Assembly: GCA_002753735.1 (NCBI GenBank) | Contig: PEAN01000012.1 | Location: forward strand, 14,575 to 78,574 | Length of the DNA stretch: 64,000 nt | Reading direction: 5' to 3' | Source of the DNA: Magnetococcales bacterium DCbin4 | GTDB lineage: Bacteria; Pseudomonadota; Magnetococcia; Magnetococcales; UBA8363 | In this document: positions 1 through 64,000 of the stretch, piece by piece | Layout: each line of letters starts with the position of its first letter | Position numbering within the stretch: position 1 is the first letter of the stretch | Program-made: the position numbers and the translations under genes | Notes under the pieces: generated by a model | Told to the model about the DNA's origin: nothing | The model's input: only the letters and a program-made list of their open reading frames with translations | Database searches by the model: none

Positions 1-3000
1 ACTCGGGCACCAAGGACAATTTCACCGGTTTCGGTAAATTTAAAGGCATTGCTGCACAGATTGGTCAAAATCTGCATCAAACGGGTGGAATCGCCGATGA
101 CGGTCTTGGGCAAATCGGGGTCCCATTGGAACAGGAGTTCGATCCCGTTTTCAGGTCCAGCCTTGGTGATCAGATCATCAATGGCCTGCTGTAACACCAT
201 GTCGAGCCTGAAGGGTTCGTGTTCCAGCTCCAATTTTTCTGCATCGATCTTGGAAAAGTCGAGAATATCGTTGATGATGCGCAATAACGAGTGGGAAGCG
301 GTTTGTATCTTTTCCAGATACTTCCGCTGCTGTTCGTCAAGCTCGGTGGCAAGAACCAGATGTCCCATGCCAATGATGGAATTCATCGGTGTCCTGATTT
401 CATGACTCATGTTGGCAAGGAATTCCCCCTTGGCGCGGTTGGCATTGCGTGCCTCTTCCTCCCTGCGACGCAGTTCATCCTCCATCTCCTTGCGATCCGT
501 AATGTCCCGGGCAACGACGACGACACCCGCAACACGGGAATCCTCGGCAAGGTGAGGGAAATAGGAAACATCCATCCAACGCTGTCCAGTTACGGGAAAG
601 TTGAACCAACTCTGGTAGTTGACCGCATTACCCTCAAGACAACGGTCCAGGTTGGGACGGATTTGATTGAAGACTTCCTCGCCTATGAGTTCCTGGACCG
701 TGTGTCCGACGATTTCATCCATTCTTTTGCCATGATTGTCGAGATAGGCATTGTTCACCGCCTGATAGCGATAGTTCCGGTCCAGAAACGACATGTGGTC
801 CCGAGAAGCAGAGACAATGGCGGCATGGCGACGCAGCGCCGATTCCGCACGGTGCCTTCGCGTCAGATCGATGATGGTGCCACGGGCTTCCGTGACCGTT
901 CCCAAGGGTGTTTTCTTCGGGGAAAATGAAATACTGGTCCAAATCGGATTTGCCCCTTTGCGTACCATTTCCGCTTCGATTTCCTGGATCATGTTCCCCT
1001 GTCGCAATCGGGTAAGCATGCGTTCCACGACCTCTTTGCTACCGGGTGAGGCGGGGGGATAGACATCCAGGAGCGTCATGGTTTCCAATTCTTCGAGGGG
1101 ATTGCCAACGAGGGTTTCCAGGGCTTTGTTGCCACGCAGAATGCGTCCGTCCCGGGTGTCGATGGACAGAAAGGCGATGGGGGCGTTTTCATAGAGATCC
1201 CGCAGCAGGTATTCCGATTCTTCCAGGGCCCGCTGGGCCAGTTTGCGTTCGCTGATCTCCCGGGCAATGGCCAACTGGTAGGACTGTTGGTTGAATTGCA
1301 GGGCATCGATCCTGATTTCCACGGGAATGGATGTATTGTTCTTGCCCTTCAAGGAGGACTCAAAAACATTGATCACGTTCGCAGAGGGTCCATCACGATG
1401 AGTTTCGGACCAGAGTCCAGGATGGGTTTCATCGATGATTTCGTCCATCGACATCAAAGACATCTCATCGCAATCATAGCCCAGAGTGTCGCAGGCGGAA
1501 CGATTGACCTGGGAAACCCTGCCGTCGGGAAGGATCCAGAAAATCATGTCATGGATGTTTTCCAGGGACGCCTGGGCAAGTAACAGTCGATCCTGGGCCA
1601 GTTTTTTTTCCGTCAGATCATCATAGATGGCGACGATTTCACCGGTTTCCAACCGGTAGACATGGTTTTCCATCCATCCACGATGTTTTTCATCCTGATA
1701 CCAGGAGACGGGATGAAACATGGGGATGCCTGTTCGATGGACCTGCTGGAACACGGCAAAGAGTCCGAACTCCCGGATCCCTGGAAACGCCTCGGAAACT
1801 TTTCGTCCCAGGATGTTTTGGCGTTTGACATTGCTGATCCGTTCGCCCGAGGTGTTCATGTCCTGGAAAATGAAGTCTTCACCATCATTGAAAACATCAT
1901 AGACGGCGACACCACTGCTGATGGTATCGAACAAGGCTCGGTAACGGCGTTCGCTGCGCTTGAGTGCCAGTTCCGCCTGGCGTCGGTGATGGTTGGCACG
2001 CAACGACAAAATTCCTTCCGCCATGAGATGGGTCAGGGCGGTCAACAAGGCGATTTTGTTGTCGTCGAACGTCGCATCCTCCTCCGAAGCGTAAAGATTC
2101 AATACTCCCAGAACGGTGCCATATCCTTTGATCGGCAGGGCGATGCTGGAGGTGAATGTTCGATTCATGGTCTCCTGCTGCCCGGGGATGGTCGGGTGAT
2201 GATCGATACGGTGTTGAATCACGTGGGGGGTGGCGGTATGAATGACTTTGGTTGTCTGGTCGTCCCCTGGTTCCGATTCATTCCAGGGGTCGCTGATCAG
2301 GTCGGAAAATTCTTTATCAAGTCCATGATAGGCCACGGGACGGACCAGCGTTTCGGAACCGGAATCGACAAACCCAACCCAGGCCAAGGCATAACCCGCC
2401 TCCTCGACCAACACCCGGCATAGCAATTGAAGTGTCCGTTCTTCCTCTTCTCCCATGGACAGAACTTCCGCAAATCGCAGACGGGTCTTCAAATCCCGAT
2501 TGGACTGGGCAAGTCGGTCCTCAATCTGTTTGAGGTGGGTGATGTCATCCTGGATCCCGATCAGATTGCATACTTCACCATGACGATCCCGTACCTGACT
2601 GATGGACATCGATCCTTGGAACAGGGTGCCATCTTTTCTGCGGTTGCGAACTTCCCCTCTCCAGGTATTCGTGTTGGCGATTTCTTCCCACAACAATGTA
2701 TGGTTGATCTCATCAGGACGCTTTGGGTCGAGAAAGCAGGGATTTTTCCCCATGACTTCTTCGTGCGTATAACCGGTCAATTCGCAAAAACGATGGTTGA
2801 CATATTCGATTCGACCCAGAGGGTCGGCAATGATGATCGAGGATGGGCTTTGGCTTACGGCCACGGACAGTTTGCGCAAGGCCGAAGTTTTGTAGATGAT
2901 TTCAATTTCGAATGCCTTGACGACACTCAGGATCAGAGCGGTCGCCCAGATGGCCATCAGGGAAAACCCGCGATTGATCCATGAAACCCATAGACTGCCC

Positions 3001-4589
3001 GCTTCGGTGGAAACCATATGTCCGGTCAAGGTCAGAAGGGTGGCGGCAATGGTCAGGAAAAGGATGTGATGGCGTTTGGGATACCATCGTCCCAGAAGGA
3101 CGATGCCGATATAGAGGATTCCATCGGCAATTCCCCTGGGCGTGAACGCATCGATGGCAAACACCGCTGTTGCGATGCCGACGGTCAATGATTTCAGGAC
3201 CCATGACGGTTCAGGCAACCGATCGGCGGTGTGGCCGATCAACTGCGGCAAATGTTCCTCTTCGGGTTTCTGGGGGATATTGGCCATTTTGTGCGCCATG
3301 ACCCAGGCACCCAGGAAGATGATGACCACGGACAGGCCCGTGATCCGCATGGCCGTGATCTGAAACGGTTTGCGAATCTCCTCAAGATCAATTTTGGCAA
3401 CCAAACCCAGCCCCAATGCATCCAGCGGGACATGGGCTGATAACACCTCGACCGACCGGTAATCGGGTCCCGAAACGATACCGGTCTGTCCCAGAAGGGC
3501 CAGTTGCATGGATTTGGCCGTGACGTCCGCCATCGACTGGGAGGGAATCTGCTGACCGGTGAAGCGGGAAGATGATTTGAAGTTGATGGTGCGTCCATCC
3601 ATGTGGCCCAACATGAATTCGCCGCTGAATCCAAACGGGGTGTGGCCGAAACAAAATTTTGCATATCCGATCGCAGGTATTTCCGGTGCATCGAGTGAAC
3701 AATGTTCCTTGAATTCCATGTCGTCCGAGGCTGCTTTTTCAACCATCCGTTTCTGAATCATGACCATTTCCAGCAGGTGCGCTCTGGCCCCTTCGTAATA
3801 GGCATGAAAGAGAGAGATGAATGAACTGCTGGTCACCAACAGGGAAATGGTGGCCATGATCATGATCAGATACAGCGTACGTTCCTTCCAACCGATGCCG
3901 ATCCGGATTCCCGAGAGCATCGTGCCGATGAGGTTACGGTTGGCAACCGATTCAATTTGCCAGATCAGCAGCGTTCCGAGTCCGATGGTCAGCAGGGCGA
4001 TTCCGCCCGCCAGGAGTGCTGCCCGGGTAAAGGGTTGCCGGAATTCTTCCAGATCGATTTTGACGACCAGACCGGCGTTCATGCTGGGAATCGGTTCGTA
4101 AGCCGCCAGGCTCATGACGCCGCGATAGTCGAGGGCTTCGATGATCCCTGATTTTCCCAGGAGCGCCTGTTGCATGGGGCGGGCAAAGGGACCGCCCATG
4201 GCAACCTTCGGGATATGGTGGCGCACCATCCGGGGGTAATGGAGGAATTCGACCCAATCTCCCGACAGACGTGCCATGACGAATTCACCGGTCCTTCCGA
4301 ATCCTGCCTGTTGTTCCAGTGACGCCAGGAGATGCCTGCGTGTCACATCGACCGCCTTTTGCGCATCGAAAGGGGGTCGATGGACATCATTGAGTTTGAC
4401 CCTCGCCTGGATCATCAAGGCTTGAGTTCGGCGCAGGTCAACCAGGCGATCATAGGAAGTGGCAATCGTTGCGCGATAGATCATCGACAGCGACAACACG
4501 GTGATCGTCATGGTCACCGTCACCATGATGATGACAACCGACAGCAGGTGCGATTGCGACAGTCGTTCGTTTTTCCAAAAAGGGGTCAT
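1..4589 (-). CDS. Multi-sensor histidine kinase, N-terminal ~1529 codons (3' end beyond window). Domain order: two tandem TM-bounded extracytoplasmic sensor modules, a multi-TM block, PAS/GAF/PAS repeats, HisKA, then the start of HATPase
   Basis: The reverse frame anchored on ATG (complement of 4589-4587) stays open to nt 1. With no stop in the window it is missing from the ORF track. Every listed minus ORF here is in one of the other two frames. The + ORFs 291..929, 1662..2423 and 2427..2984 are antisense shadows. Own translation: MTPFWKNERLSQSHLLSVVIIMVTV (TM); two similar modules each ending KIDLEE(F/I)R(Q/K)PF followed by a TM; PAS (IEYVNHRFCELTGYTHEEVMGKN); a GAF-like block; further PAS blocks; [37 protein letters not shown] (H-box, M codon at 410-408, in frame with 4589); GDSTRLMQILTNLCSNAFKFT (N-box). 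Confidence 0.85.
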   Translation of the reverse strand, partial: MTPFWKNERLSQSHLLSVVIIMVTVTMTITVLSLSMIYRATIATSYDRLVDLRRTQALMIQARVKLNDVHRPPFDAQKAVDVTRRHLLASLEQQAGFGRTGEFVMARLSGDWVEFLHYPRMVRHHIPKVAMGGPFARPMQQALLGKSGIIEALDYRGVMSLAAYEPIPSMNAGLVVKIDLEEFRQPFTRAALLAGGIALLTIGLGTLLIWQIESVANRNLIGTMLSGIRIGIGWKERTLYLIMIMATISLLVTSSSFISLFHAYYEGARAHLLEMVMIQKRMVEKAASDDMEFKEHCSLDAPEIPAIGYAKFCFGHTPFGFSGEFMLGHMDGRTINFKSSSRFTGQQIPSQSMADVTAKSMQLALLGQTGIVSGPDYRSVEVLSAHVPLDALGLGLVAKIDLEEIRKPFQITAMRITGLSVVIIFLGAWVMAHKMANIPQKPEEEHLPQLIGHTADRLPEPSWVLKSLTVGIATAVFAIDAFTPRGIADGILYIGIVLLGRWYPKRHHILFLTIAATLLTLTGHMVSTEAGSLWVSWINRGFSLMAIWATALILSVVKAFEIEIIYKTSALRKLSVAVSQSPSSIIIADPLGRIEYVNHRFCELTGYTHEEVMGKNPCFLDPKRPDEINHTLLWEEIANTNTWRGEVRNRRKDGTLFQGSMSISQVRDRHGEVCNLIGIQDDITHLKQIEDRLAQSNRDLKTRLRFAEVLSMGEEEERTLQLLCRVLVEEAGYALAWVGFVDSGSETLVRPVAYHGLDKEFSDLISDPWNESEPGDDQTTKVIHTATPHVIQHRIDHHPTIPGQQETMNRTFTSSIALPIKGYGTVLGVLNLYASEEDATFDDNKIALLTALTHLMAEGILSLRANHHRRQAELALKRSERRYRALFDTISSGVAVYDVFNDGEDFIFQDMNTSGERISNVKRQNILGRKVSEAFPGIREFGLFAVFQQVHRTGIPMFHPVSWYQDEKHRGWMENHVYRLETGEIVAIYDDLTEKKLAQDRLLLAQASLENIHDMIFWILPDGRVSQVNRSACDTLGYDCDEMSLMSMDEIIDETHPGLWSETHRDGPSANVINVFESSLKGKNNTSIPVEIRIDALQFNQQSYQLAIAREISERKLAQRALEESEYLLRDLYENAPIAFLSIDTRDGRILRGNKALETLVGNPLEELETMTLLDVYPPASPGSKEVVERMLTRLRQGNMIQEIEAEMVRKGANPIWTSISFSPKKTPLGTVTEARGTIIDLTRRHRAESALRRHAAIVSASRDHMSFLDRNYRYQAVNNAYLDNHGKRMDEIVGHTVQELIGEEVFNQIRPNLDRCLEGNAVNYQSWFNFPVTGQRWMDVSYFPHLAEDSRVAGVVVVARDITDRKEMEDELRRREEEARNANRAKGEFLANMSHEIRTPMNSIIGMGHLVLATELDEQQRKYLEKIQTASHSLLRIINDILDFSKIDAEKLELEHEPFRLDMVLQQAIDDLITKAGPENGIELLFQWDPDLPKTVIGDSTRLMQILTNLCSNAFKFTETGEIVLGAR

Positions 4590-5324
4590 GTCCTGTGATA
4601 CCGCCTCCAGCGGTTTGCATCTTGACGTATGGGGATTTCGGAGCGGAACTTCAAGACAAAGATGTCAGGACGCTGCGTTCATGGTGGGAATGACAGGGAT
4701 GTCGTTCAGGGGAAACGCAGAGCAGTCGATTCTGGCAGCAGAACGAAGGATGGATTTGTCGAAGGGTGAGGTATGCCTGTTCAGGGAGCCTGTCGGTTCG
4801 ACCGTTCGGCCGAACAGTCATGATGTTTCCAGTATGCATGGCATTTCTCCCGTAAGGGTCATTCTGAATGAATGCCACAGTCCCATGGCAAATTCAATGA
4901 AATTGGAACTCCCGGTTCAGGATCGTGGCCCAAATCGATGATGCGCACACTGTTGGAAGAAAGAGGGTCATGATCACCCCTTACCGAGGTAAGGGGAACG
5001 ATTCGGGGGAACTCAAGAGGTTACATGACGCAACCATAGAGGAATATATTTTTTGATTTTTTGTTGAAGACAAAATAGTTTTCATTAATGACTTTGAGTG
5101 TCATTCTCAAGAGCTTCGGGTTAAGATGGTTCCGATCACGCTTTGGACAATGGTTCGCGATGCTGGAGTGGCCGTTACGGCATGACCCTCAGGGACAACC
5201 GGGGCATCTTCCCTATCTGATGATCAGAGGCTGGACACTCGGGCGGTTGACATTGGCTATCGGCACGGCCGATGACGAGAGATTCCAAGACAATAAATAA
5301 ATTAATGTTTATGGATAGCGATGG

Positions 5325-5750
5325 TTGATTTCACGTTACATTGAGTCGGAGTATGTCCCATGCAATGGATTCATGATAGCTGCTTCTGGTGAAACCGAGG
5401 AGATGAACCGTCGCCTGGCGGAATCTTCCGATGGAATCAGCGAGGTGAACCGTAGCGTGCAGGAGATCACCTTCGGTATTGGTGAGGTCAATCGGAGCGT
5501 TGGTACGGCGACCCGGGAAGTTCATAACATGGATGGTCATGTGGTGGCGGCATCTAAAACCACAGAGGAATCTGCGCGCAATGTATTGGAGATCAGTAAA
5601 GCGGCAACCCTGGTCGCGAAACACATGAGTGGCGTGAACCAAACCGCGCAACAGATGGGAGAAATGGGAATAACGGTGAAAAACCGTGCCGATGACATGG
5701 CATCCATTGCCCGCGCACTCAACGAGGATTTGGCCCGATTCAAAGTCTGA
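5325..5750 (+). pseudogene. C-terminal remnant of a methyl-accepting chemotaxis protein signalling domain
   Basis: The translation (..EMNRRLAESSDGISEVNRSVQEITFGIGEVNRSVGTATREVHNMDG..VNQTAQQMGEMGITVKNRADDMASIARALNEDLARFKV) looks like the heptad-rich C-terminal arm of MCPs. No TM, HAMP or hairpin-tip sequence is encoded in any frame of 4590-5324. The ORF opens on TTG and the first ATG is at 5373. It ends 12 nt before attL. Confidence 0.5.
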
Positions 5751-5761
5751 CGACAGATGAT

Positions 5762-5813
5762 TGGCGTCCCCGGCGCGATTTGAACGCACGGCCTACGGAT
5801 TAGGAAACCGTTG
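5762..5813. repeat. attL: displaced copy of the 3' 52 nt of tRNA-Arg (partial, not a functional tRNA)
   Basis: tggcgtccccggcgcgatttgaacgcacggcctacggattaggaa(a)ccgttg matches 17274-17325 except for one base (a vs t at repeat position 46). Sequence diverges immediately after. Confidence 0.9.
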
Positions 5814-5820
5814 ATGGAGG

Positions 5821-5854
5821 CCAATAAAGGCCAACAAAGGCCATAAACAAAAGG
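5821..5854 (+). repeat. Tandem ~10-bp repeats CCAA(T/C)AAAGG next to the attL core (candidate arm-type or regulatory protein sites)
   Basis: ccaataaagg ccaacaaagg ccataaacaaaagg lies 7 nt after the att repeat. The same CCAACAAAGG unit recurs at 7585-7620. Confidence 0.6.
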
Positions 5855-6007
5855 AAAATCTGGTTTGAAAGTGGTCGATATTGGTCTATAAGGGCCATTG
5901 CGGTTGACAGTTGGTTGACACAACAAAGTCTTGAATGTTTTTTCCTCGGTGCCAGAATTTGAGAATTTTCTTCTCCTGGACGTATCAAAAATGGTACATT
6001 ACGCTTT

Positions 6008-6355
6008 ATGTTACTGATTCGATTTCCTGTTCATTTTTTTAAAAGCGGCTCTGGTTCAGAACCGGTTCGTGACTGGTTGAAAAGTCTGGATCCCCAAGAC
6101 AGGAAAATAATCGGTGAGGATATCAAAACGGTTCAAGTCGGTTGGCCTGTGGGCATGCCGTTGGTGCGAAAGTTGAAACCTGATCTCTGGGAAGTTCGCT
6201 CCAGGTTACAGGGAAGGATTGCACGGGTTCTTTTTACATTTGAAGATGGGAAAATCGTTTTGGTCCATGGTTTCATAAAAAAAACCCAGAATATACCACT
6301 TCAAGATTTGTTTATTGCCGAAAGTCGGATTTCTGAAATAAGGGGACGAAAATGA
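6008..6355 (+). CDS. Type II toxin, RelE/HigB superfamily (phage Gp49-like)
   Basis: 115 aa. FFKSGSGSEPVRDWLKSLDPQDRKIIGEDIKTVQVGWPVGMPLVRKL..LWEVR..GRIARVLFTF..GKIVLVHGFIKKTQ is the typical Gp49/HigB-like pattern. It has a 4-nt ATGA overlap with the downstream HTH gene. Confidence 0.7.
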   Translation: MLLIRFPVHFFKSGSGSEPVRDWLKSLDPQDRKIIGEDIKTVQVGWPVGMPLVRKLKPDLWEVRSRLQGRIARVLFTFEDGKIVLVHGFIKKTQNIPLQDLFIAESRISEIRGRK

Positions 6356-6639
6356 ATGGTTCTTACCTTGGAAGTGATTTTGATGATTTTTTGAAGGAAG
6401 AGGGAATCTTGGCCGAAGTTGAAGCAACGGCCATTAAAAGAGTTTTTGCGTTAAAGCTGAAAAAAATGATGGAAGATAAGAACGTTTCCAAGACTGAATT
6501 GGCTCGGCGAATGAAAACAAGTCGTGCCTCAGTAAATCGGCTATTGGATCCTGAAAATCGTTCTATTACGCTCCAGACTATGGAAGGTGTGGCTCTTGTC
6601 ATGAATGCACGTTTGAAAATTGACTTGGTTCAGGGCTAA
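6352..6639 (+). CDS. XRE-family HTH antitoxin (HigA-like)
   Basis: 95 aa. The HTH is KNVSKTELARRMKTSRASVNRLLDPEN. It is translationally coupled to the upstream toxin, in the toxin-first order typical of HigBA. Confidence 0.7.
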   Translation: MNGSYLGSDFDDFLKEEGILAEVEATAIKRVFALKLKKMMEDKNVSKTELARRMKTSRASVNRLLDPENRSITLQTMEGVALVMNARLKIDLVQG

Positions 6640-6660
6640 GTGAGAATTGTTTAACAAAGA

Positions 6661-7149
6661 TCATGAAAGCAAATCATCTCTGATTTTATATTCGTTTGGA
6701 ATGGCTTCGATGTTCCATCGGACAATCCTGATTCCTGCAATGAAAAAAATCAAATCCCTCTTCTTGTCTTTTTTTTTGTCATGGCTTCCGTCGTCCAGTT
6801 CGATGGCTGAAATAATGTTGAATTCATTGTCACAAACAAGGAAGTCCACCATTTTTTGTCTGAACGTCTCTTCCATGGTGATATCCTTTTTTGGGTTTCC
6901 GCTATTTGCATAAAGGAATCTTCCCAAGGATACCTGGGAAAGAATGATGTGGTCTGGAAAGACATTTATGAGTCGGCGATATAAAATCTGTTCCGGTTTC
7001 GTAAGGGGTTGGGTCCAGTTGATTTCGGTTACATCGAAATTTGCGTGTCGGCGTATTTTTATCACCTTTGCAACTATTGGTTCGAGAATAAAAGCCCATG
7101 CAGTAATACTTGTAGCTAAATTATAGATATTCATGGCGTTTAATTCCAT
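6661..7149 (-). CDS. DUF2726-like (restriction-endonuclease-fold) protein with an N-terminal hydrophobic helix
   Basis: 162 aa. LTKPEQILYRRLINVFPDHIILSQVSLGRFL ... VDFLVCDNEFNIISAIELDDGSHD..KKRDLIFFIAGIRIVRW matches the DUF2726 pattern as I recall it. The N-terminus ITAWAFILEPIVAKVI is hydrophobic. Confidence 0.55.
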   Translation of the reverse strand: MELNAMNIYNLATSITAWAFILEPIVAKVIKIRRHANFDVTEINWTQPLTKPEQILYRRLINVFPDHIILSQVSLGRFLYANSGNPKKDITMEETFRQKMVDFLVCDNEFNIISAIELDDGSHDKKKDKKRDLIFFIAGIRIVRWNIEAIPNEYKIRDDLLS

Positions 7150-7244
7150 TCTACGTATCCTTATAATTTTGCGACAGTTTCATAAACAAAAATCATCATT
7201 GCGGGCAAAATTTTTTCCTACCCATCTTTTCCAAACTCGTCCTG

Positions 7245-7529
7245 CTATCCGGTATCCGATCCTGCTTTTTTGGAGTCCCTGCGCATTCTCTCAATCTCAG
7301 GGCTGATGTGTCCGTGTTCCTCGTCGGTCAGGCCTGTGACCAACCAATAGGCAAATTGGGGCCAATGTTTGCCAATGGCCGTGATAAGATCTTCTGTTGC
7401 TCTTTGGCCACCTACTTCAACTTTTTCAACCATGCTCTTTTTAACACCACAAATTGTGCAAAATTCATGTCTCCCAAAATTTAGGCATTCTCTGATCGCT
7501 CTTATCCGGTTTCCTAATAAATTTTCCAT
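7245..7529 (-). CDS. XRE/CI-type HTH repressor (prophage lysogeny regulator)
   Basis: MENLLGNRIRAIRECLNFGRHEFCTICGVKKSMVEKVEVGGQRATEDLITAI is a classic HTH_3 layout. I prefer ATG at 7529 (cat at 7527-7529). The ORF-track start 7601 would run through the tandem repeats of the switch region. The gene is divergent from the 7628 HTH gene. Confidence 0.65.
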   Translation of the reverse strand: MENLLGNRIRAIRECLNFGRHEFCTICGVKKSMVEKVEVGGQRATEDLITAIGKHWPQFAYWLVTGLTDEEHGHISPEIERMRRDSKKAGSDTG

Positions 7530-7584
7530 CACATATCGAAAATATTTAGACAGTCTGATGATTGATTTGAAACTTGCCGTGAAT

Positions 7585-7620
7585 CCAACAAAGACCAACA
7601 AAGGCCAACAAAGGCCAACG
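7585..7620 (+). promoter_or_regulatory. Switch region: 3.5 tandem copies of CCAACAAAG(A/G) between the divergent repressor and HTH genes (candidate operators)
   Basis: ccaacaaaga ccaacaaagg ccaacaaagg ccaacg lies inside the 98-bp divergent intergenic region 7530-7627. Confidence 0.6.
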
Positions 7621-7627
7621 ACACGCT

Positions 7628-7831
7628 ATGTCATCAGTCTCCGTTCGTCAAGCTTCGATGGGTCCATACATGACTCAAGAGCGTTTTGCAGAGGTGACAG
7701 GGGTGTCGCTTGATGTTGTTCGAGGTTGGGTGAAGAAAGGGTATCTCCCTATTTTTGATCTGGGAAAATATCGGTTGATCAACGTTGCACTGCTTACCAA
7801 AGAGGCTTTGGAACAGGAATACAAAGTCTAG
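7628..7831 (+). CDS. Small HTH DNA-binding protein (Cro/excisionase/AlpA-like)
   Basis: 67 aa. MTQERFAEVTGVSLDVVRGWVKKGYLP is an excisionase/MerR-type HTH. It is the first gene of the rightward phage operon. Confidence 0.55.
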   Translation: MSSVSVRQASMGPYMTQERFAEVTGVSLDVVRGWVKKGYLPIFDLGKYRLINVALLTKEALEQEYKV

Positions 7832-7848
7832 AACCTGAAAAATGAGGT

Positions 7849-8163
7849 TTGGAAGTGGTGTCGGGTTTGTGTTCAGTTGAAGGGGTAGGAAATGTGGTAA
7901 CTAGTGACCAGGAAAATGGTCTTGTTGATAAGGTATCCAAACAACAGCGTTACCGTGAAAAGCAGGGAAAAGAAATGAAACAAAAAGCCCTTTATCTATC
8001 CAAGCGGGCTTGTGAAGTTCTTGATCTATTTGCCGGTGTTGACGGTATGAATCAATCGCAGATTGCTTCTTTGATTATTGAGGCTGCTGGGGATGTTTTG
8101 GAACATGGTAATCCCGTTATTTGGAGTGGTGTCATCAAACAATTGCGGGATCGTTTGGTTTAG
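7849..8163 (+). CDS. Hypothetical phage protein, possible ribbon-helix-helix domain
   Basis: The ORF opens on TTG. An internal ATG at 7975 follows a purine-rich stretch. MKQKALYLSKRACEVLDLFAGVDGMNQSQIASLIIEAA resembles the RHH/CopG layout. Confidence 0.35.
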   Translation: MEVVSGLCSVEGVGNVVTSDQENGLVDKVSKQQRYREKQGKEMKQKALYLSKRACEVLDLFAGVDGMNQSQIASLIIEAAGDVLEHGNPVIWSGVIKQLRDRLV

Positions 8164-8225
8164 ACAATTCCTCTGGATAGACTGCCCAGGGGATGAAATG
8201 AAATGCAGTCAAATGGAGATAAGAC

Positions 8226-8543
8226 ATGAAGATGAGTTTGAACATTGTATCGGTCGAAAAGTTTGAGTTCAAAGGTGAGGATGGCCGGGAGGTGAAGATG
8301 GGTCGTGTCAGTGCGCTTTCTGATTTTGAAAAGACCGATTCAAGGGTTGGTTGTCCTGTTGTCAATTTCAGCATGGATATCGGTTTGTTTGAAACGTTTG
8401 CGACTTTGGGCAAATTCCCTGCGATGTATGATGTTGACGTTGAGTTGCGGGCGGGGGGGCGGGGGAAAGCTTCTTTGTTTGTTCTCGGTGTCGAGCCGGT
8501 GAAGCCTGTTTCTGAAGTTGGTTCAAAAACCAAGAGCGTTTGA
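8226..8543 (+). CDS. Hypothetical phage protein at the position of the inovirus ssDNA-binding protein (g5p/RstB analogue)
   Basis: 105 aa, beta-rich by eye, located just upstream of the coat module. The call rests on position only, with no motif recognised. Confidence 0.3.
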   Translation: MKMSLNIVSVEKFEFKGEDGREVKMGRVSALSDFEKTDSRVGCPVVNFSMDIGLFETFATLGKFPAMYDVDVELRAGGRGKASLFVLGVEPVKPVSEVGSKTKSV

Positions 8544-8560
8544 AGGCTGGGGATCATCGG

Positions 8561-8797
8561 ATGATTTGGCGGTTAATTTGTACGGGTGAAGGAACTCCAT
8601 CACCGATCACAAACGGCGGAAAAGTGCAGGCCTGCGTCGATGGCACCATGCCAATTTGGCAGCCTGAGCAAGGGTTGGATATTTTATCTTGGGATCAAGA
8701 TGCTATTTCAATTGTAATGCTTTCCACCCTGATGTTCTACGTCGCAGGGCTTGGACTTGGTGCAATATTGAGGTTGTTGGGAAGGTTTGGAAGGTAA
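8561..8797 (+). CDS. Small phage protein with a C-terminal TM helix (minor virion/assembly protein candidate)
   Basis: The ORF-track start 8540 is TTG and the first ATG is at 8561. The C-terminus is hydrophobic then basic: ISIVMLSTLMFYVAGLGLGAILRLLGRFGR. Confidence 0.35.
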   Translation: MIWRLICTGEGTPSPITNGGKVQACVDGTMPIWQPEQGLDILSWDQDAISIVMLSTLMFYVAGLGLGAILRLLGRFGR

Positions 8798-8848
8798 GTC
8801 ACAGGCAACGTTGCCAATCAATAATGGTTTTTTTAAGGAGATGGATTC

Positions 8849-9079
8849 ATGAAGAGTTTTCGGGAGTTTTTGCAAAAGGGTGCTGCACTTGGTTCCGGAT
8901 TGGCCGTTGGAGTCGCCACAAGTCCCGCCTTTGCGGCGCTTGACGTGTCGGGTGTGCAAACGGCATTGGACAACAATCTGAGTTCCTATGAAACCGTTGC
9001 CGTGGCCATCATCGGGTTTGTGTTGGGCGTGGCCGTCATCTACGGGATCCTCAGTTTGATCAAGGGCCGTGCACGGTGA
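8849..9079 (+). CDS. Inovirus major coat protein (g8p-like)
   Basis: 76 aa. Signal peptide MKSFREFLQKGAALGSGLAVGVATSPAFA, then a mature ~47 aa with an acidic N-terminus (LDVSG..D..E), a TM core VAVAIIGFVLGVAVIYGILSLI and a basic tail KGRAR. A strong terminator follows. Confidence 0.8.
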   Translation: MKSFREFLQKGAALGSGLAVGVATSPAFAALDVSGVQTALDNNLSSYETVAVAIIGFVLGVAVIYGILSLIKGRAR

Positions 9080-9170
9080 TGCAATGCCTGAGTTGATTTT
9101 GGGGGGACTGTGGGTTGCTTCGTTGTTGGTCGGAATTCATCATGGGCTGACCATGTTGTGAGGAGAAGAA

Positions 9171-9195
9171 GGGGTGCGATGCGCCCCTTTTTTTT
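9171..9195 (+). terminator. Intrinsic terminator after the major coat gene
   Basis: ggggtgc gat gcgcccc forms a 7-bp stem (one G-U pair) with a 3-nt loop, followed by T8. Confidence 0.75.
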
Positions 9196-9204
9196 GTGAA
9201 AGAG

Positions 9205-10680
9205 ATGAAAAAGATTTCAATAATATTGATTATTGTGTTGATTTTTTTGTCGGTAAATAGGCCTAGGCAGGCTGATGCTATTGCTCCCATAGCATGGGGT
9301 ATGTCTATAGCACTTTGGGCTGTTGGGTTGGGTTTGTTGTGGTATGATTCTTTTGGACGTCAGAGTGATTTTACCTCTAAATCTCAACCGGTTACCAAAG
9401 AACAAGCTTCTGGGGCTGGAAGTCCTCCAAAAGTTCAACCAATTTTTAAATTTTTATCATCAGGTTCTCCATATTATTATGAAGGGGATTTTTCTGGCGC
9501 ATTAGATAAGATTATGCAGTATTCAAAAGAGACTGGTTCAAAATGTCAAGATGCATTTTATAAAGCCAGTGAGTTACCTCCTGTTCCAACATCTGGTACA
9601 GGAATAATTTATGTCAAACTTTATACTAATCAATGGCCTTGTACTATTCCAGGTTCTACTGGTTTTGCGCAGTATTTATCTCCGACTATTGGTTATAATA
9701 CTCCAACAACTCCCAGGTGTCCGACAGGACTTTCTGTTCAACCTGATGGTAAATGTGGTGATAGTTCCATGGCTGATGGTAAGCCTGGGATTGGTAGTCA
9801 ACCTGATGGGACGTTTGTTGATCTCATAGATCCTGATGGTATTGGAAGTGATGTATCGTTATCGGATGATAAGAAAAGCGTCAATGTTCCGAGTGTTGAT
9901 AATCCGGATTTAGGGATAACTGGCACGGCACAGTTATCAAAAACAGGTGCAGAAAATATGAACACGAAGATTGATGAAAAATATTCATCAATTGTTCACA
10001 AAGAAGATGGAACCACGGCAGAAGCGCAAGTGACTTTATCCAGGGAAGTTGCTCCGGATGGGTCTGTTGTGAATTCTAGTGAATCTGTTCAGTATGTTGA
10101 TGGTTCAACTCCTCAGGCGGGAGATAGGTTGACTGATTCGTCTTGGGTTGGTTCGGATGGTTCTATTGTTCTTACGGATCCGGTTCCAGGTGGATTGAAT
10201 GACACTTCCGGGGGTTCTGGTTCTGGGGGTGGTGATGGAACGGGTGGAACCGGTGGAACGGGTGGAACCGGTGATTTGTCAGGGCTGCAATCGACTTTGG
10301 ATGGGATAAAAAATGGTCAATGTGGGGGTGTTGGACAACCGGAGTGCAAGGTGGATCTCGGTGATGTCTCTGGGGTTTCAGTTCTTGATAAGCGGTCGTC
10401 GGTCAATTCGGATGCGCTTAATCCGGATGGTCAGGTAACAAAGCAGGATGAATTAAAAGCAGAAATAGATGAATTGAAAGAACAGTTGAAGGTTGGCTTT
10501 GAGAGATTGGTGAATTTGAATCTGAGTGGATCAGAGTATTTACCATCATGGAGTTTTTCAACACTTGGTTCGACGTTTACAATTGATTTGGCCAGATATG
10601 CAGAATTGCTTTCTCCGATTGCTGATTTAATTTTGTTTTTTACATCGGTAACCTGCCTGTTTATTATCATTGGAGATTAA
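9205..10680 (+). CDS. Minor coat/adsorption protein (g3p-like) with a Gly-rich linker
   Basis: ATG at 9205 (the track start 9196 is GTG). Signal peptide MKKISIILIIVLIFLSVNRPRQADA. Central linker SGGSGSGGGDGTGGTGGTGGTGD. C-terminal hydrophobic anchor ILFFTSVTCLFIIIG. It occupies the g3p position. Confidence 0.65.
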   Translation: MKKISIILIIVLIFLSVNRPRQADAIAPIAWGMSIALWAVGLGLLWYDSFGRQSDFTSKSQPVTKEQASGAGSPPKVQPIFKFLSSGSPYYYEGDFSGALDKIMQYSKETGSKCQDAFYKASELPPVPTSGTGIIYVKLYTNQWPCTIPGSTGFAQYLSPTIGYNTPTTPRCPTGLSVQPDGKCGDSSMADGKPGIGSQPDGTFVDLIDPDGIGSDVSLSDDKKSVNVPSVDNPDLGITGTAQLSKTGAENMNTKIDEKYSSIVHKEDGTTAEAQVTLSREVAPDGSVVNSSESVQYVDGSTPQAGDRLTDSSWVGSDGSIVLTDPVPGGLNDTSGGSGSGGGDGTGGTGGTGGTGDLSGLQSTLDGIKNGQCGGVGQPECKVDLGDVSGVSVLDKRSSVNSDALNPDGQVTKQDELKAEIDELKEQLKVGFERLVNLNLSGSEYLPSWSFSTLGSTFTIDLARYAELLSPIADLILFFTSVTCLFIIIGD

Positions 10681-10683
10681 GGA

Positions 10684-11046
10684 ATGGATTTCAAAACTGC
10701 AATATCAAATAGTTTGCAGTCGATATATAATTTTTTCGAGTCAATCTATTTGTTTCTGTTTGATGGGGGGATTTCTGAATGGGTTGGAAAGGTAATAAGC
10801 TATTTCTATGAAGTATTAATGGTTTTATATTATAGCTTGATCAAAATAGTTTTGACTGGATTGGTTGCTTTTATCGATGGTTTGTATGAATCGATGAACA
10901 TTGCTGGTGCGGTGGAAGGGTACTGGCAGAATATTGATGAAGGATATCGTGGGATCATGGTGTTTTTTCATGTACCTTTAATTTTGTCGATGTTGTTGTC
11001 TGCGTTTGTCCTCAGAAAGATTTTGAAATATACGGAAATATTTTAA
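10684..11046 (+). CDS. Small multi-TM virion/assembly protein (g6p-like)
   Basis: 120 aa with several hydrophobic segments. It sits between the g3p-like and Zot genes, with a TAATG 1-nt overlap with zot. Confidence 0.5.
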   Translation: MDFKTAISNSLQSIYNFFESIYLFLFDGGISEWVGKVISYFYEVLMVLYYSLIKIVLTGLVAFIDGLYESMNIAGAVEGYWQNIDEGYRGIMVFFHVPLILSMLLSAFVLRKILKYTEIF

Positions 11047-12245
11047 TGCCTATTACAATTTATTACGGTCCTCCAGGAGCCTACAAAACGTCATCGGCGC
11101 TTTTGGATTTCTTTGCTGATGCTGCCTTTTCAGGACGGACTGTGATGACAAATATTCGTGGTTTGGATGATCGTGCACGAGTGGTTTCGGTGCTGGAAAA
11201 AAGATTTGAGGCTAAAGGGTTTGGTCCATGGCGTACCCAAGGGAAAAAGGTTCCTGATCATTGGCAGTTGATTTACAGGCAATCGGAAGATTCAAATGGG
11301 ATTAAAGAATGGCAAACGTTTTTTCATGACTTACCGCGGGGCGCATTGATCATTATTGATGAAGCACAACGCATTTATCGGAAAGAACTGACCGCAAAAC
11401 AGCTTTCTGAGTTCGATTATCCCGGTGGTCCGGATCGAGCATCGGAAATGGATGTGCCTGCTGATGTAAGAACAGCTTTTGAAATGCACCGGCACTGGAA
11501 TCTTGACTTTGTACTTACGTGTCAAAATTTGTCCCAATTGCATGAGTTGATCAAAAATACTTCCGAAATGGCTCATAGTCATCAGAATCTTGCATCTGTA
11601 TTGCTATTCATGAAGGGGCATTACGTGGTCCGGACTCATCCGGCGGATACGTATCTTGCGGAAAAAAATATTGTTCTTCAGCGGAATCGAGTGATTCAAA
11701 AATGGATTTTCGATTTATACAAATCTACTGCAACGGGGATTGTCAGTGACACCAACACCGGAACAAGCATATGGCGAAATCCAGCTATCGCGATCCCAGT
11801 TGTTGGGCTTGTTCTTTGCGTCATATACCTTTTATTTTTCGCGAAAATTCCCTTTCTTGGCAAAGATCATACTGCCGGTGTCAAGGATACTGATAAAGCC
11901 CTTGGCAATAGTGGCTCTGTACCTGTATCGAAAGATCGTAATGCGGTTGATAAGGGTAACGTTCAGAATACTGATGGTCCTGGTGTTGGTTTATCTTTCT
12001 TTGAAACTGGTCATGTGAAGAATAAGATTTTCCTGGTCGGGCTGATTGGCGGAAAAGCAAGATTCGAGGTTGAAACTGATGATGAGATGGTAGGTTTAGT
12101 CTATGATCAGGATGTTATAGAAAGGATTGGATACAAGGTTGAGATATTCACAAATTGTCTGGCCAAGCTTACAAAAGGTGGGGTTGATGAATACGTTCGT
12201 TGTAAGGGAATTGAAGGTGAAAAGAAAAATCGCGGTATTCTTTAA
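11046..12245 (+). CDS. zot: Zot-family assembly ATPase (g1p-like)
   Basis: MPITIYYGPPGAYKTSSAL..GRTVMTNIRGL.., Walker B LIIIDEAQ, and AFEMHRHWNLDFVLTCQNLSQLH parallel the CTXphi Zot motifs as I remember them (GAPGSYKTSGAL, ITNVRGL, FIDECG, AFDMHRHHGWDI). There is a central TM, AIAIPVVGLVLCVIYLLFF. Confidence 0.85.
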   Translation: MPITIYYGPPGAYKTSSALLDFFADAAFSGRTVMTNIRGLDDRARVVSVLEKRFEAKGFGPWRTQGKKVPDHWQLIYRQSEDSNGIKEWQTFFHDLPRGALIIIDEAQRIYRKELTAKQLSEFDYPGGPDRASEMDVPADVRTAFEMHRHWNLDFVLTCQNLSQLHELIKNTSEMAHSHQNLASVLLFMKGHYVVRTHPADTYLAEKNIVLQRNRVIQKWIFDLYKSTATGIVSDTNTGTSIWRNPAIAIPVVGLVLCVIYLLFFAKIPFLGKDHTAGVKDTDKALGNSGSVPVSKDRNAVDKGNVQNTDGPGVGLSFFETGHVKNKIFLVGLIGGKARFEVETDDEMVGLVYDQDVIERIGYKVEIFTNCLAKLTKGGVDEYVRCKGIEGEKKNRGIL

Positions 12246-13827
12246 TGTTTTTATTTTATTTCTTTGTTTCAATGGGGTGGCATTTCCAGAAGGACGGTTC
12301 ACAACCGTGAATTTTCATAATATTCCGTTGGCCGAAGTTGCAGAGTATGTTTCTCAAACTGCCAAAGTTGGAATCATTTTTTCTGGTATTGAAGATCGAA
12401 TAACCTGGAATCAGACTTTTCTGATCGATAATTTGTTTTTGGTTTTCTCGTCGGTTTTGAATGCTCAGGGGTACTACTTTGCTTCTGAGGGGTATGGATT
12501 GTGGTCAATTCGAAAACATGATCAAGGGACGGACATAAACTCAGGAGCACATCTTGTCATGACCTTGAGAAATGTATCAGCAAATGATTTGAAAGAATCG
12601 GTTAATTTGTTATTTGGGAATAAAATAAGAATTGCAGGTGGAGAGAAAGAAGGACGGGTCATTATCATAACAGGGCAACTTTCATTATTGCAAAAAGCAT
12701 TTTCAATCATTCAACAATTTGATGATTCATCAGAGCCGGTGAAGGATCATGAAATTGTGGATATATCTCACGAATTGACCAGGAAGATTGAACCACGTTT
12801 AAGGTCCGTACTTGGAGAAACCGTTGGCATAACTTCCAATCCTTGGTCGAAACAAATATTGATCAAAGGTACTCCATCACAAAGGCTTTTGGCTCGAGCG
12901 GTGGTTGAGATGATGGATAAACCACAGGCAGATTTAAGGCGCGTTGTCCGGTTGCACAGGTTGACGGCTTCGGATGTGGTGACAGTTATAAAGGAGCTTG
13001 CCGAAGCGGTTGTAGTGCATGCCGTTGGTTCTCAGGAGGTTCTGTTGACTGGACCATCCAGCGAAGTGCTGAATCTTGTCGACGTCGTGCGGGATCTTGA
13101 TGGAGGCCGTGAACAGGTGCGTGTTGATGCAATCATTGCGGTTTTGTCCGATGATGGACTTGAACAACTGGGAACCAAGTTGGAAATGACAGATTCCGGA
13201 CTCGTGGAAAATTTCGTTGCTCAAGGACTGGCAGTTGATGGTCCAAATCTGTTGATGGATTTGGTAACAGGCCGTCTGAAAGTTCACATCAACGCTTCCA
13301 AAGGGGAATCAACGGGACGTGTCTTGTCATCCCCATCTTTGACGGTTCTTGACGGTCAAACTGCATCCATATTGGTTGGTCAAAACATACCTCTCATTGC
13401 CAAGCATCAATCAGGAACGTCAGGTGACAAAGAATCACATGATGGAGTCGAGGTAAATCGTGTTGATGTCGGTTTGTCCTTGCAGATCACACCAGGTATT
13501 GAAGGGGACTTCGTGAGGTTGAAGATTTTGCAAGAGGTTTCCGGGATATCCCAACAAAACGTTGGCGCAGTAGACATTTCAACCAACGTACGAAGGATTG
13601 AAACATCGGTTTTGGTACCAAACGGTCAGACCTTATACCTGGGGGGGGTACGTGAAGATGAGACGGGAGCAACAGATTGGAAAGTTCCGATCCTGGGAGA
13701 TTTGCCAATTGTTGGGATGGTTTTTCAATCGAGTTCTCAATCAAGGAGGGGATCAAATCTTGTAATTTCAATTAAACCTTCTGTGATTTCAAGGGATGGT
13801 GATGGAGTACGAGAGTTAAGTTTATAA
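12187..13827 (+). CDS. Phage secretin (g4p-like; GspD/PulD-family outer-membrane channel)
   Basis: C-terminal secretin signature: TLYLGGVREDE..WKVPILGDLPIVGMVFQSSSQSRRGSNLVISIKPSVI. I prefer the start at 12187 (MNTFVVRELKVKRKIAVFFNVFILFLCFNGVAFP, signal-like) over the ORF-track 12127. It overlaps the zot 3' end. Confidence 0.8.
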   Translation: MNTFVVRELKVKRKIAVFFNVFILFLCFNGVAFPEGRFTTVNFHNIPLAEVAEYVSQTAKVGIIFSGIEDRITWNQTFLIDNLFLVFSSVLNAQGYYFASEGYGLWSIRKHDQGTDINSGAHLVMTLRNVSANDLKESVNLLFGNKIRIAGGEKEGRVIIITGQLSLLQKAFSIIQQFDDSSEPVKDHEIVDISHELTRKIEPRLRSVLGETVGITSNPWSKQILIKGTPSQRLLARAVVEMMDKPQADLRRVVRLHRLTASDVVTVIKELAEAVVVHAVGSQEVLLTGPSSEVLNLVDVVRDLDGGREQVRVDAIIAVLSDDGLEQLGTKLEMTDSGLVENFVAQGLAVDGPNLLMDLVTGRLKVHINASKGESTGRVLSSPSLTVLDGQTASILVGQNIPLIAKHQSGTSGDKESHDGVEVNRVDVGLSLQITPGIEGDFVRLKILQEVSGISQQNVGAVDISTNVRRIETSVLVPNGQTLYLGGVREDETGATDWKVPILGDLPIVGMVFQSSSQSRRGSNLVISIKPSVISRDGDGVRELSL

Positions 13828-13937
13828 TTTGGTTTTGCTATTGACTTTGCTTTTGACTGTTGTTTTTTTAAATATATAAAAATAAAAATAAGCTGGTTTT
13901 GACTTTTAAAATGTCTTAAGTGATAAGAGAAATAGCC

Positions 13938-13981
13938 TGTTGGAAACTTGTTGGAAACTTGTTGGAAAATTGTTGGAAAAA
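13938..13981 (+). repeat. Left iteron set: 4 x 11 bp TGTTGGAAA(C/A)T
   Basis: tgttggaaact tgttggaaact tgttggaaaat tgttggaaaaa, head-to-tail, in the non-coding region after the secretin gene. Confidence 0.85.
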
Positions 13982-13987
13982 CGGTTT

Positions 13988-14067
13988 TTTTTTCCTTTTT
14001 GAACGATCCCTTCTCCGAATCATTACAATCCAGTGTGCTTGTCCGGGATCGTTCAAAAAGGAAAAAA
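13988..14067. promoter_or_regulatory. Perfect 23-bp-stem hairpin (34-nt loop): candidate replication origin or packaging signal
   Basis: Left arm ttttttcctttttgaacgatccc (13988-14010) is the exact reverse complement of the right arm gggatcgttcaaaaaggaaaaaa (14045-14067). Confidence 0.8.
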
Positions 14068-14072
14068 TCGTT

Positions 14073-14116
14073 TTTTCAATAATTTTTCAATAGGTTTTCA
14101 ATAGGTTTTCAATAGG
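14073..14116 (+). repeat. Right iteron set: 4 x 11 bp TTTTCAATA(A/G)(T/G)
   Basis: ttttcaataat ttttcaatagg ttttcaatagg ttttcaatagg. The reverse complement (CCTATTGAAAA) loosely mirrors the TTGGAAA core of the left set. Confidence 0.85.
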
Positions 14117-14142
14117 CGGGCGATACAGAACAAAATTAAGTT

Positions 14143-14406
14143 ATGAACAATGATTTGGTTGAAAAGAAATGGTGCGCTATGTGTGATTTTGATGTGTATG
14201 GTCTGGAGGGTCTTGCCTTGGAATTTATGATTGAACAGAGGAATAAACATTCCTATGAGTTGGAAGATTATTTTGAAGGTATTGCTGCTTTTTTTGAGGG
14301 GGAGGATAGGTTTCCGGATGGGGTATTTGAGGAGTCGGATTCTCAGATTGCATTTATGAATGGTTGGGGAATGGCAGAAAAATTTTGTTTGAGAGGAAAA
14401 ATATAA
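14143..14406 (+). CDS. Hypothetical small acidic phage protein
   Basis: 87-aa ORF with an ATG start, immediately after the iteron region. No recognisable motif. Confidence 0.4.
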   Translation: MNNDLVEKKWCAMCDFDVYGLEGLALEFMIEQRNKHSYELEDYFEGIAAFFEGEDRFPDGVFEESDSQIAFMNGWGMAEKFCLRGKI

Positions 14407-14463
14407 AAAGTTCTAGAAAATGTGTCAATTGGTTACATCAAAACATCAACAGATAGGTGATCT

Positions 14464-14847
14464 ATGTCTTTTTTTGTTGAACAAAATATTAGGTGGGTTG
14501 CGAATGAATGTTCAAATGGATTCGTTGAAATAACGCCATATTTCTTTAGATCCTGTTCTGCGGTTGCATATTTTGTGAATTACACTGATGCAGATCTTTT
14601 TCGCAGGTCAAAAAATATGGAAGATTTTTTACGGTCCATGGAGGAGGTATTGGGGAAGGGCATGCCTACCTGTCCTGAAGCGCAATTGCAGGTTTGGAAT
14701 GAACTTCGTTCCTTGGTTGTTTCTTGTCTCTCTTCTTCGCAAGGTGATGCCCCTGAGCGAGGAGCGCCAGCGACGAGCGATGAGGGGCATCACCTTGTTA
14801 AGAGCTTCCCAAGGAGGTTATCCCCAATGGGCAAGACGTCCCTGTAG
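14464..14847 (+). CDS. Hypothetical phage protein (3' third doubtful)
   Basis: 127-aa ORF. Its last ~35 codons run through a GC-rich 15-bp-stem hairpin (14740-14797) that looks like a DNA structural element rather than coding sequence. Confidence 0.3.
   Translation: MSFFVEQNIRWVANECSNGFVEITPYFFRSCSAVAYFVNYTDADLFRRSKNMEDFLRSMEEVLGKGMPTCPEAQLQVWNELRSLVVSCLSSSQGDAPERGAPATSDEGHHLVKSFPRRLSPMGKTSL
14740..14797. other. GC-rich perfect 15-bp-stem hairpin upstream of rep (candidate nick site, second origin or other cis element)
   Basis: caaggtgatgcccct (14740-14754) is the exact reverse complement of aggggcatcaccttg (14783-14797). The 28-nt loop contains gagcga twice. A second 7-bp hairpin aagacgt/acgtctt lies at 14833-14855. 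Confidence 0.7.
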
Positions 14848-14912
14848 CACGTCTTATAAACTAGGTCGGACAACTGAGCGTAAGTGGTCATTAGTGGCCA
14901 TTGCTAAATTGT

Positions 14913-16208
14913 ATGGAGTTCGGAAAAATGCCTGAAAAGTGGAAATTTTGCAATAGATACGATCCCTATACCATGATCACCGGTGACTCTGACGAATTTC
15001 CGACTGATCCAAAGGGAAGTTTGTTCGAATCGGGTACTGGTCTCCACGATCTGAGCCATATCCATGTGTTGTCATCAACGGTTGATACGGTCAAACAGAT
15101 TTATCATGGTGTAATCAAGTTGAAATGGTTAGAAAAAATTGAGCGCTTTCTTGATTCTAACGAAGAATTCCTATCTGATGGTCCTTATGGTCCCTGGCAC
15201 ATTTCGAGAATCGGTAAAAGTTCAGGTTACCAATTGAAACTTCAAAATAACGAGTTGGGCTTTGTCATCTTGTTAAAGACCGTCTATGCCAAGCATGATA
15301 AACCAGCAAGTCATCTCAAAATTGAAGTTTCTCCACACAGGATTCGTTCTTCTGGGTCTTGTGGGGCTTTGCAGGGGAATTTGGACAGCATTGCCATTTG
15401 GCTGTTGGAGGAGGGCTGGAAGTATGTTGGTGTTGCCGTTCACCTTGCTGTTGATGTTCAGGGTTGGAAACCTAAAATGGATTTTATGCAAAAGTTGGTT
15501 ACAAGGACACGGACAACCAAGGATTTTCGTGGTATATCCGATTTTCAGCTTGATAATTTATCCGAAATATCAACAGTATACGATAATGGGCAGTCTTTCC
15601 TGTTTGGTAAAGCGTCTGCTTTGCAAATGGCCGTCTATCGCAAAGATCTTGAAATATCAAAAAGGGATAAAGTTGATTATTTTCATGATGTTTGGAACAA
15701 AGATGGGAAGGATTGGTTTGAGTCAGATAAATGTGTTTGGCGTATTGAGGTGAGGCTTCATCATGGCATTATGCGCGAGATTGGACTGGGGCTTGGAGGC
15801 AAAATTGAGTCCTTCCGGGAGTCTGAAAGTGTGCTGACCGATGTTTGGCGGTATGGGTTGGATCGTAACCGTTTGATGCTAACTGAGCGATATATTGATC
15901 CTTTTTGGCAATTATTGATGCAGGATGTTCAATTCTGCTTGCCACCTAGTGGTGTTGCGGTGCGTCGAGTAAAAAAAAAGGATATGTCCAATGCAGGAAA
16001 AAATGTGGCAATGATGATTGGCAACATTGTTACTCTGGCCGCTCGTCGTCAAATGGATGCTTTTCAAATTGTTCATATGATTCAGGATATGGCTTTGTAC
16101 GAAGATGTTCGGGATTATTTGAAGTCCAAGGGGTATCGTGAAGGTCGGCTTTTTGAGATGGTTGAGAGGGGGTTGAAGATTCGTCGTCTCCTTGGCAAGG
16201 CTGCTTAG
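14913..16208 (+). CDS. Rolling-circle replication initiator (Rep_trans/RstA-like)
   Basis: VGVAVHLAVDVQGW (the hHhAhD metal-binding-type motif) and CVWRIEVRLHH resemble the Rep_trans / phage CRI family. It is placed after the structured intergenic region. The start is uncertain: TTG 14901, ATG 14913, or ATG 14928, the last preceded by GGAG. Confidence 0.6.
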   Translation: MEFGKMPEKWKFCNRYDPYTMITGDSDEFPTDPKGSLFESGTGLHDLSHIHVLSSTVDTVKQIYHGVIKLKWLEKIERFLDSNEEFLSDGPYGPWHISRIGKSSGYQLKLQNNELGFVILLKTVYAKHDKPASHLKIEVSPHRIRSSGSCGALQGNLDSIAIWLLEEGWKYVGVAVHLAVDVQGWKPKMDFMQKLVTRTRTTKDFRGISDFQLDNLSEISTVYDNGQSFLFGKASALQMAVYRKDLEISKRDKVDYFHDVWNKDGKDWFESDKCVWRIEVRLHHGIMREIGLGLGGKIESFRESESVLTDVWRYGLDRNRLMLTERYIDPFWQLLMQDVQFCLPPSGVAVRRVKKKDMSNAGKNVAMMIGNIVTLAARRQMDAFQIVHMIQDMALYEDVRDYLKSKGYREGRLFEMVERGLKIRRLLGKAA

Positions 16209-16209
16209 A

Positions 16210-17235
16210 TTGGCCATCAAGAAACATTCATCCGGTTGGCAGGTGGATATCCAGCCTGGAGGCCGCGGTTGCCGTCGTTATCGGAAGACGTTTTCAACCA
16301 AGGGGGAAGCCCTTCGGTGGGAAATTTTCATGAAGGATCGTCTTCGGATCAATTCGGAATGGTTACCGGCTAAGAAAGATGGGCGGCACATGTCGGAATT
16401 GGTTGATGTTTGGAATAAGCACCATGGGCAACGGCTTCATTTTGATCAGTATAAACGTCTCGTTGCGTTAAGCCAGCGACTTGGGGATCCGGTTGCTGCA
16501 AGTTTCGATGTTCAACATTTTGCTGCTTACCGGGAATTGCGGTTGGCCGATGGGTTGACGCCATCGACCCTCAACCGGGAACATTCCTATTTGCGGGCCA
16601 TGTTTCATGAATTGAAACGGTTGGGACTTTGGTCAGGGGAAAATCCCATGGGAGGACTCCGCCAGTTGAAAGTTCCTGAGCGTGAATTGTCCTACCTCTC
16701 AACTGAGCAAATCCAGAAATTATTGGTGGAAGTGGACAAGAGTGGAAACCCGGATGTGGGCTTGGTCGTTCGGATCTGTTTATCGACCGGTGCTAGATGG
16801 GGTGAGGCAGAGGGGTTGAGGGCCGAACAGGTCCATGAGTGGAGGATTGATTTCTACGGTACCGGGACCAAGAGTGGCAAAAATCGCACTGTTCCTGTTT
16901 CCCATGATCTTGTCCAGCAACTCCGAGGGCGGGGTGTTTCGCATGGCCGGTTGTTCTCCAGTTGTGCTGGGGCTTACCGATCTGCGGTCAAGCGTATGGG
17001 ATTGGATCTTCCCGATGGCCAGTTAACCCACGTCTTGAGACATACTTTTGCATCTCATTTCATGATGAATGGTGGGAATATTCTCGTTCTGCAAAAAATT
17101 CTTGGTCATCAAAGTTTGGCTATGACCATGCGATATTCCCACCTTTCTCCCGATCACTTGAAAGAATCGATCAGGTTTAACCCTCTTGCAAATTCCGTTG
17201 ACACTTCGTTGACAGGAACGTCGGCGGTTGGGTGA
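16210..17235 (+). CDS. int: Tyrosine recombinase (phage integrase)
   Basis: C-terminal catalytic region: GARWGEAEGL (R), HVLRHTFASHFMMNGGNILVLQKILGHQSLAMTMRYSHL (H-x-x-R ... H ... Y). The N-terminus (L)AIKKHSSGWQVDIQPGGRG.RRYRKTFSTKGEAL is typical of this integrase family. A TTG at 16210 lies directly after the rep stop (TAG 16206-16208). The ORF-track start 16192 is also TTG. Confidence 0.85.
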   Translation: MAIKKHSSGWQVDIQPGGRGCRRYRKTFSTKGEALRWEIFMKDRLRINSEWLPAKKDGRHMSELVDVWNKHHGQRLHFDQYKRLVALSQRLGDPVAASFDVQHFAAYRELRLADGLTPSTLNREHSYLRAMFHELKRLGLWSGENPMGGLRQLKVPERELSYLSTEQIQKLLVEVDKSGNPDVGLVVRICLSTGARWGEAEGLRAEQVHEWRIDFYGTGTKSGKNRTVPVSHDLVQQLRGRGVSHGRLFSSCAGAYRSAVKRMGLDLPDGQLTHVLRHTFASHFMMNGGNILVLQKILGHQSLAMTMRYSHLSPDHLKESIRFNPLANSVDTSLTGTSAVG

Positions 17236-17273
17236 TTTTTGGCGGTCTTGTTTCTGTAAGTCTTTGTAAAAAA

Positions 17274-17350
17274 TGGCGTCCCCGGCGCGATTTGAACGCA
17301 CGGCCTACGGATTAGGAATCCGTTGCTCTATCCGGCTGAGCTACGGGGAC
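17274..17350 (-). tRNA. tRNA-Arg (anticodon CCT), CCA-encoded; attR core
   Basis: Reverse complement: GTCCCCG TA GCTC AGCCGGATA GAGC A ACGGA TTCCTAA TCCGT AGGCC GTGCG TTCAAAT CGCGC CGGGGAC G CCA. It folds as a complete 77-nt cloverleaf with a 7-nt anticodon loop, anticodon CCT. Confidence 0.9.
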
Positions 17351-17367
17351 TTTCAAGGCATTCTTGT

Positions 17368-17404
17368 CGAAAACCTCAGGATGCAACGATTCATTGCATC
17401 CTGA
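17368..17404 (-). terminator. Intrinsic terminator of the histidine-kinase operon
   Basis: On the minus strand: TCAGGATGCAA tgaatcg TTGCATCCTGA, a perfect 11-bp stem, followed by GGTTTTCG. It lies 52 nt after the stop at 17456 and 17 nt before the tRNA 5' end. Confidence 0.6.
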
Positions 17405-17455
17405 CATAAGCGTTTGTGAATTTCCAGTGCGGAGGTCACGTTTCAAAGAATTCAC

Positions 17456-18577
17456 TCACAGTGGAAGTCGAATCTCGATGGTTGTTTGATCGGCGGTGCC
17501 GGCATCCAGATGAATGCTCCCCCCCATCGTTCTGGCACTGAGGTCGGCAGAATAGGTTCCCAATCCAGAACCATATTTTTTTCCGGCGGTGACATGCTTG
17601 TTGAAAAATTGATCACGTATCTGTTCCGGGACTTCCCCCCTGTTGACAACCCGGATCAATGCCTGCTCTTTCCGCCTCAGGTCAATTTTCACTGATTCCT
17701 GGGCGGGTGATGCCTCAATGGCGTTCTTGATGACATTCGACAAGACGGCATAACACAAAAGCTCCTCCCCGGAAACCATGAAGGTATCTTCTGCTCGGTG
17801 ATCCCGACCGTCAACCGAAAGGTGTAACTTCACCTTCTTTCTCAAAAACAACGAGTTCAACTCTTTTGCTACATGATGGATGATCTTGACGACATCCACA
17901 GGTACAGGATCCAACACATATAATCCGCGCTCCATCTTGTAGAGGTCATGCGAACGATTGATCATCAGCAACATACGCAATCCCGAAGCGGATAGTTCCT
18001 GCAACATTTGCGCCTGCTCCGCCGGGGGTTTCAAGTCATTGATCAGTATCTCCGGCATGCCGATGATGAAATTCAAAGGCCCTTTCAAATCGTGGCGGAG
18101 AATTTGTTCCACATCCTCCCGTAACTTGGCAGCTATTACCAACTCATCGTTCTGTTTTTGAATCTCCAGGTTTTGCCGCGCAATGGTCTCCCGCGATTCC
18201 TTCAAAGCCAGATGCGTTCTGACCCGTGCCCGGACAATGGCCGCCTTGACCGGTTTGTTGATGAAATCAACCGCACCCACGGAAAAACCTTTAACCTCAT
18301 CTTCAATTTCTTTTTTGGCTGTAATGAATATAACAGGAATGTTTCGTGTTTGTTCATTTTCTCCAAGTTTTCTACAGCCCTCATAACCATCCATTCCAGG
18401 CATCATGATATCCAATAAGATCAGGTCCGGCCCATCTGCGGCATGACGCAACATTTCATGGGCATTGCGTGCAAATACCAGAAAATATTCGTCACGCAGG
18501 ATTTCCCGCAGCAATTTCAAATTGACCGGCTCGTCGTCTGCTATGAGGATCTTGTATTTTTTTTTCTTGGTTTCCAT
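17456..18577 (-). CDS. Response-regulator/histidine-kinase fusion (REC-HisKA-HATPase)
   Basis: N-terminal REC: YKILIADDEPVNLKLL..LILLDIMMPGMDGYE..FITAK. Then RHDLKGPLNFIIGM (H-box-like) and a C-terminal ATPase: GSGLGTYSADL. ATG at 18577; the ORF-track 18586 is TTG. Confidence 0.85.
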   Translation of the reverse strand: METKKKKYKILIADDEPVNLKLLREILRDEYFLVFARNAHEMLRHAADGPDLILLDIMMPGMDGYEGCRKLGENEQTRNIPVIFITAKKEIEDEVKGFSVGAVDFINKPVKAAIVRARVRTHLALKESRETIARQNLEIQKQNDELVIAAKLREDVEQILRHDLKGPLNFIIGMPEILINDLKPPAEQAQMLQELSASGLRMLLMINRSHDLYKMERGLYVLDPVPVDVVKIIHHVAKELNSLFLRKKVKLHLSVDGRDHRAEDTFMVSGEELLCYAVLSNVIKNAIEASPAQESVKIDLRRKEQALIRVVNRGEVPEQIRDQFFNKHVTAGKKYGSGLGTYSADLSARTMGGSIHLDAGTADQTTIEIRLPL

Positions 18578-18578
18578 G

Positions 18579-20819
18579 TCAATCAAAATCCAATGATCTC
18601 ATGATTCGGGACAATGTGGTTCTTGCCCCCATGCAGTCAATTTCCTCAATCTGTACAGTCAGCAAATCCAAATCATGTGCCATGAAAGACCCCTGCAACA
18701 AAGCAGTCAAATCAGGGAGACAGGATTCGGCGGTCATCATATCACCATGATCCAGGGCATACGCCATTTCTTTCATCCGATCCACCTGATGGTGTGCGAT
18801 GGGTCCCTTGGACCATCGTGAAACCTGGATCGATTCGTCCCAGATATCCCGCAACCCGGCACACTCCATTCGCAGGGCATCCATGGCTTCATCCAATTCA
18901 TGGAGCAGTGGATCCAGGTCAGCATTCGGTTGCCGTAACTCCAGTTCCAGCATGCCTGCTGCCCTGGAAAGGTTGGAGGCATGCAAGGATCCCGCACCCC
19001 CCTTGAGGGCATGAGCCAATGCAACCGCTGTTTGAATCTGGCCTGCGGCAATGGCCGAACGAATGACCGCTCCATCCTGGAGATGATAATCGACAAATTC
19101 CATCAAGGATTTATAAAAGACGCGCGGATTCTCCCATTGATTCAATGCCTCCTGCACGCAAACAGTCGCAAGCACTGGAAAATCCGCCATCCTGTCCCTT
19201 GAATTGCCGCCATATCCCATCGTTGCCTTCGTCGATTCACCCCCTGACATGGGAAACCAGTGTGCGAGGATCCGATCAAGCGCGCCAAAATCAATCGGCC
19301 TTTCGATGATCTCATCCATGCCTGCCTCCCGATAATGATCTCGATCCATGGCAGGGGCATGGGACGTCATGGCGATGATCAAGACATGCCGCGAAGATGC
19401 CATCGCCATTTCCCGTTCACGTATGATGCGCGTCGCCGCCAAGCCATCCATGTTGGGCATCTGAATGTCCATGAAAATGACATCAAAGGTGTCCTGATCA
19501 TTCAACTCAAGGGCATGCGCACCATCCAAGGCGACCGTAACCTTGTGTCCGCGCCTTTGGAATCGGGTGACCAGCAACGTTCGGTTGATTTCCACATCGT
19601 CGGCAACAAGAATATTGAGTGGACTTCCTGAAGGAGTGGTCATGGCAACTCCAGGATCGGGTTTGAGCCGGTTCAGACACTGGCACATTCCTTTGACCTC
19701 GGGCAGAGGGACGACGAAATAAAAGGTACTCCCCTTGCCGACTTCGCTTTCCACCCAGATGCTTCCTCCCATCTTCTCCACCAGTTCCTTGGCGATGGTC
19801 GTTCCCAGACCACTGCCTCCATACCGACGGGTCATTGAGGTGTCCGCCTGGGTGAAACTGTCGAAAATATGCCGTTGCCGGTCCAGAGGAATCCCGATTC
19901 CGGTATCCTGGATGGCAAATTGCAGCCTTTCTTCCGCCTCCCGGGTGACGATGATCGTAACATGACCCTTTTCGGTAAACTTGATGGCGTTGCCCACCAG
20001 GTTCATGATGATTTGACGCAAATGGATCGGATCGCCCGTATGACAGTGGGTCCACGTTCCACGCATCTCCAAAGTCAATTCCAGGTTTTTGGCCTTGGCC
20101 AGAATATTCATCGAATACACAATCTCTTCCAGGAGTTGCCGAAGATCAAAATCCGAAGAGACCCGTTCGAGCTGACCCCGTTCAATCCTGGAAAGATCCA
20201 GAATATCGTCCAACAGGGCCAGCAATCCTTTCGCTGAAGAGATTGCAGTGCGTAAACATTTGATATGGTTTGGATTGTCCTCTGTTTCGAGGACCAGTTC
20301 CGTCATGCCGATCACGCTGTTCATCGGGGTACGGAGTTCATGGCTCATGTTGGCCAGAAAATCGCTCTTGGCACGACTGGAAGCCTCTGCCTTGTCTCGT
20401 GCCCGCTTCAGTTCCGCCATCAGGGAAAACATGGAATCGCGATGATGCTTCAACTCCATGTGATTTTTCACCCGTGCTTGAACGACCGCCTTGCTGAAGG
20501 GTTTGGTTACATAATCAATGGCACCCAACTCAAATCCTTTGGCCTCATCCTCACCTTCATCCCTGGCGGAGACGAAAATAACCGGGATGTCACGGGTATC
20601 GTCCGCTCCCTTCAGGCGGCGACACACCTCATAACCATCCATGTGTGGCATCATGACGTCCAACAACACCAGGTCTGGCCGTTCCAGGGTGGCAAGCTCC
20701 AATGCCCTGGGTCCGTTGTTGGCGACCAACAGTTCATAGTCGTTTTTGAGCAGTTGGACCAACACCTTGATATTGGTCAGAACATCATCAACGATAAGGA
20801 TCTTCCCCTTGACTTCCAT
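18579..20819 (-). CDS. Hybrid histidine kinase (REC-HisKA-HATPase-REC-HPt)
   Basis: KILIVDDVLTNIKVL..LLDVMMPHMDGYE; FLANMSHELRTPMNSVIGM; GGSGLGTTIAKELVE; second REC NILVADDVEINR..FMDIQMPNMDG; HPt HALKGGAGSLHASNL. The start ATG (20819) shares one nt with the upstream stop (TGATG). Confidence 0.9.
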   Translation of the reverse strand: MEVKGKILIVDDVLTNIKVLVQLLKNDYELLVANNGPRALELATLERPDLVLLDVMMPHMDGYEVCRRLKGADDTRDIPVIFVSARDEGEDEAKGFELGAIDYVTKPFSKAVVQARVKNHMELKHHRDSMFSLMAELKRARDKAEASSRAKSDFLANMSHELRTPMNSVIGMTELVLETEDNPNHIKCLRTAISSAKGLLALLDDILDLSRIERGQLERVSSDFDLRQLLEEIVYSMNILAKAKNLELTLEMRGTWTHCHTGDPIHLRQIIMNLVGNAIKFTEKGHVTIIVTREAEERLQFAIQDTGIGIPLDRQRHIFDSFTQADTSMTRRYGGSGLGTTIAKELVEKMGGSIWVESEVGKGSTFYFVVPLPEVKGMCQCLNRLKPDPGVAMTTPSGSPLNILVADDVEINRTLLVTRFQRRGHKVTVALDGAHALELNDQDTFDVIFMDIQMPNMDGLAATRIIREREMAMASSRHVLIIAMTSHAPAMDRDHYREAGMDEIIERPIDFGALDRILAHWFPMSGGESTKATMGYGGNSRDRMADFPVLATVCVQEALNQWENPRVFYKSLMEFVDYHLQDGAVIRSAIAAGQIQTAVALAHALKGGAGSLHASNLSRAAGMLELELRQPNADLDPLLHELDEAMDALRMECAGLRDIWDESIQVSRWSKGPIAHHQVDRMKEMAYALDHGDMMTAESCLPDLTALLQGSFMAHDLDLLTVQIEEIDCMGARTTLSRIMRSLDFD

Positions 20820-23800
20820 CAAACGTCCTCATCCAGGGAAATACCTAACCGATTTGCCATAATGCGAAGCGTTTGAATCGATTTATTGAAGTCCAGGTTG
20901 CCGATCTCCTCTGCCAAATCTGCCAATTCTTCACTCATGGGTGTATTGCCCAGAAGGTGTTCCAAAGTCGCTAATGGCTTTTCGGCCCGGATATTGTTTC
21001 TCCTGAGAAGGTGGTAAAGTTCCATGATCGTAGGTGCCACGGCCTTGGGATTGATGGGCACGCTGTCATTGTGTGTATCGATTTCATGTTTTTGATGGTC
21101 ACTCTTCTTGGTCATCCGGTCGATGGAATCCAGCACCGTCGCCAAGGATTGTTCGAAACAATCCAACATGGGTGGCCATAATTCCCGCTTGCGTGCCGTG
21201 ATCATGAGTTCAAGATCGTGGCACGCATGGTGTAGATCCTGCGCTCCCAGGTTGCCTGCCGTTCCTCTGATGGCATGGACCATTCCCCGCGCCATCATTT
21301 CATTTTCCAATCCGCCTCGTTCCAGATGGCGTCGGACTTTTTGTGCACCTTGCGCAAAATCACGTTTGAAATCAAGCAATAGCGAACAGAAGAGTTGTTG
21401 GTTCCCTCCAAGTCGCCGCACGGCACCTGCAACATCGAATCCTGGAAGCGTCTCTGGCAGCGATGGAATCTGATTCCACATGGACTGTCCGCGTGACGGT
21501 ACAAATGGAATACCCAATCCTTCCCGCGGTTTGATCCATCGATGCAAGACACTCATGAGTTGCCTTGAATCCATGGGTTTGGGAACGTGGTCATTCATTC
21601 CCGCAGCGATACATTTGTCCCGATCACCACTCATGGCATGGGCCGTCATGGCAACGATGGGCAGTTGTTCAAACTCTTTATGGGCGCGAATGGTCTGTGT
21701 TGCTGCCAAACCGTCCATCTCCGGCATCTCGACATCCATCAATACGATATCATAAGAAGATTGCATCACCCGCTGAACACCTTCACGCCCATTCCCGGCA
21801 ATCTCAACCTCCAATCCCGCGGACTCCAACGTTTCCCGCGCCACCATCTGATTGATGGTATTGTCTTCCACCAACAATACCTTGGCCCCGGCGATGGCGC
21901 GATCCGCATAGATCGTGGTATCGAGTTCGGAGGAGGAGGGGGATGAATCTTCGTTGAATACGGCAGTAATCGCATTGAAGAGCATGGAGGAGGTGACGGG
22001 CTTGACCAGGAATCCATTGACTCCGGCATATTGCGCACGCTTCATGACATCTTCCTGGCCAAAGGCGGTGACCATGATGATCTTGATGGGTCGATTGGAG
22101 CTTTGGGAGCGGATGATTTTGCAGGTTTCGATGCCATCCCGTCCCGGCATGCGCAGGTCGGTCAAAATCAGGGAAAAAGGTTGTTGTTCTTCTTCCGCAA
22201 CGCTCAGTTCGACCAGGGCCTCTTCGCCAGAGCTGATCAGCACCGGGGTCAATGACAAATCCCTCAAGATCTCACCTAGGATTTTCCGTGAGGTTTCGCT
22301 GTCATCGATCACCAGGACCCGCATCCCCTTGAGTGATTCGGCGGGAACGGAGGGTCGAACCTTGACCGGGTCTTCCTTGCCGAAGGTGGCCGTAAAACGA
22401 AACGTGCTTCCCTGACCGGGTTGACTCTCGACCCAGATCCTGCCTTCCATCAATTCCACGATCCGTTTACAAATGCTCAAGCCCAAACCGGTTCCGCCAT
22501 ACCTTCGAGTTGTTGATGAATCGGCTTGATGAAACGGCTGAAACAAAGATTCCATCTGTTCGGCGGACAGGCCAATCCCGGTATCCTGCACCGAAAAACG
22601 CAATTGCACCCGGGTTGGGGTCTCTTCTTCGATTGCAACCGATACCACGATCAGACCATCACGTTGCGTAAATTTGATGGCATTGTTGATCAGGTTGATC
22701 AATACCTGTCCCAGACGCAACGGATCACCACGCAACGCAACCGGTATGTTGTTTGGACACCGGACCAGAAGCTCCAATCCCTTTTCCTCCACCCTTTGCC
22801 CCAACAGACTGGAACTGTTGTTCAATACGGCATCAAGAGAAAAGGGGACCGATTCCATTTCAAGTTTTCCGGCCTCGATTTTAGAAAAATCGAGAATATC
22901 ATTGATGATACCCATCAGGTTGTGCGCCGAAGATTGAATTTTTGCCAGGTAATCGATCTGTTGGTTGGTCAATACCGTTTTCAATGCCAGTTGGCTCAAA
23001 CCGATGATGGCATTCATGGGGGTGCGGATTTCGTGGCTCATATGGGCCAGAAATTCGCTTTTGGCCCGGTCGGCAGCTTCGGCCTGAGATTTTTTTTCCA
23101 ACAGGCGTGCTTCGGTCAATTTTTGTTCAAAGATTTTGCGAGCGTTGCGCCGCAGCGTCACATGGGCATTGATCCGTGCCATGAGCTCTTCCTTGTGGAA
23201 CGGCTTGGTCACATAATCGACCGCTCCCAGATGAAATGCGCGTACCATGGCCGCCGGGCGATCCCTGGCGGACAGGATAATCATCGGCGGGGACGAATCA
23301 TTGTCGCGTACCCGCTCCAATATGTCGTATCCCGACACATCGGGCATCATCAGATCCAGCAAGACCAGGTCAAACTCTTTTTGATTGAGCCATTCCAGGC
23401 ACTGAGCACCATTACTTGCCTCAATGACTTCATGATTGCCGCCAAGGTTGGCCCGGATGACTTCCCGGTTGATGGCATCATCATCCACAACCAGAATCGA
23501 GTATTCTTTGCCGATGGCGGCATCCATGGCAACGGGAAGTTGGTGGCTCGAAGCGGAAGGGGATGAAGCGGAGGGTGGTCCAATGACCGGATCGGGAATC
23601 GCTGGTTTGGCAGGATAGTGCGACCAGAGTGAGCGTAAGGTCTCCTGATCAAGGTTTTCTTTCAATGGCAGCAGAACGGTAAACAGGCTGCCCGCACCGG
23701 GGATGCTTTCAAGATGGATGACCCCGTGCAAGGCGGTCAATGATTGTTTGACAATGGACAATCCCAATCCAGAACCTTCATAGGCCCGGCTTTCCGAATG

Positions 23801-25621
23801 GAATCCCTGTTGGAACCGTTCAAATATTTTATCATGGAATTCCGGGGAAATACCGATTCCCGTATCCGCCACCGTGATGGCCACCGCTTCAGGGGAGAGC
23901 AGGTCGGCCATGATGACAATCCGGCCCCGGTGGGTAAATTTGATGGCGTTACCAACAAGATTGGTGAGAATGGTTTCCAAATGTTCCGGATCGGAATGAA
24001 TCTTCAAACTTGAATCTATTTGAAGATCAAGTGCCAGCCCCTTGGCCATGCACTGGCTTTCAAACTGACCTGTGAGGGTGGTGACGAACTCGTGGAGCAG
24101 CAATTCTTCCCGGCGGGCAACTCGATGCTTGTTGGAGGAGACGGCAAGAATCTGCAACGTCAGGCGCAACAGGCGGTTTGCTGAAAAAATAATCTGCGCC
24201 AATGGTTTGTGTTGGTCTTGGTTCACATGGCCATAGGCACCGTCCTCGATGGCCCGGGCCAGGCCCAGAATGCCGTTCAATGGGGTTTTCAGTTCATGGG
24301 TGACATTGGCCAGGAAATCATCCTTCATTAAATCGAGTTCTTGAAGTTCTTCGTTCTGAAGACAGATTTTTTCATAGGACTGATTCAAACGGTTCTGGGT
24401 ATGCCGCAAATCTTCGACCATGGCATTGAAATGATTGGCCAAGCTGGAAAATTCCTCAATCTGACCCAGGTCCACCCGATATTCCAGGGAACCGGCACCG
24501 ATCGTTTGCGCCGCCTGGGACAGGAGAATGATGGGATCCAGCAAGGTTTTTTTGATGGTGCCGTAGATCAAAAACATCACAAGAAAAATGCTGGCTGCCG
24601 TGATTCCCGCGACGGTCCAGCTCAATGCATGCGACTGGGCCTGGAATTCGTCTTCCCACAACAGGGCGATGAGATACAGGGAATCATGCAGGTGCACACC
24701 TTCCAGGAGGGCGGGGCGGTTTAACGCTTGGGTGTGGATGGCTTCCGATGCAACCAATTGCTCCGGGTCGCTGTTGATCAGGGTTTTCATCAATTCCGGG
24801 GGAAGCCCGGGTGGCAGACTGGCCCACGAAGGGGAATAAATGATTTCTCCTTCCGCATTGCTGACCAATAGGAATCCACCGGCACCAATATGCGTGGTTT
24901 CGATTTTTTCCCGCAAAAATTCGGGCCGCATGGTAATGGCAAAGTAGCCACGAAAGGTTTCGTGTTGCGATGGATCCTGGCCGGTACTGCGCAAATAGAT
25001 TTTCCTTGCGGCCAGAAATGCCCATTCGCCATTGTCCTGATTATGGAAAAAATCCAGAATCAGCCTGTCCTGATGGGCGCTCAAACGTGTGAAATAAGGA
25101 GATGTTTTCTCATTCTCGCTTTTATTGGCCAGGAAATCGCGGGCAAAACGGACATCTTCCATCCCATCCGGCATGAGAATTCGGATCTCATAATATTCGG
25201 GATAGGCGGAAGCATAACTTGCAAACAGATTCAACAAGGGAAGCTGGAGAATTCCATAACGTGTATTTTCGCTGTCATTCGCCATGTACTCCTTGACCAG
25301 GGGGGCACCGGAAAACAGTTCGATGTTGGCCTTGACCGTATTGAACCGGGTCATCAAATCAGAATGGGTGAACCGCAGCAGGTTTCTCACTTCTCCCAGT
25401 GCCTGCGAGGTCGATGTCTGTGTAATATGTTCCCCGGCCAACCCTCCCAGGAGTACCAGGGGAAGGGTGACCAGGGGCAACAACAGCAGCAACAAATAGG
25501 TGCGCAATCGTGTACGGCCCGTCAATAAATGCCAGGAGATGAGGCGTTGCGGTACCAATGCGACCTCCGCCGGGGGAAAAACCATCACATGAAGATATGA
25601 GCAAACGATTATGCCTGCCAT
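20819..25621 (-). CDS. Giant hybrid sensor kinase with two complete kinase cores. Order: TM, periplasmic sensor, TM, HAMP, HisKA, HATPase, REC, HisKA, HATPase, REC, REC, HPt
   Basis: [16 protein letters not shown] + [11 protein letters not shown]; [29 protein letters not shown]; second core [18 protein letters not shown] + [15 protein letters not shown]; RECs [24 protein letters not shown] and [24 protein letters not shown]; HPt [19 protein letters not shown] at 25621; the ORF-track start 25636 is TTG. Confidence 0.9.
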
Positions 25622-25853
25622 GAATATAAAAAGCAAATCCCAGGTGATGATGAAGGATTTTCCGTTACTGTCATTGAGTGGAGAATTTCATCAAAATGAT
25701 CTGTTTGTGGTTTTGCGAGACTGGATCAATCGAATCAGACGGTTTACCTTGTCTTGAATCGGTTGGGAAAAAAGGGTTACCGGGTGAATCTGACCCGTCG
25801 GTGACCGACTGCGTGATTCATCCTGATGATTCTATAGCGACAGGGGCCATGCC

Positions 25854-26954
25854 ATGGATATTGCTTGTGAGGGTGATCGGGCCAAGTTGGAAGAGTTCAT
25901 GAAAATGCTTCAAGGGCGCAAGGGGGAACGCCACGCAGTGGTGATGCAGGATTTTCCCGATCCCGATGCCCTGTCATGTGCCTGGGCCTATCGGCAGATT
26001 GTTGCCGGGATGGGGATCGAAACCGATCTGATCTATGGGGGCCGCATCAGTCACCAGGAAAACATCGCCCTGACCAACCTGCTCAAGATTGAGGTGCTTG
26101 CGATTCCTACCGATCAGTCCATTGACAAACAGCGTTACCAGGGATCGGTCTTTGTCGATAACCAGGGAACGACCTCCAATCTCGTGGACCGCCTGGAGAA
26201 AAATGGTGTTCCGGTACTTGCAATCATTGATCATCATGCCCCGCAGGACCGATTGAAACCGTTGTTCATGGACATCCGTCCCATCGGCGCCTGTGCTTCC
26301 ATTCTCACCGACTATATTTATCTGGGGGCGTTGAACCTGGTGGCATCCAACCTGAAACATAAATATCTGGCCACGGCGCTCATGCATGGCATCATCAGTG
26401 AAACCGCTTCCATGATCCGTGCCCTTCCCATGGATTTTTTTGCCGCAGCCCGTCTGCAACCCTTTTACGACAACGATCTGCTGGTGGACATACTGCATCA
26501 ACAACGCAGTCACCGGGGGATGGAAATCATCCGCCTCGCTCTGGAAAACCGTGAAATTCGTGAAGGTGTGTGTCTGTCGGGCGTCGGTTACCTGCGCGCC
26601 AGCGACCGCGATTCCATTCCCCAGGCAGCCGATTTCCTCCTGACCGAGGAGACGGTACATACCGCCATTGTTTTCGGTATCGTGACCCATTCCAACGGGG
26701 AAGAGGTGATCAGTGGTTCCCTGAGAACCACCAAATCGGCCTTGAATCCCGATGCCTTCATCAAGGAGGGATTGGGGCGCGCCGCTTCGGGTACGTTTTA
26801 CGGGGGTGGCAAGGCTTCGGCAGGTGGTTTTGAAATCCCCTTGGGTTTTCTGTCAGGTTCGGAGGACGAAGATCTGGCCAAGATGAAGTGGGATACGTTC
26901 AATGCCAAGATACGAAAGAAATTTTTCGGGAGCATCGGAGCGGACAACCCATGA
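25854..26954 (+). CDS. DHH-family phosphoesterase (NrnA-like)
   Basis: Motifs: HAVVMQDFPDPDALSCAWA (DHH motif I/II region), VFVDNQG, and LAIIDHHAP (the DHH signature). Confidence 0.7.
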   Translation: MDIACEGDRAKLEEFMKMLQGRKGERHAVVMQDFPDPDALSCAWAYRQIVAGMGIETDLIYGGRISHQENIALTNLLKIEVLAIPTDQSIDKQRYQGSVFVDNQGTTSNLVDRLEKNGVPVLAIIDHHAPQDRLKPLFMDIRPIGACASILTDYIYLGALNLVASNLKHKYLATALMHGIISETASMIRALPMDFFAAARLQPFYDNDLLVDILHQQRSHRGMEIIRLALENREIREGVCLSGVGYLRASDRDSIPQAADFLLTEETVHTAIVFGIVTHSNGEEVISGSLRTTKSALNPDAFIKEGLGRAASGTFYGGGKASAGGFEIPLGFLSGSEDEDLAKMKWDTFNAKIRKKFFGSIGADNP

Positions 26955-27844
26955 TGGCCAATCCAACGTCCAACGTTTCAGCCATCCCCCGTACACCCAA
27001 ACCGCGATGGCTCAAGGTCAAGGCCCCGTTGTCTGCCGAATGCCTTCAGGTGGAACGCCTGCTTCGGGAGTTGCAGCTTCATACCGTCTGTCAATCTGCG
27101 ACCTGTCCCAACCGGGGGCAATGCTGGAGTGAACACGAAGCCGCGTTCATGATTCTGGGCAATGTGTGTACCCGGCGTTGCGGCTTCTGCGACGTGACCA
27201 CGGGCCGTCCACGACCCGTGGATCTGGAAGAACCCAACCGTCTGGCCCATGCAGCAACACTTCTGGGTCTGAAACATGTGGTCATTACCTCGGTGAACCG
27301 TGACGACCTGGACGATGGCGGCGCATTTCAGTTTGCCGCCTGTGTCGAAGCCTTGCGTACCGCAACCACCCCACCGACGGTCGAGGTGTTGACGCCCGAT
27401 TTCCAGGGTAACCTTTCCAGTCTCGACCGGGTATTGGATGCCCGTCCGGATGTGTTCAACCTGAATATCGAAACCGTCTCCCATCTTTATCCCCGGGTCC
27501 GACCCGCTTCCAATTATCAACGGGTCCTGGATCTGTTGTCGCATGCGCATTTCCGGCGACAGGCAGCGGTTAAATCGGGAATCATGCTGGGTTTGGGCGA
27601 GGAACCCGAGGAGGTGATCCAAACCTTGAATGATCTTCGGGCCAGTGGTGTCACGATGATCACCATCGGACAATATTTGCGTCCCAGCCCTGCGCATCTG
27701 CCCGTGGTGCGTTATGTTCCACCGGAAGAGTTTGAACACATCGGGCAGAAGGCAAGAGAATTGGGATTCCTCCGGGTTGCGAGTCATCCGTTGGCACGTT
27801 CATCCTTTCATGCCGAACGTCTGTTCCATGGTTCTCCATCCTGA
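26951..27844 (+). CDS. lipA: Lipoyl synthase
   Basis: N-terminal cluster CQSATCPNRGQCW and radical-SAM CTRRCGFCDV. KSGIMLGLGE and the ITIGQYLRPS tail. ATGA overlap with the upstream stop. The ORF-track start 26888 lies inside the DHH gene. Confidence 0.9.
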   Translation: MMANPTSNVSAIPRTPKPRWLKVKAPLSAECLQVERLLRELQLHTVCQSATCPNRGQCWSEHEAAFMILGNVCTRRCGFCDVTTGRPRPVDLEEPNRLAHAATLLGLKHVVITSVNRDDLDDGGAFQFAACVEALRTATTPPTVEVLTPDFQGNLSSLDRVLDARPDVFNLNIETVSHLYPRVRPASNYQRVLDLLSHAHFRRQAAVKSGIMLGLGEEPEEVIQTLNDLRASGVTMITIGQYLRPSPAHLPVVRYVPPEEFEHIGQKARELGFLRVASHPLARSSFHAERLFHGSPS

Positions 27845-28511
27845 ATCCGTCCGAAGGGGATCCCAGCCCTATGACCTCATGCGTCCGGGTCGGATCGATT
27901 ATTTTCAAGCCCTGGCCATGCAACAACAACGGGTGGAAACCCTGATCAATCAGGGGGGGCCCAATCTGCTCATCCTTTTGGAACATCCCCCCGTCTATAC
28001 CGTGGGTCGTTCCGGCAAGCCGGGAGAGGTCTTGGGTTTGGGGGCGGGGTGTTCTTCCATTCCGGTCATTCCGACCGACCGGGGGGGGCGGGTCACCTAT
28101 CATGGACCAGGACAATTGGTCGCTTATGTCATTCGCGACCTGCGACCCGATACTGGAAGGGTTTTGGATCACGTCCGACGTTTGGAAGAGCTGGTATTGC
28201 GGACGCTGGCCGATTTTGGCATTCAAGGGAGTCGGGAGCGGATCAACCCCGGGGTTTGGGTTGGTCAGGAGAAAATTGCGGCCCTCGGGGTTCGCATTCG
28301 CCGGGGGATCACCTATCATGGCATCGCCATCAACCGCGACCCTGACCTTGCTCATTTTTCCGGGATTATTCCTTGTGGCATCATGGACCGGGGTGTCACC
28401 TCCATGGCCCGTCTGGGTTGCAGGGTGACCTCTGAGGCATTGGAAGCATCGCTGCTGTCGATTTTCACCGAGGTCTTTGACGCGTCCCTGACGCCTTGTC
28501 AGGAGCAATGA
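27828..28511 (+). CDS. lipB: Octanoyltransferase
   Basis: LLILLEHPPVYTVGRSG, RGGRVTYHGPGQLVAYVI, KIAALGVRIRRGITYHGIAIN and IIPCGI are canonical LipB motifs. I prefer the start at 27828 (MVLHPES..), a 17-nt overlap with lipA. Confidence 0.85.
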   Translation: MVLHPESVRRGSQPYDLMRPGRIDYFQALAMQQQRVETLINQGGPNLLILLEHPPVYTVGRSGKPGEVLGLGAGCSSIPVIPTDRGGRVTYHGPGQLVAYVIRDLRPDTGRVLDHVRRLEELVLRTLADFGIQGSRERINPGVWVGQEKIAALGVRIRRGITYHGIAINRDPDLAHFSGIIPCGIMDRGVTSMARLGCRVTSEALEASLLSIFTEVFDASLTPCQEQ

Positions 28512-28538
28512 TCAAGACTGGAGAAGAAAGGTTAGTCC

Positions 28539-28979
28539 ATGAGCACCATTGAAACACCATTGTTGACTGCCGACATCATCATTGAACTCCTGGACCATGC
28601 CCATCGCCCGATAGTTCTGATTGAAAGAAAAAATCCTCCCCATGGCTGGGCCATTCCCGGTGGATTCGTTGATCGGGGCGAGCGGGTGGAACTGGCGGCC
28701 AGGCGTGAAGCCTTGGAAGAGACCGGATTGACCGTGACCTTGACCACATTGTTGGGGCTGTATTCCGCCCCCAACCGGGATCCCAGGTTTCATACCGTCA
28801 CCGCCCTCTATGTTGCCCGGGCGCATGGGACCCCGGTTGCCATGGATGATGCCAAAAGCGTGGCAATTCATGACATTGACCGTCTACCACAACATTTGGC
28901 GTTTGACCACGACCTGATGCTGGCCGATTATCTGGCATGGCGTACCCATGGTCGTCTGGCGCCACTCAGGGAGGAATGA
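28539..28979 (+). CDS. NUDIX hydrolase
   Basis: Nudix box: GGFVDRGERVELAARREALEETGL. Confidence 0.8.
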   Translation: MSTIETPLLTADIIIELLDHAHRPIVLIERKNPPHGWAIPGGFVDRGERVELAARREALEETGLTVTLTTLLGLYSAPNRDPRFHTVTALYVARAHGTPVAMDDAKSVAIHDIDRLPQHLAFDHDLMLADYLAWRTHGRLAPLREE

Positions 28980-28982
28980 GTC

Positions 28983-30341
28983 ATGGGTCGAAAAAAAACA
29001 ATGATCCATACAATTCTGCTTTCGGTTTTTCTGTTCACGACCGATGGCATGGCAGCGCTGCCAGCGGTGGTCAATGGTCAACCGCTGCCATCATTGGCCG
29101 ACATGCTGGAAAAGGTGGTGGTCAGTGTCGTCAATATTACCACCAGCACCCGCATCCGCACGGTGGAACATCCCTTGTTAAGCGATCCGTTTTTCAGCCG
29201 GTTTTTCAACCTGCCGCAGATGGAACGGGAAAAGACCCAGCAAAGTCTGGGGTCGGGCGTCATCGTCGATGCCTCCAGGGGGTTGGTCATCACCAACTAC
29301 CACGTCATCCAGAAGGCGGATACCATTGCGGTCACATTGCGCAATGGCGCCACCCTTCAGGGAAAACGGGTGGGACTGGATCGTGAAACCGATATCGGAC
29401 TGATCCAGATTCCCCCCGAAGGACTCAAGGCGGCGACCCTTGGTGATTCCGATGCCTTGCGGGTGGGCGATTTCGTCGTGGCCATCGGCAACCCCTTCGG
29501 ACTGGGACAGACGGTCACCTCCGGTATCGTCAGCGCCCTGGGAAGAAAAGGGTTGGGCATCGAAGGCTATGAAGATTTCATCCAAACCGATGCCTCCATC
29601 AATCCGGGCAATTCGGGGGGGGCACTGGTCAATCTGCGGGGTGAGTTGATCGGCATCAATACCGCCATCCTCGCCCAGGGGGGGGGCAACGTGGGAATCG
29701 GCTTCGCCATCCCCATCAACATGGCGCAACGAATCATCAAACAATTGATCGATTTCGGTGAGGTACGGCGTGGATTGCTGGGGATCAGTTCCCAGGATTT
29801 GACCCGTGATCTGGCCAATGCTTTTGGCTCCAGTCAACTCCACGGCGCGGTCATCACCCGCGTCATTCCCGGATCCTCCGCCGAAAAGGCGGGATTACGC
29901 CCGGGAGATGTCATCCTGTCCGCCAACGGCCGTCCCATCCAGGATTCGGCCAGCCTGCGCAACCTGATCGGGCTTGCCCTGGTCGGGGAACGAATCCAGA
30001 TGGAACTGTTGCGGGATGGCAAACGCCGTCAGATCACCGCCGAAGTCACCGAACCCATGATCCAACGGATCGATGGCAAGCGGATTGATCCCCGTTTCCA
30101 AGGGGCTGTTCTGGAGAAGAAGGAAGATGGTCAACAGGTTGAACCCATCATCGTGATTGGGGTGAAACCAGAAAGCTCCGCTTGGCAGGCGGGATTGCGT
30201 GAGGGAGATCGGATCCTTTCAGTCAATCGCCAAACGGTCGGCTCCTTTGAAGAATTATCCGCGGTCGTGCAAAAAAACAAACAGGAAATGCTGCTCAACA
30301 TACAAAGGGGACAAGAAGGATTTTTTATTCTTGTTCGATAA
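28983..30341 (+). CDS. degP: Periplasmic serine endoprotease, DegP/DegQ/HtrA family (two PDZ domains)
   Basis: Signal peptide. Trypsin-fold triad context: VITNYHVI, DIGLIQI, INPGNSGGALVN. Two PDZ-like repeats: GSSAEKAGLRPGDVILSANG and ESSAWQAGLREGDRILSVN. Confidence 0.9.
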   Translation: MGRKKTMIHTILLSVFLFTTDGMAALPAVVNGQPLPSLADMLEKVVVSVVNITTSTRIRTVEHPLLSDPFFSRFFNLPQMEREKTQQSLGSGVIVDASRGLVITNYHVIQKADTIAVTLRNGATLQGKRVGLDRETDIGLIQIPPEGLKAATLGDSDALRVGDFVVAIGNPFGLGQTVTSGIVSALGRKGLGIEGYEDFIQTDASINPGNSGGALVNLRGELIGINTAILAQGGGNVGIGFAIPINMAQRIIKQLIDFGEVRRGLLGISSQDLTRDLANAFGSSQLHGAVITRVIPGSSAEKAGLRPGDVILSANGRPIQDSASLRNLIGLALVGERIQMELLRDGKRRQITAEVTEPMIQRIDGKRIDPRFQGAVLEKKEDGQQVEPIIVIGVKPESSAWQAGLREGDRILSVNRQTVGSFEELSAVVQKNKQEMLLNIQRGQEGFFILVR

Positions 30342-30394
30342 AATTTCCTGTATCAATAATCCGTCATCACCAAATTGGGTAAAGGAGAGGATCG

Positions 30395-31483
30395 ATGCAG
30401 AGAAGGGGTATGCTCAAGGCTTTGGCCATTGGAGCCGCCGGTCTGGTGACCGCCATGACCCAGCCCGTGCGCGCACGGGCTGAAAATGAGAAAAAAATTC
30501 GCTGGAAAATGGTGACCACCTGGCCACAAAACTTTCCCGGATTGGGAACTGGCGCCAACTTTCTGGCCAAGACCATCGGCGAATTGAGTGGTGGCCGCAT
30601 GGAAGTCAAGGTATTTGGCGCCAATGAACTGGTCGGCCCTTTCGAAGTGTTCGACGCCGTGTCCCGGGGAACGGCTCAAATGGGTCACGGGGCCGCCTAT
30701 TATTGGAAAGGCAAACATCCCGCCAGCCAATTCTTTGCCGCCGTCCCCTTTGGTTTGAACGCCCAGGAAATGAATGCCTGGTTGTATCATGGGGGTGGAT
30801 TGGAGTTGTGGACGGAACTTTATGCCAAGTTCAACATGATTCCGGCGGCAGTGGGCAATACCGGCGTGCAGATGGGGGGATGGTTCAACAAGGAAATAAA
30901 CAGCATCAATGACTTGAACGGCCTGAAAATGCGCATCCCCGGCCTGGGGGGGGAAGTGTTGAAAAAGGCGGGGGGAACACCGGTCAATCTGCCGGGAGGA
31001 GAAATTTTTTCATCGTTGCAATCGGGAGCCATCGATGCAACCGAGTGGATTGGTCCTTACAATGATCTGGCGTTCGGCCTGCATAAGGCTGCAAAAATCT
31101 ATTATTATCCCGGTTGGCATGAACCGGGAACCACCATGGAGGGATTGATCAACCTGAAAGCCCATCAGGAGCTGCCGGGAGATCTGCAAAAAATCGTCAT
31201 CGCTGCCTGTCGTGTGGCCAACCTGGACATGTTGTCCGAATTGACGGCCCGCAACAACGCTGCTCTGACCACTCTGGTCAAGGAACACAAAGTCGATCTG
31301 CGTCCGTTTCCCGTGGAGGTCTTGAAGAAGCTCAAGGAACTCTCCGATGTTGTTGTCGCTGAGATCGCTGAGCAGGATCCTTTTTCCAAAAAAGTGTTCG
31401 ATTCCTTCACCTCCTTCCGTGAACAAGCCATTCACTGGCATTCGGTATCGGAGCAGGCTTATTTCAATGCACGCAAAGGATGA
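30395..31483 (+). CDS. TRAP-transporter substrate-binding protein (DctP family), Tat-type signal
   Basis: MQRRGMLKALAIGAAGLVTAMTQPVRA, then the typical DctP-like body (WKMVTTWPQNFPGLG.., GAIDATEWIGPYND). No DctQ or DctM membrane genes are adjacent. Confidence 0.75.
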   Translation: MQRRGMLKALAIGAAGLVTAMTQPVRARAENEKKIRWKMVTTWPQNFPGLGTGANFLAKTIGELSGGRMEVKVFGANELVGPFEVFDAVSRGTAQMGHGAAYYWKGKHPASQFFAAVPFGLNAQEMNAWLYHGGGLELWTELYAKFNMIPAAVGNTGVQMGGWFNKEINSINDLNGLKMRIPGLGGEVLKKAGGTPVNLPGGEIFSSLQSGAIDATEWIGPYNDLAFGLHKAAKIYYYPGWHEPGTTMEGLINLKAHQELPGDLQKIVIAACRVANLDMLSELTARNNAALTTLVKEHKVDLRPFPVEVLKKLKELSDVVVAEIAEQDPFSKKVFDSFTSFREQAIHWHSVSEQAYFNARKG

Positions 31484-32537
31484 GTTCATCGTATCCGGGG
31501 AGCGACATGGGGGTGGGGCCGGGTGGGTCGTGGCGTTGCTGCTGATGTTTGGTTTGGCCATCGGTGTGGGAACGGATGGCTCCCATGCCGATTCATCACG
31601 GCTCATCACCACCCCCCCCCTCGATCCCGACCGATCATGGGAAGGATTTCTTGGGAGAAACGAAAACCTGATGGTCAAATACATGGACCTGGAACCCCTG
31701 GGTCTGCGTGGTCAGGGACGAATGGTGTTGCATTCTCTGCATCCGTTGGTCAGCGTGGTCAGTTTCGACAAGGTCGTGGGCAATCCTGAACTGTGGCTCA
31801 AGCGGATGGCAGGATCTTCGGCCCTGGCGCACTGGCTGTTGGAACGCCATAAACTCGGAGAGGTCAAGCTGTCCAAACTTGAAGTCCTGATGACGACCGA
31901 GGGAATCGATTTCAGGTTTGAACGGGCGGAAAACGCGGATGGCCATCTGACCCGGGGGCGGGGACGATTCAGCCTTGATGGTTCATGGGCCATCCGTACC
32001 GGTCCATTGTGGCTCGGAAGTCCCCCATTCAAAAATCTGGATCCCCCCTTGGCACGTCCCATCGGCTTTGGCTCCATGGATATTTTCGGTTCCAAGGGGC
32101 GTTGTAAAATGATTTTGACCGAGGCATTTGCGCTCGATGCCAGTACCGGCACGTTCGTCATGAACGCTTTGTGGAATGAAGCTGCCATCAAGGGGCGGAT
32201 TGAACAGGCGCAAGCAGAAATCGGGATGGAGCTTTCCACTTTTCGGGTCAACGATGCCTTCTTTGAGCAAGGTCCACGCGAACTTGCCCGGAATCTGCTG
32301 GCCTATGCCGGTCTGACTCCCTCCTGGGGCATGGCCTTTCCAAGAATCACCTTGTCGGGTACCCTTTCGGGTCCAAAATATCAGATCAAAACCTTGCGCC
32401 TCTCTTCTCCCAAGCTTCAGGTATGGGGTGAGGCACGTGGGATATGGAACCCCTTTCCCGGATCGTTGATCCTGGACCTGAGTGCCAAAAGTCCAGGCAA
32501 TGAAACGAAAAATTTTACCTGGTCTTCGGAAAAATAG
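31467..32537 (+). CDS. Hypothetical membrane-anchored protein
   Basis: ATG at 31467 (MHAKDEF..GGAGWVVALLLMFGLAIGVG, a single TM), a 17-nt overlap with the DctP stop. No motif recognised. The coding C9 run is at 31612-31620. Confidence 0.5.
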   Translation: MHAKDEFIVSGERHGGGAGWVVALLLMFGLAIGVGTDGSHADSSRLITTPPLDPDRSWEGFLGRNENLMVKYMDLEPLGLRGQGRMVLHSLHPLVSVVSFDKVVGNPELWLKRMAGSSALAHWLLERHKLGEVKLSKLEVLMTTEGIDFRFERAENADGHLTRGRGRFSLDGSWAIRTGPLWLGSPPFKNLDPPLARPIGFGSMDIFGSKGRCKMILTEAFALDASTGTFVMNALWNEAAIKGRIEQAQAEIGMELSTFRVNDAFFEQGPRELARNLLAYAGLTPSWGMAFPRITLSGTLSGPKYQIKTLRLSSPKLQVWGEARGIWNPFPGSLILDLSAKSPGNETKNFTWSSEK

Positions 32538-32776
32538 TTGACCCTGCCGATGGGTTCATCCGGCTGGATTCTGGACGCAACTGGTGCTGAATTTAATCAA
32601 TTCCAGTGGACTGGAAAGGTGAAATCCTGGACAATCCGACTGTGGGTAAGGTGTTTCGCTGTGGCCCAACGTCTTGCCATCAAGTTTCGGTCATATCTGA
32701 TCAGAACCTCTTCTCGCGAATGGTCCTTTTGAAATCAGAATTGAGGGCGAAGTGACGCTTGAGGCTAATTGGAGTT

Positions 32777-33634
32777 ATGCAAAGTCATAAAGTAAAAGAC
32801 AGATCCCAGTACGATACCACCCTCAAGGATTTGTTTGAAAAGCCGCCTCAACGGTTGTTGCAGATTCTGATCGGACGGGAAGCTGTGGAACTGCTGCCAG
32901 TGGAATTCGCTTCCATCCAAAAGCGTCTTCCCGATCTGGTGTTTCTGCTGGAGGATGATTCGATTTTCCATCTGGAACTGCAAAGCAATTCTGAGGGTAT
33001 GGACTGGCGTATGCTGATGTATTACTCGTTGATCCGTCAGCGTTATCCAAGCAGGGTTCTGGTTCAGAAAGTGCTGTACATTGGGCTGAACGAGTGGCAT
33101 CCCGGATCGGCCATCGAAGAACCGAGTTTATCTTTTCGTTACGAGGTGGTTGACATCCGCAATATCGACTGTCGGGAATTGATGGACAGCTCATCCTTGG
33201 AGGAAAACATCCTGGCGATTCTTTGTCGGATCGACAACAAGAAAGTGATCATCCAGGAAATTTTGTATCGAATCAGTGAACTGCCGATCAAAGCCAGGGC
33301 GGATGCCCTGACAAAATTGGTCATCTTATCCAGGTTGCGTCGGCTGGAAACGGTAGTCAAAATGGAGGCTGAAGAAATGTCACTGACCTTTAATTTAATG
33401 GAAAACGATGTGTTCCGGCCAATAATCATGAAGGCGCAGATGGATAGTGAGCAAAAAGGCCGCCAAGAAGGGGAAGCTACGATCCTGACACGCCAGTTAC
33501 AACGCCGTTTTGGTGATGTGCCTGAATGGGCCAATAAAAAAATCGCTGAGGCTGAACCATCCTCCCTGGAGGAGTGGAGCCTCCGCATCTTCGATGCCCA
33601 GTCCCTGGACGAGGTTTTCTCGGACAAGGCGTAG
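32777..33634 (+). CDS. Rpn/YhgA-like putative PD-(D/E)xK nuclease with a C-terminal DUF4351-like tail
   Basis: YDTTLKDLFEKPPQRLL.., RLPDLVFLLEDDSIFHLELQS (D..E.Q nuclease-core pattern) and a C-terminal EGEATILTRQLQRRFGDVPEW...IFDAQSLDEV. ATG at 32777 is preceded by GGAG. Confidence 0.55.
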   Translation: MQSHKVKDRSQYDTTLKDLFEKPPQRLLQILIGREAVELLPVEFASIQKRLPDLVFLLEDDSIFHLELQSNSEGMDWRMLMYYSLIRQRYPSRVLVQKVLYIGLNEWHPGSAIEEPSLSFRYEVVDIRNIDCRELMDSSSLEENILAILCRIDNKKVIIQEILYRISELPIKARADALTKLVILSRLRRLETVVKMEAEEMSLTFNLMENDVFRPIIMKAQMDSEQKGRQEGEATILTRQLQRRFGDVPEWANKKIAEAEPSSLEEWSLRIFDAQSLDEVFSDKA

Positions 33635-33707
33635 TTCGTAATCGTTCAGATCCCCTTCGTGTCGTATTGACATTCATTATTAAGAAAAAAAGGGGTCTCA
33701 TTTCTTG

Positions 33708-34835
33708 TCACTGCAAGCCCGATCCAGCTTCCTGACTGATCAAACTGTTCAACAGTATTTTATAGTTCCGTTCGATCCGAACCGGCCATTTTTCGGTAAA
33801 AAATTCGGAGCGGTTCAACAGGTCGGCAGGGGGATTGATCACCGGATCCTTGAAAAATTCAGGTGGTAGAAAGGGGAGGGCCGCTTCGTTGGTTGGGGTA
33901 TAATGGAGGGTGTTGGCGATTTGGGCCGCATGGCGGGGTTCATGAAGAAAATTGATGAAGTCATAGGCTTGTTGCTTCCGTTTTGAACTGGCCAGAACCG
34001 CCAGGCAATCCATCCATAACAATGCCCCCTCTTCCGGGACGACATAGGTGATCCTGGGTTCAAATTCCTGTAATGAAATGGCGTCGCCATTGTACAGGGT
34101 GGCAGCCCATATATCGCCCGTTACCAATCCGGAACGGGCGTCCATGGAAGGGTAACCATACGTTTTAACATGGGGCCTTTGGGCCAATAGTGTTGCGGTT
34201 GCTGTCTGAACTGCCTTCATGGAATGGTCGTTCCATGAGTATCCGTTTGCCTTCAATGCCATTCCGACCAGATTTCTCGAATCTTTTTCCATGAGAATCT
34301 TCTGGTGCAATGATGGGACGGGAACGAGCAGGTCACGCCACCGGGTCATCGTCGTCTTCAGCAGGTCGGGACGATAGGCAATCCCCAGTGTGCCCCAATG
34401 AAACGGGACGGAATGGTGAATGATCGAAGGAAATTCTTTGAGCCAACGTTTTCCAATGTATTTCATGTTGGGGACGAGGGTGGTGTTCACAGGCGCCAAC
34501 CATCCCTGTTGGACATATCCATTGACCCGATCACAGGTGACCTGCATCAGGTCATATCCTTCGCTGTTGGTCTGGGCCAGGAGTTCATCCCGGGTTTCAT
34601 CCGTTTCAAACAGCACCATCCGAAAGTGAATCCCGGTTTCTTCTTCAAACTTTTTGACAAGATTGAAGTCCATGTATTCGGGCCAGTTGAGCATGACAAT
34701 CTCTTGATATTCTTTTTGTTCCCCGGCATAAAGCAATGTGGGGATGAACTGTGGCACAAAAAAGGCCATCAGAAGAAACAAGCCATGCACGAACATCATG
34801 GTCCATATCCTGAACTTGGAAACGTCTGCGCTCAT
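33708..34835 (-). CDS. Periplasmic polyamine (PotD/PotF-like) ABC substrate-binding protein
   Basis: Start at MSADVSKFRIWTMMFVHGLFLLMAFFV (signal; cat at 34833-34835). Body motifs: YDLMQVTCD, WGTLGIAYRPDL, WAATLYNGDA. The longer ORF-track start 35033 would overlap hypA. Confidence 0.65.
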   Translation of the reverse strand: MSADVSKFRIWTMMFVHGLFLLMAFFVPQFIPTLLYAGEQKEYQEIVMLNWPEYMDFNLVKKFEEETGIHFRMVLFETDETRDELLAQTNSEGYDLMQVTCDRVNGYVQQGWLAPVNTTLVPNMKYIGKRWLKEFPSIIHHSVPFHWGTLGIAYRPDLLKTTMTRWRDLLVPVPSLHQKILMEKDSRNLVGMALKANGYSWNDHSMKAVQTATATLLAQRPHVKTYGYPSMDARSGLVTGDIWAATLYNGDAISLQEFEPRITYVVPEEGALLWMDCLAVLASSKRKQQAYDFINFLHEPRHAAQIANTLHYTPTNEAALPFLPPEFFKDPVINPPADLLNRSEFFTEKWPVRIERNYKILLNSLISQEAGSGLQ

Positions 34836-34943
34836 GATTGAACATTCACAAATTATTTTTTTGATGTATCGTATAGTTTTCGATGATGATTTGCAAGAAC
34901 CTATTGACAGGTTGGATGACATTGCCAACATAATGAGATTTTG

Positions 34944-35291
34944 ATGCATGAATTTTCCGTTTGCCAGGCATTGATGGAACAGGTCACCGTCATTGCCGAT
35001 CAACACCCAGGGGGACGAATCGTTGGCATTCATCTTTACAATGGCCCGCTCTCCGGTGTCGATTCAACCTTGTTGCAGCATGCCTTTGAATTCAGTAAAA
35101 AAGAAACACTGTTTGCCGACTGCCTGCTGTCCATTGAAAATCATCCATTGCGCGTTCATTGCCGGAATTGTTTGAATGATCGGGAGATCGCTGTCAACGA
35201 TTGGACCTGTCCGGTTTGTGCATCACTTGATACCGAGGTCATCGGGGGGGAGGAGCTGATTCTGGCCCAAGTGCAACTGGATGTCCCATGA
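34944..35291 (+). CDS. hypA: Hydrogenase nickel-insertion protein HypA
   Basis: MHEFSVCQALMEQV N-terminus (MHE Ni site) and the Zn site CRNC..(n)..CPVC. Confidence 0.85.
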   Translation: MHEFSVCQALMEQVTVIADQHPGGRIVGIHLYNGPLSGVDSTLLQHAFEFSKKETLFADCLLSIENHPLRVHCRNCLNDREIAVNDWTCPVCASLDTEVIGGEELILAQVQLDVP

Positions 35292-35355
35292 ACATCCCTC
35301 CTGGGCGTCGATCCCCGATGGATCATCATAACCCTGAGCCACCAGGAGGCCGTTC

Positions 35356-36102
35356 ATGTGTGATGCCTGTGGGTGTACTTCTTCGCCACCGTCTCAAAAA
35401 GACAAACCCCTGAAACTCATGTCGGCGGTGTTCGCCGCCAACAATGATGCGGCGAAGCACAACCGAAACCATTTGCAGCATCATGGCGTGTTGGCCATCA
35501 ACCTGATGTCTGCTCCCGGAGCGGGGAAGACCTCCCTTCTGGAAGCCACCATCGATGCATTGTCCGGTCGCTACCGATTGGCGGTCATTGAAGGGGATCT
35601 CGAAACCGAAAACGATGCGCAACGGATCCGCGCCAAAGGGATCCCTGCATTTCAAATCAATACCGGCAGCGCCTGTCATCTGGATGCAGTCATGGTGCAT
35701 GATGCCATGCACCATCTCGATCTGGATACCGTTGATATCTTGTTTATCGAAAACATCGGCAATCTCGTCTGCCCTGCCGCCTACGATCTGGGACAACATT
35801 TCAATGTGCTGTTGCTCTCGGTGACCGAGGGGGATGATAAACCGGCCAAATATCCCGTCATGTTTCGTATCGCCGATGTGATGTTGGTCTCCAAGACCGA
35901 TCTGTTGCCCTACCTGGACGAATTCAAGGTGGAACGCGCCGAAACCCATCTGCGCAAACTGGCCAACCGGGCTCCGGTCATTCCCATCTCAATCCGCAAT
36001 GGCGCGGGATTGTCCCAGTGGATCGAATGGTTGGAACAACAATTCCATTCACTCCAACAAAACGTTCCCGCCTTGCCCGAAAAAGATCATCAACACTTGT
36101 GA
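35356..36102 (+). CDS. hypB: Hydrogenase maturation GTPase HypB
   Basis: N-terminal metal site MCDACGC. P-loop SAPGAGKTSLLE. IENIGNLVCPA and LVSKTDLL (NKxD-like). Confidence 0.9.
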   Translation: MCDACGCTSSPPSQKDKPLKLMSAVFAANNDAAKHNRNHLQHHGVLAINLMSAPGAGKTSLLEATIDALSGRYRLAVIEGDLETENDAQRIRAKGIPAFQINTGSACHLDAVMVHDAMHHLDLDTVDILFIENIGNLVCPAAYDLGQHFNVLLLSVTEGDDKPAKYPVMFRIADVMLVSKTDLLPYLDEFKVERAETHLRKLANRAPVIPISIRNGAGLSQWIEWLEQQFHSLQQNVPALPEKDHQHL

Positions 36103-36109
36103 CGTTGAA

Positions 36110-37054
36110 TCAATCGATTCCGATTTCCTCCTGTACCGTCCTGACGATACGGGGGTCATAATCCATCAAGTCCTCTCTTTTGCCCGTATAGTCGAGCTTG
36201 CTCAGGAAATATTTGATGCTGTTGATCCGTGCCCTTTTTTTATCGTCTGACTTGACGATGGTCCAGGGGCAGGTGGCGGTGGAAGAATAAAAGAACATAT
36301 CCTCTTTGGCCTGGGTATAATCACGCCACTTGTCTTGGGACTCTTTGTCCACCGGGCTGAGTTTCCACTGTTTGAGTGGATCCACTTCCCGTTTTTTGAA
36401 CCGTCGCAACTGTTCTTCCTTGCTGACGGAAAAATAAAACTTGAACAGGATGATTCCCGATTTGACCAACATTTCCTCGAACAACGGCACAGAGCGTAAA
36501 AATTCGCGGACTTCATCCCGGCTGCAAAACCCCATGACCCGTTCAACTCCGGCGCGGTTGTACCAGGAACGGTCAAAGAAACAAATTTCCCCACCCGACG
36601 GTAAATGGGCCACATAACGCTGAAAATACCATTGCGATTTTTCTTCATCAGTCGGTTTGTTCAATGCCACGACCCGGTATCCGCGAGGATTCAAGTGTTC
36701 GATGAACCGCTTGATGGTTCCTCCCTTGCCTGAGGCATCCCGTCCTTCGAACAGGGCAGCGATTCGCGTACGCGAAGCTTTGGCCCAGTTTTGGAGTTTC
36801 AGCAGTTCGATGTGCAACTCGTGGATGATTTCGAGGTATTCTTCATTGTCCATCTTATTTATTTTTGGCCGTTCCGAAGGTTGCGCCTGTTTGCTTCCTT
36901 CACCGAGAACGATCTGTTTATTTTCCGCTTTTTCTTTGACTTCCGACATGAAAGACTCCAAATCGGGTTGCTGGAATCGAATGAAAGGATTCAAGGATGC
37001 CATGAGGGTTTGGTCCATGGTACACCGTTCAAGCCTTGATCGGCATTTTATCAA
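36110..37054 (-). CDS. ppk2: Polyphosphate kinase 2 (PPK2 family)
   Basis: IAALFEGRDASGKGGTIKRFIEHLNPRGYRVVAL, CFFDRSWYNRAGVERVMGF. The true start is probably an internal Met (for example 37018). Confidence 0.85.
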   Translation of the reverse strand: MIKCRSRLERCTMDQTLMASLNPFIRFQQPDLESFMSEVKEKAENKQIVLGEGSKQAQPSERPKINKMDNEEYLEIIHELHIELLKLQNWAKASRTRIAALFEGRDASGKGGTIKRFIEHLNPRGYRVVALNKPTDEEKSQWYFQRYVAHLPSGGEICFFDRSWYNRAGVERVMGFCSRDEVREFLRSVPLFEEMLVKSGIILFKFYFSVSKEEQLRRFKKREVDPLKQWKLSPVDKESQDKWRDYTQAKEDMFFYSSTATCPWTIVKSDDKKRARINSIKYFLSKLDYTGKREDLMDYDPRIVRTVQEEIGID

Positions 37055-37203
37055 GGAACCACAAAGTATTTTTCACCCGGGAAGCGAAATCCCCCTTTAT
37101 GGGGTGGAGGAAGGCAAACTTCGTGGACAGGAACTCCCGGGACAGATAGGATTCTGCGCCAAACAAATGCGCAGGTGTCCATCGGAGGAATGGGGAGAAA
37201 CGG

Positions 37204-38145
37204 GTGCGTATCAACTCTGACCCTAATGTTGCGGAAGTTCAACTCATGAATCGACACGGCGTCAGTGACGCCTTTGGTTTGATTCTTCAACACGACCTGG
37301 AGGCCATGTGCGGCTGGGCACCGGTTGCCTATGAAAATTCCGATTGCGAAGGGATTCATCAGATGCGTGTTTCCTTGCGTCGCATGCGTTCCGCCCTGTC
37401 GGTTTTTTCCCGGGTGATCGCCCCTGACCTCCTTTCTCCCTGGTCCGACGACATGCGTTGGATTGCCAATGCCTTGGGACCTGCCCGGGATATGGATGTT
37501 TTCCTGAATGAATCCATCTCTCCTCTGGCTGGTAAGACACCATTCACGCATGGTGAACAGGTGTTGCGGGAATTGACCCGTACCCGACGCGACCAACTTC
37601 AACTTCAGCTCCAACAAACATTGAACAGTCAGCGTTATCAAAACTTCATCAAAGAATTTTCCAAGTGGCTTGAAAATCATGGATGGTTTCAATGGGACAT
37701 GCCCGCCCGCGACCGGCTCAAGATGACCCAAAGCGTACGGGATTTTGCCATCCGTACCCTGGATCGGCGACTTTCCAAAACCTGCCAGCGCGGCAAGGAT
37801 CTGGCTTCCATGTCCGACGAGCAATTGCATGAACTACGAATTGAATGCAAAAAATTGCGTTATGCCACGGACTTTTTCTCCACATTGTTTCCAGGAGACA
37901 AGTTGCGCAATTTTGTGCAAAATCTGAAGGCGATTCAAAACATTCTTGGATTGATGAATGACGTGGCGGTGCTTCCCTCCGTCATCGATCCATTGCTGGA
38001 AGGGGTATCCGATCCCGAAGTATTGCGTTTTGCGGGTGCCGTGTTCGGATGGCGCGCCAAGGGGTATGATGATGCCCGTAAACTTTTTGAGATGAGATGG
38101 TCTCAGTTCATGGTGACTTCACCGCCCTGGCAGCATGATAAATGA
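37204..38145 (+). CDS. CHAD-domain protein
   Basis: GIHQMRVSLRRMRSALSVF and LHELRIECKKLRYATDFF are the repeated CHAD helices. The ORF-track start is GTG and the first ATG is at 37246. Confidence 0.75.
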   Translation: MRINSDPNVAEVQLMNRHGVSDAFGLILQHDLEAMCGWAPVAYENSDCEGIHQMRVSLRRMRSALSVFSRVIAPDLLSPWSDDMRWIANALGPARDMDVFLNESISPLAGKTPFTHGEQVLRELTRTRRDQLQLQLQQTLNSQRYQNFIKEFSKWLENHGWFQWDMPARDRLKMTQSVRDFAIRTLDRRLSKTCQRGKDLASMSDEQLHELRIECKKLRYATDFFSTLFPGDKLRNFVQNLKAIQNILGLMNDVAVLPSVIDPLLEGVSDPEVLRFAGAVFGWRAKGYDDARKLFEMRWSQFMVTSPPWQHDK

Positions 38146-38209
38146 TCTATCATATTAATCACGAGGGATATTGTCTAAACTTGAATTATTGATCATCCTT
38201 AAGTGAATA

Positions 38210-39442
38210 TCAAGGCTCAGGGGAATACCCCATGATGAAATTCATGCCGGCACCACTGGCGCCGCGGAACAGATGACGGGTCGATTTCAAGAATTGTTCA
38301 ACCTCCGCAACCTTCCGCTCCTTCATCAATGAAACCAAGGTCAAAATCTCGCCTAACAGGCCATGGAGGCGCATACGATCTGGGCGGAACGGATCCAATC
38401 GTTCCAAAACGTCATTCAATTGGGCCAGAGAGGTATGAAACTCCCGCCAATCGATACCAGTCCCGGGGGTGACATTGGCGATGGGATCAAACACCTGTTG
38501 TTCCAGATGGTGGAGTTCTTTCGACCATGCCAGATAATCGGCTGACTGTTCCCGGTCTGAATGTTGATGGGCCATCCACAACAGTTCCGGCAATGCTGAA
38601 ATCCCTTCCTCCATGATCAGATGTTCCATATCCCCCTTGGCCGGAACATCGATCCATTGCATGGGGGTGATTCCAGGCCAACTGGAATAATATTGAATTC
38701 CATGCTGGCGAAACCATCCCATGATTTCTTCCATGGACGTCGTATCGATGCGCGGATTGACATAGGTATCGTAAATAATGGCGGTACGCGAACGGTGTCC
38801 AAAACGTTCGGCCCGGTCGAGATGCTCGGGAAAAAACCGTTCGGCCAATTGAACAATCTCTTCCTCGTTCTTGGCAAAATGATACAGGACCAGTCGTTGC
38901 AGATTTCGCTGAAAACCACCTCCCTTGGTGCCAAGACCAAGAAACACGAACCCACCAGGTTTCAAGAAGGAAACCAATCGGTCAAATCCACTCTTTTTGG
39001 CGGCCGTGTGATGCAACACCCCGTCCGAGGCAACAATGTCGAAGGATCCCTGAAGCTGGACATCGAACAACGATCCTTCGATGAATTCATATTCGGAGCC
39101 AGGGAGGGCATACTGGGAAAAAATCTTTCTGGCGCGATCAATGGCCAGGGGATTCATCTCCACCATGGTCATTCGTGCGCCCCATTGATTATAGAAGATG
39201 GTTCGTTCGCCCGTCCCGCTGCCGAAGTCCAACATATTCGCCCCCTGAAACATTTTCAGGGGAAATTTCAAATAGTCTCTGAACAGGCGGAGGCGTTTTT
39301 TCCCTTCCAGTTCAAAGTCGGCGCGACTGCGATCAAGGAATCGCGTGGATGGGTTGACCTTCTGGTACACATCCAGCACACTTTTTTCCACGCGTTGCCG
39401 TTCGTTCACGCCGGGATCGGAAACATGGGACATGTGGGTCAC
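38210..39442 (-). CDS. Class I SAM-dependent methyltransferase with a long C-terminal extension
   Basis: Motif I: ANMLDFGSGTGERTIF. Post-I: VEMNP. Motif II-like: FDIVASDGVLHH. Confidence 0.7.
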   Translation of the reverse strand: MTHMSHVSDPGVNERQRVEKSVLDVYQKVNPSTRFLDRSRADFELEGKKRLRLFRDYLKFPLKMFQGANMLDFGSGTGERTIFYNQWGARMTMVEMNPLAIDRARKIFSQYALPGSEYEFIEGSLFDVQLQGSFDIVASDGVLHHTAAKKSGFDRLVSFLKPGGFVFLGLGTKGGGFQRNLQRLVLYHFAKNEEEIVQLAERFFPEHLDRAERFGHRSRTAIIYDTYVNPRIDTTSMEEIMGWFRQHGIQYYSSWPGITPMQWIDVPAKGDMEHLIMEEGISALPELLWMAHQHSDREQSADYLAWSKELHHLEQQVFDPIANVTPGTGIDWREFHTSLAQLNDVLERLDPFRPDRMRLHGLLGEILTLVSLMKERKVAEVEQFLKSTRHLFRGASGAGMNFIMGYSPEP

Positions 39443-39454
39443 TCCAAAATGAGA

Positions 39455-41245
39455 TCAAGATTTTCCAGGCTTCGATACCAGCCATTCCCCCAACAACAGA
39501 TGGTCCAGACCTGAACGCAGAAACGTCGATATGGCATCTTCCGGGGTATGGACAATCGGTTCCCCGTGCAGGTTGAACGAGGTGTTCAGCAGGGCACCGA
39601 CCCCCGTTTCGCGGGCAAAGGCGGAAATCAGGGCATGATATCCAGGATTGGCGTCTCGTTCGACGACATGGGGACGCGAGGTTTTGTCATAGGGATGCAA
39701 GGCACCGATCATGTCGCGCTGGCCCTCGGGGGTGGAATCGAACGCCAGGGTCATATAGTCGCCCTGTAGATTTTTGGGGTTGATGACATAGTCATCCTTC
39801 CGTTCCGCCAGGACACTGGAGGCAAAGGGCATCCAGAAGTCACGTTGTTTGATCATTTCATTGATGGTCCGCACCACTTCGCGCGGGCGAGGATCGGCCA
39901 GGATGGAACGATTGCCCAAGGCGCGCTGACCGAATTCAGCACGTCCCGAAAACCGGCCCAACACATGTCCTGCCGCCAGAAGTTGGGCGATTCTGGGCAG
40001 TTGTACCGTTTCGATGGTACAACCATCCAGTCCGGATGTGCGGTCAAGTCGTTTGCGAATCTCGTCATCATGGAAAGAGGGCCCCAGATAGACCGAAGTC
40101 ATGGGGAGACATTCGCTGATGGTCTCACCGGGAACCGACGCAAAATCGACCGCCACCTTGCATGCGGCCCCAATGGAAAGTGATTCATCACCCGACCCCG
40201 GAGGGACGAACAGGCTGTGAACATCGGGCCGTTCCCATACCACCTTGTTGGCCTTGATGTTCATGGCAACCCCGCCGGTCATGACCACATTGCCGCATCC
40301 CGTTGCCGCAACCCCATTGCCAACCCATTCCGACAACAATTCCTCGGTACGTTTCTGGATGCCCCAGGCGATGCCGTCGAAACGCAATCCTTCCAATCGT
40401 TCCTTGAAATGGAAAAAATGATCTTTTGGCTTGATCCTGTAGGAAAACCCGAGTCCATCCACCTGTAGGGTTTCGGCAAAGACTTCGTAGGCGAGTTGCC
40501 CATACTTGGGGTTGCCGTAGGGTGCCAGTCCCATGGTTTTGAAGGCATGTTCAAACTGCTTCATCCCCAGGAGCAGCGTGACATAGCGATAGATGCGGCC
40601 GATATTGCACTGGTTGGTCCGATGAAGCGCCTGCAACGGCTGGCCACGCACTCCATGCCAGACACTTCCATTGACGCCATCGCCAGCCCCATCGGCGGCA
40701 AACACCAGCAGGTCTTGATCCAGCCGTCTGGGATGAACCATATAGGCATACCAGGCGTGACAGGTATGATGGTCATGGACCGAAATGCGCTCCCGGGGCA
40801 GCCCGAAAAAGCGCTCATGATGCCGCAGTCTGGCTTCAAGCATTCCGACACAGTCATCCTCGTCTTTGATCAATGAAGGATCGTAGATGAAGCGCGATGG
40901 ATCCATCCGGTCTTTGAATACATCCATGTAGACGGGACGCTTTCCCTCGAACAAGCGAGGTTTCCAAAATTCGTTTTGTTCGCGCCAGAAGTCCCGGATG
41001 GAGAAGGATTCCCGGGGGATCCAAAAATATTTGGGTGGCAGATGCAACGTGGAAAGGGCAACCCGGTCGATTTCGGCCAGGGTGATCCCTCCGAGGGCCA
41101 GACATTCTTCGATGGCCTTGAACGGAAAACCGGAACGGGTCGTTTGGCGGGTGGGGCGGTCCTCGCTGATGGCGGCGATCAGCTTGCCATCCACGAGCAG
41201 GGCGGCGCTGGCGTTGTGACCTTCATTGACACCAAGAATGATCAT
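39455..41245 (-). CDS. Carbamoyltransferase (NodU/CmcH family)
   Basis: N-terminus MIILGVNEGHNASAALLVDGKLIAAISEDRPTRQ. Central GGVAMNIKAN. C-terminal LLNTSFNLHGEPIV. Confidence 0.8.
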   Translation of the reverse strand: MIILGVNEGHNASAALLVDGKLIAAISEDRPTRQTTRSGFPFKAIEECLALGGITLAEIDRVALSTLHLPPKYFWIPRESFSIRDFWREQNEFWKPRLFEGKRPVYMDVFKDRMDPSRFIYDPSLIKDEDDCVGMLEARLRHHERFFGLPRERISVHDHHTCHAWYAYMVHPRRLDQDLLVFAADGAGDGVNGSVWHGVRGQPLQALHRTNQCNIGRIYRYVTLLLGMKQFEHAFKTMGLAPYGNPKYGQLAYEVFAETLQVDGLGFSYRIKPKDHFFHFKERLEGLRFDGIAWGIQKRTEELLSEWVGNGVAATGCGNVVMTGGVAMNIKANKVVWERPDVHSLFVPPGSGDESLSIGAACKVAVDFASVPGETISECLPMTSVYLGPSFHDDEIRKRLDRTSGLDGCTIETVQLPRIAQLLAAGHVLGRFSGRAEFGQRALGNRSILADPRPREVVRTINEMIKQRDFWMPFASSVLAERKDDYVINPKNLQGDYMTLAFDSTPEGQRDMIGALHPYDKTSRPHVVERDANPGYHALISAFARETGVGALLNTSFNLHGEPIVHTPEDAISTFLRSGLDHLLLGEWLVSKPGKS

Positions 41246-42213
41246 CGGACGGTTCCATGTTTTAAGTTGATGATGTCGATCCCCTTTGACAGGATTTGAC
41301 CCATGTGCGCTGCGGCATCGAAAAGATCGGCCACCAGGGAGAAATCAGCCACGGCATGCAGGGGGGCATCGGGATCATGGTTGATGGCAACAATCACTTT
41401 TGCATCCTTGATCCCGGCCAGATGCTGAATGGCGCCCGAAACCCCCAGGCCGATGTACAGATCGGGGGCAACGATCCGTCCCGTCTGTCCGATTTGCAGG
41501 TCACTGGAGGCCAACCCCGCATCGACGGCGCCACGGGTGGCTCCAACAGCGGCACCCAGTCGATCCGCCAAGGTTTCCACCGCAGCAAAACTTCCGGATG
41601 ATTCCAGACCTTGTCCTCCCACGACGATGATGGCCGCCTGTGACAGATCGGGCCTCTGACTTGAAATCGACACAAACCCTTCATGCCGTCCCGATGGGAC
41701 CGCCTGCACGCATTCAAGTTCCATGACCGGGGCGGGAGATGAACTCATGGGGGCGGGAGGAAATGCGGTCGGGCGAATCGTCAAAAGGGCGGGGAATCGT
41801 TCAAGAACCACCCGGACCATGGCCTGTCCCGCATGCACTGGACGAATCAAGGTGACGGGATCGGTGATGGCACTGACCTGGGTGACCGGGGAAGTGGCCA
41901 ACAGCCCCCCCACCCGGGGAATCAGGTCGGCACCGAAACCGTCATGAACCGCCAGAATCCAACGATAACCCGGTGCAAGCCGGGCGATGAGCGAAGCCAG
42001 ATTTTCCGTGGAAGGGGGAAATTCATCCGCGTGGGTCACATGGATTACTTTTTCGACCCCAGCCAGCAACCGTCCCGCCGCACCCTTGTCCTTGCTGGCA
42101 TGTCCTGCCGCCAGGAGATCGACTGTACCCAATTGCATGCCTGCCGTTACCGCCCGGGCCGTCGCCGCCGAAGGGGCACCGAGACGATCACTGGCGATGA
42201 CCAACACCTTCAA
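41242..42213 (-). CDS. etfA: Electron-transfer flavoprotein alpha subunit
   Basis: KVLVIASD.. N-terminus and the FAD-binding tail PDLYIGLGVSGAIQHLAGIKDAKVIVAINHDPDAPLHAVADF. The probable start is TTG 42213 or GTG 42207, just after the etfB stop. The ORF-track start 42318 lies inside etfB. The stop overlaps the carbamoyltransferase ATG (ATGA). Confidence 0.8.
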   Translation of the reverse strand: MKVLVIASDRLGAPSAATARAVTAGMQLGTVDLLAAGHASKDKGAAGRLLAGVEKVIHVTHADEFPPSTENLASLIARLAPGYRWILAVHDGFGADLIPRVGGLLATSPVTQVSAITDPVTLIRPVHAGQAMVRVVLERFPALLTIRPTAFPPAPMSSSPAPVMELECVQAVPSGRHEGFVSISSQRPDLSQAAIIVVGGQGLESSGSFAAVETLADRLGAAVGATRGAVDAGLASSDLQIGQTGRIVAPDLYIGLGVSGAIQHLAGIKDAKVIVAINHDPDAPLHAVADFSLVADLFDAAAHMGQILSKGIDIINLKHGTVR

Positions 42214-42950
42214 GGAAGGACTCCCGCACGATCCAACTGCTCCACCAGTTCCTCGACCGAAGCGACCTGCCGACCTGCGGGACGTGCCGGGGGGGGGAGA
42301 AAGGCGGCAATCTTCCACGACACCCCTTGTGATCGGGGTTGGGAGAGAACCTCAACCGGCTTGGCGCGAGCTTTCATGATGTTGGGTAAACTGGCATAGC
42401 GGGGGGTGTTCAACCCGAGATCGACACTGATGACGGCGGGCAACGAAAGCTGCAATCGTTCCTGGCCACCCTCCACCGACCGCATGACCGTTACCCGATC
42501 CTGATCAAACTCGATCCGGGAAACGAAGGTTGCCTGCGGCCAGCCAAGCATTCCCGCCGTCATGGGAGCGGTTACGCCATGATCACAGTCGACCCCCTGA
42601 CGCCCCATGAGGATCAGATCACAGGCATATTCCCGGGCACAAAATGCCAAACCACGGGCGACTTCCAGGGGTTGCGCACCTGGATCCATCCGCATCAGGA
42701 GCGCCCGGTCGGCACCCATTGCCAGGGCGGTCCTGAGCGTTCCTTCCCACGTTTCCGGGCCGGCTCCCACCACCATCACTTCCTGAGCGATCCCCTGTTC
42801 TTTAAGTCTGATGGCTTCTTCGAGGGCGATTTCATCGAAGGGATTGATCACCCCGGGCACCGCTTCCCGATGTAACGTTGGTCCCTCGCTGAACAGATGG
42901 ATCGGGATGGCGGGATCGGTAACCTCCTTGATGGCTGCCAGTACCCTCAT
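42210..42950 (-). CDS. etfB: Electron-transfer flavoprotein beta subunit
   Basis: MRVLAAIKEVTDPAIPI.., INPFDEIALEEAIRLKE, LILMGRQGVDCDHG. Confidence 0.85.
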   Translation of the reverse strand: MRVLAAIKEVTDPAIPIHLFSEGPTLHREAVPGVINPFDEIALEEAIRLKEQGIAQEVMVVGAGPETWEGTLRTALAMGADRALLMRMDPGAQPLEVARGLAFCAREYACDLILMGRQGVDCDHGVTAPMTAGMLGWPQATFVSRIEFDQDRVTVMRSVEGGQERLQLSLPAVISVDLGLNTPRYASLPNIMKARAKPVEVLSQPRSQGVSWKIAAFLPPPARPAGRQVASVEELVEQLDRAGVLP

Positions 42951-43576
42951 TGAGCCGCCAGAGCTTCGATGATGGCCACCAACCGCTTGGGATCGCCCTT
43001 GGCATGGTGACCGAAGGAAACCTGATATTTACCATTGACCACCAGCGTCGGCGTGCCATTCACCCCATAGGCTTTTTGAAGGCTCAACGCCTGGGCAACC
43101 TTGGATGAGACCCCAAAGGATTGCAATTGACTCTTGAACTTCCCCGCATCCACCCCGGCCTCTTCCGCGATGTATTCCAGCTCATGAATATCTTCAATAT
43201 TGAGATTGTTTTCGAAATACGCCTTGAAGATGGCTGATTTCATCTGCGGGCCATGGCCCAGAAACTCGGCGGCGAAGAATGCACGCAACGGCAGATCGGT
43301 CTGACGTCCCCAATAGACGGGCATCGACCGGTATTGATAACGATCTCCATTATTTTTCAACCATGCTTCAAGGTGGGGATGCAGATCATAGCAGTGGGGA
43401 CATTTGAAGTTGAACACTTCGACGATCTCAGGTTTGCCCGCCGGCACGGGAACCGGTGGAACAATGGGGGCGTAGTCCGTTCCAGGTTGGGGGGTGAAGG
43501 TTTCCGCCTGCAATGGCGCGATGGTCAGAAACAAGGACAGAAGGAACAGTGCGATGGTCTGCCGTAATAACGCCAT
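42947..43576 (-). CDS. DsbA-family thiol:disulfide oxidoreductase
   Basis: Signal MALLRQTIALFLLSLFLTIAPLQA. Active site FKCPHCYDL. GVNGTPTLVVNG. The stop overlaps the etfB ATG (ATGA). Confidence 0.8.
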   Translation of the reverse strand: MALLRQTIALFLLSLFLTIAPLQAETFTPQPGTDYAPIVPPVPVPAGKPEIVEVFNFKCPHCYDLHPHLEAWLKNNGDRYQYRSMPVYWGRQTDLPLRAFFAAEFLGHGPQMKSAIFKAYFENNLNIEDIHELEYIAEEAGVDAGKFKSQLQSFGVSSKVAQALSLQKAYGVNGTPTLVVNGKYQVSFGHHAKGDPKRLVAIIEALAAQ

Positions 43577-43578
43577 GG

Positions 43579-44004
43579 TCAAGACTCCCGGATTTCAAAG
43601 GTGGTATGGATGCTGGCTGTCTTGCCGAGCATGGCCGAGGCGGAACAATAGGTTTCCTCGGACAGTTGGATGGCCCGGGCCACCGCTTTTTCTGGAATCG
43701 ATTTGCCGGTGACGATGAAGTGGATGGTGATGGCGGTGAACACCTTGGGATCGGTCGGCGCCCGGGTCGCCTGAAGCGTGGCGACACAATCCTGAACCTC
43801 ATGGCGACCTTTTCTGAGAATGGAAAGGACATCGATGCTGGCGCACCCCCCCAGACCCATCAAAATCAATTCCATGGGTCTGATCCCCATGTCGCGCCCA
43901 CCAAGATCCTGGTGGGCATCCATGACGACCGTGTGGCCCGAACCCGATTCTCCCAGTAATTGAATACCTTCAATCAACTTGATGCGTGCCTGAACATCCG
44001 CCAT
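43579..44004 (-). CDS. OsmC/Ohr-family peroxiredoxin-like protein
   Basis: MADVQARIK.. (cat at 44002-44004, preceded by GAGGAA). It has the two family Cys: LGGCASIDVLSIL and ETYCSASAML. Confidence 0.75.
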   Translation of the reverse strand: MADVQARIKLIEGIQLLGESGSGHTVVMDAHQDLGGRDMGIRPMELILMGLGGCASIDVLSILRKGRHEVQDCVATLQATRAPTDPKVFTAITIHFIVTGKSIPEKAVARAIQLSEETYCSASAMLGKTASIHTTFEIRES

Positions 44005-44242
44005 GGTTTCCTCATTTCTTGGTTTCTGACCCGGTCTTACCGGAATTGAAATTCCATTCCGCACCCTTTCCGATAAAGCGTGCAAGCATAACATCCCGTT
44101 GCCGATGTTTCCATTGCCTTTTGGAGGATCATTGCGGGAATGGCCTGATTTCTTGGGATGCTCCTGGAGTGGATACCGCCCGGGATTGTGTGATATCATG
44201 CCGCCAGCAGTGCAGGTTCGTTCGTTCAACAGGAGAATACCC

Positions 44243-44683
44243 ATGAAATGGATCACCCGTTCCCACATTCATGTTGACCGGGTGGCCTGCCCCTGGTTGA
44301 TTCGGCGGTTTCTTGATTCCGAAGCCAAATTCATCTTCGTCCCCAAATCCCGGGTATTGGTCATGGCGGAACGGGAGCAGGCCATTTCCTTTGATACCCC
44401 CGGTGCCAAATATCATCATGATGGCGATCTGTGTACCTTTTCGGTGTTGATCCGGGAATATGGCCTGACCGATAAGGCGCTGCTCCGAATGGCGCGGGTC
44501 ATCAACGCTGCCGATACCGGAATGTTGTCCGCCGACCCGCTGGCGACCGGCTTTGAAGCCATTGCGGTCGGTTTTGGATTGCGTTACCCCGATGACCACG
44601 TCAACCTGGAAAAACAATTTGAAGTGTATGACGCCCTTTATGCCTGGTGCCGCCTGGAAGTGGCGGGCAACCCCGATGCATAG
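44243..44683 (+). CDS. ChrB C-terminal-domain (chromate-resistance-like) protein
   Basis: MKWITRSHIHVDRVACPWLIRRFLDSEAKFIFVP matches the Chrome_Resist N-terminus as I recall it. ATG at 44243 follows AGGAGA. Confidence 0.6.
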   Translation: MKWITRSHIHVDRVACPWLIRRFLDSEAKFIFVPKSRVLVMAEREQAISFDTPGAKYHHDGDLCTFSVLIREYGLTDKALLRMARVINAADTGMLSADPLATGFEAIAVGFGLRYPDDHVNLEKQFEVYDALYAWCRLEVAGNPDA

Positions 44684-44692
44684 ACCAACCTT

Positions 44693-45898
44693 GTGAACGC
44701 CGAACTTCGTTCAAGGGCCGCCGACTTTCTGGGACTGCGCCGCAGTATCGTGGGCATGTTGACCATGGTGGTTCTGGTCGGCATGGGCGAACGGATGGCA
44801 GATCGATTTCTTCCCATCTACATACTTGCCGTGGGTGGCGGAACGCTTGCCATCGGTCTCCTGGGTGCTTTGGACAACCTCCTCGGGGCCCTGTACGCCT
44901 TTCCCGGGGGCTATCTTTCCGACCGATGGGGTCATAAGCGGGCATTGCTTTTTTTTAACGTGCTGGCTGCCTCGGGCTTCCTGTTGGTTGTGCTGGTGCC
45001 GGCCTGGGAAGCGGTATTGGCGGGCGCAGTATTGTTCCTCTCCTGGTCGGCCATCTCCATGCCTGCCATCATGGGATTGATCAGTGAGGTCCTGCCCAAA
45101 AATAAACGGGTGATGGGGGTGTCGGTCCATTCCATGGTTCGCCGCATCCCCATGGCCCTGGGACCCATGATGGGCGGGGGATTCATTGCTTGGCTGGGGG
45201 AAAAGGATGGCGTGCGCGCTTCCTTCGCCGTGGCCCTGTTCCTGTGCCTGGTGGCCATCGTCATTCAACAACGGATGCTTGATGATCATACCCCCGCCAC
45301 AAACGCCTCGTCGGCGCATGGCAATCCATTCAAGCTGTGGCCATGGATGACGCTTCCCCTGCGACGCCTGCTGGTCGCGGATGTCCTGGTCCGTTTTTGC
45401 GAACAGATTCCTTATGCGTTCGTCGTGATCTGGTGCATGAAAAGCATTGCCGCACCCGTCACCGCGGTGGAATTCGGCTGGCTCACCGCCATCGAAATGT
45501 TCACTGCCATGGCTATTTATCTTCCCGTGGGCTGGCTTGCTGACAAGGGGGGGAAAAAAGGGTTCGTGCTGACAACCTTCATTGCCTTTACCCTGTTTCC
45601 TCTGGCCTTGTTGCATGCCCACGGATTTTGGCCGCTGACGGCGGTATTCATCCTGCGTGGCCTGAAAGAATTTGGCGAACCAACCCGCAAGGCGATGATC
45701 ATGGAATTGGCGCCTGAAGGTCGGAAAGCAGCCCTTTTTGGTCTGTATTATCTGATCAGAGACCTTTTTGTGGCCATGGCTGCGTTTTGTGGGGCGTTGT
45801 TATGGCAGTGGGGACCCGAAATCAATCTGTACACTGCATTTGCTTTTGGCTTGGTCGGGACCTTCTGGTATGCATGGAAAGGGGCGCATCTGGAATAG
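44693..45898 (+). CDS. MFS transporter
   Basis: 401 aa with ~12 hydrophobic segments. The loop 2-3 motif is GGYLSDRWGHKRALL. GTG start. Confidence 0.75.
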   Translation: MNAELRSRAADFLGLRRSIVGMLTMVVLVGMGERMADRFLPIYILAVGGGTLAIGLLGALDNLLGALYAFPGGYLSDRWGHKRALLFFNVLAASGFLLVVLVPAWEAVLAGAVLFLSWSAISMPAIMGLISEVLPKNKRVMGVSVHSMVRRIPMALGPMMGGGFIAWLGEKDGVRASFAVALFLCLVAIVIQQRMLDDHTPATNASSAHGNPFKLWPWMTLPLRRLLVADVLVRFCEQIPYAFVVIWCMKSIAAPVTAVEFGWLTAIEMFTAMAIYLPVGWLADKGGKKGFVLTTFIAFTLFPLALLHAHGFWPLTAVFILRGLKEFGEPTRKAMIMELAPEGRKAALFGLYYLIRDLFVAMAAFCGALLWQWGPEINLYTAFAFGLVGTFWYAWKGAHLE

Positions 45899-45926
45899 GA
45901 CCCGAAAGGGTGAGGATGTTTGAACC

Positions 45927-46922
45927 ATGACCCATCGATGGTCCCATCGTCTTGAATGGTGGTTGGTGCGGGCGTTGTCCGTATGGCTGGACGTTCAGGA
46001 ACCTGGAGTCTCCTGTCGCCGGGCCATGACGTTGGGAAATCTTGGCCGAAGGGTTTTGCGCCGGGAGTGGGCCTGGTGCCAGACCAATCTGCGTCTGATC
46101 TATGGCGACCATCTGTCCCAAAAGGAACGCTTTGACCTGGGCGTCCTTGCGTTTCGCAATATTTTCATGAGTTACGTTGAGGGATTGCAGCCGGATGGGG
46201 TGCGATTCACCGGTATCAGCGGCACGCATCATCTGCTGGATGCGTTTCAATCGGGTCGTGGGGCCATCCTTGCCAGTATTCATCTCGGGGGGTGGGAGTC
46301 GGGTCTGTTTCATGGTGCGCGTACATTGGGTCTGCCGCTGGCCTGCCTGTATCGACCCACCAACAATCCCCTGAGCGAACAGTTTTTTCAGCAACGCCGT
46401 TCAATCTATGACATTGAATGGATTCCTCGTGACGATGTTCGAGCCGCAATCCGCGCCTTGAAACGGGGAAAAGTCCTGGTCGTCATGACCGACATCAATT
46501 TTCGCCAGGGCGGGGTGGCGGTCCCTTTTCTCGGCTTGCCCGCCATGTGTCCGCCCGGGGCGGGCCGTCTGGCACTGCAACTGAAGATTCCCCTGGTCCC
46601 CGTGGTGGTGACCCGAAATGCCCCGGGCATCAATCATATTCACTATCAGCCCCCGATCAACCTGGAAGAACCCAGATCATCCAATCATCCCGTGGAGGAG
46701 GCCACCTTTCAACTTAATCAGGTGTTCGCACGCTGGATCCACGAGTATGCCGATCAATACAACTGGTTGCATGCCCGCTGGCGCAGCCGTCCCGATGGCA
46801 GCTTGTGGCGCGCCGACGGCGACTGGTCACAAATGGCTGGGGCAAGGGTGGAACCCTTTGTGCCGGTCTCCTCAAGGATACGTACGCTGTTGGCGCACAA
46901 AACCTCCAAGGAATACCCATGA
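45927..46922 (+). CDS. Lysophospholipid/lipid A late acyltransferase (LpxL/HtrB family)
   Basis: ASIHLGGWE (HX4-type acyltransferase motif), VVMTDINF, LPAMCPPGAGRLALQLKIPLVPV. Confidence 0.7.
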   Translation: MTHRWSHRLEWWLVRALSVWLDVQEPGVSCRRAMTLGNLGRRVLRREWAWCQTNLRLIYGDHLSQKERFDLGVLAFRNIFMSYVEGLQPDGVRFTGISGTHHLLDAFQSGRGAILASIHLGGWESGLFHGARTLGLPLACLYRPTNNPLSEQFFQQRRSIYDIEWIPRDDVRAAIRALKRGKVLVVMTDINFRQGGVAVPFLGLPAMCPPGAGRLALQLKIPLVPVVVTRNAPGINHIHYQPPINLEEPRSSNHPVEEATFQLNQVFARWIHEYADQYNWLHARWRSRPDGSLWRADGDWSQMAGARVEPFVPVSSRIRTLLAHKTSKEYP

Positions 46923-47782
46923 AAAAAGATTATTCCTTCATCAAAAAAGATGCACGTGCAGCAAACGAAGTCGATCAAGTCCAAACCTTTTGGACCGGAG
47001 TGTGGGAACACAGACTGCTTACGGATCATGCCCAACAGGATGTTCAGGAACATGAACTCCATCCCCTCGTCGATTCCTATCTTTCCACCCTGCCGGAGGG
47101 AAGCCGTATTCTTGATGCCGGGTGCGGCATGGGAGAATGGACCATTTATTATACCCACCAGGGAAAACACATCACCGGTATGGACCTGAGTGCAGACACG
47201 ATCCAACGTCTTTTGGAAAAATATCCAGAGTGCGACTTTGTGACCGGGGATATCCGTCAGACCGGTTTTGCGCCAGATACTTTCGATGCCATCATTTCAT
47301 GGGGAACCTTCGAACATTTTGAGATTGGTTTGGCGCCATGTTTCCAGGAAGCATGGCGGATCTTGAAACCGGGCGGCCATTTGATCATCACGGTTCCTTT
47401 TCACAATCTCCGTCATTGGTTGCGTGATCTGTTCCTGGCACCGGAAAAGAACATGGAATTGGTTCATGACCCAAAGGATGTGACCCATGTGTTCTATCAA
47501 TGGCGCTTGACCCGGTCGGAGTTGGCGATTGAATGTCTGTTACATGGATTTGAGGTCAAGAAGATCATCCCATGTTCCCGGAAGAGTGGTATGAAGCGTT
47601 TTCTTCAACATGAATTCGGGGTACGTCCTGGAACCCCCTTGTACCGCCCCTTGTTCAAACTGTTTGATTGGCTGCTGCCCCGGGGATCGGTCGAACATAT
47701 GATTCTTGGTATTTCAACCAAGGCTGACAAGCAGCGTGGATATGAATCTTTAACGACAGTGAAACCAAAAAATAGCAATTGA
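46919..47782 (+). CDS. Class I SAM-dependent methyltransferase
   Basis: ATG at 46919 overlaps the upstream stop (ATGA). Motif I is RILDAGCGMGEWTI, followed by FDAIISWGTFEHF and LKPGGHLIITV. Confidence 0.75.
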   Translation: MKKDYSFIKKDARAANEVDQVQTFWTGVWEHRLLTDHAQQDVQEHELHPLVDSYLSTLPEGSRILDAGCGMGEWTIYYTHQGKHITGMDLSADTIQRLLEKYPECDFVTGDIRQTGFAPDTFDAIISWGTFEHFEIGLAPCFQEAWRILKPGGHLIITVPFHNLRHWLRDLFLAPEKNMELVHDPKDVTHVFYQWRLTRSELAIECLLHGFEVKKIIPCSRKSGMKRFLQHEFGVRPGTPLYRPLFKLFDWLLPRGSVEHMILGISTKADKQRGYESLTTVKPKNSN

Positions 47783-47838
47783 TTGTTTTTTGATTTTCAA
47801 AACCAGGTATACCCTGGACAACGGGTGCGTTTGTTCCC

Positions 47839-49065
47839 TCATGGAATGAAACTTTCCAGGCTTTTGACTGCCCGTTTGATGGGAGGGAATTCATTATAGA
47901 GGAAGCCGTGTGCCTGAAAATAAGGGGAGTTCGCCAACTGTTCCGCCAAGGGTTGATCCTTGGCCAGATGTCGATCCACGGCGATCACCAGGTTGGGAAC
48001 GTCGTCGGTGGCGTCCTGGCGATCCAGTTGTTGCAAACGCCGGAGGAGGGGTGCCCGATGCCAGCGGTGAAACATTTCCAGGTGGACCACCCGGTTTTGG
48101 CGATGGCGAAAGGTGAAATCGACGACGATGATGTCCGATCCTTCCAGGTGGAGCAGCTGGGTATCGGGCAGAAGGGTCCAATCGGTGACCTCTTCTTCAA
48201 ACCGGCTGGCAAAACGTTCAAACTCGGAGGGAACATGGACACTGCCGATGGCATAATGGGAGACCAGACCACTTCCCTGATCCAGGGTCAGTTGACCGGT
48301 TTCTCCCCCTTTCGGACGGACCTGCGCGGTGATCTTCCATTGTTGCAGATGACAGATGGCGGGAAGGACGGATGCGAATTGCAAACCATAGCGACGGACC
48401 TGGTCGAACAGACTCAACGGTCCATCCAACACCAGATGGTAATGCCCAATCGCCTTCTGTTGAATGGTTGACAGCAGGCGGAAAAATCGCAACTGTCGGA
48501 AAAATTGTCGTAATCGACCCGTATCGGTATCGATGAGTTCCAATTCCAGACGGGTCGCCCCCAGCAACAATCCCTGCACCAGAGCCATATTATAGCGTTG
48601 CAGCAACCGTTCCTGGCTCATGGGGCGGAATTGTTCCAGGGTCTGGCGGTGGGCAAGGTCGGAAAAAAGGGTTGCGGTCAGGGATTGTGCAGTATGTCCC
48701 AATGCCCGGGCCACGTTGTCGCGAAAGGTTTCCAGGCGGCCAACAGTAGGGGCGGTGAGTTGCCGGGTCGATTCCATGAACGCCGTCAGGCGAATCTCTT
48801 CCAGTTTCGGGTCAGGTTCACGAAACTCACACCGGTCCAGCAACAACTTGTTCAGACCCCGGGCAATCAAAGGAGAGCGGCTGGCATTGATGACGGGTTG
48901 CACCAGCTCCGCAATTTCCTCATGGCTCAAACCATTCGCCTGGGTATAAATCGCGATCATCTCTCCGGCGAGATCGAAATAGCCCCGATTTTTCGTGTCG
49001 ATGAACCGTGGGAGAATGCGGCCATCCCGGAGGCGGTTGAAGCGGAGCAGTTCCTTGGTCAGCAT
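47839..49065 (-). CDS. DUF790-family protein (Bax1-like nuclease partner of XPB)
   Basis: 408 aa. The N-terminus MLTKELLRFNRLRDGRILPRFID.. is the pattern I associate with DUF790. It sits directly downstream of an XPB-type helicase. Confidence 0.55.
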   Translation of the reverse strand: MLTKELLRFNRLRDGRILPRFIDTKNRGYFDLAGEMIAIYTQANGLSHEEIAELVQPVINASRSPLIARGLNKLLLDRCEFREPDPKLEEIRLTAFMESTRQLTAPTVGRLETFRDNVARALGHTAQSLTATLFSDLAHRQTLEQFRPMSQERLLQRYNMALVQGLLLGATRLELELIDTDTGRLRQFFRQLRFFRLLSTIQQKAIGHYHLVLDGPLSLFDQVRRYGLQFASVLPAICHLQQWKITAQVRPKGGETGQLTLDQGSGLVSHYAIGSVHVPSEFERFASRFEEEVTDWTLLPDTQLLHLEGSDIIVVDFTFRHRQNRVVHLEMFHRWHRAPLLRRLQQLDRQDATDDVPNLVIAVDRHLAKDQPLAEQLANSPYFQAHGFLYNEFPPIKRAVKSLESFIP

Positions 49066-49134
49066 GTCACGTTCTCATTCCCCTGTTTTTTGACCTCCGC
49101 TGCTGCCAATGGATCCATATGTGGAATGAACAAT

Positions 49135-50586
49135 TCATCCCGACTCATTTTGTTCCTCCTGGTCCGGAGTGTTTTTCTGGTAGGCGGCATGTTGGCGGCG
49201 ACGTTCGGAAGTGAAGGTTTCCGCCGTATCGCCGGAGACCAGTTCATACAGGATGGCCTGTTTGCCCTGGCGTGGCCTGAGAATTCTTCCCAAACGCTGC
49301 ACATGTTCCCGTACCGAACCACTTCCTGAAACAATGATGCCCACCGATACATCGGGGACATCAACCCCTTCATTGAGAATGCGGGAATTGACCAGGAACG
49401 GCAAAGTGCCATCGCGGAATCCCTCCAACAACCGAACCCGTTCGGCGGGACGGGTATGGTGGGTGATGACCGGCAGGAAAAAGGTTTCGGCGATGGCATA
49501 GGCGGTGGCATTGTCGTCGGTGAACAACAACACCCGTTCATGCCGATGCCCGATCAACAGCCGCCAGACCGCCCGCAACTTGGCGCGGCTGGCACGGGCG
49601 ATCTTCTTCTGCATCCGATAGGCGGCATAGGCTTGACGTCCCTCCTGGGAACGGGCGCAAACCTTGATGAATTGACTCCATCCCTGGGGATTGCGGAAAC
49701 TGATGCCGCTGGCACGGGCAAATTCCTTGTATTGGGTGTAGGCGGCATCATAGGCAATCCGTTCATCATCATCCAGATCAATGGCGATGGTCCGTAATTC
49801 GTAGGGGGCCAGATACCGTCCTTCCAGTTCGCCAATTTCGGAACGGTGACAGATGGGCCCCACCAATCGTTCCAGATCTCCTTCGGCACCATCGGCACGT
49901 TCGGGGGTCGCGGTCAATCCCAGGCGGAACGGTGCGATGGCCATTGCGGCCATGAGGCGGGTACTGGGTGCGGGCAGGTGATGACATTCATCGAAAATGA
50001 TCAAGCCGAAACGGTTTCCGATCCGTTCCATGAACAACACCGCCGAATCATAGGTACTGACGGTAATGGTTTCAAGCATATGGTTGCCCCCACCCAACAA
50101 ACCGATGGTCACACCAAAACTTTGCCCCAGCCGTTCATGCCATTGGAGCATGAGATCGATGGTGGGGACAATGATGAGGGTGTCGCGCCGGACATGGGCA
50201 ATGGCCATGTGGGCCACCAGGGTTTTTCCCGCGCCCGTCGGCAACACCACGACACCACGTCGTTGCGCTCCGATCCATGCCTCAAACGCTTCCTTCTGGT
50301 GGGGTCGCGGGGGCGGATCGTTGCGGGGTGCCAGGGGATGCGTGGCAAACCGCCGGGCATGGTCGGTGAATGGAATCTTCAATTTGTGCAATGTGAGCAT
50401 GATCGGGCCATAATGCATGGCCTCGGCACGGTAACAAAGCGTACGTTCATCCCAAAGGACATGCCCCGCCACCGGAGCCAGCGTTTCGGGGGTGCCGAAA
50501 AGGGTCAGGGTTCCCTGGTCGAATTCAATCCGAACCACATTCTCTTTGGATACGCCATGACTGGCCGCTGCGGTAGGGTGCGTCAC
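49135..50586 (-). CDS. XPB/Ssl2/ERCC3-like SF2 DNA helicase
   Basis: The N-terminal damage-recognition-like domain is followed by PRPHQKEAFEAW, Walker A VLPTGAGKT, DECHHLPA, TATPER and a helicase C domain with LLFTDD..ILNEGVDVPD. Confidence 0.8.
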   Translation of the reverse strand: MTHPTAAASHGVSKENVVRIEFDQGTLTLFGTPETLAPVAGHVLWDERTLCYRAEAMHYGPIMLTLHKLKIPFTDHARRFATHPLAPRNDPPPRPHQKEAFEAWIGAQRRGVVVLPTGAGKTLVAHMAIAHVRRDTLIIVPTIDLMLQWHERLGQSFGVTIGLLGGGNHMLETITVSTYDSAVLFMERIGNRFGLIIFDECHHLPAPSTRLMAAMAIAPFRLGLTATPERADGAEGDLERLVGPICHRSEIGELEGRYLAPYELRTIAIDLDDDERIAYDAAYTQYKEFARASGISFRNPQGWSQFIKVCARSQEGRQAYAAYRMQKKIARASRAKLRAVWRLLIGHRHERVLLFTDDNATAYAIAETFFLPVITHHTRPAERVRLLEGFRDGTLPFLVNSRILNEGVDVPDVSVGIIVSGSGSVREHVQRLGRILRPRQGKQAILYELVSGDTAETFTSERRRQHAAYQKNTPDQEEQNESG

Positions 50587-50612
50587 AAGAACCTTCCTCG
50601 CCGGGCCGGGAA

Positions 50613-51203
50613 TCAGACGGCGTCGGTGCCCGGTGTTCCGGGATCGCCGGGTCGGGTGGGGATTGGCTTGAATGCCAGGATCAATCCCAGACCGACCGCG
50701 CCACCCATGGTGTCCATGAAGGCATCCCGCAGATCGAAATAACGGTCTGGGAGCAAAAATTGTAGAATCTCATCCGCCAGTCCAGCAAACATCACCAGGG
50801 TCATGATATCGATCAATCCCTGCCGGTCACGCGCCGGATGGGCATGATGGATCAGCATTGCCAGGATGGCGTATTGTACAAAATGGACCCGCTCATCGGG
50901 ATTGGTCGTGATGGTCAAGGCGGTCAGGGCAGCGATCCCCAGGAATGCCAGCGCCATGATCCGACGTTTGGCGCGCAACAACACCAAACCGACGACACCC
51001 GCCAGAACGACCGCCAACACCGCATTGACGATCCGTTCCACATGTTCCACCCCGTTCATGACTTCGTACAACCACATTTCCACGGTCGGAATCAATGGGA
51101 CCAGAGAATAGTGCAAGGTCAGGTAGAGACCGACCCACGTCCAGCCCCATGGGGATTGACGGACAATGGCGGGGAAATTTTTTATTTTCTGAATCATTTT
51201 CAT
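50613..51203 (-). CDS. VanZ-like membrane protein
   Basis: 196 aa with 5-6 TM segments. The C-terminal motif is DEILQFLLPDRYFDLRDAFMDTMGGAVGL. Confidence 0.5.
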   Translation of the reverse strand: MKMIQKIKNFPAIVRQSPWGWTWVGLYLTLHYSLVPLIPTVEMWLYEVMNGVEHVERIVNAVLAVVLAGVVGLVLLRAKRRIMALAFLGIAALTALTITTNPDERVHFVQYAILAMLIHHAHPARDRQGLIDIMTLVMFAGLADEILQFLLPDRYFDLRDAFMDTMGGAVGLGLILAFKPIPTRPGDPGTPGTDAV

Positions 51204-51445
51204 GGATTTAGATTAAATAAGGTTAAGGTGGACAATTTTATTTTATGGACCATTCAGCAATGAAGTGCAAGTTTTTCAACAAAAAGTTCAAAAAAAGGGA
51301 TGACGGCCACGAGAACTTCGATTACATTCGGTCCACCCAAACGAGTATGCGTGGCCCCCGCCGTCAAGTCGAGGCGTGGTCGTCAAAGAGATATAGAATC
51401 CAAACATCTGTTTCCTCCAGGAAAGACCAGAAAAGACGAAAGGGT

Positions 51446-53587
51446 ATGTCCATGTCCGAATCCAAAAAGCCCAGCCTTGAAGACTGGAAAGCCGCTACGG
51501 AAAAAGGCCTCAAAGGGAAGCCGCTCAGCTCCCTGGAATGGTCCACTCCCGACGGAATCAATATCAAGACGGTCTATACCAAAGCGGATGTCGAAGGATT
51601 GTCCAATCAGGATACCCTTCCCGGATTCGCTCCCTTCCTGCGTGGTCCCCATACCACCATGTATGCCGGAAGGCCCTGGACCATTCGTCAGTATGCCGGT
51701 TTTTCCACTGCCGAGGAATCCAATGCCTTCTACCGTCGCACGTTGGCCGGTGGCGGTCAGGGTGTTTCGGTTGCCTTCGACCTTGCGACCCATCGCGGCT
51801 ACGACTCCGACCATCCCCGGGTGACGGGTGACGTGGGCAAGGCGGGTGTGGCGGTGGACAGCGTCGAAGACATGAAAATTTTGTTCGACGGGATTCCCCT
51901 GGGACAGATTTCCGTCTCCATGACCATGAACGGCGCGGTGCTGCCGGTGTTGGCCAGCTATATCGTGGCCGCCGAAGAGCAGGGTGTGCAGCAGAAAGAA
52001 CTGCGCGGAACCATCCAGAATGACATTCTCAAGGAATTCATGGTCCGCAACACCTTCATCTATCCGCCCGCCCCCTCGATGCGCATCGTTGGCGACATCA
52101 TTGAGTTCACCTCGAAGAACATGCCGTTGTTCAACAGCATCTCCATTTCCGGCTATCACATGCAGGAAGCGGGTGCCGATGCCTCTTTGGAACTGGCCTA
52201 TACCCTGGCGGATGGCAAGGATTATGTGAAAACGGCGGTGGAACGGGGCATGGGGGTTGACGATTTTGCAGGACGTCTCTCCTTTTTCTTCGCCATCGGA
52301 ATGAACTTCTACCTGGAAATCGCCAAGCTGCGTGCTGCCCGCATGATGTGGTGCGAAATCATGGAAGGATTCGGGGCCAAGAAAGCCTCTTCAAAAATGT
52401 TGCGCACCCATTGCCAGACCTCCGGTTGGAGTCTGACCTTCCAGGATCCGTACAACAACGTGGTGCGCACCACCATCGAAGCGATGGCGGCCGTGTTTGG
52501 CGGTACGCAATCGTTGCACACCAACGCCCTGGACGAAGCCATCGCCCTGCCGACCGACTTTTCCGCCCGGATTGCCCGCAACACCCAGTTGATTTTGCAG
52601 GAAGAGGCGCACATCACCCATGTGGCCGATCCCTGGGGTGGTTCCTACCTGATGGAAACCCTGACCCAGCAGATCGCCGACAAGGCGCGCGAAGTCATGA
52701 AAGAGGTGGACAAGGCGGGTGGCATGGTGAAGGCCATTGAAGCGGGTCTGCCCCAACGGCGCATCGAAGAGGCGGCGGCTCGCAGACAGGGCAACATTGA
52801 CCGCGGTCTGGAGACCATCGTCGGGGTCAACAAGTACAAGCTGAAGCAGGAAGAAGCCATCGATGCCAGAAAGGTGGACAACAAGGCGGTTCGTTTGTCC
52901 CAGATCGATCGCCTCAACAAGATCAAGGCGAATCGCGATTCTGCCAAGGTCAAGGCCGCTCTGGATGCGTTGACCAAGGCAGCCGAGTCGGGCACGGGCA
53001 ACCTTTTGGAACTTTCCGTCAATGCCATGCGGGTTCGCGCCACCCTGGGCGAAGTCACCGAGGCGATGGAAAAAATCTTTGGCCGTCATACCCCGCACAC
53101 CAGCACGGTTTCCGGAGTTTATGGCAAGGTGTGGGCCGATGATCCCCAATGGCTCGACCTCAAGAAGGATGTCGATGCCTTTACCGCCAAGGAAGGACGT
53201 CGTCCGCGCATGTTGGTGGTCAAGATGGGTCAGGACGGACATGATCGTGGCGCCAAGGTGATCGCCTCGGCGTTTGCCGACGCCGGTTTTGACGTCGATC
53301 TGGCCCCCTTGTTCCAGACACCGCAGGAAGTTGCGGAACAGGCGGTGGAAAACGACGTTCATGTCGTGGGCGTTTCCACCCTGGCGGGTGCCCACACGAC
53401 CTTGATTCCCGAATTGATCCAGGAACTCAAGAAGAAGAAGGCGGACGATGTGGTGGTGGTGTGCGGTGGCGTCATTCCGCAGCAGGATTATGATGAATTG
53501 CGCGCTGCGGGGGTTGCGGAAATCTTTGGACCGGGTACCTCGGTTGCGGTATCGGCACGCAAGGTGATTCAGCGGATCGCACGCTGA
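51446..53587 (+). CDS. Methylmalonyl-CoA mutase (fused catalytic + B12-binding domains)
   Basis: [48 protein letters not shown]-terminal B12 motif [23 protein letters not shown] at 51446 follows AAAGGG. The ORF-track N-terminal extension from 51245 is implausible. Confidence 0.9.
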
Positions 53588-53779
53588 AACGATGTCCTTG
53601 ATCCTGCCGGTGGTGATTGAAGCTGCCGGCAGGCGTTCAGGATGCGTGTGTCAATGTGGATGAGCAATGGACGGGCTGTCCGGCTATGGTTGGACAGCCC
53701 GTCGGTTGGTTGGGGCTGTGTGCGGGTCGTGTGACACAACGAAGGCCAGATCGTTGACGGGGTTGGCCAGGAGGATGGA

Positions 53780-54763
53780 ATGCCAAGGTTTGATACCGAA
53801 ACCTATGTTCAGGGGGTATTGCAGGGTGACCGGCGGATGATCGCCAAAGCCATCACCCTGATCGAAAGCACCCTGCATCAGGATGAAGAACAGACCCAGG
53901 AGATCATCGGGCAGTTGTTGCCTTATTGCGGAAAATCCTTGCGCATCGGCATCACTGGCCCCCCCGGGGCGGGCAAAAGCACGATGATTGAAGCCCTTGG
54001 TCTGCATTTGCTTAAAAATAAACGCCGGATTGCGATTTTGGCGGTCGATCCCTCTTCCAAACTGTCGGGTGGCAGTGTCCTGGGGGATAAAACCCGTATG
54101 GGTCGGTTGATGGCCAACAATGATATTTTCGTCCGGCCTTCGGCGGCCGGGGAAACTTTGGGCGGGGTCGCACGCAAAACCCGGGAAACGATGCTGGTCC
54201 TTGAGGCGGCGGGGTTTGATACCGTGCTGGTCGAGACCGTCGGCGTGGGACAGAGTGAAACCGTCGTGGCCGACATGACCGACTTTTTCCTCCTGGTTGC
54301 GTTGCCCAACGCGGGAGATGAGCTACAGGGGATCAAACGGGGCATTATGGAGATGGCGGATGCCATTGTGGTCAACAAGGCGGACGGTCCATTCGAGGAT
54401 TCCGCCAAACAAGCGGCCCATGTCCTGCGGTCGGCTTTGCAGGTGATGCATCATCCGCGGCCCGATTGGGAACTGCCCGTGTTCCTGGCCAGCGCCCGGA
54501 CGGGTCTTGGCATTGATGAAATTTGGAAATCCATGCTGCGCTTTCAGGAAGTCATGATGGCCAATGGCGTCCTGCAATCTCGGCGGCGGGAGCAGAATCT
54601 GGAATGGATGACCACGTTGGTGCGTGAAGAATTGGAACGGAGGTTTGATTCTCACCCCGAGGTGCAATATCTGATGCCCGACCTGCGCCGCAAGGTGAGT
54701 GATGGCAGAATCACCGCCGTGCGTGCCGCCAGCATGCTCATGCAGGCATTCGCCGTGGGATAA
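53780..54763 (+). CDS. meaB: Methylmalonyl-CoA mutase-associated GTPase MeaB/ArgK
   Basis: [47 protein letters not shown]. Confidence 0.9.
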
Positions 54764-54795
54764 CTCCTTTTGACCAACCATGGATGTGTTTGAAC

Positions 54796-56340
54796 ATGCA
54801 GGAGATTGTAAAAAAATTTGAACGATTGCGCGCAGAGGCCCGCTTGGGAGGCGGTCTGGAACGGATCGAGGCCCAACATGCCCGTGGCAAATTGACGGCA
54901 CGGGAATGCATCGAAGTGCTGCTCGACGAAGGATCGTTTGAAGAGTTGGACATGTTCGTCCAACATCGATGCAACGACTTCGGCATGGAAAAAAAACAGA
55001 TCGCTGGTGATGGCGTGGTTGCGGGGTACGGCGAGATCAATCGGCGCAAGGTGTTTGTCTACGCCCAGGATTTCACGGTACATGGTGGAACGCTGTCCGA
55101 GTCGAATACGCAAAAAATTTGCAAGATTCTGGATCTGGCGACGCGGACCGGAGTGCCGGTCATCGGCTTGAACGATTCGGGTGGAGCGCGGATCCAGGAG
55201 GGAGTGGCATCCCTGGCCGGATATGGCGAAATCTTTCAACGCAATGTGTTGGCCTCAGGGGTGATACCGCAACTTTCGGCGATTCTGGGTCCCTGTGCCG
55301 GAGGCTCGGTTTATTCTCCAGCCCTGACCGATTTTGTGATGATGGTGGAGGAAAATTCCTACATGTTCGTCACGGGTCCCGATGTGGTCCGAACCGTGAC
55401 CCATGAGGAGGAAACCTTTGAGTCCCTGGGCGGGGCACGGGTCCATTCCACCCAGTCGGGGGTCGCCCATTTCGCCTTTCCCAACGGCATGGTGCTATTG
55501 ACCCAGTTGCGGCGGTTGCTTTCATTCCTGCCGTCCAACAATCGTGAACAGCCTCCGGTTGTTCTGGCGGGTGATCCCCCGGAACGACAGGAACATTCCC
55601 TGGATTATCTGATCCCTGATGATCCCCTCAGACCCTATGATATGAAGGAATTGATCGACAAGGTGGTGGACAACCATGATTTCATGGAAGTTCACGGAGG
55701 GTTTGCCAGAAACATCATCATCGGTTTTGCCCGCATGGACGGGGGAACCGTTGGGATCGTCGCCAACCAGCCCATGGTGTTGGCGGGATGTTTGGACATC
55801 GACTCCAGCGTCAAGGCAGCGCGGTTTGTCCGTTTTTGCGATTGTTTCAATATTCCCATCATCACCTTCGTTGATGTACCCGGATTCATGCCGGGTCGCA
55901 ATCAGGAATCGGGGGGGATCATCCGGCATGGGGCCAAGTTGTTGTACGCCTTTGCTGAATGCACGGTCCCCAAGGTGACGGTCATCACCCGGAAAAGTTA
56001 TGGTGGTGCCTATGATGTGATGTCTTCCAAACATCTACGGGGTGACTTGAATTTTGCCTGGCCCAATGCCGAAATCGCGGTCATGGGCGCCAAGGGGGCG
56101 GCGGAAATCATTTTTCGTGGCGACTTGAAAAAGTCGGATAACGCTGAAAGCCTGCTCAAAATCAAAACCAAGGAATATGCGGATCGTTTTGCCAACCCAT
56201 TCCGTGCAGCACAGCGGGGGTTCATCGACGACATTATCATGCCCAGTTCTTCCCGCTGGAAAATCATCCGTGGTCTGCGTATGTTGAAAGACAAACAAAT
56301 CACCAATCCATGGAAAAAACACGGCAATATCCCTTTGTAG
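54796..56340 (+). CDS. pccB: Propionyl-CoA carboxylase beta subunit / methylmalonyl-CoA carboxyltransferase
   Basis: [63 protein letters not shown]. Confidence 0.9.
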
Positions 56341-56356
56341 CGGGGATGGGGTATCC

Positions 56357-58318
56357 ATGAAAAAAATTTTGATTGCCAATCGCGGCGAGATCGCCTCTCG
56401 TATCATCCGGACCGCCCGAAGAATGGATATACGGACGGTGGCGGTCTATTCCGAGGCGGACAAGGAGAATCTGTTTGTCCGTCAGGCGGATGAGTCCTAT
56501 CTGCTGGGTCCGGCTCCGAGTACCCAGTCCTATCTCAACGTGGAACGCATTCTGGAGGTCATCGACCGATCCCAGGCGGATGCGGTCCATCCGGGATATG
56601 GATTCCTTTCGGAAAATGCTGAATTTTGTCGTGGTTTGGAAGAACGCGGCGTGACGTTCATCGGTCCGGCATATGGCTCCATTCAATCGCTGGGTGACAA
56701 GATCCAATCCAAACGGATTGCCATTCAGGCGGGGGTTCGGACCATTCCCGGGTTTGATGGGGTGATCGAAAGCGCCGATCATGCATTGACGGTGGCCAAG
56801 GAGCTGGGTTATCCGGTCATGGTCAAGGCGGCAGCGGGGGGCGGCGGCAAAGGGATGCGGATTGCCTCCAACGAAGTAGAACTTCTGGAAGCATGGACGA
56901 CCTGTCGCAATGAGGGACGTTCCTTTTTCAGCGATGATCGTCTTTTGATTGAAAAGTTTATTGATAAGCCACACCATGTCGAAATTCAGGTATTGGGAGA
57001 CAAACATGGAACGGTGCTCTGGCTCAATGACCGTGATTGCAGTATTCAGCGGCGCAATCAAAAAGTGATCGAGGAGGCACCTTCGACTTTTGTCGATCCC
57101 AACATGCGCCGGGCGATGGGAGCGCAAGCGGTCATCTTGGCCCAGGCGGTCGGTTATTATTCCGCCGGGACGGTGGAATTCGTAGTCGGGGAGGATAAGA
57201 ATTTTTACTTTCTGGAAATGAATTCACGGTTGCAGGTTGAACATGCGGTAACCGAAATGATCACCGGCCTGGACCTGGTGGAACAGATGATCCGGGTGGC
57301 TCGGGGTGAACCACTGGGATTTTCGCAGAAAGATGTCAAGATCAAGGGTTGTGCCATTGAATGTCGGGTCTATGCTGAGAATCCGTATCGCAATTTCATG
57401 CCTTCGACAGGACGGTTGGTCTATTATCGGCCGCCCCAGGAAAACTCCAAAGTTCGGGTTGATTCCGGGGTGTTCGAGGGGGGCGAGGTTTCCATGCATT
57501 ATGACCCGATGATCGCCAAGTTGATCACCTGGGGGCACAACCGTGAAGATGCATTGTTTCAAATGGAATTTGCGCTGGATGAATTTTTGATCTCCGGATT
57601 GGACCACAACATCGATCTGCTGAATTCGATCATCCGTCATCCACGTTTTATTGCAGGTGATTATACCACCGCCTTCATTCAGGAAGTTTTTCCAGAAGGT
57701 TTTACCGGTGCCCGACCTTCGGAAGAAGGGACACGGGCCTTTGCGGTGGCAGTGGCGGTCATTCAATCGGTGGAATCCTCTCTGTATCGGCAGATTCCCG
57801 CCCTTCAGGATTTGGTGGTGATGGTGGAGCATGAAGAGTTGCACCTGACCATTGAGCACAAGGAAGGGTGTGACATGGTGGCGTTCAAATCCGAAGATCC
57901 AGTGGTGGTCACCCATGAATACCAGGCGGGAAGCCGCCTGGCGTCCCTGGTCATCCACCATCAACCCTGTACCTTCCGGATCCGCCGGTTGGCGGAGGGA
58001 TTTTTGATGTCCCATGGCGGACGAACGGTGACGGCCATTGCGCGTTCACCGAGGCATCATGCATTGTCACGCCACATGCTGCGTAAAAAACCACCCGATA
58101 CCAGTCGTTTGATCCTGTCACCCATGCCGGGGGCGGTCTTGAAGGTTTTGGTTGGGATCGGTCAGACGGTCAACGCGGGTCAGACGGTGTGTATTCTGGA
58201 AGCGATGAAGATGGAAAACACCATCCGTTGCGAACAGGACGGCAAGCGGGTAAAGGCCATCCTGGTTCAGGCTGGTGATACGGTGGAGGTGGGTCAGGTT
58301 ATCGTTGAATTTGAATAA
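56357..58318 (+). CDS. pccA: Acyl-CoA (propionyl/acetyl) carboxylase alpha subunit: biotin carboxylase + BCCP
   Basis: MKKILIANRGEIASRIIRTA, GGGGKGMRIA, EMNSRLQVEHAVTE, and the C-terminal biotinylation site CILEAMKMEN. Confidence 0.9.
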   Translation: MKKILIANRGEIASRIIRTARRMDIRTVAVYSEADKENLFVRQADESYLLGPAPSTQSYLNVERILEVIDRSQADAVHPGYGFLSENAEFCRGLEERGVTFIGPAYGSIQSLGDKIQSKRIAIQAGVRTIPGFDGVIESADHALTVAKELGYPVMVKAAAGGGGKGMRIASNEVELLEAWTTCRNEGRSFFSDDRLLIEKFIDKPHHVEIQVLGDKHGTVLWLNDRDCSIQRRNQKVIEEAPSTFVDPNMRRAMGAQAVILAQAVGYYSAGTVEFVVGEDKNFYFLEMNSRLQVEHAVTEMITGLDLVEQMIRVARGEPLGFSQKDVKIKGCAIECRVYAENPYRNFMPSTGRLVYYRPPQENSKVRVDSGVFEGGEVSMHYDPMIAKLITWGHNREDALFQMEFALDEFLISGLDHNIDLLNSIIRHPRFIAGDYTTAFIQEVFPEGFTGARPSEEGTRAFAVAVAVIQSVESSLYRQIPALQDLVVMVEHEELHLTIEHKEGCDMVAFKSEDPVVVTHEYQAGSRLASLVIHHQPCTFRIRRLAEGFLMSHGGRTVTAIARSPRHHALSRHMLRKKPPDTSRLILSPMPGAVLKVLVGIGQTVNAGQTVCILEAMKMENTIRCEQDGKRVKAILVQAGDTVEVGQVIVEFE

Positions 58319-58345
58319 ATAAATCAATCCAACCCAAAGGAGTGT

Positions 58346-58759
58346 ATGATGATTGGACGTCTGAATCATGTGGCCATCGTAGTGCCGGATCTGGATGCGG
58401 CGGCAGCCCGGTATCGTGATGATCTGGGAGCGCGGGTGGAAGCCCCGTTCGATTTGCCGGAACATGGGGTGCGGGTGGTGATGGTCCGCCTGGACAATAC
58501 CACGGTGGAATTGTTGCATCCCTTGTCAGATGCCAGCCCCGTAGCGGGATTTCTGAAGAAGAATCCGGGTGGTGGCATGCATCATGTGTGCTATGAGGTC
58601 AAGGATGTGGTGGCTGCGACCAAAGCCATGATGGACCGGGGCGTCAAGGTGCTGAACGAAAAACCCAAGATCGGTGCCCATGGCAACCCCGTCGTGTTCT
58701 TGCACCCCAAGGATTTCAATGGGGTGTTGACCGAACTGGAACAGGTGCCGAGCAAATAA
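58346..58759 (+). CDS. mce: Methylmalonyl-CoA epimerase (VOC family)
   Basis: LNHVAIVVPDLDAAAARY, GGGMHHVCYEV, NGVLTELEQ. It is the last gene of the methylmalonyl pathway operon. Confidence 0.85.
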   Translation: MMIGRLNHVAIVVPDLDAAAARYRDDLGARVEAPFDLPEHGVRVVMVRLDNTTVELLHPLSDASPVAGFLKKNPGGGMHHVCYEVKDVVAATKAMMDRGVKVLNEKPKIGAHGNPVVFLHPKDFNGVLTELEQVPSK

Positions 58760-58781
58760 TCGTTATCAAGATCGGTGTTGG

Positions 58782-58820
58782 AAACCGGTGGTGTTCTGAT
58801 GCCACCGGTTTTCGCTTTTG
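58782..58820 (+). terminator. Intrinsic terminator after the epimerase gene
   Basis: aaaccggtgg (58782-58791) pairs with ccaccggttt (58802-58811) and is followed by tcgcttttg. Confidence 0.7.
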
Positions 58821-58904
58821 ATTCGTTGCATGGCTTCAAGGAATGGGATCCCGGTTCCCCTTGGCATGGAAAGACCTGAGAACTCGTTGTTCCCATGAGA
58901 AAAT

Positions 58905-59522
58905 ATGTCAATCTTAAAGCGTCACATCTCCATCATTCTGGGTATTGTCGGTATTCTGTTGGGCGGGATGGGAAGACCTGGAATCGGATGGGGCGTGGAA
59001 ATTCGCGACCTGCCCGAGAAAGTCGAACTGGCCGGTTTTGGTGATGTCAGCACCCTGGCCAATTTGCTGCAAAAAAGGCCGGTCTTGATCGTCGTCGGTT
59101 CCCATGCCACGTTTCCCCTGTTGGAGGAACTTCCATTCCGCTGGCATGCCCGACACTGGACCATGGCACCGGAACAATTCCTGGGGGTGGCTGCGGTCAA
59201 CAAGGCACCGTGGTTGGTGAAAAAACTGCTGGCGACCTCCAGTTTACGGCAGATCAAGGAAGAACGCGATATTCGCGCCAGGGGAATCATCGACAACCTG
59301 GATCGATCACAGGTCGTCGTGGATCGCGGTGGAGACATGGTTGCGGCATTACATGTGGAAGACCTGGGGAAGAAGGGTTACGCCGCCTTCATGGTCGACC
59401 GGGATGGTTCGGTCCATCGCCTGTTCCAAGCGGAGCTTCCGGGCAAAGAGGAAGCCAAGGTGGAACTGCTCCATGCGGCGGATGCCATTCTTGATCGGGC
59501 CTCCTCATCCTTCAATCGATGA
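58905..59522 (+). CDS. Hypothetical exported/membrane-anchored protein
   Basis: 205 aa with an N-terminal hydrophobic segment, ISIILGIVGILLGG. ATGA overlap with the next gene. No motif recognised. Confidence 0.45.
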   Translation: MSILKRHISIILGIVGILLGGMGRPGIGWGVEIRDLPEKVELAGFGDVSTLANLLQKRPVLIVVGSHATFPLLEELPFRWHARHWTMAPEQFLGVAAVNKAPWLVKKLLATSSLRQIKEERDIRARGIIDNLDRSQVVVDRGGDMVAALHVEDLGKKGYAAFMVDRDGSVHRLFQAELPGKEEAKVELLHAADAILDRASSSFNR

Positions 59523-61114
59523 ACGATACCCCCAAAGGACCGGACCGGAGGGTTTTCCTTACCGGGGGGACGGGGTATATTGGCAGACACCTCCTGGTCC
59601 GGTTGCTCACCTCGGGTTTTCGGGTTTTGGCACTGGTTCGCCCCCACGATTGCGCCCCTGAAGAAAGAATTCGCCGTGCCCTGGAACCTTTGGGTGCCCT
59701 GTCAACCGAAGCGATTTCGCGGCTGGAATGGGTCGCAGGCGATGTCACGCACCCCAACTGTGGTCTGAGCACCTCCGCCTTGGAACGGTTGCGTCATCTG
59801 CGACCGGATACGTTCATCCATTGTGCCGGATTGACGCGCTTTGAGGAACGTCAGGCCGATGCATTGCAACGGATCAATCATCTGGGAACCCGGCATGCCT
59901 TTGAGCTGTGTTGCAGCAGCAATATTCCCGTATTCATCCATACCAGTACCGCCTTTGTCGCAGGAGATACACCGGTCCCATTCTTTTCGACCGATCTGGA
60001 AGTGGGACAAGGATTCCACAACCCCTATGAACGCTCCAAGTTCGATGCGGAACGCTACCTCGTCCAGGCGGTACAAAAGACCCCCATCTCCCTGCGCATC
60101 CATCGTCCCAGTATCGTTGTCGGCGGAATTCCCATTGGGGAACATAGTGATGTCGGTACGGTATACGCATTTTTGAAAGCGTTGCATTTCATCCGCACCT
60201 GTTGCCGCCTGGACCATGAACAGGCATCCGGCCGTCTTTCCGCCTTGGGGGTCCGCAACAAGGGCGATACTCTGTTCATCCCGATGCGGGTCGTTGCGTC
60301 AGAGGCGGTCCATATCAACCTGGTGGCCATCGACCAGGTGGTCGATACCCTGATGCGGGATGTCGATGATCGGGGCAAACATCCCATCAGAGTCCGACAT
60401 GTCGTAGCCCGGAAAGGATGTTCCCTGGCCACCTTGCGCGATATTTTTTGTCGGGTCATGAGGATGGAAGGGGTGACGTTCTGTACCACCGTTGACTTCG
60501 AGAATACCCCAAAAAACGCCCTGGAAGGTCGTTTTCATCGTGCAACCCGGGCCTATGATCCCTACCTCCAGCACACGGTTTTGTTTCAGCCGGACAGCGA
60601 CGATCCTGACGGGTCATCGGCCGTTCCGGTCGATCCGGAACGGGTGGCACGGCAATTTTTCTCGTTATGGCAGGCAGGGGAGGAACGTACCCCGCATCTG
60701 GGGAGGTTGACCCTGGATGCCTTGGGAATCGATGATCCACATCGCTATTTCGAAGGATTGGTCCGGGGTGATTTTGGTGCCGATTTTCTTGAAAAAAATA
60801 AGTTTATCACCGCATCCATTCGCTTTCATGTCCCGGGGGCATCCCCTTTTGATCAAATCCTCTGTTTTTCCCACGGCAAGGCCCGCTTTCTCTCCACTGA
60901 GGAGACGGGAACCCCCGACTGTTCGTTCGATTTGGATGCAGCGACCTTTCGTGCCGTCGTTCGGTGCCATCTTGATCCCAAACAAGCATTTTTCCGTGGT
61001 TTGATCCGTATCGGCGGCAATCGGGAAACGGGGCTGAAATTTGCGCACCTCTTAAGCCAGTATTATCGTAATATCAATGATCACGTCCTGGACGAAGTCG
61101 CAAGGTTTTCCTGA
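59519..61114 (+). CDS. Extended SDR (thioester/acyl-CoA reductase- or 3beta-HSD-like) fused to a C-terminal SCP2-like lipid-binding domain
   Basis: Rossmann VFLTGGTGYIGRHLL and catalytic NPYERSKFDAE (YxxxK). The C-terminal ~110 aa (..FHVPGASPFDQILCFSHGKARF..TFRAVVRCHLDPKQAFFRGLIRIGGNRETGLKFAHL) reads like SCP2. Confidence 0.6.
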   Translation: MNDTPKGPDRRVFLTGGTGYIGRHLLVRLLTSGFRVLALVRPHDCAPEERIRRALEPLGALSTEAISRLEWVAGDVTHPNCGLSTSALERLRHLRPDTFIHCAGLTRFEERQADALQRINHLGTRHAFELCCSSNIPVFIHTSTAFVAGDTPVPFFSTDLEVGQGFHNPYERSKFDAERYLVQAVQKTPISLRIHRPSIVVGGIPIGEHSDVGTVYAFLKALHFIRTCCRLDHEQASGRLSALGVRNKGDTLFIPMRVVASEAVHINLVAIDQVVDTLMRDVDDRGKHPIRVRHVVARKGCSLATLRDIFCRVMRMEGVTFCTTVDFENTPKNALEGRFHRATRAYDPYLQHTVLFQPDSDDPDGSSAVPVDPERVARQFFSLWQAGEERTPHLGRLTLDALGIDDPHRYFEGLVRGDFGADFLEKNKFITASIRFHVPGASPFDQILCFSHGKARFLSTEETGTPDCSFDLDAATFRAVVRCHLDPKQAFFRGLIRIGGNRETGLKFAHLLSQYYRNINDHVLDEVARFS

Positions 61115-61115
61115 A

Positions 61116-63239
61116 ATGACGACGACCCTTGCCCGACATGTTGAACATCATTTTCGTTTCATTTCGGTACTGACCTTTCTGTTGCTGCTGGTTGTGATCG
61201 AACCGCTCGCTGGACTCAAGGTGGAACATTCCTTTGAAGGTTGGATCGACCGGGATGGCGCATTGTTCCAAACCTACCGGGAATTCACCGACGCCTTCGG
61301 TGCCGATGATACGGTCCTGGTTGTTTTTCAACTGCGCGATCTGCTGGTGACCCGCCCCGATGATGCCGACAGCATGTATCCCCGTTCCTATCTGGACGAT
61401 TATGTCGATGTGGTGCAATCCTTCGCCCGGATGGAAGGGGTTTCTGGGGTGATGGATCCGGTGGAAGCCTGGTCGCGTGCGTCAGGGGGGTTGGGGGGAC
61501 TGGATTTTTTTGATCCGGAGCGTCTGGATGCCAATCGTGAAAACATTCAACGCCAAGCCCCCGGCAGTATCGGATTTTTGATCTCCCGCGATTTGAAAAC
61601 CCTGGGATTGTTGCTGTTCCTGGACCCCGCCCGCCGCGAAGACCATCCACGGATCGTGACCCAATTGGAACAACAATGGCAAAAAACCGGGATTCCGGCC
61701 CATTGGGCAGGGGTTCCCTGGTTTTCCAAGACGCTGACGGCTGCCATTACCCGGGATTTGACGCGGGTGGTGACCTTGCTGGTGGTTGCCGCATTGGGGG
61801 TACTGATTTATTATTTCAAGAATTTCATGCTTGTGGGAATCACATTGCTGGCCATGGGACTGGCCTTGGCCTTCAGTCTGGGAATCGGACTCATGTTGGG
61901 GGCGAGGATCACGTTGTTCACCCTGATTTTGTTTCCCCTGGTCTTTTGCGTGGTGTTGACGACGGTCATTCATCTTTATTCCCTCAGAAACAAGGATGGC
62001 ACCTACCATTTCGCCACCGCCTTTGCCTATATTTTAAAACCTGCCACCTTTGCCACGGTCACCACGGCGCTGGGTGCAACCGCCTTTCTGTTTTCACCCC
62101 AGGAGGCGGTGCGACAGATGGGTTGGATCCTTCCTTTGGGAATTTCCATTGCCTTCATGGCTGCCATGGTATTCGTTCCCAGCGCTTATCGTATGGTATC
62201 CGGAAGGTGGGATGTTTCCGGCATCGTCGTCAAAGGGGGAATTCTCAAGGCTGATCATGCCGCTGTGGCCCGGCCGGTCATCGGAATCCTGCTCATGGTC
62301 TGTGCCGTGGGATCCGCCTTTGTGTTGCCACGGCTGAAATCAGATGCCAACGCCCTTCATTTCTTCAAGCCCGAATCGGAGTTGATGCGTGGCTACCGCC
62401 ATATCGAAGAACATCTGGGGGGATTGCTCCATGTGGAATTATTGATTCAAAGCACCACCCCATCGGGATTGACCGATCCCGTTTGGATGGCACAAATCCA
62501 GGCGTTTCTCACCCAGGTGCGCCAATGGCCCGATCTGTCCGCCATGGCTGGAGGAACCGATTTATCGAACATGACCGATCCTGCCATCAAGAAACGTTTC
62601 TTCGATGCCAGCGGTACACGAATGCGGGTGACCCTCGGATTCAGTCAACGGACTGATTATGCGGAACTTTCTCAACGACTGGAACATCTATGGCATCGAG
62701 TGGTTTCCGTTACTGCTCCCGTTTCATTGCGTCTGACCGGTCAATTACCCATGATCCTGGCGGCGCAAAAGCAATTATTGGACAGTCAGGTTCAAACCTT
62801 TGCAGTGGTTTTTTTCCTGGTTTCCCTCTTCCTGGCATTGAGTCTTCGTTCGCTGAGGGTGTTCATCCTGGCGGTGCTGGCCAATTTCATCCCCCTGATG
62901 ATCACCGGTGCCCTCATGGTATTCATGGGCATTGCCATCAACAGCATGAATTTTTTTGTCGCCAGTGTCATGCTGGGGGTGATCGTCGATGATACCATCC
63001 ATCTGCTGCATGCCCTCGCCGAAGAACGGGATCTGGAAACGGGCCTGGCACGGGTTCAGGGGGCATTATGGATTACCACGGTCACGGTATTCCTCGCTTT
63101 TCTGACCTTGACCGTCTCAAACATCGTTCCCATCGCTCAATTTGGGTTACTCTCGGCGATCACGGTCGTGGTGGCTTGGTTGTGCGATCTATATCTGCTT
63201 CCGTTTTTGCTGACATGCTTTGGCGGGAGAAAAACATGA
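61116..63239 (+). CDS. MMPL/RND-superfamily lipid exporter (HpnN-like topology)
   Basis: Two repeats, each a TM1, a large soluble loop and a 5-TM bundle. The ATG at 61116 lies 1 nt after the upstream stop. The stop overlaps the next ATG (ATGA at 63236-63239). Confidence 0.7.
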   Translation: MTTTLARHVEHHFRFISVLTFLLLLVVIEPLAGLKVEHSFEGWIDRDGALFQTYREFTDAFGADDTVLVVFQLRDLLVTRPDDADSMYPRSYLDDYVDVVQSFARMEGVSGVMDPVEAWSRASGGLGGLDFFDPERLDANRENIQRQAPGSIGFLISRDLKTLGLLLFLDPARREDHPRIVTQLEQQWQKTGIPAHWAGVPWFSKTLTAAITRDLTRVVTLLVVAALGVLIYYFKNFMLVGITLLAMGLALAFSLGIGLMLGARITLFTLILFPLVFCVVLTTVIHLYSLRNKDGTYHFATAFAYILKPATFATVTTALGATAFLFSPQEAVRQMGWILPLGISIAFMAAMVFVPSAYRMVSGRWDVSGIVVKGGILKADHAAVARPVIGILLMVCAVGSAFVLPRLKSDANALHFFKPESELMRGYRHIEEHLGGLLHVELLIQSTTPSGLTDPVWMAQIQAFLTQVRQWPDLSAMAGGTDLSNMTDPAIKKRFFDASGTRMRVTLGFSQRTDYAELSQRLEHLWHRVVSVTAPVSLRLTGQLPMILAAQKQLLDSQVQTFAVVFFLVSLFLALSLRSLRVFILAVLANFIPLMITGALMVFMGIAINSMNFFVASVMLGVIVDDTIHLLHALAEERDLETGLARVQGALWITTVTVFLAFLTLTVSNIVPIAQFGLLSAITVVVAWLCDLYLLPFLLTCFGGRKT

Positions 63240-64000
63240 TCATGGACCGCGATGAATGGTTGCGCCGGATCCTGGCAATCCATCTGCACCCTGAAGGGGG
63301 AACACCCTATTGGCTCGAACGACAGGCGCAGCTCGGATTTTCGCTTCGGAAACGGATTTGCGGACTCGATGATCTGCCGTTGTTGGGGCCGATGTCGCTT
63401 GAAGTCCTGCGCGAAAGACCGATCGAAGCGTTTATCCCCCGTTCCCTCCATGCCTTGCATGAAAAACATTCCCTGGTGACCGCCCAGACGGGAGGTGCGA
63501 CCGGCGTCCCAAAAACCACGGCTTATTCCATGGCCGATTTTGAATCCGCATTTGTCAATCCATTCCTGGATGTGGTCCGTCGGATGGGATGTCTCTGGTC
63601 CAATCAAGGGCTTTGGTTGTGGATCGGTCCCGGAGGACCCCACATTATCGGCAAAGTGGCCCATCGCATTGCCCTTTTGACCACCAGTTCCGACCCGTTC
63701 AGCGTCGATTTCGATCCGCGTTGGTTTCGCAGGCTTTCGGAACACTCCATGGCCCGCAGACGTTATCTGGAACATGTCCTGGAACAATCCATGGAACTCC
63801 TGGACGTACAGCATATTCATCACCTGTTCACCACCCCCGCCATCCTGTCTCCATTGGCGCAACGTCTTTCCGCGACGCTTCGCTCCCGCATCACCTTCAT
63901 CTACCTGGGTGGGATGCGGATCACCATGCGCATGTTGCATGAGTTTCGCCTCCAATTTCCCAACGCCCGTTTTCTTTCCGGTTATGGCAACACCTTGTTC
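63236..64000 (+). CDS. Adenylate-forming enzyme (PaaK / F390-synthetase / LuxE-like), N-terminal 255 codons; runs off the window
   Basis: The frame from ATG 63236 is open to the window end, so it is not in the ORF track. MIMDRDEWLRRILAIHLHPEGGTPYWLERQAQLGF..LVTAQTGGATGVPKTT (compare the PaaK P-loop SGGTTGKPK) ..LSGYGNTLF. The minus ORF 63137..63955 is its antisense shadow. Confidence 0.6.
   Translation, partial: MIMDRDEWLRRILAIHLHPEGGTPYWLERQAQLGFSLRKRICGLDDLPLLGPMSLEVLRERPIEAFIPRSLHALHEKHSLVTAQTGGATGVPKTTAYSMADFESAFVNPFLDVVRRMGCLWSNQGLWLWIGPGGPHIIGKVAHRIALLTTSSDPFSVDFDPRWFRRLSEHSMARRRYLEHVLEQSMELLDVQHIHHLFTTPAILSPLAQRLSATLRSRITFIYLGGMRITMRMLHEFRLQFPNARFLSGYGNTLF

Follow-up and report, generated by a model that had tools for sequence, protein, structure and literature searches.

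A complete-looking filamentous prophage in the tRNA-Arg(CCT) gene of a Magnetococcales genome

The Ff filamentous phages do not integrate, carry no repressor/excisionase switch and have an HUH-type gpII rather than a protein of the Rep_trans fold. In Pf4, experiments have demonstrated that excision is coupled with rep expression. [quoted passage not shown] Roux et al. (2019) identified in genomes 582 inovirus prophages whose att sites lie within a tRNA gene or beside an integrase (PMC6813254), and in Cupriavidus STM 6070 a filamentous prophage at a tRNA-Met site encodes a tyrosine recombinase and a pIV secretin (PMC10011098).

In the present study, we analysed 64 kb of DNA from a Magnetococcales MAG (the window), which contains an 11,460-bp block bracketed by a 52-nt direct repeat (5762-5813 and 17274-17325) with one mismatch (5807/17319). 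Comparison of the repeats, together with the agreeing results of ARAGORN and Rfam, confirmed that an intact 77-nt tRNA-Arg(CCT) gene (17274..17350, minus strand) has the right copy as its 3' part; the repeat starts exactly at the CCA end of this gene and reaches the anticodon stem. In attL (5762..5813), the displaced, host-derived 3' part of the gene (5762-5806) is followed by phage-derived A-CCGTTG, an arm that is kept in a relative (L097), and in attR (17274-17325) the 3' part of the tRNA was supplied by the phage. All three other Magnetococcales tRNA-Arg(CCT) genes compared have T at the mismatch position. The integrase gene was also found to abut the tRNA gene, at a distance of 38 nt. The GC content of the block (43.0%, compared with 52.9% and 53.9% in the flanks) bears out the view that it is AT-richer than both flanks; in the right flank the lowest value for any 11.46-kb segment is not below 51.8%. 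The GC skew is +0.20 in the block and +0.02 to +0.06 outside it, with G exceeding C in the + strand. Low GC and skew fit a foreign element with transcription of one strand.

Borders of this kind could also arise by chimeric assembly or binning, i.e. by the joining of an episomal phage to a host contig at a common tRNA-like repeat. The source genome is a MAG, and sequences 100% identical over 11 kb were found in two further datasets (JGI 3300003895 and ERR711863) as contigs of phage sequence alone (10.7 and 11.3 kb), both of which break off within the att core. The shorter contig stops ahead of the diagnostic position, and the longer one (L002) bears the attR variant, which is consistent with the integrated form. 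Against a chimera, a single 78.9-kb contig holds both junctions, with host genes on either side, and the Int-tRNA junction is the same in relatives. Moreover, the single base at which attL and attR differ is precisely the one that, in independent genomes, tells the host tRNA from the phage arm; a collapse artefact would not give this pattern. We therefore regard a chimeric origin as highly improbable, and an integrated element as the source of both junctions.

The gene order given in the original prediction was borne out by Pfam and PHROGs matches: Gp49-like toxin, HTH antitoxin, DUF2726 protein (minus strand), HTH repressor candidate (minus strand), HTH_17/Cox-like protein, small ORFs, coat protein, Gly-linker protein, DUF2523/Ace-like protein, Zot, secretin, a spacer with a hairpin, Rep and integrase. 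The features described below lie on the + strand unless indicated otherwise. The accessory genes of the left end encode a Gp49/HigB-like toxin (6008..6355; PF05973, 5e-20), an HTH_26 antitoxin candidate (6352..6639; PF13443, 3e-9), whose gene overlaps that of the toxin by 4 nt, and a DUF2726 protein (6661..7149, minus strand; PF10881, 2e-16) found also in the inoviruses L008, L053 and L097. The adjacent Pf4r/P2 C-like repressor candidate (7245..7601, minus strand), whose start is uncertain (gene callers picked 7433 or 7529), matched HTH_31 and the Pf4 repressor region weakly and is 53% identical to an HTH_31 protein of L092. The divergent gene encodes a small XisF4/Cox-like HTH protein (7628..7831; HTH_17, 3e-4; Phage_Cox, 7e-3), the putative excisionase and switch regulator, which is 46% identical to the product of the 'cox' gene of Synechococcus phage Yong-M4-251, 37% to Pf4 Orf71 and 63% to its L092 counterpart. 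This pair appears, from the sequence similarities, to be a switch of the Pf4r/XisF4 (P2 C/Cox) type. The CI/Cro-type switch proposed earlier was correct as regards the divergent HTH pair, but not as regards the lambda CI/Cro type, the 'Cro' analogue being an excisionase-like HTH_17 protein. A small ORF without a family match follows (7849..8163).

Three GGCCA units at 10-bp spacing (5819..5843) adjoin the att core and may represent excisionase/regulator sites of the attP arm. Four 10-bp-phased units (7583..7620; a weaker ATCCA, then GACCA, GGCCA and GGCCA) are situated between the divergent repressor and xis/cox genes as a candidate operator, and a GGCCACTAATGACCA motif (14885..14899, minus strand), a further candidate regulator site, lies about 30 nt 5' of rep. 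Within the 64-kb window, the 10-bp-phased GRCCA motif is confined to these three places (att arm, switch and rep promoter). The att-arm motif recurs at the attL arms of L097, and the other two are found at equivalent positions in relatives, the switch units in both L092 and L097 and the rep-upstream motif in L092. Homology and motif placement suggest that the GRCCA repeats are bound by the XisF4/Cox-like protein; the repressor or the arm-binding domain of the integrase could be an alternative binder.

Among the structural genes, that of the major coat protein (8849..9079; phrog_2145, phrog_18198) gave a Phage_Coat_B match (1e-4) of 22.8 bits, slightly below the cutoff of 23.5 bits, and its product displays g8p-like features (signal peptide, acidic N-terminus, hydrophobic core and basic C-terminus). 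It is preceded by genes of a 105-aa beta-rich protein (8226..8543), which is an ssDNA-binding (g5p) candidate from position only, with no family match in Pfam or PHROGs and a poor model (pLDDT 58) with no fold match, and of a 78-aa protein with a C-terminal membrane segment (8561..8797), a minor coat candidate 43% identical to its L006 counterpart. Downstream are encoded a g3p-like adsorption protein of 494 aa with a Gly/Ser/Thr linker and a C-terminal anchor (9196..10680; phrog_815, 1e-10; 33% identity to the L006 counterpart) and a g6p/Ace-like minor coat protein (10684..11046; phrog_306, 1e-8; DUF2523, 1e-4). The pI/Zot assembly ATPase (11046..12245; PF05707, 5e-33; phrog_1041, 1e-62) has a single membrane segment and the Walker B motif IIIDE. 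Its Walker A motif, GPPGAYKT, is of the Pf type (GxxGxYK[ST]) and not of the CTXphi/Ff type (GxxGxGK[ST]), which corrects, for this motif, the suggested parallel with CTXphi Zot. The end of zot overlaps by 59 nt the gene of a pIV-type secretin (12187..13827; Secretin, 2e-40; Secretin_N, 5e-14), which matches phrog_1012 (protein IV of M13) over its full length (2e-53).

The spacer of about 1.1 kb between the secretin and Rep genes contains a 183-nt imperfect hairpin (13935..14117), a candidate packaging signal and/or origin element. Each of its arms has four 11-nt-phased repeats, the inner stem is perfect over 23 bp, and the predicted folding energy is -51.7 kcal/mol (z -10.3) for the + strand DNA and -38.4 kcal/mol for the - strand. 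The hairpin is not conserved at the equivalent position in L092, L006 or L024, and for this reason the proposed role is a guess. The spacer also contains an 87-aa ORF (14143..14406), called in all three assemblies and without a family match, and a 127-aa ORF (14464..14847), which one of the three gene callers did not report.

The rolling-circle replication initiator (Rep; 14928..16208; phrog_1159, 1e-100) is a homologue of PA0727: about 90% of its length aligns with PA0727/Pf1 ORF430, at 33% identity. In the SIYNK module, the Tyr that proved essential (PMC4863604) aligns with a Tyr invariant across 41 homologues; here it stands in AVYRK and is the candidate catalytic residue. The suggested search with Rep_trans PF02486 gave no match to the Rep ORF even at E<=10. 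The AlphaFold model of this PA0727 homologue (pLDDT 89) matches the Rep_trans protein RepDE (4cwc/4cwe; E 4e-8) and predicts a Rep_trans fold. The tyrosine integrase (16210..17235; Int_N, 4e-30; Phage_integrase, 1e-19) retains the motifs ARWGE, HVLRH, GHQS and MRYSH with intact catalytic residues, and shares 44-48% of its residues with the integrases of Pf4 and Yong-M4-251. The searches thus found the Zot, Secretin and Phage_integrase families as anticipated, and support an inovirus integrated at tRNA-Arg(CCT) with its own Zot, secretin, rolling-circle initiator and integrase.

The block is a complete-looking filamentous (M13/Pf-type) prophage and, very probably, a temperate inovirus with the following life cycle. 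The phage has been integrated by its own integrase at the anticodon loop of tRNA-Arg(CCT), and the gene is restored by the phage copy of its 3' part. Lysogeny is probably maintained by the Pf4r/P2 C-like repressor and may be stabilised by the HigB/HigA-like toxin-antitoxin pair. Upon induction, the XisF4/Cox-like protein would act on the GRCCA repeats beside the att core, at the divergent promoters and 5' of rep. Judging from homology and from the positions of the motifs, its occupancy of these three places would tie excision to rep expression, as in Pf4. Rep, through the Tyr of AVYRK, would begin rolling-circle replication, and the + strand, which the hairpin directly 3' of the secretin gene would mark, would acquire its coat and be extruded without lysis, the Pf-type pI (Zot) ATPase working together with the phage-encoded pIV secretin.

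Alternatively, the prophage may be cryptic or domesticated, its sequence intact and its excision and virion production lost, and possibly kept by the host for the toxin-antitoxin pair, the DUF2726 gene or the secretin. Such a reading gains from the absence of any circular (attP) or empty (attB) junction, the junction pattern having no match in JGI metagenome contigs and matching only non-syntenic tRNA genes in GTDB genomes; from the integrated-form ends of the independent contigs; and from the fact that no g5p-like gene was recognised by Pfam, PHROGs or fold comparison. Nevertheless, we consider it unlikely. As the original prediction of an intact inovirus held, all recognisable core genes are uninterrupted, catalytic motifs are retained in Int, Rep and Zot, and the only difference between the two intact att copies falls where the phage arm predicts it. 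In addition, the strong skew and the low GC have not been ameliorated toward the host, and the relatives occupy different sites in different MAGs, which implies recent mobility. The temperate inovirus remains our preferred reading.

The original prediction also held that an integrase with a tRNA site, a self-encoded secretin and a repressor switch are usually alternatives. This was not sustained: among the best 80 IMG/VR contigs with this Rep family, 72 carry the related integrase and 18-19 a secretin as well (at least 18 secretin carriers). One of these, L024 (UViG_3300007963_003535), checked by Pfam, contains repressor, coat, Zot, Secretin, Rep, Int and tRNA-Met in the order found here. The prophages of Roux et al. 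and of Cupriavidus STM 6070 likewise speak against it. Filamentous phages of such a layout are already catalogued; what is new here are the mosaic modules, the phased GRCCA motif, the 183-nt hairpin and the use of tRNA-Thr(UGU) by relatives.

Judged by its similarities, the genome is a mosaic: its lysogeny/replication module is akin to that of Pf phages, and its assembly module is Magnetococcales-specific, being common to other inoviruses of this order. Zot is 31-35% and Xis 37-46% identical to the proteins of a Pf4-type prophage and Yong-M4-251, while in the Magnetococcales contigs L006 and L007 the identity reaches 53-56% for Zot and 50-53% for the secretin. The Pseudomonas Pf4/Pf1-type phages (Primolicivirus; Pf4r, XisF4, PA0726, PA0727, PA0728) have homologous Rep (33%), integrase (44%) and Xis (37%), a Zot of the same Walker A type, about 35% identical in its N-terminal 245 residues, and a weakly matching repressor. 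They share the order repressor (minus strand)/xis, structural genes, zot, rep, int and tRNA, and likewise carry an accessory toxin-antitoxin module; no similarity was detected at the nucleotide level. The Magnetococcales element carries, between zot and rep, a secretin gene and a structured spacer of 1.1 kb, whereas Pf phages lack a secretin (PMC7549136). The att sites of Pf phages, in the account of PMC10011098 (citing Fiedoruk et al. 2020), are tRNA-Gly, tRNA-Met or tRNA-Sec rather than tRNA-Arg(CCT). L024 has a PA0727-type Rep and an Int_N/Phage_integrase protein, but its Zot is of the Ff type (GKLGAGKT), its coat of the Gp8 type and its secretin only about 30% identical; the STM 6070 prophage differs in its Ff-type gpII (Phage_CRI) Rep (PMC10011098). 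The Ff phages (M13/f1/fd) and I2-2 share the order gIII, gVI, gI, gIV, intergenic hairpin and replication gene, and in I2-2 an annotated 'morphogenetic signal' adjoins gene IV. L006 (JADFZS010000149) shares the Zot-secretin module (53%), but has an Ff-type Rep and an unrelated integrase. Further Magnetococcales relatives are L092 (PEAM01000004), with the full architecture and 61% (Rep), 69% (Int) and 63% (Xis) identity, L093 (THC-1_WYH), with 94% (Rep) and 93% (Int), and L097 (JADGCQ010000029), whose left end shows 92% nucleotide identity; all three are located at tRNA-Thr(UGU), in contrast to the tRNA-Arg(CCT) site of the element described here.

The two repeat copies bounding the element (attL, 5762-5813; attR, 17274-17325) are identical at 51 of 52 positions, the mismatch lying at 5807/17319. 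ARAGORN located a single tRNA gene in the 64-kb window, tRNA-Arg(CCT) on the minus strand (17274-17350), and this call was backed by Rfam (66.5 bits). The repeat starts exactly at the encoded CCA end of the tRNA and extends to its position 26. The 3' part of the gene is thereby duplicated and the integrase gene adjoins the intact copy, the arrangement of a tRNA-using tyrosine integrase. The enclosed 11,460 bp have a GC content of 43.0%, compared with 52.9% and 53.9% in the flanks (right of the element, every window of this length reaches at least 51.8%), and a G>C skew of +0.20, compared with +0.02 to +0.06 outside.

The mismatched base corresponds to canonical tRNA position 31, which pairs with position 39 (A-U) in the intact tRNA; in the left copy these positions would give U.U. 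The attR base is also present in tRNA-Arg(CCT) of three other Magnetococcales MAGs, and the attL base occurs in the phage's own DNA beside the att core (the phage arm) in L097 (JADGCQ010000029), a close relative from the same order. The odd base is thus phage DNA, and the crossover took place 3' of tRNA position 31, within the anticodon loop or beside it. The predicted attP reads ...GTAAAAAA-TGGCGTCC...GGATTAGGAA-A-CCGTTG-ATGGAGGCC.

Junctions were searched for with a degenerate 60-nt pattern able to match attL, attR, attP or attB. No match was obtained in JGI metagenome contigs; GTDB genomes yielded three, with no attP or attB junction among them. The three were considered as true empty sites and rejected: each is a tRNA-Arg(CCT) gene in a different Magnetococcales MAG, where neither synteny nor phage genes were seen; they gave the host version of the mismatched base. 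A look-up of the left-end toxin gene for further junctions returned only the contig to which the window was assigned, JADFWW010000010.1 of the Magnetococcales MAG GCA_015234015.1. Two phage-only contigs (11.3 and 10.7 kb, 100% identical) were found in JGI 3300003895 and run ERR711863. Both end within the att core; the longer of the two has the attR variant and hence represents the integrated form. From the intact parts alone, we infer that the phage may be capable of excision.

The 20-25 phage nucleotides between the integrase gene and the tRNA (TCTGTAAGTCTTTGT...; 17250-17273) are similar to the host sequence that directly follows tRNA-Arg(CCT) in another MAG, L090 (HA3dbin1; 5212-5235), and to the host sequence that follows tRNA-Thr in L097, beside its attL (~4625-4646). 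Phages of this family may have left these likenesses behind as scars when they integrated earlier. Directly beside attL there is an ORF of 125-141 aa (5373-5750) whose resemblance to a methyl-accepting chemotaxis protein is confined to the C-terminal signalling part of the latter; it may be a gene fragment. The prophage is flanked by very large hybrid histidine-kinase/response-regulator genes (1-4589 and 17456-25636): the left one (1862 aa) continues past the left end of the window, and those on the right encode 376, 747 and 1605 aa.

Family searches (Pfam, PHROGs) provided the gene map, which, together with the repeat and the tRNA, bore out the anatomy proposed in the original prediction, including the expected Zot, secretin and integrase families. 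The left end carries genes for a Gp49/HigB-like toxin (6008-6355, plus strand; PF05973, 5e-20) and a candidate HTH_26 antitoxin (6352-6639, plus strand; PF13443, 3e-9), which overlap by 4 nt, with the antitoxin gene downstream, as in a type II HigB/HigA-like pair, the putative identity of this module. They are followed by the only two minus-strand genes, encoding a DUF2726 protein (6661-7149; 2e-16) and a candidate HTH repressor (7245-7601; weak HTH_31 match), and then, all on the plus strand, by those for an HTH_17/Cox-like (Xis-like) protein (7628-7831; 3e-4 and 7e-3), a g8p-like coat protein (8849-9079; Phage_Coat_B, 1e-4), a Gly-linker protein (9196-10680; phrog_815), a DUF2523/Ace-like g6p (10684-11046; phrog_306, 1e-8), Zot (11046-12245; PF05707, 5e-33), a secretin (12187-13827), a 426-aa Rep with no Pfam match (14928-16208; phrog_1159, 1e-100) and the integrase (16210-17235; Int_N, 4e-30; Phage_integrase PF00589, 1e-19). 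The integrase has the R..HxxR..H..Y catalytic residues, with motifs at ORF residues 201, 280, 305 and 313. DUF2726 accessory genes recur in unrelated inoviruses, namely Vibrio cyclitrophicus L008 (8132-8773), the IMG/VR contig L053 (~1795) and L097 (8338-8889), which suggests a phage-linked function.

Inoviruses have genomes of approximately 5-15 kb that encode a rolling-circle initiator and carry almost all of their genes on the same strand; the element, with its size, strand distribution and initiator, conforms to this. Zot scores 114.6 bits against a cutoff of 20.3 bits for PF05707, as an inovirus assembly ATPase should. The coat protein (22.8 bits) falls slightly below the Phage_Coat_B cutoff of 23.5 bits; it is also matched by PHROG coat families and has the signal peptide, acidic N-terminus, hydrophobic core and basic C-terminus of g8p-type proteins. 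Among the small ORFs, those at 7849-8163, 14143-14406 and 14464-14847 included, none gave a Pfam or PHROGs family match indicative of a g5p-type ssDNA-binding protein, and the structure predicted for a 105-aa candidate (pLDDT 58, low confidence) gave no fold match. Scans for promoter and terminator consensus sequences revealed no enrichment over shuffled sequences, and PADLOC, run on the accessory genes, detected weak matches to HTH and toxin domains only and no defence system. The element is a genuine inovirus prophage, sharply bounded and probably functional, and its host is a Magnetococcales bacterium.

The secretin is of the pIV type, with a C-domain (PF00263, 2e-40) and an N3-type Secretin_N domain (PF03958, 5e-14), and it matches the M13 pIV PHROG over its full length (phrog_1012, 2e-53; profile positions 18-401 of 403, N-terminal part included). 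It gave no match to the N0 domain (PF21305), which is present in GspD proteins and in the secretin of the IMG/VR inovirus L024 (UViG_3300007963_003535). IMG/VR contains no close relative of the window secretin. In the Zot alignment, a Walker A variant, GxxG[AS]YK[ST], in which Tyr replaces the usual Gly, is shared by the window phage (11046-11100), Pf4, the Synechococcus phage Yong-M4-251 and the Magnetococcales relatives; the canonical GK[ST] is found in L024 and VGJphi. None of the secretin-bearing loci in the IMG/VR sample matched the window Zot, and the loci with Pf-type Zot had no secretin; in L024, the one secretin-bearing locus examined, Zot is of the Ff type. What sets the window phage apart is that its Pf-type Zot is paired with a secretin.

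For the initiator, the original prediction had pointed to Rep_trans (PF02486), a choice that did not hold at the level of the profile: at E<=10 it matched neither the window Rep, nor PA0727 of the Pseudomonas phage Pf4, nor the cyanophage Rep; VGJphi Rep matches it at 3e-16. Searches of PDB sequences with Rep-family profiles returned noise only, and hhalign of the Rep profile with VGJphi Rep aligned the Tyr modules with no significance. An AlphaFold model built on 41 homologues (pLDDT 89, pTM 0.78) had as its top Foldseek matches the staphylococcal Rep_trans protein RepDE (4cwc/4cwe; E 4e-8 and 5e-7, probability 1.00), followed by TBPs; the TM-scores to RepDE are modest (0.29/0.42). PA0727/Pf1 ORF430 and the initiator of two Synechococcus inoviruses show 33% identity to the window Rep across ~90% of its length. 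Experiments have established PA0727 as the initiator of Pf and have shown its SIYNK Tyr to be essential in Pf4 (PMC4863604). This module aligns with AVYRK of the window Rep, the Tyr and Lys being invariant in the 41 homologues. Given the homology to PA0727, the conserved Tyr/Lys and the match of the model to RepDE, we accept the protein as a rolling-circle initiator with the Rep_trans (TBP-like horseshoe) fold, standing outside the formal Pfam family.

A 183-nt hairpin (13935-14117) directly follows the secretin gene on its 3' side. Its inner stem is a perfect 23 bp, and each of its arms contains four 11-nt repeats (TTGTTGGAAAC in the left arm, TTTTCAATAGG in the right). The plus strand folds at -51.7 kcal/mol (z -10.3) and its complement at -38.4 kcal/mol. 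This advantage of ~13 kcal/mol arises because the repeats pair through systematic G.T wobbles, which become A.C on the other strand. The hairpin occupies the position of the packaging signal of Ff phages (M13/f1/fd) and could be a signal read in the packaged plus strand. The position of a large hairpin is not conserved in the relatives, which leaves the packaging role hypothetical.

Within the 64-kb window, the motif GRCCA-N5-GRCCA (10-bp phasing) occurs only beside the att core (5819-5843), just upstream of the xis-like gene (7593-7617) and upstream of rep (14885-14899), a statistic that is circular in that the pattern was derived from these three sites. In L092 (PEAM01000004), another Magnetococcales inovirus, matches were found only upstream of the xis-like gene and of rep, and in L097 they were confined to the attL arms and the region upstream of its xis-like gene. 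The sites bound by XisF4, the Pf4 excisionase, are attL/attR, its own promoter and that of PA0727 (PMC7379572). In the simplest reading, the Xis homologue of the window phage would couple excision with replication via these candidate repeats.

The original prediction had regarded a self-encoded tyrosine integrase with a tRNA att site, a self-encoded secretin and a CI/Cro-type switch as traits that are usually alternatives, a view contradicted by secretin-bearing IMG/VR loci, by L024 and by a Cupriavidus prophage. Among the best 80 loci taken from an IMG/VR scan with the Rep alignment, a related integrase was present in 72, an Xis-like gene in 52 and a secretin just upstream of rep in 18-19. 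L024, checked in full, encodes an HTH repressor (minus strand), Gp8 coat, Zot, Secretin, Rep and an Int_N/Phage_integrase protein, with tRNA-Met on the opposite strand directly after int. Roux et al. (2019) reported 582 inovirus prophages from genomes with att sites in a tRNA or adjoining an integrase (PMC6813254), and the prophage of Cupriavidus STM 6070 combines a pIV secretin with a tyrosine recombinase and a site at tRNA-Met (PMC10011098). The secretin-bearing inoviruses of Vibrio cyclitrophicus and PMBT54 were considered as further integrase carriers and rejected (PMC10534721). The trait combination is already catalogued and occurs in one published prophage, and the window phage thus leaves known inovirus biology unchanged.

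Comparison with the relatives revealed a second target. In L093 (THC-1_WYH, 1-1964; Rep 94%, Int 93%), also a Magnetococcales inovirus, int is followed by a homologous spacer and an intact tRNA-Thr(UGU). The attL of L097 (4640-4760, 6860-6960; left end 92% identical in nucleotide sequence) consists of the 3' part of tRNA-Thr and the same phage arm, and L092 (11297-12444; integrase 69%) likewise lies at tRNA-Thr(UGU). The two tRNAs have an identical anticodon stem and adjoining bases in common and differ in the anticodon, T arm and acceptor arm; the phage arms on either side of the att core are homologous between the phages of the two targets. This supports a crossover in the anticodon loop. 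Together, the sequences point to a recent retargeting between tRNA-Arg and tRNA-Thr, in which the overlap and the tRNA 3' part in attP would be swapped and the core-binding arms kept. L097 has two attL-like junctions of this kind ~2.2 kb apart (4647-4700 and 6870-6930). The interval contains a Gp49/HTH pair and one DUF8196 gene of the two on this contig; a tandem arrangement, or what is left of a second element, could account for it.

We give slightly less than an even chance to the view that the window phage is part of an inovirus lineage specific to the Magnetococcales, characterized by the lack of close IMG/VR kin, a Pf-type pI with its own secretin and a recent target switch. If this is true and the phage is active, it would offer a natural minimal example of tyrosine-integrase retargeting and would be a candidate for an integrating vector in magnetotactic bacteria, a group that includes the Magnetococcales and in which genetic manipulation is difficult. 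No report of a filamentous phage of this order was found in the literature searched, and the element adds a well-delimited, apparently intact one. It leads to a few predictions that can be tested and are of moderate interest: a GRCCA operator common to the att arm, switch and rep promoter, a strand-specific hairpin packaging signal, and tRNA-Arg/tRNA-Thr retargeting.

By protein comparison, the genome of the phage is a mosaic. Int (44-48%), Rep (33%) and Xis (37-46%) resemble those of Pf4-type prophages and Yong-M4-251, Zot is 31-35% identical to the proteins of the same phages, and the repressor matches Pf4 weakly. The minor proteins, coat and g3p have matches in other Magnetococcales contigs only, and the closest relatives of Zot (53-56%) and the secretin (50-53%) are found in the Magnetococcales sequences L006 and L007. 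L092 has the entire architecture (Rep 61%, Int 69%). In L006 (JADFZS010000149.1; 1057-2211, 7347-10125), the same Zot-secretin module (53%) is accompanied by an Ff-type Phage_CRI/G2P_X_C Rep and an unrelated integrase, which shows that phages of this host group exchange modules. As the window phage demonstrates, joining a Pf-type replication/lysogeny module to a self-sufficient export module (pI + pIV) is possible. The cultured cyanophage Yong-M4-251, mostly annotated as hypothetical, has a Pf-type Rep, integrase, Cox-like regulator and Zot, and gave no secretin match.

With the Primolicivirus phages Pf4 and Pf1 the window phage shares homologous Rep, integrase, Xis and Zot in Pf order, but not genus-level nucleotide relatedness: when the complete element was compared by megablast with 50,697 phage records, no match emerged. 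Protein identities are 30-48%. Pf4 has no G4P homologue (PMC7549136), in contrast to the window phage with its own secretin. The order g3, g6, g1, g4, intergenic hairpin, rep is common to the Ff phages and the window phage; the flanking repressor/xis and rep-int-tRNA parts follow the order of Pf.

Follow-up and report, generated by a model that had tools for sequence, protein, structure and literature searches.

Phased AAWGRCCA repeats as predicted operators of a Cox/XisF-type excisionase-regulator in a Pf-like prophage of a Magnetococcales bacterium

Short tandem repeats recur at distant places within a phage integrated in the genome of a Magnetococcales bacterium, which raises the question of whether a single protein reads them all, by which sequence element, and which protein that would be. 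The window (the whole 64,000-nt stretch of contig PEAN01000012.1 that was analyzed) contains the complete element. The original prediction took the heptamer CCAACAA (TTGTTGG on the other strand) as a recognition core shared by the att arm, the lysogeny switch and a set of iterons, with degenerate copies near attR, and had one phage protein couple excision, switch and replication through it. The repeats do stand at these places and are not due to chance. One protein probably does couple the three processes through one element, but the element appears to differ from CCAACAA, and the replication-side target from the iterons.

Positions 5814–17273 are an integrated Pf-like filamentous phage (inovirus), since coat B, DUF2523, Zot, secretin and integrase genes of inovirus type are all encoded within it and the gene order is like that of Pseudomonas Pf8. 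The att repeat is present at 5762–5813 (attL, a displaced 3′ part of tRNA-Arg) and at 17274–17325 (attR), with 45 nt identical and 52/53 matching. The attR copy forms the 3′ 52 nt of a tRNA-Arg(CCT) located by ARAGORN at 17274–17350 on the minus strand. The tyrosine integrase (16192–17235, plus strand) has the Pfam domains Int_N and Phage_integrase. Its arm domain is predicted to have sites of its own that differ from AAWGRCCA, namely two GTTGACA at 11-bp spacing in each arm, at 5903–5920 in the attL arm and at 17197–17214, within the 3′ end of int, in the attR arm (both on the plus strand). The heptanucleotide occurs four times in the whole element (5903, 5914, 17197 and 17208), and in a Pseudomonas Pf prophage two TTCGACA per arm occupy the same relative places.

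In the 98-bp gap between a repressor-like gene (minus strand) and xis (plus strand), the 3.5 tandem units read there earlier are found by TRF as 3.5 copies of CCAACAAAGG with 96% matches (7585–7619, plus strand), in the order CCAACAAAGA, CCAACAAAGG, CCAACAAAGG and CCAAC; 8 nt separate the end of the array from the xis ATG. Set in the frame AAWGRCCA, it holds three units, at 7590, 7600 and 7610. The tandem units announced near the attL core are also there: TRF gives 3.1 copies of a AGGCCAATAA-type unit at 5818–5847, beginning 5–7 nt past the end of the att repeat (5813). In the same frame, they form a 10-bp-phased triplet at 5816–5845 (plus strand; GGAGGCCAAT, AAAGGCCAAC, AAAGGCCATA), predicted to be excisionase sites. 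The 12-mer GGCCAACAAAGG has just two copies in the 4.52-Mb genome, one in the attL arm and one in the switch.

The recognition element is predicted to be AAWGRCCA followed by two variable bases, with a 10-bp phase. The heptamer CCAACAA straddles two such 10-bp units and takes in both variable bases, which among true units are AC, AT, GT or CT. The count of the heptamer that had been called for bears out its enrichment, with 1.13 copies per kb in the element versus 0.32 per kb in the genome; within the window there are 31 copies versus 17.0 ± 4.3 in shuffles, and 13 of the 31 lie inside the 11.5-kb element. The enrichment is real, yet it does not discriminate between readings because its sources are the tandem arrays and the higher A+T content of the element. 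With an AAWGRCCA expression that was refined post hoc, pairs at exactly 10-bp spacing occur genome-wide (4.52 Mb) at only three loci, all in the prophage, where the 1053 single units would lead one to expect about 0.12 such pairs. With a weight matrix made of 25 units, all from relatives, which lessens the circularity without removing it, the best six 10-bp-phased pairs of the genome all fall inside the prophage; true sites score 10–14.7 bits, and 6 bits are reached by 0.2% of genome positions.

Two of the sites so recovered were absent from the original prediction. The first is a second triplet in the attL arm, inverted with respect to the other (5870–5899, minus strand; AATGGCCCTT, ATAGACCAAT, ATCGACCACT), with pairs scoring 23.8 and 21.1, the fourth and sixth genome-wide; the pairs of the triplet at 5816–5845 score 22.6 (fifth) and 17.6, and those of the switch rank second and third. 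The attL arm thus presents direct repeats one helical turn apart with the core on one side and the integrase arm-type sites on the other, and the switch repeats have the same arrangement. The second new site, a pair at 14883–14902 (minus strand; AATGGCCACT, AATGACCACT), is the top-scoring phased pair of the whole genome (28.4). It lies between a nick-type hairpin (14833–14855, plus strand; AAGACGT-CCCTGTAGC-ACGTCTT) and the start of rep (14928–16208, plus strand), a PA0727-like replication initiator gene (phrog_1159, E 1.3e-100) whose product shares 32–33% identity with the replication initiation proteins of Pf phages (E about 1e-57). The rep frame opens at 14901 and the likely start is the ATG at 14928 after GGAG, with a product of 426 aa in a public gene call on an identical contig. 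The nick-type hairpin is probably the plus-strand origin: its loop CCTGT(A/T)NC is conserved in all relatives, Pseudomonas Pf8 included, and, by inspection, the stems vary in sequence while retaining complementarity. In the attR arm, no AAWGRCCA unit scores with the relatives' matrix. The inverted copies proposed there (17244–17269, minus strand) reach 4.4 and 3.2 bits, which is background, and their 16-bp spacing puts them out of helical phase.

Among related prophages, what persists is the phased unit. It is kept in the switch of relatives with an Xis 63–85% identical, and in G004, G017 and the metagenome contigs L061 and L062; two further contigs that encode the identical Xis (L059 and L060) bring in no variation, being pieces of this very prophage with 100% identity. 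The switch of G004, the nearest relative, reads CCAGTAATGA / CCAGTAAAGA / CCAATAAAGG and does not contain CCAACAA. G004 also has a homologous attL arm, although the tRNA core differs, and conserves the triplet 5870–5899. In G017, the attL arm contains inverted GACCAATAAAGACCA and the switch reads CCACTAATGACCAACAAAGGCCAAT. The rep-proximal pair is conserved in both; in G017 it is CTAATGACCA twice, and a 13-mer, CCACTAATGACCA, is common to this pair and the G017 switch.

The binder of the AAWGRCCA units is likely the 67-aa protein encoded just downstream of the switch array (xis, 7628–7831, plus strand), and of the three candidates named previously (repressor, HTH/excisionase and integrase arm-binding domain) the HTH/excisionase fits best. 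The Xis product matches PHROG 575, "Cox-like excisionase and repressor" (E 1.3e-10), and phrog_1864 (E 2.3e-22), and tblastn aligns it with annotated excisionases of Pf phages at 37–50% identity and with HP2 Cox at 43%. The Pfam matches to HTH_17 and Phage_Cox are weak and below the curated cut-offs, and the best sequence match in the PDB, P2 Cox (4lhf), is likewise weak (E 0.021). The AF2 model shows a helix-turn-helix and a beta wing (pLDDT 78). PHROG profiles, tblastn and model together describe a small winged-HTH protein of the excisionase/Cox family. By structure, Foldseek retrieved nothing significant from the PDB with this model; the lowest E value was 0.56, a level at which the presence of Pukovnik Xis and BldC near the top of the list is not evidence. 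The gene heads the early operon, opposed to the repressor-like gene, and over 15 relatives keep this divergent pair. Finally, the Xis helix VRGW(V/I)(K/R)KGY, found here and in Pf phages, goes with AAWGRCCA-type sites; in Methylobacter phages, where Xis has VGGWIDQGY, two copies of AACCAGCCA are found upstream of xis instead.

The sites, with their phasing, genomic uniqueness and conservation, are observed, as are the homologies; which protein binds and what each binding would do is inferred. We give a probability of roughly 0.65 to the reading in which this Pf-like inovirus uses a Cox/XisF-type regulator at the three phased-unit loci and in which the iterons belong to a separate hairpin. Xis would then be a recombination directionality factor (RDF) that is also a transcription regulator, with monomers bound head-to-tail on AAWGRCCA units one helical turn (10 bp) apart. 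On the opposed triplets of the attL arm, between the crossover core and the two GTTGACA, it would bend the arm and promote excision. On 7585–7619, upstream of its own start and facing the repressor gene, it would shut the repressor promoter, regulate its own expression, or both; sigma-70-like promoter scans of the switch and the intergenic region yielded no usable promoter. On 14883–14902, between the nick hairpin and the start of rep, it would switch on the replication initiator.

The same functions have been described in known systems. Gel shifts with Pf4 XisF4 showed binding to attL and attR and to the promoters of xisF4 itself and of PA0727; the protein acts as a repressor of pf4r and an activator of PA0727, and it stimulates excision (PMC7379572). 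Apl and Cox bind direct repeats with a spacing of 10–11 bp, both at att and in the switch region (PMC7498355). The design is therefore not "unusually economical", as had been suggested: the arrangement is already known from Cox (P2), Apl (186) and XisF4 (Pf4) (PMC7498355, PMC7379572), and the system described here fits that type of dual excisionase-regulator. The closest parallels are XisF4 and XisF5 of Pf4 and Pf5, with a homologous protein and the same order of divergent repressor/xis, PA0727-like rep, int and tRNA. The regions bound in Pf4 (att, own promoter, rep promoter) are the three places with phased units here, and also in the Pseudomonas Pf prophage AY324828.1, in which the same matrix finds its top phased pairs in the attL arm, upstream of PA0727 (rep) and upstream of xis. 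Unlike Pf4 and Pf5, the present phage resides in a host from a Magnetococcales MAG lineage and has its own secretin and a long hairpin with internally repeated arms; attR is also shifted in Pf4, whereas the attR arm here is without a scoring unit; and XisF4 binding was published as gel shifts on whole fragments (PMC7379572), whereas AAWGRCCA is a predicted consensus. P2 Cox and 186 Apl, which are RDFs that also govern the lysis-lysogeny switch, share the direct repeats one helical turn apart at att and switch, distinct from the operators of the immunity repressor (PMC7498355, PMC3936717). They belong, however, to double-stranded DNA tailed phages with face-to-face switch promoters instead of divergent genes across a 98-bp gap, Cox activates satellite P4 and not the phage's own rep gene, and the sequence similarity between P2 Cox and Xis is marginal.

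In the alternative closest to the original prediction, CCAACAA/TTGTTGG is what one protein recognizes, in the att arm and the switch as well as in the 11-bp iterons, and weakly also at attR; the iterons would then be a genuine fourth array through which the regulator is coupled to the region of the origin or of packaging. The array exists (13938–13979, 3.8 copies), with TTGTTGG in three units and CTGTTGG in the first, but it does not carry the same motif: the relatives' matrix gives its units less than 4.4 bits, which is background as for the attR copies, and they have no invariant G-R before CCA and repeat every 11 bp instead of 10 bp. The iterons (13938–13981) constitute the left arm of a long imperfect hairpin of about 180 nt (13935–14117, plus strand), with four copies of TTTTCAATAGG (14073–14116) as the right arm. 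Folded as single-stranded DNA, the plus strand reaches –51.7 kcal/mol (z –10.3) with continuous pairing that makes use of G.T pairs, the minus strand –38.4; the hairpin copy of G004 has the same asymmetry (–40.7 vs. –30.1). From inovirus biology, the plus strand is taken as the packaged one. The hairpin is intergenic, directly 3′ of the secretin gene and favored on that strand, and is probably a packaging signal or a complementary-strand origin. In this respect it resembles the packaging-signal hairpin of Ff phages (f1/M13/fd), which is also long, imperfect, intergenic, on the gene-carrying strand and directly after the homologue of the secretin gene (gene IV). It differs in its length of about 180 nt, its four 11-nt repeat units per arm and its many G.T pairs, and it has no sequence similarity to Ff; the function here is putative.

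The two arms of a strand-asymmetric hairpin fully explain the arrays, so that the iterons appear as structural parts and not as members of the AAWGRCCA operator set. As a replication-side target they give way to the pair upstream of rep. The nick-type hairpin is about 850 bp from the array. G017, with the same Rep family and the switch motif, is without such iterons. The only xis switch of G004 is without CCAACAA, yet the G004 iterons keep TTGTTGG. On the other side, the sharing between three iteron units and three switch units is exact, with a chance of about 0.01 per random 11-mer array for a common 7-mer, a figure that is suggestive, the match having been chosen after the fact among several arrays. 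In addition, the iteron core TTGTTGGA is conserved in both G004 copies while the spacer bases vary, and relaxed specificity is a known trait of RDFs, as are short operators, of about 6 bp (PMC7498355). Xis may recognize the iterons weakly, but the alternative as a whole is unlikely. A bolder variant, in which Xis would also read CCAAC cores spaced every 11 nt on the hairpin stem and so link att, switch, rep promoter and the packaging or complementary-strand-origin hairpin, has a slim chance of being right; it would tie excision and replication to genome packaging.

Repeats beside a nick hairpin are in the typical place of initiator-binding sites in rolling-circle origins, as established for Ff gpII. 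The AAWGRCCA units could accordingly be sites of the PA0727-like Rep, with the copies at the switch and att giving Rep feedback on switch and excision. In all Pf-like relatives, a pair or trio of 10-bp repeats containing CATTR follows the nick hairpin, including the Methylobacter phages with different switch repeats, and for this reason the rep-proximal pair itself could be primarily a Rep site. Extended to all units, this explanation seems improbable: from clade to clade, the motif goes with the recognition helix of Xis, and it is kept with Rep only 32% identical to that of Pf, head-to-tail phased repeats between the att core and the Int arm sites are an RDF signature, and in Pf4 it is XisF4 that shifts the att sites, PxisF4 and the PA0727 promoter.

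The 94-aa repressor-like protein (7245–7529, minus strand; phrog_147 transcriptional regulator, E 1.8e-16) is encoded divergently from xis as in Pf phages. Some phage repressors bind direct repeats, and the array does lie in the repressor/xis intergenic region, so that the switch repeats might be repressor operators and the att-arm copies a means for the repressor to block excision. Comparison of relatives makes this quite improbable. Those with a repressor 44–53% identical have a wholly different repressor-side sequence and the same AAWGRCCA beside xis; across relatives, the repressor side has TCGAAAT-type repeats, TGCACGGTGCA, TTACCCAT or ATCCAT palindromes, with the phased units constant. 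G004, the repressor of which is 96% identical, retains TCGAAAT/ATTTCGA-type repeats in its switch. The repressor operators thus appear to be separate palindromes or repeats that change as the repressor diverges, distinct from the switch repeats; in the present prophage, an inverted repeat (I2), ATCGAAAATATTT at 7535–7547, is a weakly assigned candidate. That the AAWGRCCA repeats serve as arm-type sites for the N-terminal domain of the integrase is very improbable despite their location in an att arm and the Int_N domain of the enzyme, since such sites occur in both attP arms, as the two GTTGACA per arm do in a layout mirrored by TTCGACA in Pseudomonas, while the AAWGRCCA units are found in the attL arm only and also at the switch and rep promoter, where arm-type sites are not expected.

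The analysis yields an operator prediction at the sequence level for a Pf-type excisionase-regulator, with consensus, phasing and three target regions. If it is true, the lysis-lysogeny circuit of Pf-like inoviruses could be read directly from sequence. It also extends the Pf-type regulatory module to bacteria of a magnetotactic lineage and recasts the presumed origin iterons as part of a probable structural hairpin. A more modest reading than recognition of the hairpin stem would make 10-bp-phased AAWGRCCA the operator that XisF-type excisionases use throughout the Pf-like inoviruses, in Magnetococcales and Pseudomonas alike. Not every phage has the three-site pattern: the Methylobacter phages, with Rep about 40% identical, have rep-proximal repeats unlike their own switch repeats. 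In two of them (L029 and L030), ACCAACC repeats are also present in the attL arm.

The 11.5-kb element (5814–17273) is flanked by copies of a 52-nt repeat at 5762–5813 and 17274–17325, the right one being the 3′ part of tRNA-Arg(CCT). Its G+C content is 43% vs. 54% in its 4.52-Mb genome. We identify it by its genes as an integrated filamentous phage: the products include an Inovirus coat B, a DUF2523 (g6p-like) protein, Zot (the assembly ATPase), its own secretin, a tyrosine integrase, and a 426/435-aa Rep that aligns at 32%–33% identity with replication initiators of the PA0727 type from Pseudomonas Pf phages (E ~1e-57). The gene order matches that of Pseudomonas phage Pf8. A repressor-like gene (94 aa, 7245–7529, minus strand) and an HTH gene, xis (67 aa, 7628–7831, plus strand), are divergent, with the switch between them.

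The original prediction took the heptamer CCAACAA/TTGTTGG as the core common to tandem units in the attL arm (5821–5854), the switch array (7585–7620), the 11-bp iterons (13938–13981), and degenerate copies beside attR (17244–17253 and 17260–17269); these four features are all present. Within the window there are 31 instances of CCAACAA, 13 of them inside the element, vs. 17.0 ± 4.3 in shuffles. The heptamer understates by far the connection between att arm and switch: GGCCAACAAAGG has exactly two copies genome-wide, one at each of these loci. Relatives were gathered via Rep and Xis among same-order genomes, IMG/VR contigs, and metagenome contigs. In the closest, the same-genus genome G004 (identity 85% for Xis and 96% for the repressor), CCAGTAATGA CCAGTAAAGA CCAATAAAGG CCAAC lies ahead of xis and AGGCCAATAT AGGCCATAAA in the attL arm, despite insertion in a different tRNA. 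The switch of genome G017 (Xis 63% identical) reads CCACTAATGA CCAACAAAGG CCAAT, and contigs L061 (Xis 75%) and L062 (Xis 65%) have similar switch units. From these sequences, the conserved block is AAWGRCCA, followed by two variable bases, with a 10-bp period. CCAACAA does not hold as the recognition core: it spans the CCA of one unit, both variable bases, and the AA of the next.

Pairs of AAWGRCCA spaced by exactly 10 bp occur genome-wide only at three prophage loci, while the 1053 single units lead one to expect ~0.12 such pairs. When ~9 million positions are scored with a weight matrix built on 25 units from the relatives only, in order to limit circularity, the top six phased pairs all fall inside the prophage, at 14902(−), 7590(+), 7600(+), 5889(−), 5826(+), and 5899(−). 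The scan also showed that the attL arm has another triplet, in inverted orientation, at 5870–5899. The copies near attR score 4.4 and 3.2 bits, are 16 bp apart, and drop out of the set.

The third locus is next to rep. In G017, TGGTCATTAG is found twice directly upstream of rep, and its reverse complement has the 13-mer CCACTAATGACCA in common with the G017 switch. The homologous pair in the window (14883–14902, minus strand) is AATGGCCACT AATGACCACT; it is present also in both G004 copies. It is positioned between a hairpin at 14833–14855 and the probable rep start, ATG 14928. The rep frame opens at TTG 14901, with a conserved GGAG and then ATG 14928, and the gene call on an identical public contig is 426 aa; this indicates the shorter start, and therefore units upstream of rep, not within it. 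The hairpin loop, CCTGT(A/T)NC, is invariant in all relatives, Pseudomonas Pf8 included, and, by inspection, the stems vary in sequence with complementarity kept across Magnetococcales, Methylobacter, and Pseudomonas Pf phages (GACGT/ACGTC, GAAGT/ACTTC, GGAGT/ACTCC, TGGGT/ACCCA, TTACG/CGTAA). We take this hairpin as the probable plus-strand origin, where PA0727-type initiators would nick. Since every Pf-like relative, even where the switch repeats differ, has ~10-bp repeats with CATTR after this hairpin, Rep may share or own the rep-proximal pair.

Binding of the units by any protein is something we infer. The likeliest binder is Xis, which hits PHROG 575 “Cox-like excisionase and repressor” (E 1.3e-10) and is similar both to annotated Pf excisionases and to HP2 Cox; its predicted structure is a winged helix, and structure and PDB-sequence searches are weakly indicative. 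The predicted recognition helix, VRGWVKKGY, is common to Pf Xis (VRGWIRKGY). Those Methylobacter phages whose helix is VGGWIDQGY have AACCAGCCA twice upstream of xis instead. Each relative has a different sequence in the repressor-proximal part of the switch, while the phased units persist. As integrase sites the units were rejected, the better candidates being GTTGACA, with just four copies in the element forming one 11-bp-spaced pair per arm (5903/5914 and 17197/17208); TTCGACA occurs twice in both arms of a Pseudomonas Pf prophage at the same relative positions.

In Pf4, the excisionase XisF4 reportedly represses pf4r, activates the initiator gene PA0727, and promotes excision; it shifts attL and attR as well as the promoters of its own gene and of PA0727 (PMC7379572). 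Direct repeats 10–11 bp apart are the binding sites of Apl and Cox at both att and switch (PMC7498355). The architecture, which the original prediction thought would be unusually economical, is of a kind already known. On the Pseudomonas Pf prophage record AY324828.1, the Magnetococcales-derived matrix ranks highest the phased pairs of the attL arm (AATGGCCAGTAATGGCCA), those directly upstream of PA0727 (AATGTCCATTAATGTCCA), and those directly upstream of xis, as in the element; AAWGRCCA-like pairs and double TTCGACA sites lie at 40–125, 2600–2641, and 8265–8290. By this sequence criterion, the three-site architecture is therefore conserved between the two. In two papers on Pf4, PMC7379572 among them, no footprint or motif for XisF4 is given and no such phased sites are described; the AAWGRCCA consensus is a testable prediction. 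Overall, the original observation is confirmed in part, and coupling of integration/excision, switch, and replication by one protein is partly supported, for the att arm, switch, and rep-proximal units, with the iterons and attR copies set aside.

The iterons and four copies of TTTTCAATAGG at 14073–14116 are imperfect inverted copies on either side of an inner palindrome that is perfect. Folded as single-stranded DNA, the + strand forms one continuous hairpin of ~180 nt (−51.7 kcal/mol, z −10.3) in which every iteron base is paired, some via G·T pairs; in the complementary strand these become A·C mismatches, with only −38.4 kcal/mol. One G004 copy has the same asymmetry (−40.7 vs. −30.1 kcal/mol). 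The hairpin comes immediately after the secretin gene, where Ff phages have their packaging signal; the + strand is taken, from inovirus biology, as the packaged strand. The iteron units score <4.4 bits with the relatives-only matrix, and a random array matches the switch over 7 nt with P ~0.01 per array. G004 retains TTGTTGG in the iterons but its sole switch lacks CCAACAA, and in G017 the switch motif is present and the iterons are absent, so that the match is probably coincidental; weak recognition of the iterons is unlikely.

Promoter scans of the switch and intergenic region could place none. A 10-nt inverted repeat, 7552–7561/7631–7640 (AGTCTGATGA/TCATCAGTCT, 9/10 complementary), encloses the switch array and overlaps the first xis codons; the G004 counterpart pairs TCGACTG with CAGTCGA. 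The repeat might act in the mRNA, as a stem that masks the xis start, or as a site on the DNA. G004 has two or more related filamentous prophages (contigs C141, C106, and C129; L055, L036, and L010), with contigs ending at or beside the iteron hairpin; in the C141 phage, the arms are homologous to the window and the tRNA core is different. In Methylobacter relatives, a further AACCAGCCA(T/C)AACCAGCC pair lies 1.3–1.5 kb downstream of xis (L021, ~3830; L026, ~1957), and in some (switch regions of L014 and L019) the xis leader is duplicated, with an extra ORF between two copies of the repeat pair and start region. The IMG/VR contig L020 (identical to a stretch of a Methylobacter MAG, L041) contains two tandem Pf-like prophages, in the order rpr–xis…rep–int, directly followed by a second rpr–xis module and another rep. 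In a prophage remnant of genome G035 (contig C208, L057), the repressor, the first ~40 xis codons, and a short integrase fragment precede tRNA-Gln, and the phased units are retained upstream of the partial xis.

Follow-up and report, generated by a model that had tools for sequence, protein, structure and literature searches.

A 183-nt viral-strand hairpin with stacked 11-bp modules in the intergenic region of a Magnetococcales inovirus prophage, a candidate packaging signal

Two arrays of 11-mers and a 23-bp inverted repeat in a Magnetococcales inovirus prophage constitute one 183-nt hairpin that forms in the packaged viral (+) strand (13935–14117, + strand; inverted repeats and MFE fold). 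Coordinates refer to the window, the whole 64-kb stretch of DNA that was analysed. Our structural and comparative analyses indicate that this element is very probably a single-strand signal of the + strand and not a set of duplex iterons. We regard the hairpin as an unusual form of a known element type, most likely a packaging signal and otherwise a complementary-strand origin. The assignment as a packaging signal, by analogy the counterpart of hairpin A of the filamentous phages Ff and IKe, is tentative.

The hairpin-bearing element is an 11.5-kb integrative inovirus prophage (5762–17325, + strand), bounded by a 52-bp direct repeat (5762–5813 and 17274–17325) that represents the 3′ part of tRNA-Arg(CCT). 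It carries its own tyrosine integrase (Int_N and Phage_integrase) adjoining the tRNA-Arg att site, has a GC content of about 42% versus 52–58% in the host, and shows a strong G>C skew on the + strand, on which all phage genes are located. The host is an uncultured member of the Magnetococcales, known as a MAG. As the first-pass annotation had proposed, the repeats lie in the large intergenic region of an inovirus, with morphogenesis genes upstream and a Pf1-type initiator downstream. Pfam and PHROG matches identified the upstream genes as coat B, an Ace-like pVI, Zot/pI and secretin/pIV. The secretin gene (12127–13827, + strand; Secretin 2e-40, Secretin_N; phrog_1012, protein IV of M13) is the last of the morphogenesis genes, and its stop codon lies 108 nt from the start of the hairpin. 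No pVII or pIX homologues were identified in the prophage. The downstream gene (14928–16208, + strand; phrog_1159) encodes a Pf1/Pf4-type rolling-circle initiator (Rep) of 426 amino acids as called, in an ORF open from 14901. It shares 32–33% identity with Pf1 orf430/PA0727, and PA0727 has been shown to be the Pf initiator (PMC4863604). Three independent datasets (the NCBI MAG, JGI metagenome 3300003895 and Logan ERR711863) contain the identical assembled sequence, which excludes an assembly artefact.

The components described in the first-pass annotation, namely four TGTTGGAAAnT 11-mers, a 23-bp perfect inverted repeat with a 34-nt loop and four further 11-mers on the right, were all recovered with the same coordinates. 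The ascending arm (13938–13981, + strand; TRF and direct reading) consists of the four 11-nt units TGTTGGAAACT (twice), TGTTGGAAAAT and TGTTGGAAAAA, detected by TRF as a left array of period 11 (13938–13979, 3.8 copies, 96% match, score 77), and is flanked by GCC at the base (13935–13937) and CGG at the top (13982–13984). A 3-nt T bulge (13985–13987, + strand), apparent from the MFE structure and from the register offset between the inverted repeats, separates this outer modular stem from the inner stem; its placement within a T9 run is ambiguous. The inner stem is formed by two 23-nt arms that are 100% complementary, TTTTTTCCTTTTTGAACGATCCC on the 5′ side (13988–14010, + strand) and GGGATCGTTCAAAAAGGAAAAAA on the 3′ side (14045–14067, + strand), with the core CCTTTTTGRACGATCCC, and encloses the loop of 34 nt (14011–14044, + strand), which diverges at about the neutral rate. 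The descending arm (14068–14117, + strand; TRF, direct reading and inverted repeat) comprises TCG, four 11-nt units and a closing GGC. In the register of the right array (TRF: period 11, 14073–14116, 4.0 copies, 93% match, score 74), its units are TTTTCAATAAT followed by three copies of TTTTCAATAGG.

The earlier description of the second array as loosely mirroring the first understates their relationship. The two arrays are the arms of a 56-nt inverted repeat (13935–13990 and 14062–14117) that is 80% Watson-Crick, and all exceptions (11 of 11 positions) are G·T on the + strand and C·A on the − strand. The MFE fold of 13935–14117 contains 82 pairs, 11 of them G·T, with the T bulge as the sole interruption; the number of paired positions in the hairpin is about 79–82. 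Four 11-bp modules, in which TGTTGGAAAnT is paired with nnTTTTCAATA through 2–3 G·T wobbles per module, are stacked beneath the 23-bp perfect stem, and the units covary within the stem (...CT/GG... versus ...AT/AT...). The proposed iterons flanking a hairpin, bound by Rep or a regulator at the origin, are therefore not supported: the two sets of units are paired with one another, which lengthens the 23-bp stem to about 80 bp. The observation that the 11-bp period keeps the repeats in helical phase is valid, but applies to four modules along one stem and not to 4+4 duplex sites.

Single-stranded folding, which had been suggested as a check, yielded the one 183-nt hairpin, with −54.8 kcal/mol for the + strand of 13900–14150 against −24.4 ± 2.9 for shuffled sequences (z = −10.6; 0 of 200 shuffles folded as well) and −39.7 (z = −4.9) for the − strand. 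Among 200-nt folds across the prophage, the hairpin ranks first in strength (−51.7 versus a mean of −19.7, sd 6.0) and also shows the largest gap between + and − strand folds. Because the arms differ only by G·T wobbles, the + strand pairs fully, while the − strand (C·A) and a duplex cruciform do not, which indicates a signal that is read in single-stranded DNA. The same asymmetry was found in the long intergenic hairpins of independent relatives, with 45 G·T versus 2 A·C (p = 1.5e-7 against the composition expectation). This bias is compatible with any function of the + strand, whether packaging signal, minus origin or mRNA, and is partly expected from single-strand C→T deamination, so that only compensatory changes prove selection.

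An RNA-level element appears unlikely. Here, an 80-bp G·U-containing mRNA stem between the morphogenesis and rep operons would serve as a barrier, terminator, RNase III processing site, stabiliser or 5′ leader of the rep operon. The RNA fold of the + strand is indeed strong (−100.7 kcal/mol, z = −15, versus −61.4 for the − strand), RNA tolerates G·U well, 11 bp is the helical repeat of the A-form, and the terminator scan found no separate terminator after pIV. A weak promoter-like site, TTGACT...GATAAG, was read manually just upstream of the hairpin (13901–13929), but is poorly conserved in the close relative L019. We rejected an intrinsic terminator, since the terminator scan does not call the hairpin and no T-run (U-tract) follows the full hairpin after 14117. 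Furthermore, no Rfam family was matched, the sub-threshold matches to miRNA precursors reflect a generic long hairpin, and an RNA role explains the modules no better than the single-stranded DNA readings do.

With Rep as the query, IMG/VR, GTDB genomes and JGI metagenomes yielded many Methylobacter-type relatives (Rep 36–41%) but only one close relative, L019; a protein database search added L192, L071, L072, L196, L197, L198 and L199. P0003, P0012 and P0017 yielded no usable DNA, and the L070 sequence begins inside rep. Pattern scans of IMG/VR found two adjacent left units at 79 loci and two adjacent right units at 38, and no locus had both arrays; these loci, mostly on large dsDNA phage contigs, were dismissed as chance matches.

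The hairpin is kept in L019 (Rep 91% identical) and L192 (Rep 88%), the two relatives that are informative for it, with the L192 sequence cut inside the left arm. L019 has 3+3 units compared with 4+4 here, and both arms change together. The loop differs at 6 of 34 positions from that of L019 and at 7 of 34 from that of L192. Differences in the stem number 4 of 127, against 6 of 34 in the loop (3% versus 18%; Fisher p = 0.0065), and are also rarer than in rep, which has diverged by 12% at the nucleotide level (p = 3e-4). Conservation of the stem exceeds that of the loop 5-fold and that of rep 3–4-fold. Among the changes in the stem are an A·T→T·A double change adjoining CGG/TCG, which is a transversion pair, and, within the inner stem, a compensatory A·T→G·C double change (L192) and a G·C→G·T change (L019). 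We conclude that the stem is under purifying and compensatory selection and that the loop is free-running. The alignment with relatives proposed in the first-pass annotation therefore bore out covariation in the stem and retention of the hairpin, but not a constant number of units.

The G/A differences between the left and right sets sort perfectly by arm, not only in all three phages but also in the more distant L198 (Rep 44%). Two hairpins of the latter carry CCTGTGG.../...CCATAGG at their base; the G·T is at the same position there, and the pair next to it covaries (T·A↔G·C). The module with this G·T is also present in another, second L019 hairpin and in each of the two L198 hairpins; the distribution is four modules in one hairpin here, 3+1 over two hairpins in L019 and 1+1 in L198. 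No comparable hairpin was found between the morphogenesis genes and rep in L071 (Rep 61%) or in L199, which has an intergenic region of 70 nt. The Rep-61% and Rep-55% relatives lack the motif, and the Rep-44% relative has it in a modified form. A long intergenic hairpin is therefore not a constant of the family; as a family-wide trait it was rejected, being absent from L071, L199 and about half of the Methylobacter-type loci. In the latter group, an unrelated long palindrome, with no overall homology to the 13935–14117 hairpin, occurs as a clean presence/absence indel in the loop of another hairpin, flanked by a direct repeat of about 22 nt, which shows that a phage can do without a hairpin of this kind or that it can move. 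The shorter hairpin directly after pI is constant in this group and the long one variable.

That long hairpins are not universal in the family, and that the Methylobacter palindrome is a clean indel with direct-repeat flanks, would also suit a selfish or neutral palindrome, derived from tandem repeats, kept symmetric by template-switch replication between its arms and functionless for the phage. Its G·T pairs would merely record single-strand C→T deamination, a bias that by itself predicts G·T-only imperfections. We consider this quite unlikely in view of the conservation of the stem relative to loop and rep, the two double (compensatory) changes, one of them a transversion pair, and the recurrence of the module with the same G·T in the second L019 hairpin and both L198 hairpins. 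Moreover, the G·T pairs persist at fixed positions, although template switching would erase them. The 64-kb window holds no further arrayed copies of the units and the prophage no exact copies elsewhere; isolated exact 9-mers occur at 23095 and 58776, both in host sequence. A MITE-like mobile palindrome was likewise rejected, as neither other copies in the window nor, by manual reading, a flanking direct repeat were found.

The (+) origin is likely located at another hairpin, AAGACG-TCCCTGTAGCA-CGTCTT (14834–14856, + strand), predicted from its conserved loop and stem covariation to be the nick hairpin and situated just upstream of rep, 717 nt downstream of the end of the long hairpin (14117). 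Its loop TCCCTGTAGCA (14840–14850) follows the pattern YCCCTGTANCA that is common to all relatives, including Pf1 and Synechococcus phage Yong-M4-251, four of its five stem pairs show covariation, and the counterpart in Pf4/Pf1 is GACGCCCCTGTAACACGTC. Of the proposed origin/packaging region, the cis-acting packaging or replication signal remains the best reading of the long hairpin; the (+) origin itself probably lies at 14834–14856. Directly upstream of the nick hairpin is hairpin B (14739–14798, + strand), with a 16-bp GC-rich stem and about four copies of GAGCGAC in the loop. Its position is conserved across the family, and it is a candidate complementary-strand origin or Rep-binding element. 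A direct repeat, AGTGGTCATT AGTGGCCATT, precedes the rep start codon (14883–14902, + strand; position conserved in L071, L072, L192 and L019); as a set of Rep or operator sites, it is more plausible than the 11-mers. A putative IHF site at TTTCAATAGGTTT was dropped, having two mismatches to WATCAANNNNTTR and not being conserved in L198.

These results make it highly improbable that the arrays are duplex iterons or operators, that is, four direct and four inverted 11-bp sites bound by Rep or a phage regulator, which would form the (+) origin or a control region in the replicative form, with the palindrome as cruciform or nick site. The arrays do resemble iterons in being tandem, helically phased short repeats in a non-coding region of the replicon, and their shared core TRTTGRAAA could be one degenerate site. 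There is also the precedent of Ff gpII, which binds repeats at its origin. However, the units here are contiguous, their two sets are mutually complementary, and their copy number changes together, including a symmetric loss of units; the partition of G/A differences by arm in three phages and L198 is the pattern expected of pairing and not of a degenerate site. The units do not adjoin the predicted nick site. Instead, the nick-type hairpin conserved throughout the family and the short direct repeats adjoin rep, about 720 bp away, so that a Rep-iteron origin is probably not what the array represents. Nor does the motif covary with the initiator: it is absent at 61% Rep identity and present at 44%, and thus does not track Rep. 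Finally, the prophage contains no further 11-mers outside the arrays, and none lies near the promoters of the repressor or regulators.

The main rival to a packaging signal is a complementary (minus)-strand origin, which is possible but less probable. In this role the hairpin would form a duplex island, free of SSB, in the + strand as it enters or is displaced, and host RNA polymerase, primase or a PriA-type primosome would start a primer there. The sso elements (ssoA/ssoU) and Frpo are imperfect palindromes with strand specificity, and the 183-nt length, imperfect palindrome and strict strand bias found here resemble the former. More generally, minus origins (Ff hairpins B/C, ssoA/ssoU/ssoT/ssoW of rolling-circle plasmids and Frpo-type ssDNA promoters) are strand-specific imperfect palindromes of 150–300 nt that are active only as single-stranded DNA, lie upstream of the nick site, are dispensable and are exchangeable among relatives. 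In agreement with this, the long hairpin lies upstream of the predicted nick site and double-strand origin, and would thus be displaced late, and the presence or absence of long hairpins among close relatives, cassette-like and with direct-repeat flanks, suits a dispensable, host-adapted element. By Ff gene order, the variable long hairpin of the Methylobacter group would be the minus origin there. On the other hand, the stem is almost perfectly continuous and built from modular repeats, without a mismatch bubble like that of Ff hairpin B or Frpo. A sigma70 scan of 13935–14117 and manual reading detected no −35/−10-like hexamers at proper spacing on either arm, and we rejected a promoter-mimic stem on these grounds. 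The loop, which evolves at a neutral rate, contains no conserved RSB, no ssoA CS-6 motif and no TAGCGT-like motif. The hairpin is therefore unlike a promoter-mimic minus origin. In addition, it is hairpin B that occupies the Ff minus-origin position, immediately upstream of the nick hairpin, and a minus origin leaves the 11-bp sequence modules unexplained.

The packaging reading is consistent with the position of the hairpin. The Ff/IKe packaging signal is the first structure after gene IV, upstream of the origin (bioRxiv 10.1101/2023.12.30.573655), and the long hairpin likewise follows the last morphogenesis gene and precedes the predicted nick hairpin and rep. Both are imperfect hairpins of the viral + strand with strand and orientation specificity, for which the fold energies and the G·T-only imperfections are our computational proxy. 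In both, the stem matters and the loop does not, as indicated here by the evolutionary proxies of divergence and compensatory changes; for Ff, Russel & Model (1989), as quoted in bioRxiv 10.1101/2023.12.30.573655, state that changes in the loop leave the packaging signal unaffected. Replication signals are accounted for elsewhere, by the nick hairpin (14834–14856) and hairpin B (14739–14798). As a packaging signal, the hairpin would stay free of ssDNA-binding protein and mark the genome end that begins assembly at the pI/pIV export machine, and the modules, each about one helical turn, would present a series of contacts along a single face of the helix.

The layout is, as had been noted, unlike that of Ff or CTXphi. 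The stem of about 80 bp is 3–4 times longer than the packaging-signal stems of f1 (24 bp) and IKe (22 bp) (bioRxiv 10.1101/2023.12.30.573655), it contains four tandem 11-bp modules, and its imperfections are exclusively G·T. The hairpin lies one or two ORFs away from the origin and shows no sequence similarity to the f1/IKe signal, and a blastn search with the intergenic region gave no DNA match among 50,697 phage records. In Ff, hairpin A acts in cis and is needed for efficient encapsidation, sits at the virion end that carries pVII/pIX and interacts genetically with pI, pVII and pIX; here, partners corresponding to pVII/pIX were not identified, and the packaging role is a prediction. Non-Ff packaging signals differ widely from that of Ff: those of integrative Xanthomonas inoviruses (phiLf-UK and others) are 20–26 nt long with 7–8-bp stems, depend on the loop sequence, are independent of orientation and lie mostly inside the rep ORF (bioRxiv 10.1101/2023.12.30.573655). 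They share with the present element a hairpin signal in an integrative inovirus, but its stem is about 10 times longer. A further comparison concerns attP(+) of CTXphi, also a hairpin of about 150 nt in inovirus + ssDNA. This is a forked hairpin with an unpaired centre, made from two inverted, non-identical dif-like sites and functional only when folded; it serves as the XerCD substrate of a phage that lacks an integrase. A folded attP of this type was rejected here, given the phage's own tyrosine integrase, the 52-bp tRNA-Arg att repeats and a continuous stem without an unpaired central region.

A more speculative reading, which we consider rather unlikely, is that the 11-bp module is a wobble-encoded recognition code, present in single-stranded DNA only once it has folded and undescribed for any filamentous phage. 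Since neither the Watson-Crick replicative form nor the prophage has the fixed G·T wobbles (CCTGT/ATAGG and TTGG/TCAA), a phage or host protein could distinguish the packaging or priming substrate from the duplex. Module copy number would then tune the strength of the signal, each gain or loss on one arm being matched on the other, and modules may move from one hairpin to another.

Experimental knowledge of packaging signals and complementary-strand origins is limited to few filamentous phages, namely Ff, IKe and some Xanthomonas phages, and the literature searched named neither for the large Pf1-type integrative group. The present locus provides a clear candidate for such a signal, and its naturally occurring variants (3+3 versus 4+4 units and compensatory pairs) constitute a ready mutational series. 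The family-wide candidate for the Pf1-type (+) origin nick hairpin, found in Pf1 and Pf4 as well, is testable in Pseudomonas. The locus also shows that what looks like an array of iterons may in fact be one arm of a hairpin in single-stranded DNA, and it is the G·T-only asymmetry that gives such repeats away.

The repeats and hairpin described in the first-pass annotation at 13938–14116 are present as described, according to TRF, an inverted-repeat search and direct reading. The left array (13938–13981) consists of two copies of TGTTGGAAACT followed by TGTTGGAAAAT and TGTTGGAAAAA (TRF period 11, score 77), and the right array (14073–14116) of TTTTCAATAAT followed by three copies of TTTTCAATAGG (TRF period 11, score 74). 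Between them lies a 23-nt inverted repeat with 100% complementarity (13988–14010 and 14045–14067), its arms separated by 34 nt. The intergenic sequence was identical in assemblies from three independent datasets, and the feature is real. Both sets of repeats, which had been read as duplex iteron arrays, were found by the repeat finder to be the arms of a 56-nt inverted repeat (13935–13990 and 14062–14117, 80% complementary). All 11 non-complementary positions are transitions, leaving G·T or T·G on the + strand and C·A on the − strand. Since the arms differ only in this way, the + strand folds into a single continuous hairpin at 13935–14117, with 82 predicted pairs (11 of them G·T), interrupted only by a 3-nt T bulge where the modular outer stem meets the 23-bp inner stem. 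The + strand of 13900–14150 folds as ssDNA at −54.8 kcal/mol, compared with −24.4 ± 2.9 in dinucleotide shuffles (z = −10.6) and −39.7 for the − strand; as RNA, the values are −100.7 (+) and −61.4 (−). Among overlapping 200-nt segments scanned along the prophage, the one containing this hairpin had both the lowest fold energy (−51.7; mean −19.7, sd 6.0) and the largest advantage of the + over the − strand (13.3 kcal; mean 2.9, sd 2.4). The data settle that 13935–14117 is one viral-strand hairpin, neither two duplex iteron arrays nor a (+) origin, and a model of duplex iterons or operators is now very improbable. That the hairpin serves as a structure in mRNA, where the + strand also folds strongly, is unlikely.

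The long hairpin is kept in two related inovirus loci from another Magnetococcales MAG, L019 (Rep 91% identical) and L192 (Rep 88%). L019 shares the base, inner stem and flanks with the window but has three 11-nt units per arm rather than four; an A·T pair beside the CGG/TCG junction is replaced by T·A, with both sides changed, one G·C pair of the inner stem has become G·T, and there is one T·T mismatch. The L192 contig starts inside the left arm; its right arm has four units, and its inner stem carries a double change from A·T to G·C. Units also covary within the window stem (...CT opposite GG..., ...AT opposite AT...). The window and L019 differ at 4 of 127 stem positions and 6 of 34 loop positions (Fisher p = 0.0065), and stem changes are far fewer than the 12% nucleotide divergence of rep would give (p = 3e-4). 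The same 11-bp module forms the base (CCCTGTTGGAAG / CTTTCAATAGGG) of a second, 73-nt hairpin in L019, with unchanged G·T positions. In the more distant L198 (Rep 44%), two hairpins have the bases CCTGTGG.../...CCATAGG, with the G·T at the same position and an exchange between T·A and G·C at the next-but-one pair. From these compensatory changes, the low stem divergence and the recurring module, we infer that the stem is selected for + strand pairing, while the loop is unconstrained; a functionless quasipalindrome is correspondingly a rather remote explanation, a little less probable than the mRNA structure. The module has the appearance of a recognition unit that can be reused. It is doubtful, if conceivable, that it is encoded by wobble pairs, tunable in copy number and readable only in ssDNA, its total count being conserved by redistribution (4 versus 3 + 1).

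The surrounding prophage lies in a low-GC island (about 42% versus 52–58%) with a strong G>C skew on the + strand, flanked by a 52-bp direct repeat (5762–5813 and 17274–17325, 98% identical) that is the 3′ part of tRNA-Arg(CCT). The prophage is integrated in this tRNA gene of the Magnetococcales MAG, and the repeat is the att duplication. Gene order starts with a RelE/HigB-like and HTH antitoxin-like pair at the left end (6008–6639), followed by an HTH repressor (− strand), coat protein B, a pIII-like protein, an Ace-like pVI, Zot/pI and secretin/pIV (ending at 13827). The intergenic region with the long hairpin comes next, then two small ORFs, a 426–435-aa protein (Rep) and a tyrosine integrase. 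Apart from the repressor-like ORF and one neighbour, which lie on the − strand, the long ORFs are encoded by the + strand. The 435-aa protein is 32–33% identical to Pf1 orf430 and Pf4 PA0727, the latter being the experimentally identified rolling-circle initiator of Pf (PMC4863604). Gene content and Rep similarity therefore identify an integrative inovirus with a Pf1-type Rep, whose packaged strand is the + strand of the window. The same phage also occurs as contigs of 11,271 and 10,740 bp (JGI 3300003895 and Logan ERR711863), which may be free or circular forms.

The best candidate for the Pf1-type (+) origin lies beside rep; the long hairpin ends at 14117, and this element follows 717 nt further downstream. 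A small hairpin just upstream of rep (14834–14856, AAGACG-TCCCTGTAGCA-CGTCTT) occurs in all relatives examined that have sequence there, comprising Magnetococcales and Methylobacter loci, Pf1 (about 4333–4359, CGACG-CCCCTGTAACA-CGTCG) and Synechococcus phage Yong-M4-251; in L074 it lies at about 5678–5702. Its loop is conserved (YCCCTGTANCA), and its stem varies by lineage with pairing maintained, four of five pairs showing double compensatory changes in a 10-sequence alignment. A 7-nt duplication at the junction of loop and 3′ stem (e.g. GCACGTA-GCACGTC) arose independently in L019, L052 and L198, the outcome expected from slippage at a nick or termination site. This hairpin is probably the hitherto unmapped (+) origin nick site of Pf1-type phages. 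It is preceded by hairpin B (14739–14798), which is GC-rich, has a 16-bp stem and a loop of about four GAGCGAC copies (TRF period 7), and is conserved in position among relatives. Comparable hairpins, whose loops contain purine-rich repeats, lie ahead of the nick hairpin in L019, L192, L071, L072, L196, L197, Pf1 and the Methylobacter group (GATTGA/GAATGA repeats in the latter). Because the 3′ end of orf127 runs into hairpin B, the C-terminus of that ORF may be spurious. After the nick hairpin and directly ahead of the rep start, a direct repeat of AGTGGYCATT (14883–14902, AGTGGTCATT AGTGGCCATT), conserved in position, possibly provides Rep-binding or autoregulatory sites; similar repeats were seen in L071 (GGTCATTAGTGGTCATTAG), L072 (CAATAGTGGTCAATAGTGGCCAATAG) and L192.

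A packaging (morphogenetic) signal is the single-strand function we favour for the long hairpin, tentatively. The Ff minus origin sits next to the (+) origin, and it is the family-wide hairpin B that fills this place here. The long hairpin contains no promoter-mimic hexamers, mismatch bubble or conserved loop motif, which also favours packaging, as does its lineage specificity, which would be expected of a partner to phage assembly proteins that evolve fast. As in Ff and IKe (bioRxiv 10.1101/2023.12.30.573655), it precedes every other structure downstream of gene IV. Its duplex is long, near-perfect and uninterrupted and its loop unconstrained, features also reported for the Ff signal (same preprint, quoting Russel & Model 1989 on the loop). 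A minus-strand origin is a less likely but possible function; size, strand specificity, upstream position and cassette-like presence or absence match sso elements, and the hairpin order in the Methylobacter group would favour it, but the long hairpin has only the generic traits of sso elements and lacks the specific ones. Hairpin A, the packaging signal of Ff and IKe, is the closest known system, similar in position, strand specificity and constraint on stem rather than loop. It differs in its stem of 22–24 bp, compared with about 80 bp here, whereas the long hairpin is tandem-modular with exclusively wobble imperfections; no sequence similarity between the two was found. The literature searched defines no packaging signal or origin for Pf1-type phages. 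The long hairpin did not qualify as iterons or a (+) origin, a CTXphi-type attP, an intrinsic terminator or a MITE. For Ff, the model holds that the hairpin remains uncoated by the ssDNA-binding protein and that, at the pI/pXI-pIV machine, it sets off the exchange of that protein for the tip proteins. If the long hairpin acts likewise, its four modules, about one helical turn apart, could offer repeated contacts on one face of the stem. The G·T-only imperfections would keep the + strand fully paired and disfavour the − strand hairpin, and because they weaken the latter, cruciform extrusion of the long palindrome would be unfavourable in the replicative form or prophage.

Long hairpins of unrelated sequence occupy the same intergenic position in L196, L197 and Methylobacter-type loci such as L024, L017 and L018. 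Across six independent lineages, + strand folds contain 45 G·T pairs and − strand folds 2 (p = 1.5e-7 against the ~1.7:1 expected from base composition). This bias supports a + strand structure without proving one, because C→T deamination of a single strand also enriches G·T; the compensatory changes weigh more. Long hairpins are not constant in the family, as none was found in L071 (Rep 61%), L199 (70-nt intergenic region) or about half of the Methylobacter-type loci. In the Methylobacter group, a near-perfect palindrome of ~215 nt (about −50 to −64 kcal/mol) is cleanly present or absent, as an indel, in phages that are otherwise nearly identical (L024 3598–3858 and L010 versus L013 3700–3960). 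It lies within the loop of a B-type hairpin and is bordered by a direct repeat of ~22 nt (CCGATTGAAKGAGTGATTGAGG); either it is a mobile palindromic cassette, or it is prone to deletion. The phage can therefore survive the gain or loss of such hairpins. At its 3′ end (14100–14124, TTTTCAATAGGCGGGCG), the window hairpin resembles a stretch of the 3′ arm of this palindrome (TTTTGAATAGGCGGCG, about 3775–3795 in L010 and L024), in which GAATA is bulged; the palindrome is otherwise unrelated, and the L198 counterpart is TTTTCCATAGG(C/T). The likeness may be fortuitous, or it may reflect a recognition motif common to them.

Intergenic gene content differs among close relatives, orf87 (14143–14406) being missing from L019 and L192. 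A strong sigma70-like promoter match on the − strand (14428–14400, TTGACA-17-TATATT, 11/12), directed leftwards, antisense to orf87 and into the long hairpin, has no conserved counterpart in L019, where orf87 is absent as well. L019 carries an insertion of ~430 bp after pIV (495–985) with an extra one-module hairpin and a 78-aa ORF that, by visual comparison, appears homologous to the 86-aa post-pIV ORF of L071; a degenerate remnant of the left arm of this extra hairpin (CTGTTG TTTTTTTAAAT) is seen in the window at about 13858–13876. Between the pIV stop codon and the long hairpin lie an A/T-only stretch (13866–13893) and three copies of TGNTWTTGACTKT (13836, 13848 and 13894), only the last of which (GGTTTTGACTTT) is conserved in L019 and could be the −35 element of a rep-operon promoter. 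L198 contains an AcrVA2-like (PF26125) gene between rep and integrase (2894–3889), a possible anti-CRISPR cargo in an inovirus.
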